From the NCBI GenBank assembly GCA_963665325.3, contig CAXXWS020000003.1, positions 192,001-256,000 of the forward strand: 64,000 bases of DNA, given 5' to 3'. How positions within the stretch are numbered: position 1 is the first letter of the stretch; the number at the start of each line of letters is the position of its first letter. The stretch is from Alphaproteobacteria bacterium (GTDB taxonomy: Bacteria; Pseudomonadota; Alphaproteobacteria; Bin95). Under the pieces are notes generated by a model that worked only from the letters and a program-made list of their open reading frames with translations, did not search any database and was not told the DNA's origin. Positions 1 to 64,000 of the stretch are shown in pieces. A program made the translations under genes and the position numbers.

Positions 1-33
1 ACCCTGGAGGGGGGCGGGCAGGCGCACCGGTTC

Positions 34-2193
34 GTGACCTCGGGCCTCGCGGAAGAGGAGCGCGCCCGGCTCGCGGCGTGGCCCGACGGTCCGCGCCTCA
101 TCGAACATCTCCGGGAGATTGACGGACCGCTGAGGCTCGCGGACGCCGCTGCCTATGCAGACTCCCTCGGCCTGGCGTCGGACGGGTCGCTGCTGCCGAA
201 GAACTTTCTGGGAATGCCGCTGCGTCGCGGCGGCGCCGACGCCGGATACCTGTTTCTCGCGGACAAGGAAGGGGCGTTCACGGAGGAGGACGAGAGGGTC
301 CTGCTGCAGGTCGCCTCGCACGCCGCGGCCATCGTCGCCGATGCCCCCGGGGAAGGCGCCGCCGGGCGCCTGCGGGCCACTCTCGAGGCGGTGATCCAGA
401 CCGCGCCGGTCGGCGTCGTGGTGTTCGACGCTGCGACCAGCAACGTGCTGTCGATCAATCAGGAGTGCAAGCGCATCGTCGAGGGGCTGCGCACGCCCGG
501 CCGCAGCTCCGAGCAGATGCTCGAGGTCATCACCGTCCGGCGCGCTGACGGCGCCGAGATCGACCTCGCCGAGTACCCGCTCGCGAGCGTGCTGCTCGGC
601 GCCGAAACGGTGCGCGGGGAGGAAATCGTCGCCTCGACCCCCGATGGGCGCAAGGTCACCATGCTGGTCAGCACCACCCCGGTCCGGTCCGCCGCCGGCG
701 ACATCGAGCGGGTGATCGTCACCATGCAGGACCTCGCGCCGATCCAGGAACTCGAACGCCTGCGCTCGGAGTTCCTCGGCATGGTGAGCCACGAGCTGCG
801 CGCGCCGCTGACCTCGATCAAGGGCTCGGCCACCACCCTGCTGGAGACCGGCCCGGATCTCGACCCGGCGGTGATGCGTGAGTTCCACCGCATCATCGCT
901 GCTCAGGCCGATCACATGAACGGCCTCATCAACGACCTGCTCGACGCCGGGCGCATCGATGCGGGCACACTCTCGGTGTCGCCCGAGCCCTCGGAACTGG
1001 AGGCTCTGGTGGACCGGGCGCGCAACACGTTCCTTTCCGGCGGCGGGCTGCACACCGTGCTGGTCGATCTGCCGCCGGATCTGCCCCGGGTGATGGCCGA
1101 CCGCCGGCGCATCGTGCAGGTGTTGAACAACCTGTTCGCCAACGCCGCCCGGCACGCCCCGGAGTCCTCCCCGATCCGGGTCGCGGCTCTGCGCGACGGG
1201 GTGCATGTCGCAGTCTCGGTCTCCGACGAGGGCAAGGGCATAGCGCCGGAGCGGCTGCCGACGCTGTTCCAGAAATACACCGGAGCGGGCGACGGCGGGC
1301 GCGAGCTCTCGGGCACCGGCCTCGGGCTCGCCATCTGCAAGGGGCTGGTGGAAGCGCATGGCGGGCGCATCCGGGCCGAGAGCGGCGGGCCGGGGCAAGG
1401 TGCGCGCCTCACCTTCACCCTGCCGGTGGCCGAGGAGGTGGCCGCGGGCGCCGCCGCCGCGCCGAGCCGGGCGGCTCCGTCCCGCGATGCGCGGGAAGGG
1501 ACCCGCATCCTGGTAGTCGACGACGATCCGCACATGCTGCGCTATGTGCGCGACGCTCTTATGGACGCGGGCTACGCGCCGCTGGTGACCGGCGACCATC
1601 GCGAACTCGCGCGCATTCTCAGGACGGAGCGGCCGCAACTGGTCGTGCTCGACCTGGTGCTGCCGGAGACCGACGGCATCGAGCTGATGGAGACCGTCCC
1701 GGATCTGGCAGACCTGCCGGTGATCTTCATCTCCGCCTACGGGCGGGACGAGACGATCGCACGGGCCTTCGAGGCGGGCGCGGTCGATTACATCGTCAAG
1801 CCGTTCTCGACGACGGAACTCACGGCGCGGATCCGGGCGGCGCTGCGCCGCCGCGCGGAGCCCGAGGCGTTTGTCCTGGGCGACCTTGCCATCCATTACG
1901 ACGAACGCCGGGTAAGCGTGGCCGGCCGCCCGGTCGAACTGACCGCCTCCGAATTCGAACTCCTGCGTGTGCTCTCGCAGGGCGCGGGACGGGTCCAGGA
2001 CTACGGGACCCTGCTGCGCCGGATCTCGGGCAAGGAGGACGACCGCGACGCCAGGAACGCCCTCCGAACCCTCGTCAAGGGCGTTCGCCAGAAGCTCGGC
2101 GAATCGGCGGACAACCCGGCCTGCATCCTGACCGAGCGCGGCGTCGGCTACCGCATGCCCCGGCCGGGGTCGATTCCGGCAGGGGGCAGGTGA
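34..2193 (+). CDS. Hybrid sensor histidine kinase/response regulator (GAF-like, PAS, HisKA, HATPase, REC, OmpR-type winged helix); probably starts upstream of the window
   Basis: H-box FLGMVSHELRAPL; N-box QVLNNLFANAARH; G-boxes DEGKGI and GTGLGLAI; REC motifs ILVVDDD, LDLVLP and YIVKPF; C-terminal ILTERGVGY. Confidence 0.9.
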   Translation: MTSGLAEEERARLAAWPDGPRLIEHLREIDGPLRLADAAAYADSLGLASDGSLLPKNFLGMPLRRGGADAGYLFLADKEGAFTEEDERVLLQVASHAAAIVADAPGEGAAGRLRATLEAVIQTAPVGVVVFDAATSNVLSINQECKRIVEGLRTPGRSSEQMLEVITVRRADGAEIDLAEYPLASVLLGAETVRGEEIVASTPDGRKVTMLVSTTPVRSAAGDIERVIVTMQDLAPIQELERLRSEFLGMVSHELRAPLTSIKGSATTLLETGPDLDPAVMREFHRIIAAQADHMNGLINDLLDAGRIDAGTLSVSPEPSELEALVDRARNTFLSGGGLHTVLVDLPPDLPRVMADRRRIVQVLNNLFANAARHAPESSPIRVAALRDGVHVAVSVSDEGKGIAPERLPTLFQKYTGAGDGGRELSGTGLGLAICKGLVEAHGGRIRAESGGPGQGARLTFTLPVAEEVAAGAAAAPSRAAPSRDAREGTRILVVDDDPHMLRYVRDALMDAGYAPLVTGDHRELARILRTERPQLVVLDLVLPETDGIELMETVPDLADLPVIFISAYGRDETIARAFEAGAVDYIVKPFSTTELTARIRAALRRRAEPEAFVLGDLAIHYDERRVSVAGRPVELTASEFELLRVLSQGAGRVQDYGTLLRRISGKEDDRDARNALRTLVKGVRQKLGESADNPACILTERGVGYRMPRPGSIPAGGR

Positions 2194-2421
2194 GCGCCGT
2201 TTTTCCCGGCCCATGCCGCCAGGCGCGCGGGCCGCACGCTCAGCCGCGGAACGACCCGTGCTCATCCACCCATTCGCCGACCCGCCTCAGACCCGGTTCC
2301 CTTGCCTGTTGTTAAGCGTGGAAGATTGACCCCCTGTTGGGGGTTATCGGCGTCCAAAATTGACCCCCCATGGATTGTGTCCATGAACACGCCCTGTCGT
2401 TGGACGGACGGGGTGGGGGAG

Positions 2422-3936
2422 ATGCTGGTTGTGGAGACGATAGCGCGGATCCGTCGGGATCATCTGGTGAAGGGCGTTCCGATCAAGAAGCTGGCGCGGG
2501 ATTTGAGGGTTTCGAAGAACACGATACGCAAGGTGGTTCGGGGCGATACGACCTCGCACAGCTATGAGCGCAAGATCCAGCCGATGCCGAAGCTTGGGCC
2601 TTGGGTGGCAGAGCTTGAGCGCCAGCTGGAGGCCAACGAGAAGAAGAAGCGCCGGGATCGCCTGTCCCTGCTGCAGATCCATGAGGACCTTGGCGAGCTG
2701 GGCTACAAGGGCGGCTATGACGCGGTCCGGCGCTACGCCAGGGCGTGGCGGCGCCGACGCCGTCTGTTATCGCCGTCGCAGGCCTATGTGCCGCTGATCT
2801 TCGATCCGGGCGAGGCCTACCAGTTCGACTGGAGCCACGAGTATGCGCGTCTGGCGGGAGCGACGACCAAGGTGAAGGCGGCGCACATGCGGCTGTGCCA
2901 CAGCCGCATGTATCTGGTGCAGATCTTTCCCCGCGAGAGCCAGGAGATGGTCTTTGAGGCGCACGAGCGTGCCTTCCGCTTCTTCGGCGGGGTCTGCCGA
3001 CGGGGCATCTACGACAACATGAAGACGGCGGTGAACACGATCTTCGTCGGCAAGGAGCGTGCCTACAACCGCCGCTTCCAGGAGATGTGCTCGCACCATC
3101 TGGTGGAGCCAGTGGCGTGCACGCCAGGGGCGGGCTGGGAGAAGGGGCAGGTTGAGAAGCAGGTGGGAGACCTTCGCGGGCGTCTGTTCGCGCGCAGCCC
3201 GCGGGGCCGCTCCTACACCGAGATCAACGAGTGGCTGATGGATCGGTGCATCGAGGAGGCCAGGAAGCAGCCGCATCCGACGATCGAGGGCAAGACGGTG
3301 TGGCAGGTATTCGAGGAGGAGCGGCCCTTCCTGATGGCATACCGCGGTCCCTTCGACGGCTTCCATGCCAGCGAGGTGTCAGTCTCGAAGACCTGCCTGG
3401 TGCGCTTCGACAACAACCAGTACAGCGTCTCTGCCCGCGCGGTGGGACGGCCGGTGGACGTGCGGGCCTATGCCGAGCGGATCGTCATCCGCCAGGACGG
3501 CGAGATCGTCGCCGAGCATCCCCGGAGCTTCGGGCGCGGTCGGTTCGTCTACGATCCGTGGCATTACGTGCCGATCCTGACGAGGAAGCCCGGCGCACTG
3601 AGGAACGGCGCACCCTTCAAGGACTGGCAGTTGCCCAACGCGCTGGGCCGCCTGCGAACCCGGCTCGCCGGCCACGACGACGGCGACCGGCAGTTCGTCA
3701 AGATCCTCGCGGCGGTGCTGGAGGACGGGCTGGAGGCGGTCGAGGCGGCCTGCGCCGAGGCGCTCGCCTGCGGCGCCTGCAGCGCCGACGTCGTGCTCAA
3801 CATCCTCGCCCGGCAGCGCCAGCCGGCACCGCCGGCAATCATCCCGACGCCCGAGGGCCTGAAGCTCCGCCACCAGCCGGTGGCCGACTGTCAGCGCTAC
3901 GACAGCCTGAGGGAGGCCGGTCATGGAGCGTCATGA
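2422..3936 (+). CDS. istA: IS21 transposase
   Basis: N-terminal HTH; [12 protein letters not shown] and [12 protein letters not shown] motifs; ATG at 2422 after GGGGAG. Confidence 0.93.
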
Positions 3937-4651
3937 TGTGCTGGAGATGATGACCCAGCTGAAGCTCGCAGGCATGCGAGCCGCCTATGACGACATCCTC
4001 GCCGACGGGCTCAAGCGCCGTCATCCGGTGCAGCAGATCATCGGTACGCTGCTGCAGGTCGAGATCGCCGACAAGAGGGCACGCTCGATCAAGTACCAGA
4101 TGGCGTCCGCCAAGCTGCCCACGGCCAAGGAACTGGCCGACTTCGACTTCGCCGGCTCGCCGGTCAACGAGCCCCTGATCCAGGAGCTCGCCGGCGGCGG
4201 CTTCCTCGAGGGCCAGCGCAACATCGTCCTGGTCGGCGGCACCGGCACCGGCAAGACCCATCTCGCCGTCGCCGTCGCGCGCTCCTGCATCCGCAAGGGC
4301 GCCCGTGGCCGCTGCTACAACGTCGTCGACCTGGTGAACCACCTCGAGGCCGAACTCCGTGCCGGGCGCCAGGGCCGCACCGCAGACCAGCTCGTCCGAC
4401 GCGACTTCGTCATCCTCGACGAACTCGGCTACCTGCCCTTCGCCCAAGCCGGCGGACAGCTCCTCTTCCACCTCATGAGCCGGCTCTACGAGCGAACCTC
4501 GATCGTCATCACCACCAACCTCGCCTTCGGCGAGTGGCCGTCCGTCTTCGGCGATCCCAAGATGACCACGGCGTTGCTCGATCGTCTCACCCACCATTGC
4601 GAGATCATCGAGACCGGCAACGAGAGCTGGCGCTTCAAGAACCGCTCCTGA
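3923..4651 (+). CDS. istB: IS21 helper ATPase
   Basis: Walker A GGTGTGKT, Walker B ILDELGY, TTNL and LLDRLTHH; overlaps the istA end. Confidence 0.95.
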
Positions 4652-4738
4652 CCCGCCGCCGGCCTCCCCTGCGGCCCGGTTGCCCCGGTGGGTCAACAGG
4701 GACCCCCCACGCGGCTTCGCTCCGCGTAGCGTGAGACG

Positions 4739-5461
4739 CTACACGAAGCCGCGCGGGTCCCCCCTATTGACTACCGGGACAACCTCCACCGTGCCTCTCA
4801 GGGGGTCAATTTTGCACGCCGATAGGGGGTCATTATTGAAAGCCGATTGACACACCGGGTCGTGGGTGATGATGACGACGGCAACCCGCTCCTCCCGGTT
4901 GAGCCGCATCAGCAACTGCATCACCTCGTCGGCAGTGTCCGAATCGAGCGCCCCGGTCGGCTCGTCCGCCAGCACTGCCGAAGGCGTCCCCACCAGCGCC
5001 CGCGCGATCGCCACGCGCTGTTTCTGCCCGCCGGAGAGCTGGTCCGGCCTGTGGTCCAGCCGGTCGCCCATGCCGACCTTTTCGAGCACGTCCCGGGCGC
5101 GCCGGCGTATCTCCCGGCGCCCAAGGCCGCGATAGACCAGCGGCAGCGCGGCGTTCTCCAGCGCCGTCAGGTGTCCCAGCAGGTTGAAGGACTGGAACAC
5201 GAAGCCGATATGCTCGTTGCGAAGGGCCGACAGCTCCCGGTCGTTCAGGGTGGAGACGTCGCGGCCGTCCATGCGGTAGGAGCCCGAGGTCGGGCGGCCC
5301 AGCAGGCCCACAATGTTCATCAGCGTGGACTTGCCGCTGCCGGACGGTCCCATGATCGACATGAAATCGCCCGGCTGTACATCCAGGCGGATGCCTTTCA
5401 GCACCTCGACCTCGACGGGCCCCAACCTGTAAGTCTTGCGAATATCGACGAGTTCCAGCAT
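4739..5461 (-). pseudogene. MacB/LolD-type ABC ATP-binding protein, 3'-truncated by IS21 at 4852 (native part 4853-5461; ORF reads on into the IS)
   Basis: GPSGSGKS, LSGGQKQRVAIARAL, LADEPTG and H-loop ITHDP, immediately followed by IS-derived sequence. Confidence 0.85.
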
Positions 5462-5545
5462 GGCGCGACACCTATCCCTCGGACCGCCGACGGGTTTCGC
5501 CTGCCTCGCGGGCGTCGAGCGCCCCGCGGCGGATGTGCAGGTTCC

Positions 5546-6940
5546 TCATCGTCCCACCCGTTCGATGCCTATGTCCCACCGGTCGAGCGTCGTGCCGAGC
5601 GTCCGGTCGAGCCCGTCCAGCGCATTGCGGTAGCCCACCACCGCATCCAGCTCGCGCCTCTGGGCGGCCACCAGGTCGTCCTCGAACCGGCCGAGCTGGA
5701 ACGCGGAAGACAGGCCCTGCTGCAGCTTGCTGCGCTCGACATCGAGCTTGCGCTCCGCCAGGTCGCGCCCCTGCCGGGCGAGGTCGATCTGGCGCAGCGC
5801 CACCGCCACGCCATGCACTGCCTGGCGTACCTCGATACGGATCGACTGGGCGCGCTCGGCAAGCTGCATCTCGGCCCGGCGCACATCGTTCCTGGCGCGA
5901 ATGAGAGCCCGCCTCGGCTCGTCGTCCTGTAGCGGCACGGTCAGATTCAGGCCCCCGCTCCAGACCGTCAGATCCTGCCCGCTGCTGTGCGAGGCCGAGG
6001 CGCTCAGCGAGAGATCCGGGAGCAGGCCGTTCTGCGCAATCCGCAGGCCCATTCGCGCCAGCTCCATCCCGATCTCGGCGGACAGCCAGTCCGTGCGGCG
6101 CGCAAAGGCCGTCTCCAGGCTCTGTTCGAGGCCCGGCCGTTCCGGCTCCACCGGAGGCTCCTCCTGCAGATCGAGACGGGTTCCCTCCTCCACGTCGAGG
6201 ATGTTCGCGAGCGACGAGTTCGCCGTCTCCAACGCATTCTCGCTGTCGCTCAGCTCGTATTCCCTGTTCGCGACCTCCGCCTCCGTCTGGAGCAGGTCCT
6301 GCGGCGCCATCCGGCCGGCTTCCACCAGCGTCCGGTTGATCTCGAGCTGCCGTTGCGCCCTCTCCAGCGCCTCGCGCGCGATCGCGGCCCGGCGCCGGGC
6401 GCTGAGCGCGCCGCGATAGGCGGAGATGACCGAACCGACGATGCCGGCAACCGTGTCCCGGTAGGCGCGAAGGTCTATCCGCTCCTGCAGCCGCGCCCGG
6501 CGGAGCGGCGCGGTGTCGATATCCGCCCCGAACCCCCTCAGCAGCGGCTGCGAGAACGACAGGTTTGTGCTCGCCTCCCGGTCCCGTTCGCCTGCCAGGG
6601 GCTTGCGCAGGCTCAGCTGGAAGGAGCCGCCGGTCGGCACCCGCAGGCTCGGCCCGATGGAAATGTCTGCCGTCTCGTCGCCCCGGCTGTGGGTGTTCGC
6701 ACCCGCGCTCAGGCTCGCCACCGGGTCGTAACGCTCTTCCGCGCTCTCCAGCGAGAGCTTCTGTTCCTCCCTGCCCAGCCGGGCCGCAATCGCGGCCCGG
6801 CTGCTCTCGAGCGCGAGCCCGATCGCCTCGCCGATCGTCAGTGGGACCGCGCCGCCGGCGGCGGGCTCCTGCGCTCCCGCAGCCTGGGCGCCCAGCAGAA
6901 GGCAGGCGGCGGCAAGAAGCGGAACCCGGCAGAGTATCAC
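5546..6940 (-). CDS. TolC-family outer membrane efflux protein
   Basis: GTG at 6940 with GGAGA RBS; signal peptide ending AQAAGA; two OEP-like helical repeats; QPLLRGFG motif. Confidence 0.85.
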   Translation of the reverse strand: MILCRVPLLAAACLLLGAQAAGAQEPAAGGAVPLTIGEAIGLALESSRAAIAARLGREEQKLSLESAEERYDPVASLSAGANTHSRGDETADISIGPSLRVPTGGSFQLSLRKPLAGERDREASTNLSFSQPLLRGFGADIDTAPLRRARLQERIDLRAYRDTVAGIVGSVISAYRGALSARRRAAIAREALERAQRQLEINRTLVEAGRMAPQDLLQTEAEVANREYELSDSENALETANSSLANILDVEEGTRLDLQEEPPVEPERPGLEQSLETAFARRTDWLSAEIGMELARMGLRIAQNGLLPDLSLSASASHSSGQDLTVWSGGLNLTVPLQDDEPRRALIRARNDVRRAEMQLAERAQSIRIEVRQAVHGVAVALRQIDLARQGRDLAERKLDVERSKLQQGLSSAFQLGRFEDDLVAAQRRELDAVVGYRNALDGLDRTLGTTLDRWDIGIERVGR

Positions 6941-7144
6941 GGCACTCTCCTGTGCGGTCCTCCGCAACCGGTAATTCCGCCCGCCGCACCCTGTTTCCTT
7001 CAATCGAAGGAGTTGAACGAATGTCGATGAGATATTGGACCGGCTTTCCCGCATTCGGGGGAATCTCCGCGTCTCAACGACCATGATGAGAAGTCTACAT
7101 TATACGATTGTAGAATGCTTTGCAGGCCTACCGTCGAAGCCCGG

Positions 7145-7410
7145 TTATTTCTCCTGGAGGACGACGATGGGATCGAGGCGCCGGGCCCGATAGGTCGGCT
7201 GGAAGCCGAAAAAGAGACCCATCGCGGACGAGACGCCGACGCCCGCCACCACTGATATCGGCGAGGCGAAGAACTTCCAATCGAAGAACCGGCAGACGCC
7301 GCCCGCGCAGATCACGATACCGGCGATCCTGCCGGCCACCGCCAAGTTCAGCGTTTCCAGCAGGAACTGCGGCGCATGACTGCCATGCCGCAGCAAGGGA
7401 CGCCGAATGC
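7145..7410 (-). pseudogene. Remnant of an ABC permease (FtsX/MacB) C-terminus
   Basis: QFLLE...WKFFASPISVVAGVGVSSAMGLFFGFQPTYRARRLDP matches the C-terminus of 9418-10632. Confidence 0.8.
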
Positions 7411-7464
7411 ACTAGACGGTCGATGAGGATCGACATGGCAAACCCGAGGTCCGCGCTTGCGAGG

Positions 7465-7830
7465 TCAGGCAGCCCCGTCAGGGAAGGCGAACACCACGCC
7501 GATTTTGGGACCGATTATGTCAAGTGCAATCTGCAGTGCTTCCGCGGCGGTCATTCCCACCGGATTCAGACTGCGCTCCAGGGAGATCCCGTCAATGACC
7601 GCACTGACGCCGATTGCGAGCTTTCTGGCATCGTCCGGAGTCAATGTCTCGCTGCGCCCGGCATGGATATCGGCGATCCAGCCGCTCAGTGTCTGGATGC
7701 ACAGATCGCGGTTTGCGGTCTCCGTCCCCGTCGCATCGTTGCCCGCCGGATTGAAGAAAACGGACCTCGCAAAAGCTTCCAACCGTTTGGCTGGATCGGG
7801 TCCGGCGCCCGCCGCCTCGCGCAGATGAAC
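7465..7830 (-). pseudogene. Remnant of a TetR/BetI-like regulator C-terminal domain
   Basis: AGPDPAKRLEAFARSVF...IHAGRSE...ALQIALD parallels 8413-9075; HTH missing and an internal deletion. Confidence 0.75.
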
Positions 7831-8119
7831 TTCGGGGGCGGTCCGGCTGAAATAGCAGTAACGTTCGCTCAGCGGTCATGCCTCCCTTCGAATTCGTGTA
7901 TCGGCGGGCCGATTCAAACGGCGTTTGAGCCAAGTTGACCGTACGCTACCTCATATTTCGTAATGTTGGTGTACGAATATCGACACAGACAGTGAGAATT
8001 CGATGACATTCTATGATCAAATGTAAGCGACGCGCGGCTCGCACCCTTGATTTTCACCGGCCATACATTGGCGGCAACGCGAAGAGACAGTGTATGAGCG
8101 GGGCGGAGGCGCGTCGATT

Positions 8120-8300
8120 CTCGATCGGGAATGCGAGACGGCGAACGCTTGCCGAGTGCGGCCCCCGGCAAGGTCCTCGACCTCCAGCGCCATCGCACGC
8201 TTGGCCGTGAACCCAACCGTGTCGCGGGGCAGGTCCGCGTCGCGGAATTCCTTTGCGACAGCGCCCGCGGGGTCATTATGTCGTTGGCGGTCGTGGTCTT
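8120..8300 (-). pseudogene. IS256-family transposase N-terminal remnant (frameshifted)
   Basis: Across frames reads NDIMTPRALSQRNS / DADLPRDTVGFTAKRAMALEVEDLAG / AALGKRSP, resembling the IS256 N-terminus DADLLREMIGFAAxRLMELEV..LTGA..GERS. Confidence 0.6.
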
Positions 8301-8412
8301 CCTCGGGTCAGGCGGACTATGCAAGCCCAATCCTAACCGGCGTCGCGATGGTTTCCGCTATGATTGAGGGGGGCCCGCCGCCAGACTCCGGACGGTCGCT
8401 GCGGCGGGCCGC

Positions 8413-9075
8413 TTACCCGCAGCTACCGGCGGGTGCCTCTGCTCCTACTCCGCGCGTGGGGACACGACCCGAGAAGCGGATATCGAGCCTTGCCTCCATG
8501 AAATCCAGAGCAATTTCGAGAGCGTTCTCGGGCGACATGCGCGATGGGTGCAGGCTGCATTCCAGCCAAAGGCCATTGAATAGAGACTCGATTCCGACCG
8601 CAATTTGTCGAACCCGCTCCGGCGCGATGGCTTCCTCTCTCCCAGCATGTATCTCTGCTACGCAGTTACCTATCTCCTGAAGGTACAGGTCATACATTCT
8701 CAACCGCTCGGATGAAACTTCCGGGTCTGTTAACACCAATTCCAGAAAGCCGGTCCAGATCTTCATTTTGTTCGGGCACCTGGGGTCGACAGAAAATACA
8801 GCTCTCGTAAAAGCCTCTAACCTATTGACAGGATCCGGTCCGGCACTGGTTGCGTCGTAGAAATACGTCATGAGCACATTACGCAAATAATGTCGATACG
8901 CCTCTGCCATCAACTCGGATTTTCCAGGAAAATAATATCGAAGAAGACCTGCGGTTACACCGGCAATTCTGGCGATTTCCCGCACCGAAGAACGATGATA
9001 TCCATATTCTGCAATGCAATCCAAAGCCGCATCTATGAGCAGCTGACGTCCGCCTCCTTTGGGCTTCCCTGCCAT
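8413..9075 (-). CDS. TetR-family (BetI-like) transcriptional regulator
   Basis: HTH LIDAALDCIAEYGYHRSSVREIARIAGVTAGLLRYYFPGK. Confidence 0.9.
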   Translation of the reverse strand: MAGKPKGGGRQLLIDAALDCIAEYGYHRSSVREIARIAGVTAGLLRYYFPGKSELMAEAYRHYLRNVLMTYFYDATSAGPDPVNRLEAFTRAVFSVDPRCPNKMKIWTGFLELVLTDPEVSSERLRMYDLYLQEIGNCVAEIHAGREEAIAPERVRQIAVGIESLFNGLWLECSLHPSRMSPENALEIALDFMEARLDIRFSGRVPTRGVGAEAPAGSCG

Positions 9076-9417
9076 GAGCCTCTATTTCCTGTCCCTTACG
9101 GGTTCGGACAGCGCCTTCCATTACTCGGAACGAGTGCCTTCGTGTCAAGCCATCATGCAATTCGTGCATGCAATCAATCGAATTTTCATACCAGCTATCA
9201 CATTATATGGACGTTCACCGATTATATGGGCATATTTCGTGAAGATGACAGCATGAAAGCAATATTCCTATATATACGTATAGCATCAACGCACGGCTCG
9301 ATCATCGGTTGGCTGCAGGATTCAACCAAGCTGATCGATCCCAAAGGCCGATGGGCGTCTACCCGACAATGGCATCCTCGGCAGGAACACGTCCCAACCC
9401 TCCGTTGGGGTATGCCA

Positions 9418-10632
9418 TCACCCTTGCAAGGCCGCAACCGGGTCGAGGCGAGACGCCTGATAGGCCGGTTGAAACCCGAAGAAGAGCCCGGCCATGGTCG
9501 AAACGCTCACCCCGACGACGATCGACAAGGGAGAAAGGAAAAAGTCCCACTCATAGAATCCGCAAATTACATAGGCCCCGCCGGTGCCTGCCGCGACCCC
9601 GGCGATACCGCCGCCGAGGGTCAAGATTAACGCCTCGATCAGGAATTGGCGCTGGATGTCTCCTCGCCGAGCGCCTAGCGCCCGGCGGATACCGATCTCA
9701 TGACGCCTCTCGGTCACCGAAATGAGCATGATGTTCATCACGCCGATCCCCCCGACAATGAGACTTACGCTGCCAACAGCGCCAAGCAGAAGTGTCATGA
9801 GACTCAGTTGCGATTCCATTTGCTCAAGCAGCTGCTCGGCGCTCACGACCTCAAGCTGGAGGTCCGTGGACCGCTCCGAAAAATACGCCAATATCTGTCG
9901 GGCGGCATCTGTGTAGTGAACGCCTGTTGCCGCGCGGGCGATGATAAGCTCGATCTGCGCTTCCGGATGGATACGCCGCATGGTGGTAATGGGTAGGAAC
10001 GCCGAACGGTTGGCGTCCAGGTGAAAGGGCAGAGCGTACGTCTCCGGCGCCGGTTCCAATACGCCTATAACCGTGTAAAGGCGTTCCCCGATCTCGAGAA
10101 TCTCGTCTACGACGGCGCCGGAGCCGAGCCGGCGCATATCGGCGGCCACATCGCTGCCGACGACGGCGAAGTAGCGGCCGGTATCGAGATCGGATACAAA
10201 TCGCCCCTCGGCCATACGGAGCCTGTTCACACTTGCAAATGCAGCAGATACACCCTGGACCGACCCGCCGCCGACGGTCTTGCCTGCGTGTTGCAAGGAG
10301 CCTCCGGCCTGGATTCTTGGCGCCGCCTCCGAAATAGTCGGCACTGCGTCCGCCAGCCCGAATGCGTCCTCCAGTCCGATGGTAGTACGCCACGATGTGG
10401 GCTCGCCCCTCGAATGTTTCGGCGCCTTGATGGTGACGATGTCGGTGCCGAGGGCTTCGAAGTCTTTGCGCGATTGGGCTTTGGCCACCTCGCCAATCGA
10501 GATCATCGTAATTACGGAAGCGATGCCGATCATGATTCCGAACAGTCCCAGAATCGTACGCAACGGAGCGCCGTAAAGGCTGCGCATCGCCTCGCGAAGG
10601 ATGGTGGAATGAACCGAACGAAAGTTCCGCAT
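9418..10632 (-). CDS. MacB-like ABC transporter permease
   Basis: RTILGLFGIMIGIASV; VGGIGVMNIMLISVTERRHEIGIRRALGA; FFGFQPAYQASRLDP. Confidence 0.92.
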   Translation of the reverse strand: MRNFRSVHSTILREAMRSLYGAPLRTILGLFGIMIGIASVITMISIGEVAKAQSRKDFEALGTDIVTIKAPKHSRGEPTSWRTTIGLEDAFGLADAVPTISEAAPRIQAGGSLQHAGKTVGGGSVQGVSAAFASVNRLRMAEGRFVSDLDTGRYFAVVGSDVAADMRRLGSGAVVDEILEIGERLYTVIGVLEPAPETYALPFHLDANRSAFLPITTMRRIHPEAQIELIIARAATGVHYTDAARQILAYFSERSTDLQLEVVSAEQLLEQMESQLSLMTLLLGAVGSVSLIVGGIGVMNIMLISVTERRHEIGIRRALGARRGDIQRQFLIEALILTLGGGIAGVAAGTGGAYVICGFYEWDFFLSPLSIVVGVSVSTMAGLFFGFQPAYQASRLDPVAALQG

Positions 10633-10678
10633 CGAATCTTACAGTCTGCCAGTCACCGGCGGAACTCTATGCAGTAAA

Positions 10679-11035
10679 TCACCGGTCATCGCGGTTTCTT
10701 GCCGGATTCCTGGTCGAATCGCCTCGCGCCATTTGCCGATCTAACGAGTGGGGCGGCTGCAATACGAACCCGATATGCGTGTCGTGAAAAGCCGGGAGGT
10801 TCCAACGCTTGGCTAATGTGGCGTCGCGTCTGTTCAAGGGACGCGAAACTGCCGCTAAAGCGCGCGGCGATCCGACGGTGCATGCCGGCCAATGCTCTCC
10901 GTTTCGGGCTCGCGACGCGGTTGGCGCCAATGCTCCCTTTGCCATCTCTGAAACGGCTCCCTTCAGGACGTCAATATTGACCTTCCCCAGCCCCATGGAC
11001 TTCTTCACATTTGACAATCGCTGCACCGAGAGGAC
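10679..11035 (-). pseudogene. Degenerate ABC ATP-binding protein
   Basis: LSNVKKSMGLGKVNIDVLKG...HIGFVLQ aligns with the N-terminus of 4739-5461; Walker A lost and C-terminal half absent. Confidence 0.7.
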
Positions 11036-11041
11036 CTTCGC

Positions 11042-12832
11042 TCAATGGATTGGGACCGCAATTTCCTCGCCGGCTTGCAACCCCGCAAGGATCTCGACCG
11101 AGTGCCGGGTAGTGGGACCCACCTGCACTTCGCGCTCTCCCGACTTGCCCGTCGACGGGTCGATCACACGTACCCATCGGGTATCCGCGCGTACTTCCAC
11201 AGCATCGAGCGGCACCATCAATGCGGCTTCCTTGCTGTAGACCACAATCCGCAGCCGGCACGACATACCGGCCCGTATTTGCTCCTTCTGCGCCTGGTTG
11301 AGCGGATTCAGCGTGACCGCTACCTCGAAACGCGGCGGGCCCCGTAACTGCGTATCCGGTTGCGATGCGACGTGAGTCACCGTCCCGCGCAACTTGAGGT
11401 CGGGGAACGCATTACCGGTCACGGTTACTGCCTGACCGAGCGACAGCCGAGCCACATCGACCTCATCGACCTTCGCGGTTGCCGCCATGCGGCTGAAATC
11501 TCCGATGCTCAACAGCGCCTCACCCTTGGAGACCTTCCTGCCGACCGTCACGCGCGCCATGCCCCGGGGGGAAGGAAGAATCACGCCTGTCAGCGACGCG
11601 ACGATGCGGTCCTGATCCGGGCCCTCGGCCAGTTGCCGCATTTCCTGCTCCGCGGTCTTCAGCTCCAGCGCCGCTTTCTCCAGCGCCTTCTCTCCTCCTC
11701 TAGCCCGCGCAGTATTGAGTTCCTCGCGCGCCGATTCGAAGTCCAGGACCTGGCTCCGATACTGGCGCTCGGCCTCTTCATGTTCGGACGCGGGAATGAG
11801 ACCTTGCTCCAGCAGAAACGCAACCCGTTTCAATCGGGTCTCCTGGCTTTCAAGGGCCATCTTCGCTCGCGCGAAAGCCCGCCGCGCTTGCGCCATCTCG
11901 GGACTGTTCTCCCAGTCGCTGACGGTCTCGAAGGAATTTAACGCATCGATGTATTGCACCTGCGCATCGCGGTGCATTCGAGCCGCCTCAAACGTATCCA
12001 ACTCCATCAGAAGGTCGCCACGCTCGACTCTTTGACCGTATTGGAAGTGCCTGGCCAAGACACGGCCTTCAGTGGAACTGGTTATGGTGATCGTCCTCCA
12101 CGGCGCGAGCCTCCCCGACAACAAGATCGTCTCGCGCACGGGCTCGGCGGACACCGTCATGGTCTGAAGGCCATCGCCGGTATCGGCACCCGCTTCAGCG
12201 ATCGCGACGTCTCCCGACAAGCCGGAGAACATCGATCCGCCCAGGACGTCGAACGGCCGCCAGACATATACGCCTGCGCCGAGAAACACCCCGATCACCA
12301 GCACCGTTGCCGCGATCCGCGCCATCTGAACTTTCTTGAGCGTCTGAGCCAGGGTCTCGTTGCGTTCTTCGATTTGCCGATAGGCCCTCTGCAACTCGTC
12401 ATGTTGCGCCTCGGCCGCCTTCGCCATCCGCAGCTCGGTTTCCCGCAGTTCCTTTAGCTCAGTTATGTCGCTGAATACTGCAATCAACGCCACGGGCAAG
12501 GCTTCGCCGTCGGCGCGTTGCACCCTGATGTACGACGTCCCCACCGACAACAAGCGCGTGTCGCCGCCGACATCGACAGTGACCACCTGCCGGGCATCGT
12601 CGCCCTCGCCGGTGACAGCATCCAAGACCACTTCGCTGAGCTCCGCCAATCCCTCGCGAGCAACGAAATACTCTGCAAAGCTGCCTCCCGTTACCTCGTC
12701 GGGTGAGAGACCGAGGATACGCCCCGCAGCCTTATTGAAGGCCGAAACGATGCCGCCGTGCTCGACCACCAACACTCCGTCGAGCAAATTCTCCAGTACG
12801 CTGCCTTGGATATCGGTTTGTCCGGCTGTCAT
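11042..12832 (-). CDS. PAS-domain-fused MacA/HlyD-type periplasmic adaptor (membrane fusion protein)
   Basis: N-terminal PAS (VLENLLDGVLVVEHGGIVSAFNKAAGRILG...VFSDITELK), coiled coil, one TM segment, then barrel-sandwich (GQRVERGDLL), hairpin and beta-barrel (VDEVDVARLSLGQ, LMVPLDAV, GLQAGEEI). Confidence 0.88.
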   Translation of the reverse strand: MTAGQTDIQGSVLENLLDGVLVVEHGGIVSAFNKAAGRILGLSPDEVTGGSFAEYFVAREGLAELSEVVLDAVTGEGDDARQVVTVDVGGDTRLLSVGTSYIRVQRADGEALPVALIAVFSDITELKELRETELRMAKAAEAQHDELQRAYRQIEERNETLAQTLKKVQMARIAATVLVIGVFLGAGVYVWRPFDVLGGSMFSGLSGDVAIAEAGADTGDGLQTMTVSAEPVRETILLSGRLAPWRTITITSSTEGRVLARHFQYGQRVERGDLLMELDTFEAARMHRDAQVQYIDALNSFETVSDWENSPEMAQARRAFARAKMALESQETRLKRVAFLLEQGLIPASEHEEAERQYRSQVLDFESAREELNTARARGGEKALEKAALELKTAEQEMRQLAEGPDQDRIVASLTGVILPSPRGMARVTVGRKVSKGEALLSIGDFSRMAATAKVDEVDVARLSLGQAVTVTGNAFPDLKLRGTVTHVASQPDTQLRGPPRFEVAVTLNPLNQAQKEQIRAGMSCRLRIVVYSKEAALMVPLDAVEVRADTRWVRVIDPSTGKSGEREVQVGPTTRHSVEILAGLQAGEEIAVPIH

Positions 12833-13502
12833 CGGTAATCTATTCGACCGTGGCGTTACAGATCATGACCGGTGTGGCGAGCCTCCGGTGCGGCAAGGTC
12901 GGGCCCGATCCTGGATGCCGGCGGAACTGCGCCGCGCGGCGACACGATCGAATTGCGAAGACAGCCGAGTACGGACCCTCCGGCGACAACGCTTGAAAAC
13001 CGCGCAAGAACCTTACGTCTGCCCAAAATCTATCGGTCCGCGGCGCCGACCGGATCGGGTCATCCAACACGAGCGTGCACTCCCACTCCGCCTTCGCGCT
13101 GCCCGCCGGGACGCATGCCGATGTTCATGGGGTCGCAGCCGGCACGACACGAACATGGTCCTGCGAACTTGCGTGCCGGGTTCTTGCCGCGTAGCAACGC
13201 CGGTGCCTGTCGGTCACGTACCCGCGTTGAGCTGACGCAGCGCTGTTCAATTGCCGGTGCGACACCACGCGGGCCCCTTCATTGTCCTCGAACGCACCGA
13301 CGCCCGCCAGGTACGACGGAACTCTGGGCGGCGACGCGGAGAAGATGGCTGCACAACGGACCTTGACGATCGTTCGCGCGTCGGTAGCGCCCGTATTCTC
13401 GCTGTTATGTGGGCTTCGAAGCTGACCGAGATTCAACCTACATTGAGCATATTTTATTACGATTGTATAGTGATTTGCCCGATCACGTGTGAGGACTGTT
13501 AA

Positions 13503-13553
13503 CGGCGGAGCAAAATTGTACCGACGGCGCAAAATTGTACCGGCGGCGCAAAA
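13503..13553. repeat. 19-bp tandem repeat, ~2.5 copies (GCAAAATTGTACCG[A/G]CGGC)
   Basis: Units start at 13510, 13529 and 13548. Confidence 0.7.
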
Positions 13554-13674
13554 GAGAGTGTATCACGGGCTTGATGGCGGAAGCCGGCGTCGCAACCGGC
13601 GAGGACGACTCTGCCGCCAAGCCCGGTTCTGCACCGGTCACCGGCTGCGCCCGGCGCCCGCCCGCGTCCCGCGC

Positions 13675-16600
13675 CTACCAGCGCAGCGCGCCGCGCAGCA
13701 TCACGCCGTGCTCGGCCTTGCCGGCTCCGTTGTCATTGGCTGCCTCGTGGCGGGTGGCCTCGACGCCCAGCGAGAACGAACGCAGCCGCTCCGATGAGAA
13801 CCGCCAGCCGAGGCGCCAGTCACGCGCCCCGGCATCGCCGAACCCGAAGCCCGCATAGGGCGTGCCGGTCAGGCCGTCCGACAGGGACAGACCATAGCCG
13901 AGTTCCGTGTCGAGGCGTACGCCCGGCTGCTCCCTGTCGCCGTCCCCGGCCAACCCGCCGGGCGCCGCATCCCACAGCCGCCCGGCCTGGTCCCGGGCGC
14001 CCCATGACGGCGTCATCGACAGCGACAGCCCGCGGCCCGACGCACCCGGAACCATCCGCAGCGAACCGCTCGCTCCCCATTCGTCGTAGCCGCCCGCCTC
14101 ATGCGCCGCCAGGCCGTAGAGGCGAAGGTCCGAGGTCAGACCGGCTGCCGGCGCGGACCATGTGAGCCCGGCGCCCACCTCCACGCCCGAACCCGTCTCC
14201 GCATCGCCGCCGTCATGGCGCAACCCGAGCGACAGCGACGGCGCCAGCGCCCCGCCGTCCGCCAGCGCGAACGCCCGCGACCCTTCCAATACGGCCCGCA
14301 CGCGGCTTGCATCGCCCGTCGCAGCCCCGAGATTGCCGACACCGGGCGTCGATACCCGCGCCGACACGCTCCGCACGAAGAACGCATCCGTCTTCAGCGC
14401 CAGCGCAAGCCCGCCATCGGCCCCGGGACGCAGCAGCTCTGCGCGCCCGCCCGCGGCCGCAAGCTGCACGGCGATGTCCGCCGTCTGCCATCCGTCGCCC
14501 CGCGAGAGCGACATGGAGCCGCTCCCCGAACCGACCACGCTCCAGAACGACAGCCGCTCGCCCGCCTGCACGTGCATATAGGGCGTAACCATCGAGAGCG
14601 CGCCCTCGATGTCGTATTGCAGACCCGTTTGATCGAACGCCGCGCTACCCTTCTCGACGCTCCGCGACAGCGCCACTCCGACCAGAAGCCTGTCCCGCTC
14701 CCAGTCCATGCCGAGCACGCCGGTCGCCGTCTCGCTCGTAAACGACAGCCCGCCGCCAGACGAACTGCTCGACCCGCCCGACAGCACCTTGCCCCAGCCG
14801 GTCATCGCGCCCCCCAGGCCCGACGCCTCGCCGGTCGTGAAGTGGAACGAACTCCCGAGCAGAAGATCGCGCCCCGTAACCGGCTGCGCCGGCGCCAAGG
14901 CGACGGCCTCGTTCCAGGATCCGCCGATCCCGTGCCGCGCGAACCGGTCGTCGTCGTTCGCCACCGGCGCACCCGGCGCGCCCGGCGCGCCGAACGTCCG
15001 CGCAAGCCCCGTCATCGTCTCCGCCAGCGCCTTGTCGTCGCCGATCCGCGAGAGGTCCATGCTCTGGCCCGCCACCGTCATCGTCATGCGCGGCGAGGCG
15101 TCCGACCCGATGGCGAAGCGCCCCTCCAGAGCCTGGATTGTCTGGAGGGCCACCGTGCGCCCGAAGCGCGAGAGCCACATCTTCTGGAGCGGATCCGAGT
15201 TCGTGATGGTCCCTGTGGCCGTGGCGTCGGAGAGCCACGCCCCCGACGGGTTCGACAGCGTCAGCGTCAGCGTCTCGCCGTCGTCGTCATGGGCGTCGTC
15301 GAGCACCGGCACCGACACCGTCTTCGACGTCTCGCCAGCCGCGAAGCTGAGCGTGCCCGACGCCGCCGTGTAGTCGTCGCCCGCTACCGCCGTCACGTCC
15401 GACGTGGCGTAGTCCACCGTCACCGTGCCCGACGCCGCGCGCGACAGCTCGACCGTAAAGGCCAGCGACGCGTTCAGGCCCTCGTCCGCCTCCGCGTCCT
15501 GAACCGCAAGCGAAGGTGGGCCCTGGATCGTGGCCGTCACCGGCCCCGTGAGCGAACGTCCGCCGCTCGCGCACACCGCGCCCGGCTGGCCGCAGGCCGG
15601 CAGCGGCGTCGCCAACGCCAGCGTCACCGCTGCGTTGCCCGACGGCTCGATCGTCAGCTCGAAACCCTGCTCCGAGCCCTGCTCGGTGCGCTTCGCGCGC
15701 TCGATCCTGCCGCCGCTCACCGTGAACAGGCTGTCGCGCACTGTCCGGAAGCCCACCCTCTCCGGCTCCTCGCTGAACGCGAGCTTCAGCGTGAACGTGC
15801 CCGACCCGTCATGCTCGGTCGGCACGTTCTCGAACGACGCCGTGAGCGGCGTCACCGTCGGACCCGCGATCTCCGCGCTCGCCGCGGCCGACAGCTTGAG
15901 TCCCCCGGCCGCGCAGATGGCACCGGTCCCATTGCACGCGCCGGTGGTCGCCGGCAGGTGCACCGTCACCGGACCGGACCCGGAGGGCTCTACGCGGATC
16001 TCCCACAGATCGCTCCGACCGTCCACACGCCTCGCGCCAGTCACCGCCCCGCCGGTCACAGAGAACGCCTCGTCGCGCAGCACTCGGAAGCCGGTCACGA
16101 TCGCCTCGCTGAATTGCAGGCGCAGCGTGATGGTGCTGCCGGCCCCGGAATGGGCATTGGGAACGACCGGCCAGCTCGCCGTCAATGGCCCCTCCGCAGC
16201 CGGCCGGGTGACCTTCGTGACGCCGGGATGGTCAAGCGCCACCGTGGGTCCGTTGAGGCTGCGGATTTCGCCGCCGTTCGTGGAAAGACTGTCGGCCACC
16301 AGGGCGACCTTGCGAAGCGGACTCTGCGCCGTCGTCACCACGTGCTCGAGCACCAGCCGGTACGCGCCCGAAACCCCGGAAAACGACGCTCTCGCCTCGG
16401 TCTCCCGATCGCCGAGCTTCAGCGTGACACCTGGAATGCCGTTGGTTGTCGTCACCGTGATTCGTTCATCGAACTCGAGTGTCACGCGGATACGCTCTCC
16501 GGTCGTCCACTCGCCGTTGCCGTCGTCGTCATCCAGGACTTGTGCAGTAGTCACTCTGGATCGGACTTCGACCTCCGGGCTGGAGCTGTCGCAATCGGTG

Positions 16601-19600
16601 GCGTCGGATGTATCGCGCCGGAATTCGGCGGACGCCAGATTGCCCGCCGCGGTGACGGCATGGGTCACCGCGGCGGCCGGGACACTCACCGTCACGGGCT
16701 GGCCCCACGTGGTGGGCGTGACCCGCACCCGGTAGCCCAGCATACGGTCGTACGGTCGATCGACGAGGTATGCCGTGGCATTGGCGAGGATGACGTCGTC
16801 GCCCGGATCGAATCCCTGCACGGGCTCGTAATGAAGGATTCCGTCGCGCCTCGTCGTGAAGCCGATGGTGACAAAGAAGGAACCCTGTTCGTCCGCGGTC
16901 GTCGCCGGATCGTCGAAGTCGCGGCAAACCGGGTCCGGCACCGGCGTGTCGCCGGACAATCCGCTGTCTCCCGCGCGCACCACTGTCCGGTGCGGCCTGG
17001 ACAGATCGACCGACACAGCGTAGGCGTCGTTCGAGACGACCCAGCTACCGCCGTTGCGTGCGCGCATTCGCAGGGCATAGCGCTGATTCCCGATCACCGA
17101 CAGGACGCGGTAGCCGAGGCCGTCCACGCATTCGACATCGGAAGAGCCGGTCCCCATGGGCTGCCAATGCGTGCTGTCCCAATCGATCGGGCTCGAGGGA
17201 TCGACGGCGATCATCTTCATCCCGATATCGCGCAACGCGCTCGCCTGCACACCGTCGGGCTTCCAGCAAACGTCGATCGCCGTACCGCCCTGCGCTGTGT
17301 CCCGAGGGGACAGCCCGATTGCGGTCAGCCCCGTCGCTTCGGTCGTGACTTCGGCTGCCACCGCAGCCGACGGCGGGCTCGCGCCGTTCGCTCCGATGGC
17401 CGACACGCGGTAGTGACGCGTCTCGCCGGTGTTCAGGCCCGAACGATGCACGTAGACGGTGTCGGCGCTGCCGGTATCGCCTTCCACCTCGGCCCATACG
17501 GCACCTCCGTCGTAGGATGCTTCGATCCTGTAGCCCAGAACGGCACCCGGCGGCGCCGTCCAGCGCAGCGTGACCCGCCCCGCGGTCGCCGCGACGCTGT
17601 CGATGACGACTCGACCCGGATTTGGCGACGCCGGCTCGTCGTCCAGGACCGTCACCGACAGGTCCATTCTCTCCGAGCCGTAGCCCCCGCCCGAGGCGAC
17701 GTGCGTCAGCGCCGCGGTGTCGTTCGTCGAATCGGCATCATGGCCCGCCGTCACCTCCACCGTCTGCGCTTCATCCCAGTTCGACGGGGTGAAGGTCAGG
17801 TTCGTCCTGTCGAGCTCCAGCTCCGTCGCCGCCGTCCCCGCGATCGTCACCGTCACCATCGCCGTCGGCTCCGACCTCAGCGCCACCGTGTAGCTTCGGC
17901 TCTCGCCCTCATCGACCGCCAGCGACGACGAGCCGATCGCCAGACCCCGCTCGTCGTCGTCCACGATCGTCAGCGTCGTCCCCATGACCGTCAGCCCCAC
18001 CGTCGCCGTCATTCCCGACATCGTCAGCATCTCGTCGGCCTCGGCCACGTCGTCGGGCGTCGGTGTCAGCGTGAATGTTGCCGTTCCCGAGGTCTGTCCG
18101 GCTGGAATGGTGAGCGTCAGATCGTTCACCGTCGCGTAGTCCGTTCCCTCCGCCGCGGCGTCACCGCTCGCGCCTACCGAGACCGTCAACACCGTGTCCG
18201 TTGCGTGGGAGGAATTGTTCAGGGTTCCCGTCACGGTCACGGTGGTCGCGGCTGCGTCCTCGGCCACAACCGACGGGGTCGTCGACAGGCTCACCGTCGT
18301 CGAGACGATCTCGTCGTCGTTCACGGTCACCGGGACGTCGTCCGCCTCCACCGAGGCATAGTCCGCGCCCGAGACCGCGTGCGTCACGGTCGCCGTGTCA
18401 TTCTCCGGATCATCGTCTTGGGCCGCCGACACCGTCACCGTCTTTACGTCGTTCCAGTCGTCGGTCGTGAAGGTCAACGTCGCGGGCGACACCGTGACGT
18501 CCACGTTGTCGCTCACCGCCGGCGTCACCGTCACCGTCCCGGTGGGCCGGGTGCCGAGCCTGATGTGGTAACGACCCGAATCTCCTTCGTCGATCGCGAG
18601 CGAATCGGCGCCAATCAGCACTCTCGCGTCATCCGGGGGCGTCAGGCTTCCGTCCACCTTGTGGTCGGACACATTCCTCAGCGACCCGTGAGCGAGTGAA
18701 GCGTTCGTGCCATCAGCATCGCGAATGGTCCCTCGGCGGAGCTTGAGAGAATTGACATTGATGGTGATGCCGTCGTCGTCCGCGTCGCCGCTCTGTACCG
18801 TGTAGCGGAACACCAGTGTGTCGGTTCCGCTGCCGTCGGCGTAGTCTAGGAACGGCTTGGAGACCGATCCCGAGCCCGTCGACCGAAGCGAAAACCTCAA
18901 CCGGGGCGTGCCGCCGCCAGTGTCCACGTAGACCGCCTTGCTGAACCGGACGCTCGCCTCGATCGTCTCACCCGCCCCGTAGGTGCCGACCCCCGCGGCA
19001 GGTATCGAGGACGGGGAGACCCCGCCCGCGACGATGACCGGCCGCGCGGCATTGATCGCATGGCCGGCCTGCGAAGAAAGCGCCACAGTGGAGTACGACT
19101 CGCGATCGACCTCGGCCGCGATGGCGTCGTTTACTTCCCTTCGCGTGATCATCCCGCCGTTCAGCGACAAGGCCGAGGAGGTCGCCATGGGCCCAAGGGG
19201 GGCATAGTCGCCGGTGGTCACCGCGTAGTCGAAAAGCGCGGTCCTGTCGCCTGACATGCCGCTGTAGGTGGCATTCGCGGTCAGGCCCGCGTGCAGGTAG
19301 AAGCGAAACGTCGGCATGCCGCCATCGGTCACGAACCGAACGTCCCGGTCGAAGGTCACCGCGAAGCGAATCGTCTCGCCCGTGGCGTAGCTGCGGCCGC
19401 TCGTCGGGGTCGAAGCGACACTCGTGCCGGCCACGAGCGGCGCGACATGCACCTTGTGCGCCGACCTGTTCGTCAAGGCGTCATGCGACAATTCCGCATT
19501 CTTGCCGTTCGATGTGCCCGTGATCGACCCGGCATTCAGCGCCAGGCTGCTTGCCACGACGCCGACCCCGTCATGATCGTAGTCACCCGCCCCGACCTCG

Positions 19601-20822
19601 TAGGAGAACACCAGGTCCGTCGTCGTGCTCTCGGAGGCGACGTAGCTCGCTTTCCTGGTCTCGTTAAGCTGGAGTTCGATTTGCGGCGTGCCGGCGACCG
19701 TGACGGCCCTCGAGAATCTCAGTCGGATCTTGATGTCGTCTCCGGCCACATACTCGCTGTCTGCGCCGGCCTGCGAGATGATGGCAACCCCGTCCGCAAC
19801 GATTTTCGGCGGCGTGTCGGGATCCACCGCCGCCTCCACCGTCACCGTGTAGGGCGCACTCGCCGCGGCGTTCCAGTCCGCCGACGCCGCCGCCGACGCC
19901 GTCACCGGGCACGACCCCACCCCCACCAGCGTCAGCACCCCGGTCGACGCCGCCACCGAGCACACCCCCGACGCCGAGGCCGGCACCGAGTAGCTCACCA
20001 CCGTCTCGGCACCGCTCGGCGCCGTCACCGTCGGCGCGCTCGCGCCCAACGTCACCGTCGACGCGCTGTAGGCGAACCCCGACAGGTCCTGCTCCCCCTT
20101 CGCCACCGCCGGGAACGTGATGTCCACCGCCGCCGGGTTGCCCGCCGCGTCGAGCACCGTCACCACCGCCTCCGACGCGGACGCGGACGCCGCCGTCGGC
20201 GTGCCCGACACCACCCCCGTCGACGCCGCGATGGCCAGCCCCGCCGGCAACCCCGACGCCTCATACCCGGCGATGTCCGCACCGTCCGTCGGGCTCAGCG
20301 CCGCCATCGCCTCGCCCACCTGCAGCGCCGCCGGCGCCACATATGTCGGCGCCGTCGGACCGCTCAGGTCCACAACCACCGTGCGCGTCACATCCGCCGA
20401 CGTGTACCCCGACTTCTGCGCCGACACCGTCACCGTCACGCTCGCGCCCGTCACATAGGACGCGTCCGCCGGCACCCGCACCGACCACCGCGCCGCACCC
20501 GACACATCCGCCGACGTCGCCGTCAGCGTCGTCCCGCCAATCTCAACCTCCACGCCCGCACCCGTCACCGTGCCCGTGCCGCCCGAAATCGCGAACCCAG
20601 ACGCCTTCTCCGCGATGTTCACCGTGTCGTCGCCCGCCACCTTGTCGACCGTCAGCTCCAGCGACGGCGGCGTCTCGTCGTCGGCGAGCCCGAGCGTCGT
20701 CCCGGTCACCGTGAGATCGTCCTCGCGGCCCGACACCGCGATCGTCTCGGCCCCCTCGTAGACAGCGTCGTCGGTCGGCGTCAGCGTGAACGTCGCCTCG
20801 CCCGTCGGCGCGCCGGCGGCGA
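13675..20822 (-). pseudogene. 3' part of a giant adhesin (Ig-like, Calx-beta and FN3 domains, C-terminal autotransporter-like beta-barrel), separated from its 5' part by a transposon
   Basis: Continues the 621-aa repeat of the 5' part; Calx-beta motif VTVDYATSDVTAVAGDDY; FN3 motif LRWTAP...YRVSAI; barrel region ending VMLRGALRW. Confidence 0.88.
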
Positions 20823-21068
20823 TGAGTGTGCTCTCGGTATCTGATGGCGGGATGGTCACGTTGTTCGATGGTTTTCAGGCGTCGGGCCGGGCGTGACGGC
20901 GGGGGTGTCGGACGGCCGTCGGCGCGTCAAGCCGCTTCGCGGCTCCTGCGCTGCGCTCCGGCCCTTCGGGTGACCCGCCGCCGTCCCTCCGACGGAGTGC
21001 ATCCATGGCCGTAAGCAAGCTTCCGGCCACGGGCCGGCCGCTTTACGCAGTGTGACAATGGGAGCGGT

Positions 21069-21129
21069 GTTACCCGTTACCGTTACCCTCTCTCCCTAGG
21101 GGTTCGAGGCGGTAACGGTTTTCGGTAAC
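21069..21129. repeat. GTTACC x3 facing GGTAAC x2 (iteron- or origin-like)
   Basis: GTTACC at 21069, 21076 and 21082; GGTAAC at 21111 and 21124; they flank the stop codon of the AAA_25 gene. Confidence 0.6.
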
Positions 21130-22094
21130 GTGTCCCTGCGGTCGTTGCCGTTGAGGGCGGCGAGGCGGTATCCGCCTTCGGATGCGCGCTCGACGCGTCC
21201 TTCGCGGACGAGCCTGTGCAGCGCCTCGGCGACGGTTGCGGGCCGGGTTGCCGCGCGCTCGCGGATCCGGCGCTGGGAGAGCGGCGCGTCGGCGTCGGCG
21301 AGGGCCTGCAGGATGCGCCGTTCGGGGGTATCCGGCTCCGGCGCCTGGTCTTCCGGCGTCTCGCGCAACCGCAGGGCGGGGCGCTCGTCGTCGTCGGCGA
21401 GTTCGATCTCGAGGTCTTCGAGGCCAGGGGCGTCGCGATGCTCGACGGTCATGAGGATCTGGCGGTCTCGCCGGCGCAGGTACAGATTCGAATCGCCCCA
21501 GGCGTGAAGTTCGCTGCTGCCGCGCAGCGCCTGCCCGGGCCGGGAGCCGCCGCTCTTTCGTGCGTGATGGACGAGGAGGACGGCGGTTTCGAAGCGGCGC
21601 TGTATGTCGCGCAGGAAGCCCAGCATGGGGGCGACCTCGGCGACGGTATTTTCGTCGACGCCGTGCAGGCGCACGAGGGGGTCGAGGACGACGAGGCGGG
21701 GTGAGACGCGCTCCACCGTCTCGACCAGGCGCTGGCGATCGGCGCGATGGTCGAGACGCAGCGTGGGCACGTCGATGACGGCGATGTCGAGGGTCTCGAA
21801 CGCGGTGCCTGCCGCCTTTGCGATGCCCTGGAGGCGTGCGCGCACGATATGGCCGGCGTCCTCGGCGGCGAACAGCAGCACGGGGCCGCTTGCGGCGGGA
21901 CGGAAGTGGCGCAGGCAGGGGACGCCGGCGGCGACCGCGACGGCGATGTCGAGTGCGAGGAAGGATTTGCCGCACTTGGGCTCGCCGCCGACGATGCCGA
22001 CGCCCTGCTCGGACCACAACGCCTCGACCATCCAGCGGCGCGCCTGGGGGCGCTCTTCGAGCTCCGCCGGCGCCCGTGTCGGGAAGCCCTTCAC
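21096..22094 (-). CDS. AAA_25 / RepA-like (RecA-superfamily) helicase with C-terminal winged helix
   Basis: GTG at 22094 overlapping the upstream TGA (GTGA) with GAGGAGG RBS; Walker A GEPKCGKS; LVVLDPL, LVHHARK and LRGSS motifs. Confidence 0.85.
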   Translation of the reverse strand: MKGFPTRAPAELEERPQARRWMVEALWSEQGVGIVGGEPKCGKSFLALDIAVAVAAGVPCLRHFRPAASGPVLLFAAEDAGHIVRARLQGIAKAAGTAFETLDIAVIDVPTLRLDHRADRQRLVETVERVSPRLVVLDPLVRLHGVDENTVAEVAPMLGFLRDIQRRFETAVLLVHHARKSGGSRPGQALRGSSELHAWGDSNLYLRRRDRQILMTVEHRDAPGLEDLEIELADDDERPALRLRETPEDQAPEPDTPERRILQALADADAPLSQRRIRERAATRPATVAEALHRLVREGRVERASEGGYRLAALNGNDRRDTLPKTVTASNP

Positions 22095-22924
22095 CGCCGC
22101 GCCCTCCTCGGCTTGGCGGGTTCGCCCAGGGTCTCGATGAAGAGCTTCTCGTCGAGGACCTCGCGCTCCTTCTCGGCGGCGGCGGCGAGCAGGGCGTCGG
22201 CCATGACGGTGAGCGCCCGCGGGTTGCCGTCGGCATGGGCGACCAGGGTGTCCTTGAGGCCCGCGGTCATGAGGCCGGGATTGCCGGCCTGCTCGATCAG
22301 ATGGTCGAGCAGGGCCGCGAGGTCGCCGGCCTCGGCCTTGGTCATGACCAGGCGCTGGCGGATGCGCGAGGCGATGGGCTGCAGATCGGGCTGGCGGAGC
22401 TTGTCGAGCAGGCGCGTGTCGCCGGCGAGGACGACCGAGAGGATGGCGCGCGAGTCGAAGTCGGTCGAAGCCAGCAGGCGGATCTCGGAGAACACCGAGG
22501 GCAGCAGCTCCTGGGCCTCGTCGACGAGCACGACGGGGCGCATGCGGGTATCGTCGACATGGGCGAGCCAGCGCTCGCGCAGGCTTTTGAAGCTGGCCCA
22601 GCGGTTGTTGTACATCAGGTCGACGCCGAACATCTCGCCGATCTCGCGGTAGAAGTCGGACAGCCGGGAGGAGGGATGGGTGATGGCGGCGATGCTGAGC
22701 CCCTCGCAGCGGCCGAGACGGTCGGCGAGCAGGCGCAACGCCACACTCTTTCCGGCGCCGGGCTCGCCGGCGATCAAGGCGAAGCCGCCCTGGCGCACCA
22801 GGTGGCGCTCGATCCTGAGGCAGAAGCTGTCGACGGCAGGCGTCGCCATGAGACTGTCGACCGGCAGGTCGGTGGCGAAGGGGTTCCACTTGAGCCCGTA
22901 GAAGGTGAGCAGTTCCCGGTTCAT
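22091..22924 (-). CDS. ExeA/GspA-like AAA ATPase (transposition helper)
   Basis: FYGLKWNPF, Walker A GEPGAGKS, Walker B VVLVDEAQ, GNPR; ATGA overlap with the integrase. Confidence 0.88.
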   Translation of the reverse strand: MNRELLTFYGLKWNPFATDLPVDSLMATPAVDSFCLRIERHLVRQGGFALIAGEPGAGKSVALRLLADRLGRCEGLSIAAITHPSSRLSDFYREIGEMFGVDLMYNNRWASFKSLRERWLAHVDDTRMRPVVLVDEAQELLPSVFSEIRLLASTDFDSRAILSVVLAGDTRLLDKLRQPDLQPIASRIRQRLVMTKAEAGDLAALLDHLIEQAGNPGLMTAGLKDTLVAHADGNPRALTVMADALLAAAAEKEREVLDEKLFIETLGEPAKPRRARR

Positions 22925-24396
22925 GGCGCATCTCCCCGATCTTCGTCCTCGCCCGGACCGGGCGTCTTGTCATGGGGCAGCCAGGCCGGCGGCAGGCCGG
23001 TTGCGGCCTGGGCGTCGAGCATGCCCTTGAGCAGCGGCGGAAGTTCCCCCGTCCCCGCGCCGCCATTGCCATCGTTGCCGCCGGGGCCGGCGGGACGGCG
23101 CACGCCATCGGCGTTGCCGCGCTTGTCGAGGGGGTACAGCGTGCACAGGCGCTCGCCGCCTCGACCGTCGATCAGATCGACGCTGGCGAGGTTCCAGCGC
23201 GCGTAACGGATCCAGGCCTCGCGCAGGTGGCGCCACGGCTGTGGCACCTGGTAGCGGATGCCCTCGACCGAGACGGTGCCGTCCGAGCGCCTGAGCGTGC
23301 GCTTCCTGGTGATGCGGAAGGCCGCCTTGAGCTCGGCCGAGCCGGGGCAGGATCTCGACGCGTCGACGCTCCCGGCCAGGCGTTGATGCGGCGTCATGCC
23401 GAGCTCGCGGTGCTTGCGGCGGTGATAGTCCTGCTCCAGCCAGGCGATGGTGGCGTCGTTGAGCATCTTCAAGGTAAGCGCGTCGACGCCTTCGAGCTGA
23501 GCCATCAGGCGCGATTCGACCGTGCCCCAGAACGACTCGATCTTGCCGTTCTGATGGGGGCTGTAAGCGAGCGTCGTGACCCCCGCGATGCCGAGCCGGT
23601 GCAACCCCTCCTCGACCTCGCCCGCGGTCATCGCCGCGCCGTTGTCGGTCAGCAGGGACCTCGGCAGACCGCGCTTCATGAAGGCCTGGCAAAGGCCGTG
23701 GACGAACACCTCGGCGGTCTCGGCGAGGTACCACTGAAGGTGGCAGCCGAGGCGCGAGTGGTCGTCGAGGAAGCCGAGCAGGATCGGCGTCTTCCACTCG
23801 CCCGAGGCGGTCAGCACGCGACGCTTGGCGCTGTGCATGTCGGCGTGCCACAGGGCGTGAGAGCGCGAGACCTCGTAGCTCAATACCTCGCGGGCTTCGA
23901 CCGCCGGCCTGGCCTCGCTCTCATGCCACTTGCGCCGGCGCTTGCGTACCAGCCCGCGAGCCCGCATCGCCCGGGTCAGCGTCGCGTAGGACGGTATCGG
24001 GCCGAGCTCGGGATCGGCCTCGACCCGCGCGGCCAGATTCTCGTGATGAAGCTGCGCCGACCACGACGGATGCGCCCGGTACTGCTCGTGCAGCGCCTCG
24101 ATCAGCGTCGGCGACATCGCGCGCGGGCGCCCGGCATCGGCGCGCGGGCGCCGCTTGAGCGCCCCCACCGGATCGTTGTCCGCCGCCCGCGCCTGGTAGT
24201 ACCAGCGCTCGATCGTGGACACCGCGAAGCGCACCCGGCCCTTGCCGGACGGGTGATCCCACTCGCGTTCGGCAAGCCGCTCAAGCTCGGCGTGCAGCCG
24301 CCCCGCCGGCGGCGGCGAGGCCAGAAGCGGCCCGACCACCGCGAAGCGCAACCGCGCCCACCGGTCGCGACGCTCGCTCCCGTCGTTGCTGTTCAT
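22921..24396 (-). CDS. DDE integrase/transposase (rve core, Mu-transposase-like C-terminus)
   Basis: N-terminal HTH (STIERWY); LWHAD, LLTDNGAAM and NGKIESFW catalytic motifs; RTLRRSDGTVSVEGIRY. Confidence 0.9.
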   Translation of the reverse strand: MNSNDGSERRDRWARLRFAVVGPLLASPPPAGRLHAELERLAEREWDHPSGKGRVRFAVSTIERWYYQARAADNDPVGALKRRPRADAGRPRAMSPTLIEALHEQYRAHPSWSAQLHHENLAARVEADPELGPIPSYATLTRAMRARGLVRKRRRKWHESEARPAVEAREVLSYEVSRSHALWHADMHSAKRRVLTASGEWKTPILLGFLDDHSRLGCHLQWYLAETAEVFVHGLCQAFMKRGLPRSLLTDNGAAMTAGEVEEGLHRLGIAGVTTLAYSPHQNGKIESFWGTVESRLMAQLEGVDALTLKMLNDATIAWLEQDYHRRKHRELGMTPHQRLAGSVDASRSCPGSAELKAAFRITRKRTLRRSDGTVSVEGIRYQVPQPWRHLREAWIRYARWNLASVDLIDGRGGERLCTLYPLDKRGNADGVRRPAGPGGNDGNGGAGTGELPPLLKGMLDAQAATGLPPAWLPHDKTPGPGEDEDRGDAP

Positions 24397-24444
24397 TCCG
24401 GCATCCCCCTCGCTGCTTCGTGGAGGTGCCGATGATGCGGTGCC

Positions 24445-25059
24445 CTATCCGTGCATCATAGAAACGCTTTCTGCGGGCGAAGCCGGACCTGCGCCGAGCG
24501 CGCAAAAGCCGGTCCACGGCATCAGCCAGACCAGGCTCCGCAGCAGCCGCGAGCGGAAGCCACGGCCCCGCATGATGCGCAGCAGCCGGCGCAGCGGCGC
24601 CTCTTCGGGCGGCGCCGCCAGCTCGCCCCGTCTCGCCTGCCACTCCCGGGTCAGCGGGAAGGCTTCCAGCCACCAGCGCCGCCAGCGCTTCAGCGTCGAG
24701 GCCGGAACCCCGCACCGCCGCGCGATCGTCTGCAACCGCGCGCCGCCGGCCACAGCCAGCGCACTCACCACAAGGAACAGCGCCCCGACGTAAAAGCGCC
24801 TGCCGAAGAAACGCACCGACGGCGGCTTCACGCGGCGTCGGCACACCGAACAGCACAGGCTGAAGCGCCGAACGTCGTTCCGAAGATTCGCCGCCAGACC
24901 GTGCGGCTTGCGCGGGTAGCTCGCGCTGTGAAGCGCGCCGCCGCAGCGCGGGCAACCCGCCGCCCGGCACGCCTCCGCCTCGGCCGCGTCGACCTGCTTC
25001 AGAAAATCCCAAACCCGGGCGTTGGAGAGATTGGAGTGCCGGAACAGCTTGTGCGACAT
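24445..25059 (-). CDS. Zn-finger/HTH protein (DUF6431-like) leading the transposon operon
   Basis: CPRCGG...CCSVCRRR...PPSVRF; HTH GVPASTLKRWRRWW. Confidence 0.75.
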   Translation of the reverse strand: MSHKLFRHSNLSNARVWDFLKQVDAAEAEACRAAGCPRCGGALHSASYPRKPHGLAANLRNDVRRFSLCCSVCRRRVKPPSVRFFGRRFYVGALFLVVSALAVAGGARLQTIARRCGVPASTLKRWRRWWLEAFPLTREWQARRGELAAPPEEAPLRRLLRIMRGRGFRSRLLRSLVWLMPWTGFCALGAGPASPAESVSMMHG

Positions 25060-25206
25060 TGGGGCCGTCTCAGGTTGATGTCACTGTCACCGAGACAAGC
25101 CCTCCGGCGGCCTTCTTGCAAGATCGCCGGGGGGCACCCAATCCAAAACCTCGATTAATCCGAGCCGATCAGCCCCTGATCGCCGCTGAAAGCCTGCGCC
25201 CGCTCA

Positions 25207-28200
25207 GCGATGGTCAGCGACAGCGCCCCGACCGTCGCGTAATCGGTGCCCTCGGTCGCGGTGTCCGACGCCGACCCGACCGCGACCGTCACGCTGGTGG
25301 CGCTCGCGCGCGGCGCGTGGTCCAGCGTGCCCGTCACCGTCACCACCGTCGCACCGGCGTCCTCGTCGACACTCGTCGGCTCGACCGACAGCGCCACCGC
25401 CGTCGACGCCGTCTCGTCGTCGTCGACCGTCACCTCGACCGCGGCCACCGTCACCGACCCGTAGTCGCCCCCCGAGACAGCGTGCGTAACCCGCCCGCTG
25501 TCCGCGTCCCCGTCCGGGTCGTGCTTCGCGCTCACCGTCACCGTGCGCGCCATGTTCCAGTTCGACGGCGTGAACGTCACCGTCGCCGGCGCCACCGACA
25601 GGTCGGCATTGCTCTGCGCCGACGGCGTCACCGTCACATCGCCCGTGGGCTCGGAGGCCAGCACCAGGGTGTAGGTCGCGGAGCTGCCCTCCGGCACCCC
25701 CAGCGTCGCGACGCTCGGCGTGACGCCGCGCACATCGTCCTCGCCGATCGTCAGCGTCGCGCCCGTCACGCCCAGCCCGGTGACCGTCGTGGCTCCCGTC
25801 ACCGACACCGTCTCGTCGCCCTCGTCCACCGCGTCGTCGCTCGGCGTCAGCGTGAACGTCCCCGTGTGCGACACGCTGCCGGCCGGAATGGTCAGCGTGA
25901 AGTCGTCCACCGCCGTGAAATCCGTCCCCGACGTCGCCGTGTCCGAGCCGACGCTCACCGTCACCGGCGTCGCCGCGTCACGGACGCCCGCATCCAGCGA
26001 CGCCGTCACCGTCACCACCGTCGCGCCGGCGTCCTCCGCCACCGTCGTGGGAGCAAGCCCCAGCGACACCGTCGTCGAGGCCGCCTCCACCGTCACCGTG
26101 TAGGGCGCACTCGCCGCGGCGTTCCAGTCCGCCGACGCCGCCGCCGACGCCGTCACCGGGCACGACCCCACCCCCACCAGCGTCAGCACCCCGGTCGACG
26201 CCGCCACCGAGCACACCCCCGACGCCGAGGCCGGCACCGAGTAGCTCACCACCGTCTCGGCACCGCTCGGCGCCGTCACCGTCGGCGCGCTCGCGCCCAA
26301 CGTCACCGTCGACGCGCTGTAGGCGAACCCCGACAGGTCCTGCTCCCCCTTCGCCACCGCCGGGAACGTGATGTCCACCGCCGCCGGGTTGCCCGCCGCG
26401 TCGAGCACCGTCACCACCGCCTCCGACGCGGACGCGGACGCCGCCGTCGGCGTGCCCGACACCACCCCCGTCGACGCCGCGATGGCCAGCCCCGCCGGCA
26501 ACCCCGACGCCTCATACCCGGCGATGTCCGCACCGTCCGTCGGGCTCAGCGCCGCCATCGCCTCGCCCACCTGCAGCGCCGCCGGCGCCACATATGTCGG
26601 CGCCGTCGGACCGCTCAGGTCCACAACCACCGTGCGCGTCACATCCGCCGACGTGTACCCCGACTTCTGCGCCGACACCGTCACCGTCACGCTCGCGCCC
26701 GTCACATAGGACGCGTCCGCCGGCACCCGCACCGACCACCGCGCCGCACCCGACACATCCGCCGACGTCGCCGTCAGCGTCGTCCCGCCAATCTCAACCT
26801 CCACGCCCGCACCCGTCACCGTGCCCGTGCCGCCCGAAATCGCGAACCCAGACGCCTTCTCCGCGATGTTCACCGTGTCGTCGCCCGCCACCTTGTCGAC
26901 CGTCAGCTCCAGCGACGGCGGCGTCTCGTCGTCGGCGAGCCCGAGCGTCGTCCCGGTCACCGTGAGATCGTCCTCGCGGCCCGACACCGCGATCGTCTCG
27001 GCCCCCTCGTAGACAGCGTCGTCGGTCGGCGTCAGCGTGAACGTCGCCTCGCCCGTCGGCGCGCCGGCGGCGATGGTCAGCGACAGCGCCCCGACCGTCG
27101 CGTAATCGGTGCCCTCGGTCGCGGTGTCCGACGCCGACCCGACCGCGACCGTCACGCTGGTGGCGCTCGCGCGCGGCGCGTGGTCCAGCGTGCCCGTCAC
27201 CGTCACCACCGTCGCACCGGCGTCCTCGTCGACACTCGTCGGCTCGACCGACAGCGCCACCGCCGTCGACGCCGTCTCGTCGTCGTCGACCGTCACCTCG
27301 ACCGCGGCCACCGTCACCGACCCGTAGTCGCCCCCCGAGACAGCGTGCGTAACCCGCCCGCTGTCCGCGTCCCCGTCCGGGTCGTGCTTCGCGCTCACCG
27401 TCACCGTGCGCGCCATGTTCCAGTTCGACGGCGTGAACGTCACCGTCGCCGGCGCCACCGACAGGTCGGCATTGCTCTGCGCCGACGGCGTCACCGTCAC
27501 ATCGCCCGTGGGCTCGGAGGCCAGCACCAGGGTGTAGGTCGCGGAGCTGCCCTCCGGCACCCCCAGCGTCGCGACGCTCGGCGTGACGCCGCGCACATCG
27601 TCCTCGCCGATCGTCAGCGTCGCGCCCGTCACGCCCAGCCCGGTGACCGTCGTGGCTCCCGTCACCGACACCGTCTCGTCGCCCTCGTCCACCGCGTCGT
27701 CGCTCGGCGTCAGCGTGAACGTCCCCGTGTGCGACACGCTGCCGGCCGGAATGGTCAGCGTGAAGTCGTCCACCGCCGTGAAATCCGTCCCCGACGTCGC
27801 CGTGTCCGAGCCGACGCTCACCGTCACCGGCGTCGCCGCGTCACGGACGCCCGCATCCAGCGACGCCGTCACCGTCACCACCGTCGCGCCGGCGTCCTCC
27901 GCCACCGTCGTGGGAGCAAGCCCCAGCGACACCGTCGTCGAGGCCGCCTCCACCGTCACCGTGTAGGGCGCACTCGCCGCGGCGTTCCAGTCCGCCGACG
28001 CCGCCGCCGACGCCGTCACCGGGCACGACCCCACCCCCACCAGCGTCAGCACCCCGGTCGACGCCGCCACCGAGCACACCCCCGACGCCGAGGCCGGCAC
28101 CGAGTAGCTCACCACCGTCTCGGCACCGCTCGGCGCCGTCACCGTCGGCGCGCTCGCGCCCAACGTCACCGTCGACGCGCTGTAGGCGAACCCCGACAGG

Positions 28201-31200
28201 TCCTGCTCCCCCTTCGCCACCGCCGGGAACGTGATGTCCACCGCCGCCGGGTTGCCCGCCGCGTCGAGCACCGTCACCACCGCCTCCGACGCGGACGCGG
28301 ACGCCGCCGTCGGCGTGCCCGACACCACCCCCGTCGACGCCGCGATGGCCAGCCCCGCCGGCAACCCCGACGCCTCATACCCGGCGATGTCCGCACCGTC
28401 CGTCGGGCTCAGCGCCGCCATCGCCTCGCCCACCTGCAGCGCCGCCGGCGCCACATATGTCGGCGCCGTCGGACCGCTCAGGTCCACAACCACCGTGCGC
28501 GTCACATCCGCCGACGTGTACCCCGACTTCTGCGCCGACACCGTCACCGTCACGCTCGCGCCCGTCACATAGGACGCGTCCGCCGGCACCCGCACCGACC
28601 ACCGCGCCGCACCCGACACATCCGCCGACGTCGCCGTCAGCGTCGTCCCGCCAATCTCAACCTCCACGCCCGCACCCGTCACCGTGCCCGTGCCGCCCGA
28701 AATCGCGAACCCAGACGCCTTCTCCGCGATGTTCACCGTGTCGTCGCCCGCCACCTTGTCGACCGTCAGCTCCAGCGACGGCGGCGTCTCGTCGTCGGTA
28801 ATCGTCCCGGTTGCCGTCGCCTTCGTTCCCAGCACGGCATTCGACGAGGGGCTCGAGAGCGTCAGCGTGAAGGTCTCGGCGTCTTCGTCGGTGCTGTCGG
28901 CCAGGGTGGAGATCGAGATGGTCGCGCTCGTCTGACCGGCAGCGATGGTCAGCTCCGCATTGCTCGCAGGTGGCGTGTAGTCCGTCTCGGCCGTCGCCGT
29001 CACGTCCGTGGTCGCGTATTGCACGGTCACCGCCGACGAAGCCGGCGGATTGAGGGTCACCGTGAATTCAATCGGACTGCCCTCGGTCGCCGAGGCATCG
29101 GAAACCGTCAGCGTCGGTGTGTCGTCGTCGGTGATGGTGGCCGTGGCCGTCGCGACGCCGATACTGGCGTTGATTGCATTGCTGAGTGTCAGCGTGAAGG
29201 TCTCGGCGGACTCGATGAGGGTATCGTCGGTGATCGCCACCGAGACGGTCTTGCTGGCCGTGTTCGCGCCGATGGACAGGGTGCCGGACACACCGGTGTA
29301 GTCCGAACCGGCGACGGCCGTGCCGTTGGCGGTCGCGTAGTCCACGGTCAGCGCTTCACCGCTCACCACGTCCAGCGCCACCTCGAATACGGCGCTGCCG
29401 GCATTTTCCGACACGGTCAGGTTCCGGACCGAGAGCACCGGCTCGGGACTGTCGTTGCGCACCGCACGGAAGTTTATGTGGCCGGCCTCGTTGCCCCACA
29501 GGTCCTGGATGGGGTTCGTGCCCGGGGTATAGGACACCTTGGTGCCGCCGTAGGCGTGGCCCAGGGCGGAGTCGAGTGTGAGGGTCAGCGTCGCGCCGTC
29601 GATCTCGACGGCCGACACCGTCGCAACGCGTCCGCCCTCCAGGACAACGACGAAGTCGCCGGAATCCGGAACCGAGCCCGGGTCCAGATGCTCGGCAACT
29701 CCGCTCGCGCGTTCGAAGGTGAGCACCAGCGCGGCGCCGTTGACCACCGCGCCCGAGGCATCGCTCACGAGCACCGGCGCGGTGGTGTCCGCCTGGACGC
29801 CGGTGGTGAATTTCCCGTGGCGAAGATTGACCGCCCCATTGGTCGAGTCGCTGATGCTGCCGCCCCTCAGGATCAATCCGCGATCGGTGAGCATCGTGCC
29901 GTCCGAGCCGGCATTGGACGGGACGCTGATTGCGGATTCGGTGCCGGGAACGTCCGTCTGTACCGTCCAGCTGAACTTCAGCGTCGTGCCGCCCGAGCCG
30001 CTGGCATACGCCGCTTCCTGCAGGGCGCCGTCGCTCGCGCTGAACTTCAACGCCGGCGTGCCGCTGCTCGTGTCGACGCTCACCGCCTCGGAAAAGGTGA
30101 CCGTGAACTCGACGACCTCGCCCGCACCGTAATAGCCCGCCGGCGTGCCGACCGACGGGCTCGACGTGACCGCGATACTCGAAATGACCCGTGTGTGGAT
30201 GCTCCCGCCGGTCGCGGCGGCATGACCGATATTGGCAGCGACGGTGGTGTCCTTGTTGAATATGCCGCCGCCGTTCAACTCCAGTGCGTTGGCGGCCACT
30301 GTCACGCCGTCGGTGTCGTCATCGTCCGACTCGGTCACCGATCTGCGAAACACCAGCACCGTATCCGTGCTGGCACTCGCGCTGTAGCTCGCGTAGCTGT
30401 TTGTCGAGGCCGTACCATCGAGTTGCAGCGCCAGCCGCGGCGAGCCGGTCACACCCACCGCCTGGTCGAAGGTCAAGCTCACTTCCACGACATCGCCGAC
30501 GCCGTAATCACCGCCCGATGGCGCGTTGGTGAAGGCGACCCCCGTGATCGTGGCCCTGGCCGAATCGTCGTTCACGATGGTGCCGGTGGCCGTTGCCGTT
30601 CCGATCACGGCGTTCGACGTCGGGTTCGAGAGCGTGACCGTGAAGGTTTCATCCTCCTCATCGATCACATCGTCCCCGGTGACGATGGATATCGTTCCAC
30701 TGGTCTGACCGGCGCCGATCGTCAGGGAGGCGCCGGACGCGGGTGGCGTGAAGTCCGCCCCGTCCGCGTGCATCGTGTCCGAGGTCGCCGTGCCGTCGGT
30801 GGTGGCATATTCGACCGTCACGGCGCCCGAAGCCGCCCGGTCCAGCTTCACCGTGAATTCGACCGCGGCGCCCTCGGTGGCCGAAGCATCCTCGATGGTG
30901 ATCCTGGGCAGTCCGGGCGTGGCCGAGACCTCGTCGGAAGGCGTGCCGTCGGATGACCCGCTTCGCGTGGCAATCACGCGCACCGTGTAGCTCGTACCGT
31001 CGGTGAGAGCGGGGATCATGTGGCTGACGGTCGAGCCTGACGAAACGGTCGCTTGACGGGCGTCGGTCGCCGCATCGGCAAAGGATTCGGCGCCGGATTT
31101 CCATTGCACCTTGTAGCCGCCGGCGCCGGCGACCGCCGACCACCTGACAGTCAATGAACCCTGGTCGGGCGTGGCCGTCACGCCCATCACCTGCGACGGC

Positions 31201-34200
31201 GGACTCTCGTCGTCGGCGATGGTCACCTGCGCGGTACAGCCGTTCGTGCATACGGCCACACCTGGCGGCACCCCGCTGTCGAGAACCAGTACCTCGAAGT
31301 TCTCGTCACCTTCGACATCCGTGTCATCGATCAATTCGAGATCGAGTGCCTTGGTTGCCACGTAACGGTCACCTGAAGCCGCGAAATCTGAGGCCGCGAA
31401 GCGCACTAGCTGCTGTTGTGGAAAGTTGTAGTCCTGAGTTCTCGTGGCGGATCCCGCGTTGCTGCGCACGATGAGTCTCAGGTCCGCCATGTTCGTCGGC
31501 TCGGGCACGCCCGCTGCCGTTTCCGCAACGAGATTGAGCGTCACCGTGCCGGCATTCTCGAGAAAACCGTAGCTGCTGCGGTCAAGGGTGATGTCGAGGG
31601 CCGGATTGGCGGCCACCATGTTGACGGTGGATGAATCGTTGCTGCCGGAATCGTAGCCGACGCCGGATGCGATGGTGGCAGTCAGCGTGCCGTCGGCGTC
31701 AACGCCAGGTCTGAAGTCGTCGAGCCCGAGGGTGAGAGTCGCAGATGCCTGGTTGGCCGGAATGGTTACGGTTTGCGACAGTCTGGAAGCCGTCAGAAAC
31801 TCCTGGCTCTGAGTGAGGGTGACGGCCACCTCGAGCGGTGCGGCGCCGACCGGCGTTCGCGTCACGGTGAAACCCACGTCTTCGAGGACGAAGGGGACGC
31901 GCGAGTCGACACTGGCAATCGAGACGGTCGATGATTCGCGCGTCACCGTCAGGGTGTAGGTGCTCTCGGGCCGGGGCGGTCTTGCCGCCTTGACGGTGAT
32001 TTCGGTCTCATCGGCGCCGAGCGCGACCTGGTGGCCGGCGTCGTTGCTCGCATCGGCGGGCATGATCGATGCGGTCCCGCCGTCTGCCCCGGTCGCCGTC
32101 ACCGTCGCCTTGTCGAGGCTCCCCGTAATCGTCGCCGTGTAGGCTCTGGTCGACCCGGCGAATACGGGCGTCAGGGCAACCTCCGAACCCCCGTAGGAAA
32201 GCTGAAGCGAGCCGAGCAGCGCTGCAGCAAGTGTCTGGTCGCCCCGCACCTTGTGACCTGAGCGCGCGGTCAATCGCGTGCCACCGATATCGGCCTCGCG
32301 CTGGTCCGATACCCCCTTGATGGTCGCCCCGTTCAGCACCAGCGCATTGTCCGGAACGGCGAGGCCGTCGTCGTCCCGGTCCGATGCCACCACGGTGTGC
32401 TCGAAGTTGAGGGTCCGGCTCCCGGTCATGTCCACGTAGGCGAAGGCTCTCTCGACCACCGGGTTCGACGAGTCGAAATTCACCTGGAGCGTGGGGGCGC
32501 CGCCAGTGGTATCGAGTGCGATGTCTGCGGTGAAGGTCACGGCGATGGCGATGCGCTCACCCTGCGCATAGGTGTCGCTGCCGTGCAGCGGCGTGGAAGT
32601 GACCGTCACCTCCTGGATGCTCGGTATGCTTCGATTGACCTGTACCGTCTTGCGTCCCGGGTCCACGCTGTCGTAGCCGCCGCCGGTGCCGGTGTGGGTC
32701 AAGGCAAACGTGCCGCTCGTGCCGGTCACCGGATCCGCGGCGGTCACCGTGACGGTTTGCGCCTGATACCAGGTGTCGGGCGTAAACGTCAGGCTGGTGG
32801 GGCTGGTGGCGAGATTGTCTCCACCGCCGGCAATGGCCACTTCGACATTGCCGGTCGGCCGCCTCTTCAGGCGGACGCGGTAGTCGCCGGACGCGCCTTC
32901 GTCGATCGTGACCGTCGCGGTCGAGAACTTGTAGCCATAGGCGATGTCGTCGTCCTCGACGAACACTGGCAGGGTGACGTCAAGCGCATCGTCGTAGCCA
33001 CCGCCGGAGGCGCTGTGCTTCAGCGAATAGTGCTCTTCGTGGTCGGCGCTCGCGTCGTTGTTCGACCTCACGCTGATCTGCTGCGGCTCATCCCAGTTGT
33101 CGGTGGTGAAGGTCAGCGACGCCGACCGGCCCCCGCTACCGGTTGGAACGGTGCTGCCGACACCGACTCGCAGTCGATTGATGCCACCACCGGCGGCCCG
33201 GCGCGCGATTGCCACCGTCACATCGCCGGTCGGCGCACTTCCCAGCACGACCGTGTAGCTCGAGACGGGCAGCTTGGTTGTCGCGTCTGCCTCCAGGACA
33301 TGCAGGAGGGTCTCGGAAAGCAGGATCGCCGGCGTGGGCGCCATTTCCGTGACCAGTACATCCAGCTTGGCGGTGACCCCCGCGTAGTCGCCTCCGCTCG
33401 CTGTGTAGGTCAGAGCCACCTGATCATCGTCCGAATCGGAAGCGGCGGCCGCAGAGACCGTGACCGTCAGCGGCTGGTCCCACACATCGGGTTCGAACTC
33501 GAGCCGGGTCGGCGTGACCGTGAGGTCGGTGCCCGCATGTCCGGCCAGGTCGAGCGTCACCTTGCCCGTCGGTTTGGTCGCCAATTGGACGGTCCAGGTG
33601 GCGCTCGTGTCTTCGGGCACCGACAGCGAAGAGACCGAGAGTGTGATGTCGGGAACATCATTGTCGCTCAGGGTGACGTCGATATCGGCACTGACCGACC
33701 GATAGTTCCCGCCGCTTGCGCTGTGCGTCAGCGTGGGGTTCCCGCCGGACGCATCGTCATCCTGGGATGCCGTCAGGCTGACGGTCTGGGCCTGGTTCCA
33801 GTCCGACGAGGTGAAGCTCAGCCGGCTCGGGCTCGCGACGATGCCGGAGCTGGCGCCGGCGTCGATCGAGACGGTGACCGCTTCGCTCGGCGCGGTCGCC
33901 AGCGCCACCGTGTAATCCACGGTCTCGCCTTCGGTGATGTCGATGGACGATACCGAGAGGCTGAGCGCAGACGCGTCGTCGTCATAGATGGTCCCCAGCG
34001 CCGCCGACATGGTCCCGAGTTCCGCGTTGGTCGAGGGGTTCGACAGAGTCAGGGTGAAGGTCTCGGGGGTTGCCTCGTCGACGCTGTCCTGCGTCGTCGC
34101 GATGCTGATCGTGCCCGACGTCTCACCCGCGGCAATGGTCAGCGTCGTGCTGTTCACCGCGGTGAAATCCGTGGCGGAAGCCGTATCGGCGGCGGCGATC

Positions 34201-35540
34201 GAGGTCTCGTAGTCCACCGTGACATCGTCCGCGGCCGCAGGACTCAGGGTCACGGTGAACTCCACGCTCGAGCCCTCGACGGCAGATGCAGGGGCGATGT
34301 CGAGATCGGGAACGATGTCGCTTGCGAGAATCGTGCCGGTGGCCGATGCGGGGCTGCCGAGGACGGCGTTCGCGGACGGGCTGGACAGCGTGACGGTGAA
34401 CGTTTCCGCTTCTTCTTCGATGCTGTCGTCGATGGTCGCGATGGAGATGGTGGCGCTGGTCTGCCCGCTCGAGATGGTGACGCTCTGCGCCGATGCCGAC
34501 GTGTAGTCCGAACCGCCCGTCGCGCTGCCATTGCTGGTCGCGTACTCGACCGTCACGTCGTCGGAAAGCGACTGGCTGAGCGTGACGGTGAACTCCACGG
34601 CCGAGCCCTCGGCTGCCGATGCGTCGGAAATGCTCAGTTTGGGATAGTTCGGGTTGGCGTGGCCCTGAACGCTGAAGAGGAGGGAATCGGTTTCCGTAGT
34701 GGCGTTGCTCCAGCTCGAGCCGGTTTTATTCAGCCGGTTGTCTCCGATGCTCCAACCCGAGAGGCCGGTCGAGTCCTCCGTATCCGTTTCGTGCTTCCCC
34801 CAGGTCATCCGGTCGTTTTGCGACGCGTGCTCCTCGTTCACCACCACCCAATAGGTGGTGTTGGGCTCCAAGGTGATGTCTGCGGGTGCCGCGTAGGAAT
34901 GAAATGACGGCGGGACGCCGAATTGGATGCTGACGTCGTCCGGGGAGTCAGCGAGCTCGGCAAGCAGCGTTCCCGGGCGACCGGCGTTGTCATGCTTGAC
35001 GGTGGCGTAGGTGCCCGACCTGGCCGAAGCGGACGAGGTGTTTGAGGGAGCGAGCCGGATAGCGGACAGCGTATAGCCGGCGGCATTGTCACCCGTGGTG
35101 AAACTGGTGGCCGCGACGTCCGTATTGACGCCACAAAAGCATGCCAGGCTCTCGTTCGAGACCAGGGTTCGCGTCGTCTGCGCCTGCGCCTGTGCCGGCG
35201 CTGCCAGCAGCATCGCGAACGCCAGCAGGGCAGCCACCGGAAACCGCTTCGCAAGAAGCCGGAAGGCAGCGCTCGACGCGGCCCACGGCCGGCAGGCTGC
35301 GACTCGCGATACGTTGGCGGGCGTATCCGACAATCCTCCGTGTGGGCTTGCGACCTTCGTCGTCGCGGGCAATACCCTCGTAGACGTCTCGTCTATCGGG
35401 CACAGCGCGCGCGCTGTGCCCTCCGGCCACCGGGGCACAACCGCCACGCACTTTTCCGTTCCCGCCTCCAAGATGGACTTGGCGAGCCTCGCCAACCGAC
35501 CCGTCACCCGATGGGACCCCCTCACACTCTCTGACCGCAT
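25207..35540 (-). pseudogene. 5' part of the giant adhesin (signal peptide; Calx-beta, cadherin-like, FN3, SwmB-like and He_PIG-like Ig domains); start codon uncertain
   Basis: Signal-like VAALLAFAMLLAAPAQAQ; many Calx-beta motifs (VTVEYATSNGSATGGSDY); GLPAGLAIAASTGVVSGTPT; removing the 4,388-bp insert restores one frame to 13675. Confidence 0.88.
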
Positions 35541-36091
35541 GGCCTCCCCCAAGCCCCGAAGGTCCTGGAAAATCCCCAAACAGTGCCTGCGGCCAACGAA
35601 AACGGTGTTCGAACGAAGGACGGGACACTACACAATTGAAGATAATGTTTGTGTAAGTGTTTGAATAAAATAAATGAGCTTTTTATAATATTGGATGGAA
35701 TTTCGCCATGTCAACCGTCGGGATTCGTGCTGTCTTGCGATGCCTGCGCCGGCCGTTCGGGTCGAAACCCGGCTGGCCTGGAAAAAGAGGGCGGCACGGA
35801 GAATTCGGCCCACACCGAAAGAATTGTGTTCGACCAGACCGGACCGCTTGATACCGTGGCCCGCAACCTCGTACCGTTCTCTACCCGCTTCACGACGCGC
35901 GAAGGACTGAGGTGGCATGTGCAGGATGACTTCAGGCGAGACATGCAGGAAGTTGTAACGACAGGACGCGCCCTCGGTGCGCTGGACCCAGAGTTGAAGC
36001 AAATTCGCTTACGGTACGATTGCGGATGAGCTCGATGCTTCCTGCACAGGTGAGGCGCGAAACACCGTAATGCATTGGTGTATAACCAAGA

Positions 36092-38203
36092 ATGACTGAC
36101 AAGAAGCCCGTCTGCCGAGTAGGTATCGATGTTGGCGGCACCTTCACCGACGCAATCCTCATAAACGAGGACACGGGCGAGACCCGAATCGCCAAAGTCC
36201 CCTCCACCCCCCGGGACCCCTCGATCGGCTTTCTCGCCGCGGTGGAGCGCATCCTGCGCGAGGCGGGCATCGGGGCGGCGGATGTAGGATACCTCGTGCA
36301 TGGGACCACGGTGGCCACCAACGCCATCATCGAGGGAAAGCTGGCCCCTTCCGGCTTCATCACCACGGAGGGGTTCCGGGACATGCTGGAGATCCAGCGC
36401 CAGATCCGGCCTTCCCTCTATGACCTGCTGTTCGAGAAGCCGCGGCCGCTCGCGCCCCGCTACCTGTGTTTCGGTATCCCGGAACGTCTCGATGCGTCCG
36501 GATCGGTGGTGACGCCGCTGGACGAACAGGCGGTTGCCCGGGCGGCCGAAATGCTCAGGAAGGAAGGCGTGGAGGCGCTTGGCGTGTGCTATCTCCACGC
36601 CTACCGCAATCCCGAACACGAGCGGCGCACGCGCGAGATCGTGCACGAGGTCTTCCCGGAAGCGGCAGTCTCGCTCTCCTCGGAGGTCGCCCCCGAGTTC
36701 CGCGAGTATTTCCGGGCCAGCACCACACTCGTCAACGCCGGCGTGCGGCCCATTGTCGAGCGCTATCTCTCCAGCATCGAGGCCCGCCTGCGCGATGCGG
36801 GATTCAGGGGACAGCTGCTGGTCATGCAGTCGAGCGGCGGCGTGCTGACCTTCGAGGCCGCCCGCATCAAGCCCGTGTTCATGGTCGAGTCGGGACCCGC
36901 GGCGGGCGTCATCGTCTCCGCCCACCTCGGCGAGGTGCTGGGTTTCGACAACATCCTGTCCTTCGACATGGGCGGCACGACCGCCAAGACGGGACTCGTC
37001 GAGCACGGCACCCCCGGCATCACCAAGGAGTACGAGGTCGGCACCGCGGCCCGGGCCGAGCACGGCGCCAAGGGCGCCGGCTATCCCATCCGGACCCCGG
37101 TGATCGATCTGGTCGAGATCGGCGCGGGCGGCGGCTCCATCGCGTGGGTGGACACGGGCGGCGTGTTGCGGGTCGGCCCGCAGAGCGCCGGTGCCGATCC
37201 GGCGCCCGCCTGCTACGGGAAAGGAGGGACCGAGCCCACTATCACGGACGCGAACCTCGTGCTGAAGCGCCTCGATCCCGACCATTTCCTCGGCGGCGAG
37301 ATGCGCCTCGACGAGGACGCGGCCTGGCGGGCCATCGAGGAGAAATGCGCGGGCCCGCTCGGCCTGGACGTGGTCTCGGTGGCGCTCGGCATCGTGGAGA
37401 TCGCCAACAGCGCCATGGTCGGCGCGCTCCGGCGCATTTCGATCCAGCGAGGCCACGACCCGCGGGACTTCGTCCTCGTGGCCTTCGGCGGCGCCGGCCC
37501 CGTGCATGCCAACCGCCTCGCCGCAGAGCTCGACATCCCCACCGTGCTCGTTCCCATGAGCCCGGGCACGACCTCGGCCATGGGCCTGCTGGTCACCGAC
37601 ATCAAGCACGACTACTCCGCCACGCTGATACAGCGCACGGACGCCCTCGACCCGGGCCAGGTGGACCGGCTCTATCGCGGGATGGAGGAACGGGGCAGGA
37701 AGGCGCTGCTGGCCGAGGGAATGGGGCATGCGAGCATCGGGTTCGAGCGCCAGGTGGACATGCGGTATGTCGGCCAGAGCTACGAGCTGCCCATACCGCT
37801 CGGCAACGGCGGCGCGGCCGACGCTCTGGCCTCGATGTTGCGGAAGTTTCACGCGGAGCACGAACGCGCATACGGCTTCGCGGCCCCGGAAGAGCCGGTG
37901 GAGTTCGTGACGCTCAGGCTCACCGCGGTCGGCAATATCGAAAAGCCGAAGCTGCGGGAGCTTCGCGCGGGCGGCGGCGATGCGGCGGCGGCCCGGCGCG
38001 CGGTCCGCCAGGTCTATTTCGCGGAGGCCGGCGGTTTCACCGACTGCCCGAGCTACGACCGCTACAGGCTCCCGGCAGGCGGCGCGATTGAAGGGCCGGC
38101 CATCGTGGAGGAGATCGACTCGACCACAGTGATCCACCCGGGCTTCCACGCCGGGGTGGACCGCTTCGGCAACCTCCTCATCCGGCCCGGAAGCCGGTCC
38201 TGA
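36092..38203 (+). CDS. Hydantoinase/oxoprolinase family A subunit (N-methylhydantoinase A-like)
   Basis: GIDVGGTFTD, HGTTVATNA, ESGPAAG, DMGGTT, IGAGGGSIA, FGGAGP and DMRYVGQSYE. Confidence 0.92.
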   Translation: MTDKKPVCRVGIDVGGTFTDAILINEDTGETRIAKVPSTPRDPSIGFLAAVERILREAGIGAADVGYLVHGTTVATNAIIEGKLAPSGFITTEGFRDMLEIQRQIRPSLYDLLFEKPRPLAPRYLCFGIPERLDASGSVVTPLDEQAVARAAEMLRKEGVEALGVCYLHAYRNPEHERRTREIVHEVFPEAAVSLSSEVAPEFREYFRASTTLVNAGVRPIVERYLSSIEARLRDAGFRGQLLVMQSSGGVLTFEAARIKPVFMVESGPAAGVIVSAHLGEVLGFDNILSFDMGGTTAKTGLVEHGTPGITKEYEVGTAARAEHGAKGAGYPIRTPVIDLVEIGAGGGSIAWVDTGGVLRVGPQSAGADPAPACYGKGGTEPTITDANLVLKRLDPDHFLGGEMRLDEDAAWRAIEEKCAGPLGLDVVSVALGIVEIANSAMVGALRRISIQRGHDPRDFVLVAFGGAGPVHANRLAAELDIPTVLVPMSPGTTSAMGLLVTDIKHDYSATLIQRTDALDPGQVDRLYRGMEERGRKALLAEGMGHASIGFERQVDMRYVGQSYELPIPLGNGGAADALASMLRKFHAEHERAYGFAAPEEPVEFVTLRLTAVGNIEKPKLRELRAGGGDAAAARRAVRQVYFAEAGGFTDCPSYDRYRLPAGGAIEGPAIVEEIDSTTVIHPGFHAGVDRFGNLLIRPGSRS

Positions 38204-41200
38204 CGTCGGTAGACGGCCCGCCGCGACGGTAAAGGACAGTTCCGGGGGACCGCCCGGACGTGTTCGGGGGCGAGCCCATCGTCCGCGACATGCCGATATC
38301 GGCGGAACTCATCCTGAGCCTGCTTGCGCCGGCCGTGACACCGGTACCCATTCTGGACGATTCGAAGACCCAACGCTGGCCTTGTCCCGACAACGCCGGA
38401 GACCATCCCGCCCATTGCCTTCTCACACAGACCAACAGACACACCCCGGGTGCACCCTTTCTCGTTTGGTTCCTAATTCCGCTATTCCACCGGCAGAACT
38501 GAACGCCCGTCCATCCACTTTCGAAAACGACGTTCCCCCCCGTCCGCAGCCTCCGCCCCATACCGCGCCAACTCAGGGTTCGCATCCTGCAACCTCTTCA
38601 TTCGTGCCTCCGCTTCCTTAGCCCTGGGAGGGGATACATCGTTCCACACGCACTGCGCTGCCCTAAAAGATGCTGCTGCCTCCTCCTCATTCCCAACCGC
38701 CAATGCCAACTCCCCAACCCAAAACCTTATATAGCCTCTGTTGAGCCGATCTATTTGTCCCCTTCCTTTTTCCAACATTGCTGCCGACTTCAAGTAAACT
38801 TGCTCGGCCGGTCCCAAATCTCCCTTAAAGAACAAGCACCTGCCAAGGTTGCCGTAAAAGGAAGCGTGTTCCCCCCCTTCTTCCTCCCGCGCGGCTAACA
38901 CCTCCTTCAGCTCCCGTCCCGCCAAGAACATTGTCATCGCGTCGCTGAGCCTCCCCCCGTCTCGCAGCGCCAGCGCGAGATTATGTTTCGATGAAAACCC
39001 CGTATCCACTGCCGATCTTTTCTTGAGGCTTTCGCCTTCTTCCCCCCAACTAATCGCCGCCTCGTGCTCGCCGACGTACCATTTTTCGTAACACCGAAGA
39101 TCACAAAGCAAAATATACTGCGCGCTCCTTCCTGGTATCGCCTCCTCGAATCGCCTCAACAGTTCGTCCACTCCTTCATGACCCATCTGAATCATCTGTG
39201 TAAGGCTTCTATGAAACACCGCGTCAAAATCTTTGTACATCGAGCACGCCACCGCCCAATCACAACGAGAAAGTAGGTAACGGACAATTCTGACTAACTC
39301 CTCAGAATATCCCCGATTAGCCAAAGATCCGGCGACGTCCGAAATTGTCTCTACAGCTTCCTCGTAACGCCCGAAGGTGATTTGCAACTCGGCCTTCCGG
39401 ACCCAATACTCTAAGATCGTGAACGCGGGCTCTTGTCCAAGAATGTGTCTAAATCTTCTGATATTTTCCTCGAAAAAAGTTAGAATAGTGCCGATGTATT
39501 TCTCTCTATCCTTTTTTGGGAAATTTGTTCTGACAAAATCCCGGATTATTGGGTGAAGACCGAATAACTTGGTACCATTTGCTTCCGCTCTGACTTCCAC
39601 CAAATGATAAGCATGCAATGTCCGCAATGTTCTATGTAGCCGGTTAAAATTAATCCCATTAATTAGTTGTTCGATATGTTCCTCAGGTTCTGGACGATCC
39701 AACTCGGCCATTGTGCGTAGCACTTGTTGTTGTCTTTCATTCAGCGCGTCCCAGCTAGTCTTCACTGACTGCGGTATCGCATCTCCACCCAAAGGTAACT
39801 GTTGTAATGCCGCCTGTAGACCAACTTTTTGCCAAACTGCTCGCAAAATAATTAAGTTCATCCTCAGCGGATGACCTTTGGTAGAGTTATACAGATCCTT
39901 GGCCAAATGCAGCTCGTCAGACTGAACTCCTCGTGCCTTGATAAATTCCCCCGTTTCTTGCTCCGAAAACCCTTGGAGCGGCAAAACCAATGACCTCTCA
40001 TCACTGACATCAACGTCCGGCCTACAAGTAAACACGAAGGTACATCTATGGGCTCTAGTTTGAATCTCGGAGACAAGTAAATCTAACCCCTTGACCAATT
40101 GCATTGTTTCCAGATCTACGTATTGGTCGACGTTGTCGAATACGAATAAAATTCGTTTGTCTCCGATGAACCTAAATAATATCGCGATGACAGCCTCTAC
40201 ATCGATCGAGTCTATACGTCCGACGTCGACAAAACCATCGGACAGCCTTTCAATGAGCCGCAAAAGTTGCGTGCTTAGGCGATCACTCTCTTCTCTGCAG
40301 TCGCGCCAATCCCACAGCTGATAATCTGCATTCTCAATTGCAGCTTCTTGCACAAGGCGGCCCGCGAGAGCAGATTTTCCTTGGCCTCCAATACCAGTGA
40401 TGAAGATGAGCGGGTTATTGGCGGATCGAAGCGCGGCGAGCTCATGGCTCCGACCAACCCAAGGGGCGATGAAGAGAGGGCTGTCCGGCTCAGGGGCGGT
40501 ATGAGCTAACCGAGGGTGTGCGGTGTGGGCTTTTGAGCGTGGTCTTTGGGAGAGCTCAAACGAAACGATATCGGGGACGGCGCTCGACGGCAAAGAGGTG
40601 GGTGGGTGCACGTAAGGCGTATCGCCGCGGAGATTGCGAAATGCGGCTAAAAGGTCAGAGAAAAGAGTTTGGCAATTGACTCCCTTATATAGCGAAACAC
40701 GTCCTCGATGTATGCCGGAAGAATGCGACGACAAGAGGGCCGACTGGGTGGATTGAATTCTTAGGTCGTCGTTTTCGTGAAAGGTCCAGAGAATATCGGG
40801 GGTGCTTCCTAGATCGGCAATCAAGTCAGTAAGAGTATGGGAGATGACATCATCCCAGCCACCATACCCGACGACGACTAAGGTGGAGGATGCTATGAGT
40901 CGGGCCAGAGAGTGCTTAAGGAGCGGGCGGGGTTGAGTCAATTGCTGGGGTGTGTGGAGGGTGTCAGAACCACGCCAATAGCCGTGTAAATGAACAATAT
41001 GAGTGCCGTCGGAGAAGGTTTGTTGAAGATTGCCGTCGCTCTGTAAGACAGTGTAGTAAGCCTGTCCGCCATGCTTGCGTATAGAAATGTGGATCAAGGG
41101 ATCGAAGTTAGTGGTTAATATTGTGCGGCCAAAGATATCAGGAAAGCTGACAACAAGTTGACCCAATTGATCTGATGCTCGCGGAAGATGCCAAGCTTCC

Positions 41201-41438
41201 GTATCCCGTTCCAATTCTTGATATTTGTCTGAATGATCGTCGACATTGTTTAGATCTAGCGGGGCGGAAAGTAAAGAACAATCGGGCTTTAGGGAGCGAG
41301 CGATGGCGCGAAGCAGTACTTTGGTGACGAATGCGGGGCCGCGGCTGCCGTACAAAAAGTGAAATGCGGATTGATAAGAATTATCCCGGTTTTGCGAGAT
41401 AAGTTGATCAAACTCGGAAAGAGAGGAGGAGGATTCTA

Positions 41439-42275
41439 GGTCGTGTACCCATAAGGTGTTTCGTGATTTTCGAAGATGTGATTCAAGCTCCCAACCTCAG
41501 GGAGCTTGGAGATGGGCCGCTACGATCTGACGGACTTCGAATGGCGTGTGATTGAGCCGCTGCTGCCGAACAAGCCCCGCGGCGTCCCTCGGGTGGACGA
41601 TCGCCGAGTGTTGAACGGCATTCTGTGGGTGCTTCGCACGGGGGCGCCGTGGCGTGACCTCCCGGAGCGCTACGGGCCTTATACGACCTGCTACAACCGG
41701 TTCAACCGCTGGCGCAAGAAGGGCGTCTGGGATCAGTTGATGGATGCGGTGGTGGAGGCTTACGACAGCAACGTGCAGATGATCGACAGTTCGAGCGTCC
41801 GGGTTCACCAGCACGCGGCGGGTGCAAAAAGGGGGGTCCGGATCGTTGCATGGGTCGTTCCCGTGGTGGACTGACCACGAAGATCCACGCCGTGGCGGAC
41901 GTTACCGGTCTGCCGATCCGCTACGACCTCAGCCCCGGCCAGGCACACGACAGCACGACCGCCGGCGCCATGCTGGCGAACCTGCCGCCCGACAGTTTCC
42001 TGATCGCCGACAAGGCCTATGACGCCAAATGGATCCGTGAGCTGATCGAGCAACGCGATGCCGTCGCGATCATCCCCGACCGAGAAGGCGCGAAGACCAG
42101 GCACGCCTTCAGCAAACTGTTGTATCGATTGCGAAATCGTATCGAACGCGCCTTCAACAAGCTCAAGCAGTTCCGCCGCATCGCCACCCGCTACGAAAAG
42201 CTCGCGGCCAACTTCCTGGCCATGATCAAGATCGCAACTATCAGACTCTGGCTACGTGCTTATGAGTCCACGACC
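41439..42275 (+). mobile_element. IS5-family (IS427-group-like) element, 837 bp
   Basis: Inverted repeats GGTCGTGTACCCATAAG and GGTCGTGGACTCATAAG; TA duplicated within a CTAG target. Confidence 0.92.
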
Positions 42276-42278
42276 TAG
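41512..42278 (+). CDS. IS5 transposase in two ORFs joined by a probable -1 frameshift
   Basis: orfA YDLTDFEW...WRDLPERYG...IDSS; orfB GRSRGGLTTKIH...ADKAYD...RNRIERAF; AAAAAGGGGGG at 41826; the stop codon TAG is supplied by the target site. Confidence 0.9.
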
Positions 42279-42626
42279 TTCTTGTCGAACAAGGTCAACC
42301 ATTTCGGAGACGCCAGGTATGCCTGGGCCGCCGCTGGCGTCGGGAAGGGAGAGAGCGGAACCCAATAGAAATGTAACGGGACGGTTAGTGATTGATGAGC
42401 CGGATATAAGGCGCTCTGCGATATGGGACGCGGGGAAAAAGGTGTGTGACATGATCAAAGACTGGAAGCGGATGTCTCAAGGAAACGATGTTGGCAAGGG
42501 TAACGGAAGGCATTGGGTTGGTCTAGAGAAGGGGCGCATTGGACAATCGCCAACTGAGAACCAGAATGCGGCGGCGGCGCGGAAGAGTCTTGCCGGCGAC
42601 AGGGGCGTCGTGCGACGGAAGCCCGC

Positions 42627-44234
<1,608 letters not shown>

Positions 44235-44276
44235 AGGCCCGCCGCGCCTGCGCGATCGGCCAGGGGGGCCGGCCGC

Positions 44277-44678
44277 TCAGGCCGCCTCGTCGGCCTCTTC
44301 GCCGCGCGTGGAGCGCGTGTAGGCCCTGTTGCAATGCTCGGCGCAATAGGGCTTGCCCGGCTCCGCCTCGGCCTTGCAGAAGTGGAAGTCGTCATCCTGC
44401 GGGTCGCCGAAGGGCCAATTGCAGACCGCCTTGCCGAGCGGGGCGAGGCGCACCGGACGGGGCGGCGTCGGCGAGGCCGGCAGGCGGCGGATCGGCGAGG
44501 GGCGCGGCGCGAGCCCCGAACGGTGCGCCTTGCCGACCACTGCATTCTTGGACACGCCGAGGCGGCGGCCGATCTCCGCCGTGCTGGCGCCTGTCGCCCA
44601 GAGTTTGCGCAACTCCAGAACCCGTTCCGTCGTCCAGGTCATCTGTTCCGCCCCGACACTGCGATCGATAGTAGTCAT
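44277..44678 (-). CDS. gcrA: GcrA-family cell cycle regulator (short form)
   Basis: WTTERVLELRKLWATGASTAEIG...SKNAVVGKAHR; CNWPFGDP...FHFC...PYCAEH. Confidence 0.85.
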   Translation of the reverse strand: MTTIDRSVGAEQMTWTTERVLELRKLWATGASTAEIGRRLGVSKNAVVGKAHRSGLAPRPSPIRRLPASPTPPRPVRLAPLGKAVCNWPFGDPQDDDFHFCKAEAEPGKPYCAEHCNRAYTRSTRGEEADEAA

Positions 44679-44885
44679 GGGATAGAGATATACTAGATCC
44701 TGTGGGTTGCCGCAAGCGCTTCCATGCCCGAATTCGGGCTCCAGCAGCGGTGCGCCGGAGGCGGGGCCGCTCATTAGGGCTCGCAATTTTCCGCGGGCGC
44801 TGCTATATAGTGTTGAGACGATTTCTGCGGCGGACCCGGGGAATGGAGCGGTGCGCCGTAGGGCGACGATGGAGCTTCGTGGGTC

Positions 44886-45698
44886 ATGTCGGGCCATTGG
44901 TCTCCGGAAGAGTTACCGTGGGGGGCGTTCGATCCAGAACGGGTCGAGCGGGACCTGATCCCGCTCGTCAAGGCGGCAAGCATGGTCGAGTCCAACGGCC
45001 ATGACTACGCCGCCTATCTGAACCGCGTGTTCGCGGACGATCCTCAGGTCTGCGAGATGATGACGGGCTGGGCGCATGAGGAAGTCCAGCACGGCGTGGT
45101 GCTGGGCCGCTGGGCGAAGCTGGCGGACCCCGGTTTCGATTACGACGCCGCGCTCGCGCGCTTCCGCGCCGGCTATTCCATCCAGATCGACGCCGACGCT
45201 TCCATCCGGGGCTCGCGCACGGGCGAGATGATCGCGCGCTGCATGGTCGAGGTCGGCACCTCCTCCTTCTATTCGGCGCTCGCCGACCGGACGGAGGAAC
45301 CGCTGCTCAAGGCGATCTGCAAGCGCATTGCGGCCGACGAGCTGCGCCACTACGCGCTCTTCTACCGGACGATGAAGCGCTATCTGGAGAATGAGCGCCT
45401 CAACAAGCTCGAGCGCATCCGCATCGCCTTCATGCGCGTCATGGAGACCGAGGACGACGAGCTCGCCTATGCCTGGTTCGCCGCCAATGAGGGCGGCGAC
45501 GCCTATGACCGCAGGCAGTCCAACCGCGCCTATATGCGCGAGAGCTACGCGCTTTACCGCCCGCACCATGCCCGGCGCGGCATGACGATGATCTTCAAGG
45601 CGGTCGGGCTGAAGCCGACCGGGCGGCTCTCGCGCCTCTTGAGCAGGCTTGCGATAACTCTGATAAGCTTCCGCGCCAGGCGGCTGGCCCGCGCCTGA
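44886..45698 (+). CDS. Ferritin-like di-iron protein (acyl-ACP desaturase-like)
   Basis: ExxH motifs WAHEEVQHG and AADELRHY. Confidence 0.8.
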   Translation: MSGHWSPEELPWGAFDPERVERDLIPLVKAASMVESNGHDYAAYLNRVFADDPQVCEMMTGWAHEEVQHGVVLGRWAKLADPGFDYDAALARFRAGYSIQIDADASIRGSRTGEMIARCMVEVGTSSFYSALADRTEEPLLKAICKRIAADELRHYALFYRTMKRYLENERLNKLERIRIAFMRVMETEDDELAYAWFAANEGGDAYDRRQSNRAYMRESYALYRPHHARRGMTMIFKAVGLKPTGRLSRLLSRLAITLISFRARRLARA

Positions 45699-45738
45699 CC
45701 GCCCTCCCGTTCCTCTTTCCGGAAGGACCGTCGCTGTC

Positions 45739-46695
45739 ATGTCCGATCTGCCGAAGTCCGTCTCGATCTCCGAGGAAGGCCCGCGCGAGGGCTTCCAGAT
45801 CGAGCCCGGCCCGATCCCGACCGGGCGCAAGATCGAACTGATCGACGCGCTCTCGGAGACCGGCCTCAAGCGCATCCAGGTCGCCTCCTTCGTCAGCCCG
45901 AGGCATGTACCCGGCTGGGCGGACGCGGACGATGTGGTCGAAGGCTTCCGGCGCGAGCCGGGTGTGGCCTATTCGGTGCTCTGGCTGAACGAGCGTGGCC
46001 TCGACCGGGCGCTCGGCAAGGAGGGCATCGAGATGCGCGGCGCGATCTCCACCTCCGCCTCCGAGACCTTCATGGGCAAGAACACCAATCGCGGCTATGA
46101 GCGCAACCGCGAGGTGCAGAAGAACCAGATCGACACCTATCTCGCCTATGGCATGCCGGTGCGCAAGGCGTCGGTCATGGCCGCTTTCGGATGCAATTTC
46201 GAGGGCGAGGTCCCGGTCGCCAAGGTGCTGGAGGCGGTGCGCGACCTGATGGAGATCGCGGCGGAGAAGGGCGTGGAGATCGGCACGCTTTCGCTCGCCG
46301 ACACGATGGGCTGGGCGCAGCCGGCCTCGATCAAGGCGGTCGTGGGCGCGGTGCGCGAAGAGTGGCCGGACCAGGAAATCGCGCTGCATCTGCACGACAC
46401 GCGCGGCATGGGCATCGCCAACGCCTATGCCGGACTGGAGATGGGGGTGACGAAGTTCGACAGCTCCGTCGCCGGGCTCGGCGGCTGCCCCTTCGCCGCG
46501 CACAAGGGCGCGGCCGGCAATGTCTGCACGGAGGATCTCGTGTTCCTCTGCGAGGAGATGGGCATCGATACGGGCGTGGACCTGGATGCGCTGATCGAGT
46601 GCGCGCGGCTTGCCGAGGACATTGTCGGCCACCCGCTGCCCGGCTCCGTCATGCACGGCGGCTCCCTCTCCCGCTTCCGCGACGCGCGCGCCTGA
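45739..46695 (+). CDS. Hydroxymethylglutaryl-CoA lyase family
   Basis: EEGPREGFQ, LHLHDTRG, GLGGCPFA and GNVCTEDL. Confidence 0.88.
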   Translation: MSDLPKSVSISEEGPREGFQIEPGPIPTGRKIELIDALSETGLKRIQVASFVSPRHVPGWADADDVVEGFRREPGVAYSVLWLNERGLDRALGKEGIEMRGAISTSASETFMGKNTNRGYERNREVQKNQIDTYLAYGMPVRKASVMAAFGCNFEGEVPVAKVLEAVRDLMEIAAEKGVEIGTLSLADTMGWAQPASIKAVVGAVREEWPDQEIALHLHDTRGMGIANAYAGLEMGVTKFDSSVAGLGGCPFAAHKGAAGNVCTEDLVFLCEEMGIDTGVDLDALIECARLAEDIVGHPLPGSVMHGGSLSRFRDARA

Positions 46696-46737
46696 GCCGC
46701 GGCCTCACCCTATTCCGACCCCGGAGGAACCATCCCC

Positions 46738-47319
46738 ATGACTGCGCCTATCGATGCCCACAAGGTCCTGATGACCGGCGAGAACTCCTTCATCCGCATG
46801 AGCCATGACGGCGGCGGCACCATGTCCGACCGCACCAGCCACTGGCGGGTGCTGTGGTGCCCGGCCGGGGCGGGGCATGCGCTGTTCATGCAGGGGGAGC
46901 TCACCGGCGGCGAGACCCGCATCTACAGCGACGACGTCTCCGTCGCCCGCTGGCTGCAGCGCACCATCGAAACGCTGCTGCATCCGCCCTTCGCCGACGA
47001 GTCCGTGCCGGTGCTGCCGGCGGTCTTTACCCGCGAAGGCGACCCGCGCGCGACCACGGTGGAGACGGTGGAGTCGGACGAGGACATCGTGCGCATGACC
47101 TGGTACGACGCGCTCGAGCCCTTCATCCTGAACGGCCCGCCCGGCACGGCCGGCCGGCCGATCGGCGTGCTCTCGACCTTCATTCCCCACGCCTCGGCCC
47201 AGCTTTCGCTCAACGGCCGCTTCGCCGCCGGCGCGCCCTGGCTCGAAAAGCGCGGCGACCACCAGTCGTCGAGCGCCGTGCTGGCCTGGTCGGAATCCTG
47301 GCTCCAGCCGCGCGACTGA
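46738..47319 (+). CDS. Hypothetical protein
   Basis: GGAGG RBS, host-like codon use, co-oriented after the lyase. Confidence 0.75.
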   Translation: MTAPIDAHKVLMTGENSFIRMSHDGGGTMSDRTSHWRVLWCPAGAGHALFMQGELTGGETRIYSDDVSVARWLQRTIETLLHPPFADESVPVLPAVFTREGDPRATTVETVESDEDIVRMTWYDALEPFILNGPPGTAGRPIGVLSTFIPHASAQLSLNGRFAAGAPWLEKRGDHQSSSAVLAWSESWLQPRD

Positions 47320-47355
47320 CCGACCGAAGCCCGGGGCCGCTTTCGGGGCTCCCCG

Positions 47356-48573
47356 CTACCCGATCGCGGTCCGGGTTCCGGTCTCGAACTCGATGGCGGC
47401 CAGGTCGTCGCCGGCGATGGCGCGCTCGAAGGCGGCGAGGCGCTTGTAGATCGACATCAGCTCCACGATCGTCGTCCAGCTGTTGACCAGGAACTGGAAC
47501 GAGTTCTCCACCCGGCCGAAGGCGCGGACGATCTGCTGCATCACGCCGAGCGAGAACCCGGCCGAGATGATGGTCGGCCCGAGCACCACATAGGGCAGCA
47601 TCACGCCGGCCTGCAGATAGCCGTAGCGCACGACATTGAAATAGAGGTAGTTGAGGTAGAGGCGGAAATAGTTGCGCCGGACATCGGCGAACAGCTCGCC
47701 GAGGGTCGGCGGCTCGGCCCGGTCCTCCCGGTCCTCGCCCATGACGAGCTCCTTGCGGAAGGCGGCCTCGACGCGCTGGTTGCGGAACTCGAGCCCCGGC
47801 AGGCGGTAGCCGGCAAGCGCCAGGATGCCGGTGCCGAATACCGACCAGAAGAGCGCGACCCAGACCAGCGCCTGGCCGACTTCGCCGAAGACGGGGATCT
47901 CCTTGATATGGACCGACAGCACCCAGAGGATCGGCAGGAAGGCGATCAGAGTCATGACCGCGTCGATGAGGCGGGTGCCGAGCGATTCCATGATGCCGGC
48001 GAAGCGCATGGCGTCTTCCTGCACCCGCTGCGAGGCGCCCTCGATATGCCGTACCTGCGGCCAGAGCCGGACATAGCGGTCGTTGATCGCGGTGCGCCAG
48101 CGGAAGACGAAATGGCTGGTGAAGAAGTGGTTGAGCACGGCTGTGGTGATGAACACCATGGCGATGGTGAGGAAGGTGGCGAGCTGCGCGTAATAGTCCC
48201 CGGCCGTGACCGCGCCCGGCTCCGCCAGCGCCTTCTGGATGATGTCGTAGAAGGTCCTGAACCACTCGTTGATCATCACGTCGAGCTGCACCTGGAACCA
48301 GGTGACGAAGACGATCAGCGCCGAGCCCGCCACCGACCAGCGCGACCACGGGTGCGGCCGGAACGCCATCCAGAACACGGCGAAGGCGGCATAGGCGAGG
48401 AAGGAATAGACATAGACCCAGACGGCCCTCTCGTCCGCGCCGACCAGGCCCGAAAGCCCGGTCGGGTCGCCCCAGTCCCCGGCAACGAAATACCAGAAGA
48501 GCAGCGCGGCGAACGCCCACGCCACCGCCGAGATGCCGAACGCGCGCGGGCTCGGGAAGAAACAGCCGAACAT
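47356..48573 (-). CDS. sbmA: SbmA/BacA-family peptide transporter
   Basis: FFPSPR start; HFVFRWRTA, IEGASQRVQED, NQRVEAAFRKELV and ELMSIYKRL. Confidence 0.92.
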   Translation of the reverse strand: MFGCFFPSPRAFGISAVAWAFAALLFWYFVAGDWGDPTGLSGLVGADERAVWVYVYSFLAYAAFAVFWMAFRPHPWSRWSVAGSALIVFVTWFQVQLDVMINEWFRTFYDIIQKALAEPGAVTAGDYYAQLATFLTIAMVFITTAVLNHFFTSHFVFRWRTAINDRYVRLWPQVRHIEGASQRVQEDAMRFAGIMESLGTRLIDAVMTLIAFLPILWVLSVHIKEIPVFGEVGQALVWVALFWSVFGTGILALAGYRLPGLEFRNQRVEAAFRKELVMGEDREDRAEPPTLGELFADVRRNYFRLYLNYLYFNVVRYGYLQAGVMLPYVVLGPTIISAGFSLGVMQQIVRAFGRVENSFQFLVNSWTTIVELMSIYKRLAAFERAIAGDDLAAIEFETGTRTAIG

Positions 48574-48698
48574 GGGGAAACCCTTTCGCCGGAATAGCCG
48601 GCCCCGGCAGGCGCAGACGCGCCCCGGTCCGGCGGCTGGAACGATGCCCGGCGGCTATAGCAAATTCGGCGGGTGGGCGGACCATAGGGATGCGGAAA

Positions 48699-48735
48699 GT
48701 GTAGCTTGACGCTATACACCCGCCATGGATAGCAT
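48699..48735 (+). promoter_or_regulatory. higBA promoter with palindromic operator
   Basis: GTGTAGC-TTGAC-GCTATAC palindrome over a TTGACG -35; TAGCAT -10 ends 5 nt before the ATG. Confidence 0.55.
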
Positions 48736-48740
48736 CGGGC

Positions 48741-49031
48741 ATGAAGATCGCGAACGTGGTCCACAGGGGGCTGCGCCGGCTCATCCAGAACGACGACACC
48801 GCCGGCGTGCAGCCTGCCGTCGCGCCGAAACTTCGGCGAATGGTATCCTTCCTCCAGGACATGGAACGGGAGGAAGAACTGCGGACGGTGCCGGGCTGGA
48901 AGGCGCACCGGCTAACAGGCGACCGCAGGGGCGTCTGGAGCCTGTCAGTCACCGGGAACTGGCGGCTTACATTCCGGATCGACCGGGAAGCGGGCGAAAT
49001 CGTCGATCTCGACTATGAGGACTACCATTGA
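48741..49031 (+). CDS. higB: HigB (RelE/ParE-family) toxin
   Basis: HRGLRRL...HRLTGDRRGVWSLSVTGNWRLTF...LDYEDYH. Confidence 0.92.
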   Translation: MKIANVVHRGLRRLIQNDDTAGVQPAVAPKLRRMVSFLQDMEREEELRTVPGWKAHRLTGDRRGVWSLSVTGNWRLTFRIDREAGEIVDLDYEDYH

Positions 49032-49040
49032 GAGGCAGGT

Positions 49041-49343
49041 ATGGCTGAGGCACAAGGCATCCGCATGAAGAATCCCGCCCACCCCGGCGGGTTCGTGAAA
49101 AGCGAGGTCGTGGAGGCCCTAGGGCTCTCGGTGACGGGGGCGGCCAGGGCGCTCGGCGTGACGCGGGCCGCACTGTCCGCCGTACTGAACGAGCGCGCGC
49201 GCCTGTCGCCGGAGATGGCGCTGCGCATCGAAAAGGCGTTCGGCATATCGATGGACACGCTCATGCGGATGCAGAACAGCCACGATATCGCCCAGACCCG
49301 CATGCGGGCGGAAGAGATCGAGGTCGCTCTCTTCGAGATTTGA
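49041..49343 (+). CDS. higA: HigA antitoxin (HTH-XRE)
   Basis: MKNPAHPG...LSVTGAARALGVTRAALS...LSPEMALRIEKAFG. Confidence 0.92.
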   Translation: MAEAQGIRMKNPAHPGGFVKSEVVEALGLSVTGAARALGVTRAALSAVLNERARLSPEMALRIEKAFGISMDTLMRMQNSHDIAQTRMRAEEIEVALFEI

Positions 49344-49380
49344 GCCGCGGCGTCCGAACCGGCGCCGAACGGCGCGTCAA

Positions 49381-49500
49381 CTGGACCCCGCCATCGCCGC
49401 CAGGGCCCTCGTGCACGGGATGACTGTCGTTACGCGAAACTGCGCCGATTTCAAGACGGCAGGCGTCGAACTCCTCGATCCCTGGGCCCATAGACGGTAG
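49381..49500 (+). pseudogene. VapC/PIN toxin C-terminal remnant
   Basis: Translates LDPAIAARALVHGMTVVTRNCADFKTAGVELLDPW; no N-terminus. Confidence 0.75.
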
Positions 49501-49605
49501 ATGGCAGCCGCCCGGTTCGGGCCATAGCTCCGGCCCGTGGGGCTGGCTTTGATAACAGCAGACTCCTCACACAAGCACACATTTTTATGTGATCGTGTAT
49601 CATAT

Positions 49606-50403
49606 TCAGTTACCTTCTCGCCGTTTGCGCAACAATTTTCTCGATGGCCTCAGAATCCTCCTTTCTGCCAATCGAAGGATTTTTCCATGAAGATTAACCG
49701 TTGCGGCCAAACCAGCATCGCTGTACTGTTTCCTGTGTGTACATTTCCCTGCGTACAAGATTTCAAATGTATCAGATATGTCGATCCACTTTCTATCGAA
49801 GAGCCTGTGATGAGTGGCACATAGAAGCATGCCGTTTCTTGGTGAGATACGGAGTAATTCATCTGACTCAGTCCAAGGAATAATATGTGCTGCCTCCAAG
49901 GCTTCTTCAAAACTAAGACTGCATACAGCGCATCGACAACCGTATGCACTCAATAGTGCTTTTCGAAAAACGATCTGTGCAATTCCACGAACTTTTACTT
50001 TCCTATAAATTTCATCGGCTCGTTTTGGATTCTCAACAAGCTCTATTGCCAGCGTCTCTATAGTATCGTGTCTACTCAAAGCACCGAAGGGATTCTCCAA
50101 ATTCTTCCAAGTGAAGCGATAAACTTTCTCATGCGCCTACCCGATCCTAGCTCTGTCATAAACATTAAATCCCTGACCAGGCTTTCTTGTCCACTTATTG
50201 ACTACTATCGAGGTTAGTGGAGGCAGATGGTTGTTCTTGCAATAGTACAAAATTGGACCAAGTCCTTTTCCAACATTTCGATTATTTGTATCAATCAGAG
50301 GAGCTAAATCCTCATAGTGCAAGGTCTGCCTCTTCTCGGATGCCTTGACGAGGGCGGGCCATAGCAACCTTGCCGCATATTCCCAGTTCTTTGCCACAGT
50401 CAT
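49606..50403 (-). pseudogene. HNH endonuclease with one in-frame TAG at 50137-50139
   Basis: ATG at 50403 with GGAG RBS; frame continues ARIG*AHEKVYRFTW into FRKALLSAYG.CAVC..LEAAHIIPW..NGMLLCATHH; AT-rich. Confidence 0.8.
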
Positions 50404-50636
50404 ACTCCACAGGTCTTGAGCTATTTCGCGCTGAAGTCCCGGTACCATACAATGATACAACTCAATCTTGTCTGTAAACCCCAGGTGAATCTCGTTGGGA
50501 ATTCAGCCGTTGGCCATTCCCTAGCCCCTTCCACAGCTTCGAGTTGTCAGCTAAGCCGCCGACAGATCGCTCAAGACTTTGCCGACCTCTGCCCGGTGCC
50601 GTCTTGACGTACATTCAGGCGAAGGGAGGCGGTATC

Positions 50637-50843
50637 ATGGCTCGGGCGAACACAGCAGGAAGCGGGCGCATCGACCTGCGGCTCAGCGAAGCGGCGAAGC
50701 GGCGTATCGACAGGCGCGAAACCCTGGTGCTCGTCCGCGAGGACGCGAGGCGCTTCTTCAAGGCCCTCGCCGCTCCGCCGCCGCCAAACGACCGGCTCCG
50801 CGCCGCTCTCGAAGAACATGCCCGGCGCGTCGACTCCCGTTGA
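50637..50843 (+). pseudogene. DUF1778 (TacA-like) antitoxin with internal deletion
   Basis: RIDLRLSEAAKRRIDR joined directly to ETLVL..EDARRFFKALAAPPPPNDRLRAA; the usual middle helix is absent. Confidence 0.7.
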
Positions 50844-50989
50844 CCGAAGCGCATGCGCCGACCGTCGAGCCGCCCGCGAAACGGCACGACCGGACGGCCT
50901 TTTCCTGCGGCCTGCCCCAACCGGACCGCTACCTTGCGCAGCAGCCGGCCAGGGCCCGGAATCGGGTCCGGGGCGGCGGATGGGCATGA
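50840..50989 (+). pseudogene. GNAT (TacT/AtaT-like) toxin N-terminal remnant
   Basis: VEPPAKRHDRTAFSCGLPQPDRYLAQQ; TTGA overlap with the antitoxin; truncated. Confidence 0.7.
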
Positions 50990-51315
50990 GCGCAGAAATC
51001 GATATTTATTCCTGACAAATCAATCTCATGGCAGGTGAATACGGAAATTTGTGCCCGAAGGGCTTGCAATCCGGTGTAGTGATAGTAGAATAAAACACGA
51101 ACACACTGGGAAGTGGCATCCGTAGCCGCTTCCCGTCACGCCGGCGCCGGCGCAAAAAACCACCGACGGGACCGACGGGAGACGTGCGCCCTGCGACCGG
51201 CTCGCGCGCGGGTGCTCGCAGGCGCAATCAGGCGTGCGAACCGCGCCGGCGCGCCACGCGCGTCCGCCCGCCCGCGATACGCGCGGATCAGGGTCCCGCC
51301 GCGCCGGGGAACCGG

Positions 51316-51486
51316 GCGGCGCCGCTATCTGCAATGTTCGCCGCGTTCGGCGCGGCGGCGCCGCTATCTGCAATGTTCGCCGCGTTCGGCGCGGCGGCGG
51401 CGCCATCTGCAATGTTCGCTGCGTTCGGCGCGGCGGCGCCAACGCCGCCATTCGAAATGGTCGCCGCGCTCAGCGCGGCGGCGGCG
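51316..51486. repeat. 39-bp tandem repeat, 3 copies plus 1 degenerate copy
   Basis: ATCTGCAATGTTCGC[C/T]GCGTTCGGCGCGGCGGC at 51327, 51366 and 51405; degenerate copy at 51450. Confidence 0.85.
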
Positions 51487-51625
51487 AGAACGGAACGAAG
51501 ACGGATCGAGAGGAGGGGCCGATGCCGAAAACCGGAAGCCTGGAAAACCGGATGGAATGTCCGGCCCGAAACAGTGGCCGCATGCCCGAATCGGCTGCCG
51601 GATATGAGCCGTTCGCATGGCCGGC

Positions 51626-51684
51626 CATGACAAATCATGACATCGCACGACCCCCTCATGAGAAAACATGACATTTCATGACAT
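51626..51684. repeat. Paired CATGACA-N3-CATGACA direct-repeat boxes
   Basis: CATGACAAATCATGACAT at 51626 and CATGACATTTCATGACAT at 51667. Confidence 0.7.
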
Positions 51685-51824
51685 ATCCGAAGGGTCTTCC
51701 CGGATACGGGCCGGACCGGGATGCGCGCATTCGCCGGCCGGCATGCCCCTGCGCAAATGCAAGCAGCCGGCGGGAGGGGGGCCCGCCGGCTGCGCTGCCA
51801 GTCAACGGTGGGAGGAAACCGTTG

Positions 51825-52007
51825 CTAGCAGGGTATGCCCGGCAGGAGGCAGGCATGCGCCGGCTCCGGGCTGCCGGTGAGCACGATCATCGCGACCGCC
51901 GCGATGGCCAGCGCCAGCCCTGCCGTGGCGAGGACCCGGCGTCCCTGCCCGTTTCCGCCGTTCCGGACGCATGGCCACTCGACGCCTGTCCATTTGCGAA
52001 TGCTCAT
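51825..52007 (-). CDS. Putative 60-aa precursor: signal peptide + CLLPGIPC
   Basis: GGGGAG RBS before ATG 52007; RR, hydrophobic core, PEPAHA cleavage-like site, then CLLPGIPC and stop. Confidence 0.5.
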   Translation of the reverse strand: MSIRKWTGVEWPCVRNGGNGQGRRVLATAGLALAIAAVAMIVLTGSPEPAHACLLPGIPC

Positions 52008-52294
52008 TTGTCTGCTCCCCGGCTTCGCGCCGTCTTCATCGGAACCTCTCGTCCGGCGTGGCGCAGCGCCGAACCGGACAATTGGAATCTGGTGGCGGCA
52101 CCGAAAAAGCGCCAATACGGTTTTCCTTGGGCGGCTATAGGTTCCGGCCCGCCGGGGACCGTGACGTGGGGAGAAATGCGATGGACCGGGAGCAGGGTAA
52201 GGGCGGCGTCTTCCCGGCGCATAAGGCAGCCCGCGACGCGCCATTATCCAACCCGGACGACGCTGCCTGTTCGCCCCCTTTCGACGAGGCCCTG

Positions 52295-52921
52295 TCAGTT
52301 CCGGATACGCCAAAGCCCGCCCGCCGTCCGGCAGGCGACGACCGGCGGGGCGCCGTGCTGGAGGATGCGGCAGTCGCGGTAGGCGTAGCGCTGGCGGTGG
52401 CCGTGCCGGGGTCCGGCGCGGCCCGGATGCAGGCCGGCCGGGGCGTGGCGTCGCGGCGGCTTCCAGCCGTGGCGGGGCGGCCGGTCCGGGATATGGGCAT
52501 GGGGCGGTCCCCAGCCGTGGCGATGGACGAAGGCCGGGGCGTGGACATGGGGCCGCTTCCATCCGTGGCGATGCCCGTGCCGGTGTTTCGGGACATGGTG
52601 GACATAGGGCGGGGGATGCCGGTGGACCCGGTGTCCGCGCCAGTGCCCGTGCCGGCGCGGCGGCGGGCGGACATGCCCCGGCGGTTGGCGGCGGTGCGCG
52701 TCGATATGCTGCCCGTAGAGGGTGCCCAGCAGCGTGCCGGCGCCGATTGCGACCAGCCGCCCGTTCCCCTTGCCGATCGTCGAGCCGATCAGCCCGCCGG
52801 CAATACCGCCCCAGATCGCGCCGTCGTCTGCCCGGACGGGGCCTGCCGCGAGCGTCGAGGCGAGCGCCATGACAGCCGTCAACGCGATCCCGCCGGCGAA
52901 GCGCAGTTTCCGAATTCGCAT
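52295..52921 (-). CDS. Secreted glycine-zipper protein with His/Pro-rich tail
   Basis: GGAGG RBS; signal peptide ending PVRA; GAIWGGIAGGLIGSTIGKGNGRLVAIGAGTLLG; RHGW repeats; C-terminal CR...ACRTAGGLWR. Confidence 0.75.
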   Translation of the reverse strand: MRIRKLRFAGGIALTAVMALASTLAAGPVRADDGAIWGGIAGGLIGSTIGKGNGRLVAIGAGTLLGTLYGQHIDAHRRQPPGHVRPPPRRHGHWRGHRVHRHPPPYVHHVPKHRHGHRHGWKRPHVHAPAFVHRHGWGPPHAHIPDRPPRHGWKPPRRHAPAGLHPGRAGPRHGHRQRYAYRDCRILQHGAPPVVACRTAGGLWRIRN

Positions 52922-53254
52922 CCTTGCCGTCCTCCGCTTCCGTTGTCGGGCCCCGGCGAACGACGCTCCGGCAAGCCGGAATCCATGCGGCAGCCCGTCG
53001 TAGCCATGATCCGCGAAGCGCCGCCGCCGGGCAATCGACGGACGGTTTCCGCTTGGTGAGGAATTGTAACGATTTGTGTCGGGGCTCGATCTGGGGGAAA
53101 GCATGGCAGAATGCCTGCAGGGAGCGGCTGAGGCCGAAAAAAGCCTCGGCGGGAACGGACAGGGAAGGTGTGCCCGCGCGCCCTTCCCTCTGCGGGGGCG
53201 AGTGCTGTATGTCTCGATGCGTTGCCGCTGGCGAAACGAAAGGAACCGGGCCCC

Positions 53255-53989
53255 ATGCGCCTTGACGGGAAGACTGCGATCGTGACGGGAGCCGGCTCCG
53301 GCATCGGGCGGGCCGTGGCGGAGACGCTGGCCGGGGCGGGCGCGCATGTGGTCGCGACCGATATCGACGAGGCGGCCGTGGCCGAGACCGCGGCCGCGGC
53401 GCGCGAGGCCGGCGGCTCGGCGGAGGCGCGCGCGCTAGACGTCACCGACAAGGCCGCCATCCTGGAGACCGCCGCCTCGCTCGGCGCCGTCGATGTGCTG
53501 GCCAATGTCGCGGGCTGGGACCGGATCATGCCCTTCACCGAGAACACGCCCGAGTTCATCGAGCGCATCGTCGAGCTCAACTATCTGGGCGCGGTGCGCA
53601 TGTGCCACGCACTGCTGCCGGCGATGATCGAGGCGGGCGGCGGCAAGATCGTCTCCGTCTCCTCTGACGCCGGCCGCGTCGGCTCGATGGGCGAGACCGT
53701 CTATGCCGGCGCCAAGGGCGGGATCATCGCCTTTTCCAAGTCGCTCGCCCGCGAGATGGCGCGGAACAACATCAACGTGAACGTGGTCTGCCCCGGCCCC
53801 ACCGACACGCCGCTCTTCCGCGGCCAGCCGGAGCGGATGCAGCAGGCCCTGATCCGCGCCATCCCCTTCCGCCGGGTCGGCACGCCGCAGGACCTCGCCA
53901 ACGCGGTTCTGTTCTTCGCCGGCCCGCTCAGCGACTATGTCACGGGCCAGGTGCTGAGCGTCTCCGGCGGCCTCACCATGGTGGACTGA
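53255..53989 (+). CDS. SDR oxidoreductase (BadH / 2-hydroxycyclohexanecarboxyl-CoA dehydrogenase-like)
   Basis: TGAGSGIG, NVAGWD, SSDAGRVGS, YAGAK, CPGPTDT and SVSGGLTM. Confidence 0.9.
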   Translation: MRLDGKTAIVTGAGSGIGRAVAETLAGAGAHVVATDIDEAAVAETAAAAREAGGSAEARALDVTDKAAILETAASLGAVDVLANVAGWDRIMPFTENTPEFIERIVELNYLGAVRMCHALLPAMIEAGGGKIVSVSSDAGRVGSMGETVYAGAKGGIIAFSKSLAREMARNNINVNVVCPGPTDTPLFRGQPERMQQALIRAIPFRRVGTPQDLANAVLFFAGPLSDYVTGQVLSVSGGLTMVD

Positions 53990-54482
53990 CCGCGTCCTCC
54001 TCCCCGATGAGCGCGGCGGACAGCCGCTCGTCCACGCGGCCGGGATGGTCGGGGTCGGCGGAATCGACATATTCGACGAGGCAGAGCGCGACGGAGACCG
54101 CGCCGCCCGCGCCGTCCTCTCCGTGGAGGATGGCCGGGACCGTGTAGCCGACCTCGCGCGGATAGGCATCGTGCGGCTCCAGCCGTTCGAAGCCCTCGAT
54201 GAGCGGCGTCTCGACCTCGCCGACCAGCACGGCCGGGCCGGTGCGCCGTCCCTCCCGCCGCCCGGCGGCGAGCCAGCGCAGCTCCGCCCCGTCGGCAATC
54301 ATGCGCGCGTCGAAGGCGGCCTCGACCAGCGGCGGGCCGGCCTCGAAGGAGGCGACCCGGACGCCCTCCGCGGTGGTGAACAGCGCCGTGCCGGGGCCGA
54401 GGCCGAGCCGGCGCCAGGCATCGACGGTCCAGGCGAGCGTGGCTTCGTCGGCCCGCGCCCGGTAGAGGCGGACGGCGCTCAC
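53973..54482 (-). CDS. Hypothetical protein resembling CRISPR type III-D Csx19
   Basis: AFDARM..DGAELRWL...AVLVGE and LVEYVD...RVDERL resemble Csx19 motifs as recalled; not verified. Confidence 0.5.
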   Translation of the reverse strand: MSAVRLYRARADEATLAWTVDAWRRLGLGPGTALFTTAEGVRVASFEAGPPLVEAAFDARMIADGAELRWLAAGRREGRRTGPAVLVGEVETPLIEGFERLEPHDAYPREVGYTVPAILHGEDGAGGAVSVALCLVEYVDSADPDHPGRVDERLSAALIGEEDAVSPPW

Positions 54483-54507
54483 GCGGTGGGACTTTGCGGG
54501 AGGCTGC

Positions 54508-54583
54508 TGGTGGGCCCGGCAGGATTCGAACCTGCGACAACGCCGTTATGAGCGGCGGGTTCTGACCGCTGAACTACGGGCCC
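54508..54583 (-). tRNA. tRNA with CAT anticodon, probably tRNA-Ile2 (lysidine-modified)
   Basis: GGGCCCG acceptor stem, CTCATAA anticodon loop, GGTTCGAATCC T-arm and encoded CCA; lacks initiator features. Confidence 0.93.
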
Positions 54584-54629
54584 GCTGCAATATAGCCCGG
54601 ACCGGCCGCCGCAATCGAGGGGCCGCGTC

Positions 54630-57095
54630 TCAGTCGACATCGAAAACGGCCTGCTTGAGCACGGTGGCGAGCTCCGCGACGGGGGCGGCCCAGTCGTCCA
54701 GGCGCTCCTGGCGGAACAGGCGCGAGGCCGGATACCAGGGGCTGTCGTCGCGGTCCGAGAGCCAGCGCCAGTGCGCCGGGCGGGTCAGCAGCACGGCCGC
54801 GGGCACGCCGAGCGCGCCGGCGACATGCACCGCCGGGCCGTCCGGGCCGATGACCATGTCGAGGGACGAGATCGCTGCCGCCAGTTCCGCGGCATCGGTG
54901 ATCCGGGTCGAGATGTCGGTGATGCCGGCACGGCTGCGGAGCGCCGCCAGCGTTCGCGAGCCGGCCTCGGTCTCCAGGCTGAAAAAGGCCGCGCCCTCGG
55001 TGTCGAACAGCGGCGCCATCGCCTCCAGAAGCGCGCGGTCGCCCCAGGCGACGCCGACCCGCAGCCTGGCCGGCCGGGCGAAGCGGGACCGCCAGTGGCG
55101 CGCCAGCATCTCGTTGGGCCGGATATAGGGGATGTTGGCGGGGATCGTCTCCAGCGTCGTGCGGAACAGGCGGGGCAGGGCCGCGGCCGGCAGCGTCACG
55201 GCCCCTTGCGGCCGGGCCTGCCCGGCGACGAGCACGCCGTCCACACCGTCCAGGCCGGCAATCAGGCGCTGGAGCCCCGGTCGTACCGCCGCCAGCACCC
55301 GCCCGGCGGACTCCAGCAGCGGTGCATAGCGCAGCAGCCAGATCGCCTCGATATCGTTGGCGACCGCGTCGATGATGACCTCCGCGCCCCTGACGGCCCG
55401 GAGCCCGGCCGGCGGCAGCGGCCCTGCGGGCAGCAGCGGCAGGCCCGCGTCGAAATCGCCCCGGCTCAGCAGCGCGGAGGCAAGCGCGGCCGCCGTGGCG
55501 CGATCGTCGGGCGCGAGGTCGTGGGCGTCGGTATAGACCTCCAGCGCCTCGTCGGCGCGGCCGAGCGCCTCCAACGCAGCGGCGTGCTGGAGGCGCGGCT
55601 CCGGGGAGGCCGGATCCAGGGTCACGGCGCGGGCCGCGATCCGCTCGCGGTCCCGGTGCGCGCCAATCCGCGCCAGCACCCCGGCGAAGGCGCTGTGGAC
55701 CCCGGCGTCGCCGGGCGCAGCGGCCACGGCGCGGTGCAGCGCACGGGCGGCGTCGTCAAGGCGGTCCTGGGCCAGCGCCAGATCGCCCAGCAGGCGGTGC
55801 ATCCGCGCGTCCCCGCGCCACGGGTGCCCGCCGGCGGCCAGCAGCGCCGCCGCGCGGCGCACCTGCCCCTCGGCAAGCGCGGCCTCGGCTGCGGCAAGCC
55901 GGTCCGCGTTCCGGGCAAGGCCGCGCTCGATCTCGCGCCGGACGATGGCGAGCGGCACGCTCCAGTCTCCGGCGCGCTCCTGCCGCACGAGGCGCATGGA
56001 GGGATACCACGGCGTGTCGCGCCGGGCTTGGAGCCAGCGCCAGTCGGGAGCGATGCCGAGCATCATCCAGCAGGGCCGGCCGAGCGTGCCCGCGAGATGG
56101 CCGATCGGATTGTCGTCGCTCACCACCATCTCGAACTCCTCGAGCACCGCGGCGGCAGCATCCAGCGCGAACGGCGCATCGGCCAGCGGCGTCATGCCTG
56201 GCACCGGCTCGAGGAAAGTGTAGAAGTGGGCACCGGCGAGATCGCGAAGCCCTTCCGGCCAGGGCTCGACGCCGCTCCAGGCGACCGCGATGCGCGGCGA
56301 GGGCGCTCCGGCCAGCGCCTCCTGCCAGTAGCGCCGCTGCCTGGGATTCACGTGCAGGCCGGCGGGCGGCGGCACGGTCGCCGGCGTCGTCTCGAACACG
56401 CGCGGCAGGTCGTCGAAACCGACCGTGAGGTCGTAGGGCGGGCGGTTCTCGCCCGGTGCAGCGAGCCAGAGCAGGCCGGGCAACTCCGACAGCAGTCCGG
56501 CGGCCGCCTCGCTGCAGGCAATGGCCGGCACGGCGCCCCGCGCGCGCAGCGCCGGCAGGTAGCGGGAGAACTGTACGGCGTCAACGTCGTTCTCGCCGGC
56601 GTCCACCAGCAGGGTTTCGCCGTCGAGGCGCCGTCCCTCCCAACGTGGCGGCCGGTAGCGGCTGGTATCGCCGGCAGTGTCTTCCAGCGCCCGCGCGCGC
56701 CCCCAGGCGGCCCAGCCTTCCGCATAGCGGCCGTTCAGAAGCAGCAGCGTGCCGTTCAACCAGTGAATGTCGATATCGCCCGGCGCCAGCTGGGCAGCGC
56801 GCGCGGCCGAAACCGATGCCTCGCCGGTCAAGCCGATCTGGCGCAGAACCAGTGCCAGTTCGCCCAGAATCCCCGCATCGGAGGGCCGCAGGTCCGCGGC
56901 CAAGCGCAAATGCCGGGCGGCCTCGTCCTGGCGGCCCTGTCCGTAATGCAGCCGTGCCAGGCCCAGATGGCCGTCGGCGCGGCCGGCCTCCATTTCCAGC
57001 ATCCGCTCATAGAGCGCCGCTGCACGCTCATGATCCCCGGCGGCAAGCAGCTCGGCGGCGTGCCGGACCGTTTCTTCAAGGGACGAGGCGTTCAT
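54630..57095 (-). CDS. TPR + glycosyltransferase (GT9-like) protein with two tandem modules
   Basis: TPRs, then HLAGTLGRP...DWRW...TPWYPSMRL; second module HVAGALGVP...WRW...SPWYPASRLFRQ. Confidence 0.85.
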   Translation of the reverse strand: MNASSLEETVRHAAELLAAGDHERAAALYERMLEMEAGRADGHLGLARLHYGQGRQDEAARHLRLAADLRPSDAGILGELALVLRQIGLTGEASVSAARAAQLAPGDIDIHWLNGTLLLLNGRYAEGWAAWGRARALEDTAGDTSRYRPPRWEGRRLDGETLLVDAGENDVDAVQFSRYLPALRARGAVPAIACSEAAAGLLSELPGLLWLAAPGENRPPYDLTVGFDDLPRVFETTPATVPPPAGLHVNPRQRRYWQEALAGAPSPRIAVAWSGVEPWPEGLRDLAGAHFYTFLEPVPGMTPLADAPFALDAAAAVLEEFEMVVSDDNPIGHLAGTLGRPCWMMLGIAPDWRWLQARRDTPWYPSMRLVRQERAGDWSVPLAIVRREIERGLARNADRLAAAEAALAEGQVRRAAALLAAGGHPWRGDARMHRLLGDLALAQDRLDDAARALHRAVAAAPGDAGVHSAFAGVLARIGAHRDRERIAARAVTLDPASPEPRLQHAAALEALGRADEALEVYTDAHDLAPDDRATAAALASALLSRGDFDAGLPLLPAGPLPPAGLRAVRGAEVIIDAVANDIEAIWLLRYAPLLESAGRVLAAVRPGLQRLIAGLDGVDGVLVAGQARPQGAVTLPAAALPRLFRTTLETIPANIPYIRPNEMLARHWRSRFARPARLRVGVAWGDRALLEAMAPLFDTEGAAFFSLETEAGSRTLAALRSRAGITDISTRITDAAELAAAISSLDMVIGPDGPAVHVAGALGVPAAVLLTRPAHWRWLSDRDDSPWYPASRLFRQERLDDWAAPVAELATVLKQAVFDVD

Positions 57096-57223
57096 GGAAC
57101 GCCCTCCGGCGTGGCTCCGGGGCGAAGAAAAGGCATAGAGTACCTACATAAAGTATCCGGGCTTGCGAGAAGGAACACAAGCATGAAACGGTCCGGCATA
57201 TCGGGCGGCGGAGAGGCAGACGG

Positions 57224-58651
57224 ATGACGGAAACGGTCCATGTGGATATCGCGGTGGTCGGCGGCGGTTCGGGCGGGCTCTCCGTGGCGGCCGGAGCCGC
57301 GCAGATGGGCGCCTCGGTGCTGCTGTTCGAGAAGGGCCGGATGGGCGGCGATTGCCTGAACTACGGCTGCGTGCCGTCCAAGGCCACCATCGCCGCCGCC
57401 CACGCCGCCTCGGCGTTCCGCAAAGCGGGCCGCTTCGGCATTGCCCCTGAGGCACCCAGAGTCGATGCCGCCGCGCTCCGCAGCCATGTGCAGGGCGTCA
57501 TCGCCGCCATCGCGCCGCATGACAGCGTCGAACGCTTCGAGGGCCTGGGCGTGCGCGTGGTCGAGGCGCCCGCCCGGTTCGTCGGCCGGCGGCTGCTCGA
57601 AGGCGGCGGCGTTCGCACAAAGGCCCGCTGGATCGTGCTGGCGACCGGGTCCGGGCCGGTGGTGCCGCCCGTTCCCGGCCTCGACCGTCTGCCGTTCCTC
57701 ACCAACGAAACCGTCTTTGACCTGGAGGAAACGCCGGCGCATCTGCTGGTGCTCGGCGGCGGTCCGGTCGGCATCGAGCTTGCCCAGGCGCACCGCCGGC
57801 TCGGCGCGGAGGTGACGGTGGTGCAGCGCGGGCCGATCCTGCCACGCGACGATGCCGACGCCGCCGCGCTCATCCGCGCGCGCCTCGTGGCGGAGGGCGT
57901 GCGGCTCTGCGAGCATGCGGCGGTGACCGAGGCGTCCGGCGGGCCCGGCAACATCGTCCTGCATTTCGAGGCGGATGGCCGCCGGGAGACCGCGCAAGGG
58001 ACGCATCTCCTGGTCGCGGCCGGGCGCCGTCCCGACCTCGCGGGCCTCGACCTCGACACCGGCGGCATCGCGTGGACGCCGGAAGGGGTCACGGTGGATG
58101 CGAGGCTGCGCTCGTCGGACAGGCGCGTGCTCGCGGTCGGCGATGTCGCAGGCGGGCTGCGCTTCACCCATGTCGCGGGCTACCACGCGGGCATTGCGAT
58201 CCGCAATGCGCTGTTCCGTATCCCCGCCAGGGCGGATACGACCGCCGCGCCCTGGGTGACCTATACGGATCCCGAGCTCGCCCATGTCGGCATGACCGGG
58301 GCGGAGGCGAAAGCGGCGTTCGGGAACAGGGCGCGGGTGTTGCGCCAGGAATTCGCCGAAAACGACCGCGCCCGGGCGGAGCGCGACACCGAGGGATTCA
58401 TCAAGGCGGTGGTCGGGCCGAGGGGGAGGGTGCTGGGCGCCACGATCGTCGGCCCCCATGCGGGGGAACTCATCCAGCCCTGGGTGCTGTCGGTGTCGCA
58501 GAAGCTCCGCATCGGAGCGCTGGCAGGCATGATCGCGCCTTATCCGACGCTCGGCGAGGTGTCGAAACGCGCCGCCGGCAGCTACTACACCGATGCGTTG
58601 TTCGGCCCTCGCACCCGCCGTCTGGTTCGCTTCCTGATGCGCTTTGCCTGA
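57224..58651 (+). CDS. Pyridine nucleotide-disulfide oxidoreductase (dihydrolipoamide dehydrogenase-like)
   Basis: GGGSGG, redox-active GGDCLNYGCVPSK, GGGPVGIE and PYPTLGE. Confidence 0.9.
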   Translation: MTETVHVDIAVVGGGSGGLSVAAGAAQMGASVLLFEKGRMGGDCLNYGCVPSKATIAAAHAASAFRKAGRFGIAPEAPRVDAAALRSHVQGVIAAIAPHDSVERFEGLGVRVVEAPARFVGRRLLEGGGVRTKARWIVLATGSGPVVPPVPGLDRLPFLTNETVFDLEETPAHLLVLGGGPVGIELAQAHRRLGAEVTVVQRGPILPRDDADAAALIRARLVAEGVRLCEHAAVTEASGGPGNIVLHFEADGRRETAQGTHLLVAAGRRPDLAGLDLDTGGIAWTPEGVTVDARLRSSDRRVLAVGDVAGGLRFTHVAGYHAGIAIRNALFRIPARADTTAAPWVTYTDPELAHVGMTGAEAKAAFGNRARVLRQEFAENDRARAERDTEGFIKAVVGPRGRVLGATIVGPHAGELIQPWVLSVSQKLRIGALAGMIAPYPTLGEVSKRAAGSYYTDALFGPRTRRLVRFLMRFA

Positions 58652-58690
58652 CCGGGCGCGACAAGACCGCCTGGATGCTCGACACGCATC

Positions 58691-59821
58691 TCAGATGAGC
58701 AGGTAGCGGATCACCGCGTCCAGCCGCTGCCGCCCGGAAGCGGTCGCCTGCAGGCGGTCCGGGCGATCGCATAGCAGCCCTTCATCGTGAAGATGCGCCA
58801 GCCGATGCATGTCGATGGCGGGCTCCAGCCCTTCTGCCGGGATGCCTTCCGCAAGCCGGAGGCCCGTCTGGATGCGCTCTTGCATCGCTTCGAGCGGCGT
58901 GAGCCGGCGGCGCTCCCGGACGGCGCGGCCCGCGCAGGCAGCTTCGGCCAGCCAGGGTTCCGGAGCGCGCCGCTCCTCCGTCGCGATACGCCCCTCGACC
59001 GTGTCGATGCGGCCGTGCGCGCCCGGCCCGACGCCGATCCACTCCCCGCCCCGCCAATAGACCAGGTTGTGCCGGCAGGCGGCGCCCGGCAGGGCGTGGT
59101 TCGAGATCTCGTAGGCAAGCAGGCCGGCGGCGACGAGGCGCTCCTGCGTGGTTTCGTAAAGCGCCGCCGCCTCGTCTTCATCGGGGACGCGGAATTCGCC
59201 CCTCGCAGCGCGCGGCGCAAACGCCGTGCCCGGTTCGATTGTGAGCTGGTAGAGGGACAAGTGCTCACCCGCGAGCGCGAGCGCCTCATCGAGGCGTGCG
59301 GCCCACTCGGCGGCGGTGTGGCCGGGCAGCGCATAGATGAGGTCGAAGGAGACGCGCGGGAAGCTGCGGTGCGCCAGTTCGAGAGCGGCGCGGGCGGCGC
59401 GCGCATCGTGGCGGCGGCCGAGAAAGGCGAGCTCGTCGTCCCGAAACGACTGGACGCCGAGCGAGAGCCGGTTGATGCCGGCTGCGGCGAAGTCACGAAA
59501 GCGCCCGGCCTCGACCGAGCCGGGATTGGCTTCGAGCGTTACTTCGAGACCGTCGGCGACAGGCCAGAGCGCGCGCACCCGCTCCAGCACCGCGCCGGCG
59601 GTTTCCGGCGCCATAAGCGAGGGTGTGCCGCCGCCGAAGAAGACGCTCCCGACCGTGCGCCCCGGCGTTTCGGCGGCCCAGCTCTCCAGCGAGCCCAGCA
59701 AGGCGGCGCGCCAGACCGCCTGGTCCACACGCTCGCGCACATGGCTGTTGAAGTCGCAATAGGGGCATTTGGACTCGCAGAACGGCCAATGCACATAGAC
59801 GGCGAAGCCCCGGTCGGTCAT
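58691..59821 (-). CDS. hemW: Radical SAM heme chaperone
   Basis: [19 protein letters not shown]; context rph-rdgB-hemW. Confidence 0.92.
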
Positions 59822-60408
59822 GGAAAACAGGCCGCAGCGAGCTTCTCGAAGGCCCGCGCCCGGTGACTGATGCGCGCCTTCGCTTTCGGGTCCATCTCGC
59901 CGAAGGTCTCGCCGTGGCCTTCCGGCACGAAGATCGGGTCGTAGCCGAAGCCCCGCTCCCCGCGCGGCGGCCAGACCAGCCGGCCCTCCACCCGGCCCTC
60001 GAAGGACTCGACATGCCCGTCCGGCCAGGCGAGCGCCAGCGCGGCGACGAAAGCGGCCTCGCGGAGCCGGTCTCCGAGGCGCTCATGCACAGTCGCCATT
60101 GCGCGTGAGAAATCCCGGTCGGGCCCGGCCCAGCGGGCGGAATAGATGCCGGGCGCGCCGTCGAGCGCGGCGACTGCAAGGCCGGAATCGTCCGCCAGCG
60201 CCGGCAGACCGGAGCGGGCGGCCGCATGCGCCTTGAGTTCGGCATTGGCGAGGAAGGTGTCGCCCGTTTCCTCCGGCTCCGGAAGGCCGAGCAAGGCCGC
60301 CGCCATGCCCTTGATGCCGTATGGCGCCAGCAATTCGGCGACCTCGCGAACCTTGCCGGCATTGTGGCTGGCGATGACGAGCCGCTTGCCGCCCAGGCGC
60401 CGGGTCAC
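59818..60408 (-). CDS. rdgB: Non-canonical purine NTP pyrophosphatase
   Basis: [21 protein letters not shown] and SHRARAF; GTG at 60408 overlaps the rph stop. Confidence 0.93.
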
Positions 60409-61133
60409 GGGGCGAGAGCGCGGCGCTGCGCCTCTGCGAGCCGGGCGCAGCCGGCCTCGGCGAGATCGAGCAGGGCGTCCAGCCGGGCGCGGGGAAAGGC
60501 CGTCTTCTCCGCCGTCGCCTGCACTTCGACCAGCGCGCCGGAGCCGGTCAGCACGAAATTCGCGTCCGCCTCCGCCGTACTGTCCTCGGCGTAGTCGAGA
60601 TCGAGAACCGGTTGGCCGCGCCAGAGCCCGCAGGAAATGGCGGCGACCGAATCCGCCAGCACCGGTTTCTTCACCGCGCCGATGCGCTGCAGGTGCCGGC
60701 AGGCGAGCGCCAGCGCCACATAGCCGCCTGTCACGGCAGCGGTGCGCGTGCCGCCATCGGCCTGCAGCACGTCGCAATCGATGCGGATCTGGATCTCGCC
60801 GAGCGCTTCCAGATCCGCGACCGCGCGCAGCGACCGGCCGATCAGGCGTTGGATCTCCTGCGTGCGTCCGCTCTGGCGCCCGCGCGCCGCCTCGCGGTCG
60901 GTGCGCTCATGGGTGGAACGCGGCAGCATGCCGTATTCGGCCGTGATCCAACCGCGCCCGCGCCCGCGCAGCCAGGGCGGAACGCGGGTTTCCACCGAGG
61001 CCGCGGCGAGCACGCGCGTTGCGCCAAAGCTCGCAAGGCAGGAGCCTTCCGCGTAGGGCGCCCAGCCGGGCTCCAGGAGGACGGCGCGGAGTTCGTCGGG
61101 GCGGCGTCCGGAGGGTCGGACGGTCTCTGTCAT
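60405..61133 (-). CDS. rph: Ribonuclease PH
   Basis: [27 protein letters not shown] and QADGGTRTA. Confidence 0.95.
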
Positions 61134-61168
61134 GGGCTCGCTACTCGCTTCCGGGGCCGGGCGCCCGG

Positions 61169-61196
61169 TTGACGCCTGCCCGGCGGGTTCCTAAAT
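61169..61196 (+). promoter_or_regulatory. Putative RpoH (sigma32) promoter for hrcA-grpE
   Basis: TTGA...CCTAAAT resembles the alphaproteobacterial RpoH consensus. Confidence 0.45.
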
Positions 61197-61229
61197 CGTC
61201 CGGGCACCGCTTGGAAGAGTCTTTGTTTC

Positions 61230-62297
61230 ATGGCCGGCTCGCCGGGACTTGCCGATCTCGACGAACGCTCGCGCGAGGTCTTCGGGTTGATCGTGGACGC
61301 CTGGATGGAGACGGGCGAGCCGGTCGGCTCGCGCACGCTCGCGCGCAAGCTCGACACGCCGCTCTCGCCCGCCACGATCCGCAATGTGATGGCGGACCTC
61401 CAGGAGCTGGGGCTCCTGTTCTCGCCGCACACCTCGGCCGGACGGCTGCCGACGGACGGGGGGCTCCGGCTATTCGTGGACGGCATCATGCAGACCGGCG
61501 GGCTGACCGACAGCGAATGCGCGGATATCGAGGCGCTTTGCGCCGGCACGGGCATCACCCTGGAGCAGAGTCTGGAGCGGGCGAGCCGGCTGCTGGCAGG
61601 CCTGACGCACCATGCTGGCCTGGTGGTGGCGCCGAAGCGGGCACAGCGGCTGAACCATATCGAGTTCGTGAATCTGGGCGAAGCGCGCGCGCTCGCCGTG
61701 ATGGTGGACGAATCCGGCCAGGTCGAGAACCGGATGGTGGCGCTGCCAGCGGGTCTGCCGGCCGATGCGCTGCAACGCGCCTCCAACTATCTCCAGTCCC
61801 GGCTTTCCGGGCGCTCGCTGGACGAGGCGCTGGCGGAGATCCGCACGGAGTTGGAGAATCGCCGCGCCGAGATCGACACACTGGCGCAGAGCGTGGTCGA
61901 GGCCGGGCTCGCGGTATGGGCGGGGGAACGCAGCCATGACGGCGGGCGGCTGATCGTCACGGGGCGCGCGCGGCTCCTGGACGATGTGCAGGCGGTCGAG
62001 GACCTGGAACGGCTGCGCGGCCTGTTCGACGCACTGGAGACGCGCGAGAACATCCTGCGCCTGGTGGAGGCGGCCCAGTCAGGCGAGGGGGTGCAGATCT
62101 TCATAGGGGCGGAAAACACGGTTTTCAGCCAGACGGGCATGTCCATGGTGGTCAGCCCCTACCGCGACGGGCAGGAGCGCGTCGTCGGCGCCATCGGCGT
62201 GCTGGGGCCGACCCGGCTGAATTATGCCCGCATCGTGCCGATGGTGGACTATACCGCACGGGTGATTGAACGAATGCTGGCTCCGGAACGGGGGTGA
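61230..62297 (+). CDS. hrcA: Heat-inducible transcription repressor
   Basis: GEPVGSRTL, SPATIRNVMADL, PHTSAGRLPT and GVLGPTRLNY. Confidence 0.95.
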   Translation: MAGSPGLADLDERSREVFGLIVDAWMETGEPVGSRTLARKLDTPLSPATIRNVMADLQELGLLFSPHTSAGRLPTDGGLRLFVDGIMQTGGLTDSECADIEALCAGTGITLEQSLERASRLLAGLTHHAGLVVAPKRAQRLNHIEFVNLGEARALAVMVDESGQVENRMVALPAGLPADALQRASNYLQSRLSGRSLDEALAEIRTELENRRAEIDTLAQSVVEAGLAVWAGERSHDGGRLIVTGRARLLDDVQAVEDLERLRGLFDALETRENILRLVEAAQSGEGVQIFIGAENTVFSQTGMSMVVSPYRDGQERVVGAIGVLGPTRLNYARIVPMVDYTARVIERMLAPERG

Positions 62298-62302
62298 GAG
62301 GA

Positions 62303-62950
62303 ATGGTGGACGGGGAACCGAAACCCGAAATGGAAGCGGAGCCGCCGGAAGCGGAGGCGGTGGCCGCCTCCGGCGACGGCGCGCCCGAGGAGGAAGCCGG
62401 GGCCGAGGCCGCCGGTCCGGAAGAGGTCGATCCGCTTGCCGAGCAGGCGGCGCGCATCGCCGAACTGGAGGTGGAGGCGCAGACGCTCAGGGACGAACGG
62501 CTGCGCGCGCTCGCCGAGGTGGAGAACATGCGCCGGCGCAGCGAGCGCGAGCGCCGGGAAGCGTCGCGTTACGGCGCCACTGCGCTGGCTCGCGACCTGC
62601 TGGGCATCGCGGACAATCTGCGCCGCGCGCTCGCCACCGGCGCGGCGGACGGGTTGCTGGAAGGGGTCGAGATGGTGGAGCGCGAACTCGGCGCCGCCTT
62701 CGCCCGCCACAATATCGCGCGTATCGAGGCCGAGGGAGAACGCTTCGACCACAATCGCCACCAGGCAATGTTCGAGATCGAAACCGCCGACGCCGAGGCC
62801 GGCACCGTCGTGCAGGTCGTCCAGGAAGGCTACCTCCTCCACGACCGCCTGCTGAGGCCGGCGATGGTGGGGGTGGCAAAGGCGCCAGCGGCGGCCGAGG
62901 AAGTTGCGCCGGCGAGCGGCGAGGAAACGGAAGCCAGCGACTCCGCTTGA
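62303..62950 (+). CDS. grpE: Nucleotide exchange factor
   Basis: LRALAEVENMRRR, FDHNRHQAM and GYLLHDRLLRPAMVGVAK. Confidence 0.95.
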   Translation: MVDGEPKPEMEAEPPEAEAVAASGDGAPEEEAGAEAAGPEEVDPLAEQAARIAELEVEAQTLRDERLRALAEVENMRRRSERERREASRYGATALARDLLGIADNLRRALATGAADGLLEGVEMVERELGAAFARHNIARIEAEGERFDHNRHQAMFEIETADAEAGTVVQVVQEGYLLHDRLLRPAMVGVAKAPAAAEEVAPASGEETEASDSA

Positions 62951-62992
62951 CCGGACACGGACAGGTATTTCGGCGGCGACGTGCCGCCGACG

Positions 62993-63580
62993 CTACCGCT
63001 TCATGAGGAATTGCATCAGGAATCCGACCGCTTTCGAAGCGTGAGACCGGAGTTCCGGCGGCAATTCTTCAACCGAAGACAGAACGATGTCGGCAGCCAC
63101 GTCGTTCAGGGCTTCCGCCTTGGAGAGCCGCCCATTGTCGTCGTAGTCGAAGTTCGCGATCACCGCATGCGACACCACCGGGCCGACCGTCGCAGTCCCG
63201 ACCACGACGACCGCCTCATTAGGTTCAGGGCGGCTTCCCTGCGGCCCGGCGGTCTGAAATTCCCGATAGTTCTCGGTATAGGCTTGATGAGCGGCCTTTC
63301 CGGATATGATGCGAAAAATCCTTGTGATCTCCGCGACGCTCAACTCCCCGTCTCCGGAGACGTCTGCGACATCCCAGAACCCGTTGATGCATGCAACCGG
63401 CCGATCACGGCCGTCGCAGACGTCGAGCAACGGCTGCAAATGGGCATCGAACAGACGCGCATGAAGTCCGGGACCGACCGGACCGCGCCTATCAGGATTG
63501 CCGCTCGATTGTCCCTGAGCGAAGCCGGCTGCAGCGACAAGGAACACTGCTGACAGAAAAGCGGAGACTGTCGTCTTCAT
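62993..63580 (-). CDS. Secreted protein with two EF-hand-like loops
   Basis: Signal peptide ending AGFA; DVSGDGELSVAE and DYDDNGRLSKAE. Confidence 0.7.
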   Translation of the reverse strand: MKTTVSAFLSAVFLVAAAGFAQGQSSGNPDRRGPVGPGLHARLFDAHLQPLLDVCDGRDRPVACINGFWDVADVSGDGELSVAEITRIFRIISGKAAHQAYTENYREFQTAGPQGSRPEPNEAVVVVGTATVGPVVSHAVIANFDYDDNGRLSKAEALNDVAADIVLSSVEELPPELRSHASKAVGFLMQFLMKR

Positions 63581-63632
63581 CGCACCCTCCTACCGATGTC
63601 GCGGGCGGTCCTGCGACCGCAAGGCTTCTTCC

Positions 63633-64000
63633 TCAAACGTAACGCCACTGGACCAGCGTATAGGGCGGCTCCGCCTCGTCGCGGTGCTCGAAGACGGCCT
63701 CGACCTCGGCACCGATGCGGACTTCCTGCATGGGATCGCCCAGCAGGTTGCCGACCATGCGCACATTGCCGGCCTCCGGCAGCTCCACCAGCACGACGAT
63801 ATAGGGGTCCCGGCCGCGCAGCGAGGGATGGACCGGGTGGTAGTTGCGCTCCCATGAGTAGATGCGGCCCTGACGGCCGGCCTCCGCCCAGCCGACATCG
63901 AACGACCGGCAGGCGTGGCAGCACCATTCCGGGCCCCACTGCCAGGCGCCGCAGGCTCCGCAGCGCTGCACCATGAGCCGCTCCTCGCGCGCCGCAGCCC
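63633..64000 (-). CDS. DUF35-type Zn-ribbon/OB-fold protein (5' end outside the window)
   Basis: QRCGACG...CHAC; GRIYSW; PYIVVLVEL; IGAEVEAVF. Confidence 0.85.
   Translation of the reverse strand, partial: AAAREERLMVQRCGACGAWQWGPEWCCHACRSFDVGWAEAGRQGRIYSWERNYHPVHPSLRGRDPYIVVLVELPEAGNVRMVGNLLGDPMQEVRIGAEVEAVFEHRDEAEPPYTLVQWRYV

What the first reader, a model, noticed from the sequence alone, without database searches (positions are those of the whole stretch)
20823..25206. Four-gene transposon pairing a DDE integrase/ExeA ATPase module with a RepA-like helicase
Seen: exact borders, because an intact copy of the target lies in the neighbouring adhesin repeat (TG...CA ends, 4-bp GCGA duplication, 4,384 bp). 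Four co-oriented genes encode a Zn-finger/HTH, a DDE integrase, an ExeA-like AAA ATPase and an AAA_25/RepA-like helicase; the last three are coupled by ATGA/GTGA overlaps. Known: DDE + ATPase pairs with TG..CA ends resemble IS21, Mu and Tn7, whose core machinery does not include a RecA-family replicative helicase. Inference: this may be an unclassified element with its own replication or unwinding step, such as a replicating circular intermediate or replicative transposition.
Basis: partly seen in the sequence, partly recalled or inferred. Interest (0 to 1): 0.88.

Follow-up and report, generated by a model that had tools for sequence, protein, structure and literature searches.

The report
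Multi-copy transposon carrying its own helicase
A 4.4-kb jumping gene found in 24 near-identical copies in this bacterium belongs to a widespread, barely studied transposon family that carries a replication-type DNA helicase next to its cutting enzyme and ATPase helper, which suggests it brings part of its own copying machinery.

Summary
Window 20823-25206 is a 4,384-bp mobile element with exact borders. The genome has 23 full copies and one copy split by another IS, all 99.98-100% identical, flanked by 4-6 bp target duplications. It encodes four co-oriented genes: a Zn-ribbon/HTH protein, a DDE transposase, an AAA_22 (MuB/TniB-like) ATPase and an AAA_25 RepA/DnaB-like ATPase with a winged helix. 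ATGA and GTGA overlaps couple the last three.

The family is not wholly unknown. Its closest named relative is Tn6049 of Cupriavidus metallidurans (transposase 50% identical), whose transposition module 'could not be categorized' (PMC6210171). Tn6049 has a 71-aa gene where this element has the helicase gene.

The helicase gene is not a passenger. 64 of 80 loci picked by transposase similarity have it. 72 of 73 informative loci picked by the helicase have the ATPase gene directly upstream. It lies inside the ends in 8 of 8 relatives whose ends could be mapped. It diverges in step with the core genes and has a similar dN/dS. Seventeen related loci add a DUF3991-Toprim (primase-like) gene after it.

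Best reading: an autonomous transposon with a replication module of its own. The mechanism is inferred, not shown.

The parts
20823..25206 (-). Whole element, 4,384 bp; the genes read on the - strand. Ends are TGAGC... (left end in gene orientation, at 25206) and ...CACTCA (right end, at 20823).
   Evidence: 23 other full-length matches in the genome at 99.98-100% identity, one of them split by an insert. Contigs of other runs break at 20823 and 25206.
20819..20822 (.). Target-site duplication GCGA, copy 1
25207..25210 (.). Target-site duplication GCGA, copy 2
27066..27080 (.). Uninterrupted copy of the target sequence in the neighbouring adhesin repeat (GCGA at 27070-27073)
25060..25206 (-). 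Left end, 147 bp non-coding. Holds the terminal TGAGC, a conserved CTTGCAAGAAG block and a GTCTC...GAGAC inverted repeat just before gene 1.
   Evidence: Alignment of the left ends of 8 family members. The fold is not unusual, z -1.69.
24445..25059 (-). Gene 1 (o1), 204 aa: Zn-ribbon (C36, C39, C70, C73 invariant) plus HTH_23. DUF6431-like. Probable DNA-binding or end-recognition factor (inferred).
   Evidence: Model pLDDT 69.8 with no fold match. Present upstream of the transposase gene across the family.
22921..24396 (-). Gene 2 (o2), 491 aa: DDE transposase (HTH_32 + rve; D186, D251 and E287 invariant) with a conserved C-terminal PLL...GLP tail
   Evidence: Nearest NCBIfam model is IS481, 123.9 bits, below its cut-off of 224.
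22091..22924 (-). Gene 3 (o3), 277 aa: AAA_22 ATPase of the MuB/TniB/ExeA kind (Walker A G56-S60, Walker B D135-E136). ATGA overlap with gene 2.
   Evidence: PHROG 296 'DNA transposition protein', E 1.4e-23. Weak hit to MuB 8xvb, E 0.056.
21096..22094 (-). Gene 4 (o4), 332 aa: AAA_25 RepA/DnaB-like RecA-fold ATPase (residues ~20-245) plus a C-terminal winged helix (~255-312). GTGA overlap with gene 3.
   Evidence: RSF1010 RepA 1g8y, E 2.6e-15; pLDDT 83.4; DnaB, RadA, KaiC; 1g8y TM 0.56/0.75
20823..21095 (-). Right end, 273 bp non-coding. Holds the terminal ...CTCA and two subterminal T(T/C)GATGG repeats about 26 bp apart, conserved across the family (candidate transposase sites, inferred).
   Evidence: The fold is not unusual, z -1.15. 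No remnant of the Toprim gene.
13675..20859 (-). Downstream part of the giant repeat adhesin/autotransporter-like gene that the element splits (context)
   Evidence: With the element removed, the frame is open across the site over the full +/-6 kb examined.
25155..35579 (-). Upstream part of the same split gene (context). Its frame now runs 52 bases into the element before it reaches a stop.

Best explanation
This is an autonomous, recently active DDE transposon of the little-studied Tn6049 lineage.

Shown:
- The element is a discrete 4,384-bp unit in 24 near-identical copies with 4-6 bp target duplications.
- Its four genes are inherited together across many bacterial phyla.

Inferred mechanism:
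1. The Zn-ribbon/HTH protein (o1) and the N-terminal HTH of the transposase recognise the asymmetric ends.
2. The DDE transposase (o2) cuts at the terminal CA-3' and joins the ends to target DNA with a 4-5 bp stagger.
3. The AAA_22 ATPase (o3) plays the MuB/TniB/TnsC role of target capture and transposase activation.
4. The RepA/DnaB-like ring ATPase (o4) is loaded at the forked strand-transfer (or copy-out) intermediate. There it unwinds DNA so that the element is copied rather than moved.

The fourth gene slot therefore looks like a replication interface that varies within the family:
- helicase plus a DUF3991-Toprim primase-like gene in some close relatives;
- helicase alone in this element;
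- in the Tn6049 branch, a ~70-aa protein whose acidic C-terminal tip looks like the SSB tail, which would recruit host replication-restart proteins instead.
For: Mobility:
- 23 full copies plus 1 split copy at 99.98-100% identity.
- Target duplications in 20 of 24 copies, 2 more with one mismatch, and 2 copies with swapped flanks.

Integral helicase gene:
- 64 of 80 loci picked by o2 similarity have o4. 6 have the small acidic-tail ORF, 2 have something else and 8 cannot be judged.
- Of 80 metagenome loci picked by o4, 72 have o3 directly upstream (55 also show o2). 7 have no room upstream and 1 has 388 nt upstream and no hit.
- Ends were mapped by comparing copies in 8 of 10 multi-copy relatives, and o4 lies inside them in all 8.
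- dN/dS of o4 is 0.11-0.43 in 16 pairs, against 0.08-0.40 for o2 and 0.07-0.48 for o3.
- Pairwise identity of o4 tracks that of o2 (Spearman 0.77; o2 against o3 gives 0.86; 60 elements). Mean identities are 0.58, 0.59 and 0.60 for o2, o3 and o4.
- Start/stop overlaps couple the genes.

Helicase nature:
- AAA_25 at 124.7 bits.
- Profile hit to RSF1010 RepA, E 2.6e-15.
- The model (pLDDT 83.4) matches DnaB, RadA and KaiC, and matches RepA with TM 0.56/0.75.
- Walker A, Walker B, DEN, HHxxK and GQxLRGSS are invariant in 62 sequences.
- PHROG hits are to the helicase parts of phage primase-helicases.
- One relative (42% identical) carries a DnaB N-terminal domain.
- No PADLOC defence hit.

Replication theme of the fourth slot:
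- A DUF3991+Toprim_2 gene, above the Pfam cut-offs, follows o4 in 17 of 80 loci. All 17 are in the clade that holds the window element.
- The Tn6049-type small ORFs end in ...DLFxxFDxIPF or ...PPF. This genome's own SSB ends in DDDIPF.
- The small ORF lies inside the Tn6049 ends.

o3 as a MuB-like ATPase.
Against: - No step of the mechanism was observed.
- The element has no polymerase, no recognisable initiator and no resolvase, and this copy has no primase gene.
- Tn6049 reached 12 copies in CH34 without a helicase (PMC2864759, passages). So the helicase is not needed for the basic chemistry.
- Identical copies could equally come from a burst of copy-out-paste-in that uses host replication.
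- 20 of 24 copies have ordinary duplications and no cointegrate is seen.
- The non-coding ends do not fold unusually, so there is no sign of single-strand initiation hairpins.
- The SSB-tail likeness is a short motif.
- ISfinder and TnCentral were not searched.
Confidence: 0.5

Rival explanations
1. o4 is part of the transposition machinery but not a replication helicase. It could select or prepare targets (for example by sensing forks, gaps or single strands, as TnsE does for Tn7). Or it could remodel or dismantle the transpososome, as ClpX does for Mu. Its winged helix would dock it to DNA or to a partner protein.
For: - The same evidence that o4 is integral to the element.
- The fold also matches non-helicase RecA-fold rings and filaments such as KaiC and Rad51.
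- The winged helix resembles protein- or DNA-binding wH domains.
- On contig C1, 12 of 14 copies share one orientation relative to a presumed origin at dnaA. This is weak and post hoc.
- 7 of 24 copies cluster within 120 kb.
Against: - The closest sequence and compact structural match is a true replicative helicase, RepA.
- A primase-like Toprim gene travels with o4 in 17 loci, and a relative has a DnaB N-terminal domain. Both fit replication better than target choice.
- GC skew gives no clear replichores.
- In a related complete chromosome, the positions and strands of four copies show no orientation pattern by inspection. This assumes the record starts near the origin, which was not checked (OZ220705.1).
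Confidence: 0.25
2. The helicase (with the Toprim protein in relatives) maintains an excised circular form of the element as a short-lived or stable replicon. That would make the element a transposon-plasmid hybrid, the reader's 'replicating circular intermediate'.
For: - The RepA-like helicase plus primase-like pair recalls the RSF1010 replication set.
- The IS481/IS3-like catalytic core belongs to families thought to use copy-paste (statement quoted in PMC6794481, passage seen). The use of circular intermediates by IS3-type elements is recalled, not read here.
Against: - No initiator or iteron-like origin was recognised.
- No end-to-end (25206 to 20823) joint appears among the joints listed from four runs. 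Those were contigs, which drop rare forms, and 21 joints were not shown.
- The presence of a MuB/TniB-like target ATPase points to direct strand transfer into a captured target.
Confidence: 0.12
3. o4 is cargo with a function unrelated to transposition (host benefit, defence, addiction) that happens to be fixed in one branch of the family.
For: - The fourth slot is variable: a small ORF in 6 loci, another or no ORF in 2, and a Toprim gene that comes and goes with at least 5 changes on the tree.
- Tn6049 moves without it (PMC2864759).
Against: - 72 of 73 informative o4-picked loci are inside this gene order.
- o4 is found on both sides of the midpoint of the transposase tree, while the small-ORF state forms one nested clade.
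- A much more distant DDE+AAA_22 core (25% identity) also carries an o4 orthologue (L168).
- Co-divergence and translational coupling.
- No defence-family hit.
Confidence: 0.08

Closest known systems
Tn6049 (Cupriavidus metallidurans CH34; also on P. aeruginosa plasmid pHS87a)
   Same: - Same order of the first three genes: small Zn/HTH 'transposase', ~480-aa IS481-like DDE protein, 277-aa AAA ATPase ('gspA').
- The DDE protein is 50% identical over 94% of its length.
- Short imperfect terminal repeats starting TG and ending CA, and a 4-bp direct repeat (PMC4739549 passages).
- Many copies per genome: 12 in CH34 (PMC2864759 passages).
   Different: Tn6049 is 3,517 bp in pMOL30 and has a 71-aa ORF where this element has the 332-aa AAA_25 gene. 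Its termini are TGTGC..., not TGAGC.... On the transposase tree the Tn6049-type rows form one clade nested among helicase-bearing rows.
Mu (MuA/MuB), Tn7 (TnsB/TnsC), Tn5053/Tn402 (TniA/TniB), Tn552
   Same: A retroviral-integrase-type DDE transposase is paired with a AAA+ target ATPase (MuB hit). Ends are TG...CA, duplications are about 5 bp, and the ends are asymmetric with subterminal repeats.
   Different: - No TnsA, TniQ/TnsD or resolvase, and no Mu-transpos_C hit.
- The duplication length varies from 4 to 6 bp.
- The catalytic core scores best with IS481/IS3 models.
- By established knowledge, none of these elements encodes a RecA-fold replicative helicase. Mu recruits the host PriA/DnaB system.
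IS21 (IstA/IstB)
   Same: A DDE transposase gene is followed by a translationally coupled AAA+ ATPase gene. Duplications are short and of variable length.
   Different: The ATPase is AAA_22, not the DnaC-like IstB_IS21 domain. The IS21 model scores 45.1 bits against a cut-off of 160. This element has two extra genes.
IS481 family
   Same: It is the best-scoring transposase model (E 8.4e-36). Relatives are annotated 'IS481 family transposase' in RefSeq.
   Different: The score of 123.9 bits is below the cut-off of 224. IS481 members are single-gene elements of about 1-1.3 kb (recalled). The protein here is ~200 aa longer.
RSF1010 (IncQ) RepA helicase with RepB' primase
   Same: o4 is the closest sequence match (E 2.6e-15) and the most compact structural match (TM 0.75 on the target) to RepA. 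Relatives pair it with a primase-like protein. Host-independent priming is the known point of the IncQ set (established knowledge).
   Different: There is no RepC-like initiator and no oriV. The Toprim/DUF3991 protein is not a RepB' homologue as far as was tested. o4 has an extra C-terminal winged helix. The genes sit inside a DDE transposon.

Membership tests
Tn6049 lineage | Gene order: small Zn/HTH protein, ~480-aa DDE protein, ~277-aa AAA ATPase | tested here: met
Tn6049 lineage | Transposase homologous over its full length | tested here: met
   50.4% identity over 94% of the query. Both fall in one tree.
Tn6049 lineage | Short imperfect terminal repeats TG...CA and a ~4-bp direct repeat | tested here: met
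   PMC4739549 (passages)
Tn6049 lineage | Small (~70-aa) fourth ORF, total length ~3.5 kb | tested here: not met
   The fourth gene is a 332-aa AAA_25 protein and the element is 4,384 bp.
IS481 family | Transposase reaches the NCBIfam transpos_IS481 cut-off | tested here: not met
   123.9 bits against a cut-off of 224
IS481 family | Single transposase gene | tested here: not met
   Four conserved genes inside the ends
IS21 family | IstA-type transposase over the NCBIfam cut-off and an IstB_IS21-domain ATPase | tested here: not met
   45.1 bits against 160. The ATPase matches AAA_22 and has no IstB_IS21 hit.
Mu/Tn7/Tn5053/Tn552-type DDE + AAA+ transposons | rve-type DDE core with the catalytic triad | tested here: inconclusive
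   rve scores 27.4 bits (E 4e-6), below the gathering score of 32.6. D186, D251 and E287 are invariant in 19 sequences.
Mu/Tn7/Tn5053/Tn552-type DDE + AAA+ transposons | MuB/TniB/TnsC-like ATPase encoded next to the transposase | tested here: met
   AAA_22 at 72.6 bits against 27; PHROG 296, E 1.4e-23; MuB 8xvb, E 0.056
Mu/Tn7/Tn5053/Tn552-type DDE + AAA+ transposons | Family-specific partners (TnsA, TniQ/TnsD, resolvase, Mu-transpos_C domain) | tested here: not met
   No such Pfam or NCBIfam hit at E <= 0.01 in any of the four proteins
Mu/Tn7/Tn5053/Tn552-type DDE + AAA+ transposons | Fixed 5-bp target duplication | tested here: not met
   4 bp in 9 copies, 5 bp in 9 and 6 bp in 2 of the 20 copies with a clean duplication. 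Relatives show 3-5 bp.
RepA/DnaB-type ring helicases (for gene 4) | RecA-fold core with Walker A, Walker B and conserved Arg/His motifs | tested here: met
RepA/DnaB-type ring helicases (for gene 4) | Hexameric ring and DNA unwinding activity | not testable with these tools
The size limit of the complex tool precludes a hexamer.

The most novel reading that the evidence does not exclude
A widespread family of bacterial DDE transposons carries its own primosome: a RepA/DnaB-like helicase, with a Toprim primase-like protein in some members. With it the element starts replication of the strand-transfer intermediate itself, independently of host PriA, DnaB/DnaC and DnaG. This would make it a 'self-priming' replicative transposon. 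The Tn6049 branch would have swapped this module for a small SSB-tail mimic that hijacks the host restart machinery. Host-independent priming would help explain the family's spread across many phyla.
Probability: 0.35. Interest if true: 0.85.

Novelty: new variant of a known kind. Interest (0 to 1): 0.72.

Why it matters
Replicative DDE transposons studied so far (Mu, Tn3, IS6/IS26) rely on the host to assemble a replisome at the transposition fork. That is established knowledge. The known 'self-synthesising' transposons (casposons, Polintons, Helitrons; recalled) use other chemistries.

A bacterial DDE/AAA+ transposon family with a conserved replicative-type helicase, and often a primase-like gene, would be a new solution to the hand-over from transposition to replication. 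It gives a compact four-gene system in which that hand-over can be tested.

It also gives a function to test for the uncategorised Tn6049 group. And it explains a highly invasive element: 24 copies here, several of them in giant adhesin genes.

Tried and rejected
- Complex prediction on o3 (alignment A4) with o4 (alignment A3) returned 'no answer' (score 0.00 against a mark of 0.32). It says nothing either way.
- The o1 model (pLDDT 69.8) gave no Foldseek match in the PDB (0 hits at E <= 0.001, best E 0.29). Its fold stays unassigned. The Atlas points to DUF6431.
- Folding the two non-coding ends as single-stranded DNA gave z -1.15 and -1.69. There is no evidence for special hairpins.
- Public reads: all 23 runs listed were Logan contigs, none raw. 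Four were laid. The joint 20818>25207 ('skips 4388') in X1 and X12 looks like an empty site. I reject it as evidence, because the neighbouring adhesin repeat holds the same uninterrupted sequence. The 'goes back 4978' joint is likewise the adhesin tandem repeat. No 25206>20823 junction was listed, but contigs cannot show rare circles and 21 joints were not shown.
- Orientation against replication: with the origin assumed at dnaA (C1:1180402), 12 of 14 C1 copies share one orientation. GC skew shows no replichores, the choice of origin is post hoc, and seven copies are clustered. By inspection of the positions and strands, four copies on a related complete chromosome show no such pattern; this assumes that record starts near its origin, which was not checked. 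I did not use any of this.
- Orientation against the disrupted gene: 8 the same and 14 opposite among 22 copies. No pattern.
- Natural o3-o4 fusions: none among the 10 long o4 relatives scanned, out of the 150 listed.
- PADLOC: no hit for o1, o2 or o4. o3 gave one short P-loop-only hit to mad8.
- Literature: no paper held both 'DUF3991' and 'transposase'. None held two of my phrases for a transposon-encoded helicase or primase. Searches found no description of this gene set. The library misses most subscription journals. The original description of Tn6049 (reference 59 of PMC2864759) was not seen. Supplementary tables of the CH34 papers, which may list the Tn6049 genes, are closed.
- ISfinder and TnCentral cannot be reached from here.
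- A sample of 400 genomes of the phylum found close o4 relatives (E < 1e-70) in only 2 genomes. This was too sparse for context statistics, so I used the metagenome scan instead.

Rows dropped before counts. For the tree, I kept 115 of 163 loci, giving 83 distinct rows. The dropped loci had an o2 match shorter than 430 residues, an o2 match with a stop, or no o3. The metagenome rows were picked by o4, so they cannot be used to estimate how common o4 is.

Full report
**What is there**

The stretch 20823-25206 interrupts a giant repeat-adhesin gene on the - strand. The flanks read ...GGCGGCGA | TGAGTG...GCTCA | GCGATGGTCAG.... The next repeat of the adhesin holds the uninterrupted ...GGCGGCGATGGTCAG... 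at 27066-27080. The insert is therefore 4,384 bp, begins TG, ends CA, and is flanked by a 4-bp duplication (GCGA).

With the element and one duplication removed, the adhesin frame is open across the site over the full +/-6 kb examined.

**Mobility**

The whole-genome search found 23 further matches that span bases 1-4384 of the query exactly. Twenty-one are at 100% identity, two are at 99.98% (one base missing), and one is split by a 2,070-bp insert.

Flanks of the 24 copies:
- 4-bp duplications in 9 copies, 5-bp in 9 and 6-bp in 2.
- Two copies with a 5-bp duplication carrying one mismatch.
- Two copies (C2:25283 and C4:930514) that carry each other's flanks (CCGT and GGTCG). This is the signature of recombination, or of fusion or fission, between two copies on two replicon-sized contigs.

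If every duplication were 4 bp, chance extension would give far fewer 5-mers than seen. If every one were 5 bp, the nine 4-mers would be unexplained. So the stagger is variable, 4-5 bp.

In contigs of independent public runs the assembly breaks exactly at 20823 and 25206 (X4 and X5). No other full family member is in the genome, only fragments.

**Genes**

In element orientation:
- o1: 148-762 (204 aa).
- o2: 811-2286 (491 aa).
- o3: 2283-3116 (277 aa, ATGA overlap with o2).
- o4: 3113-4111 (332 aa, GTGA overlap with o3).

o1 has an invariant four-Cys pattern and an HTH_23 motif. The ESM Atlas places it next to DUF6431 clusters. Its model is mediocre and matches no solved fold.

o2 has HTH_32 and rve/rve_3 matches just below the Pfam gathering scores. 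Its best NCBIfam model is IS481 (123.9 bits, cut-off 224), then IS3 and IS21. D186, D251 and E287 are invariant.

o3 is a clear AAA_22 protein. Its best NCBIfam match is an ExeA-like PEP-CTERM ATPase model, below cut-off. It matches PHROG 296 'DNA transposition protein' (E 1.4e-23) and weakly matches MuB.

o4 is AAA_25 (124.7 bits) followed by a winged helix. Its profile hits the hexameric replicative helicase RepA of RSF1010 (E 2.6e-15). Its AlphaFold model (pLDDT 83.4) matches DnaB, RadA, KaiC and Rad51, with RepA the most complete match (TM 0.56 on the query, 0.75 on the target). The nucleotide-binding and arginine motifs are invariant in 62 sequences. PHROG hits fall on the helicase parts of phage primase-helicases. 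No defence family matches.

**Is the helicase gene a passenger?**

*Forward test.* A scan of one genome per species with a transposase alignment gave 541 confirmed loci, of which the best 80 were kept. Of these 80:
- 64 have o4 (30 intact without a fifth gene, 17 intact with one, 5 intact but with too little sequence after them to tell, 12 cut by a contig end or by an insertion).
- 6 have a ~70-aa ORF instead.
- 2 have something else or nothing.
- 8 cannot be judged.

Counted by distinct transposase sequence (43): 30 have o4, 6 have the small ORF, 2 are other and 5 are unknown.

*Reverse test.* A metagenome scan with an o4 alignment gave 563 confirmed loci, of which 80 were kept. Of these, 72 have o3 immediately upstream and 55 also show o2. 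Seven contigs have under 300 nt upstream. One has 388 nt upstream and no hit. One locus (L168) couples an o4 orthologue (51% identity) to a DDE+AAA_22 pair that is only 25% identical to o2 and o3.

*Ends.* In 8 of 10 multi-copy relatives both ends could be placed by comparing copies. All 8 elements (4,355-5,189 bp) end TGAGC or TAAGC...GCTCA, have 3-5 bp duplications, and contain o4.

*Selection and co-inheritance.*
- dN/dS of o4 is 0.11-0.43 in 16 pairs, the same range as o2 and o3.
- Pairwise identities of o4 follow those of o2 and o3 (Spearman 0.77 and 0.79; 0.86 for o2 against o3; 60 elements). Mean identities are equal at 0.58-0.60. These pairs are not independent, so the numbers are descriptive.
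- Among close relatives the modules are mosaic, with dS differing 2-3 fold between genes of one pair.

*Tree of o2* (83 rows, quick IQ-TREE, midpoint root for drawing only). Helicase-bearing rows lie on both sides of the midpoint. The small-ORF rows, including Tn6049, form one clade (SH-aLRT 99; 8 small, 1 unknown, 1 with o4) nested among helicase-bearing rows. At least 4 changes of the fourth-gene state are needed among rows with a known state.

**The fourth slot has a replication theme**

Relatives of 5.0-5.2 kb have a fifth gene right after o4. It encodes a 276-289-aa protein with DUF3991 and Toprim_2 domains above the Pfam cut-offs, and a faint DnaG Toprim match. It is present in 17 of the 80 o2-picked loci. 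All 17 are in the 22-row clade that holds the window element, and at least 5 gains or losses are needed on the tree. The window element and this genome lack it.

In the Tn6049 branch the slot holds a ~70-aa protein with a conserved helical core and an acidic tail ending ...DLFxxFDxIPF...PPF or ...DF. This genome's own SSB ends ...DLDDDIPF. By established knowledge the SSB tip is the docking site for PriA, the chi subunit, RecQ and others. The small ORF lies inside the Tn6049 ends, which I located in pMOL30 using the published repeats (3,517 bp).

A 42%-identical o4 relative carries a DnaB N-terminal domain.

Three different occupants of the slot (helicase plus primase-like gene, helicase alone, SSB-tip mimic) thus all point to the replication step.

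**How it most likely works**

Shown: a discrete unit, recent multiplication without sequence change, short variable duplications, and four co-inherited, coupled genes under purifying selection.

Inferred:
- o1 and the HTH region of o2 bind the asymmetric ends (conserved left-end blocks; two T(T/C)GATGG repeats at the right end).
- o2 performs CA-3' cleavage and strand transfer.
- o3 acts like MuB/TniB/TnsC.
- o4 is loaded at the resulting fork and unwinds, so the element is duplicated.

I put about 0.5 on this reading, 0.25 on a non-replicative role of o4 within transposition, 0.12 on a replicating circle and 0.08 on cargo.

Against the favoured reading:
- The element has no polymerase, initiator or resolvase.
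- This copy has no primase gene.
- Tn6049 multiplies without a helicase.
- The ends show no unusual single-strand structure.
- No observation here bears on the pathway.

**Comparison with what is known**

The closest named element is Tn6049. It is 3.5 kb, has 12 copies in CH34 and carries a 'gspA' ATPase gene (PMC2864759, passages). It has 12-bp imperfect repeats and a 4-bp direct repeat (PMC4739549, passages). Its 'transposition module ... could not be categorized' (PMC6210171, passage).

The window element meets the lineage's features except the fourth gene. It fails the curated thresholds for IS481 and IS21. It lacks the partners that define Tn7, Tn5053, Tn552 or Mu, although it works like that group in pairing a DDE enzyme with a MuB-like ATPase.

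I found no paper that describes a DDE transposon with a RepA-like helicase or a DUF3991-Toprim gene. Those searches cover only open-access text, and ISfinder and TnCentral were out of reach.

**Verdict**

Novelty: a new variant of a known kind, namely a Tn6049-lineage DDE/AAA+ transposon with a built-in replication-type helicase, plus a primase-like gene in relatives. Interest 0.72.

Noticed in passing
L011:9404-10273, L069:9284-10114 and 15 further loci (L013-L022, L042, L052-L054, L059, L071): Close relatives of the element carry a fifth gene after the helicase gene. It encodes a 276-289-aa DUF3991 + Toprim_2 protein (primase-like) and lies inside the element ends. It is absent from the window element and from this genome.
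   Followed up: yes
L063:3224-3445, L064:2360-2590, L065:3535-3741, L066:3184-3441, L073:4073-4285, L060:3647-3931, L089:6309-6524, L090:6266-6481: Tn6049-type relatives have a ~70-aa ORF in the helicase slot. Its acidic C-terminal tip (...DLFxxFDxIPF, ...PPF) resembles the SSB C-terminal tip, which is DDDIPF in this genome's SSB (L211:1339-1818).
   Followed up: partly
G000 C2:25283-29666 and C4:930514-934897: Two copies on different contigs carry each other's target duplications (CCGT and GGTCG). This shows recombination, or cointegrate formation or fission, between two replicon-sized contigs through the element.
   Followed up: partly
G000 C1:1982775-2101890: Seven of the 24 copies lie within 120 kb. 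That stretch has an unusually strong GC skew (0.10-0.15 per 100-200 kb) and three SSB paralogues. It is either an insertion hot spot or a permissive mobile island.
   Followed up: no
G000, whole genome: There are 23 matches to the Pfam SSB family above its cut-off, and many IstB-like ATPase matches when searching with DnaA. The genome is unusually rich in mobile-element replication genes.
   Followed up: no
G000 C1:2290596-2297053 (L209): One copy of the element is itself split, just after the helicase stop codon, by a 2,070-bp IS that encodes a DDE_Tnp_1 transposase. Four bases are repeated at the joint.
   Followed up: partly
G000 C1:445800-452800 (L210): Fragments of the ends and of the o4 C-terminus of a diverged relative (70-86% identity) flank three tyrosine-recombinase genes in a row and a reverse-transcriptase gene.
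   Followed up: partly
L168:1003-4502: A distant DDE (HTH_28/rve) + AAA_22 pair, only ~25% identical to o2 and o3, is followed by an o4 orthologue that is 51% identical. The helicase module is therefore shared with a second, more distant transposon lineage.
   Followed up: partly
G000 C1, 14 copies; dnaA at C1:1180402: If the origin lies at dnaA, 12 of 14 copies on C1 point the same way relative to fork movement, with the element genes head-on. GC skew gives no replichore signal, so this is unverified.
   Followed up: partly
L045, L046, L055 (about 8785-12508): In one Paracoccaceae MAG, several copies of a related element carry a further ~3.7-kb insertion inside the helicase gene.
   Followed up: no
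window 13675-35579: The host gene is a giant adhesin/autotransporter-like gene with long near-identical tandem repeats (period about 6.25 kb). At least six other copies of the element also sit in open frames longer than 1,500 aa.
   Followed up: partly
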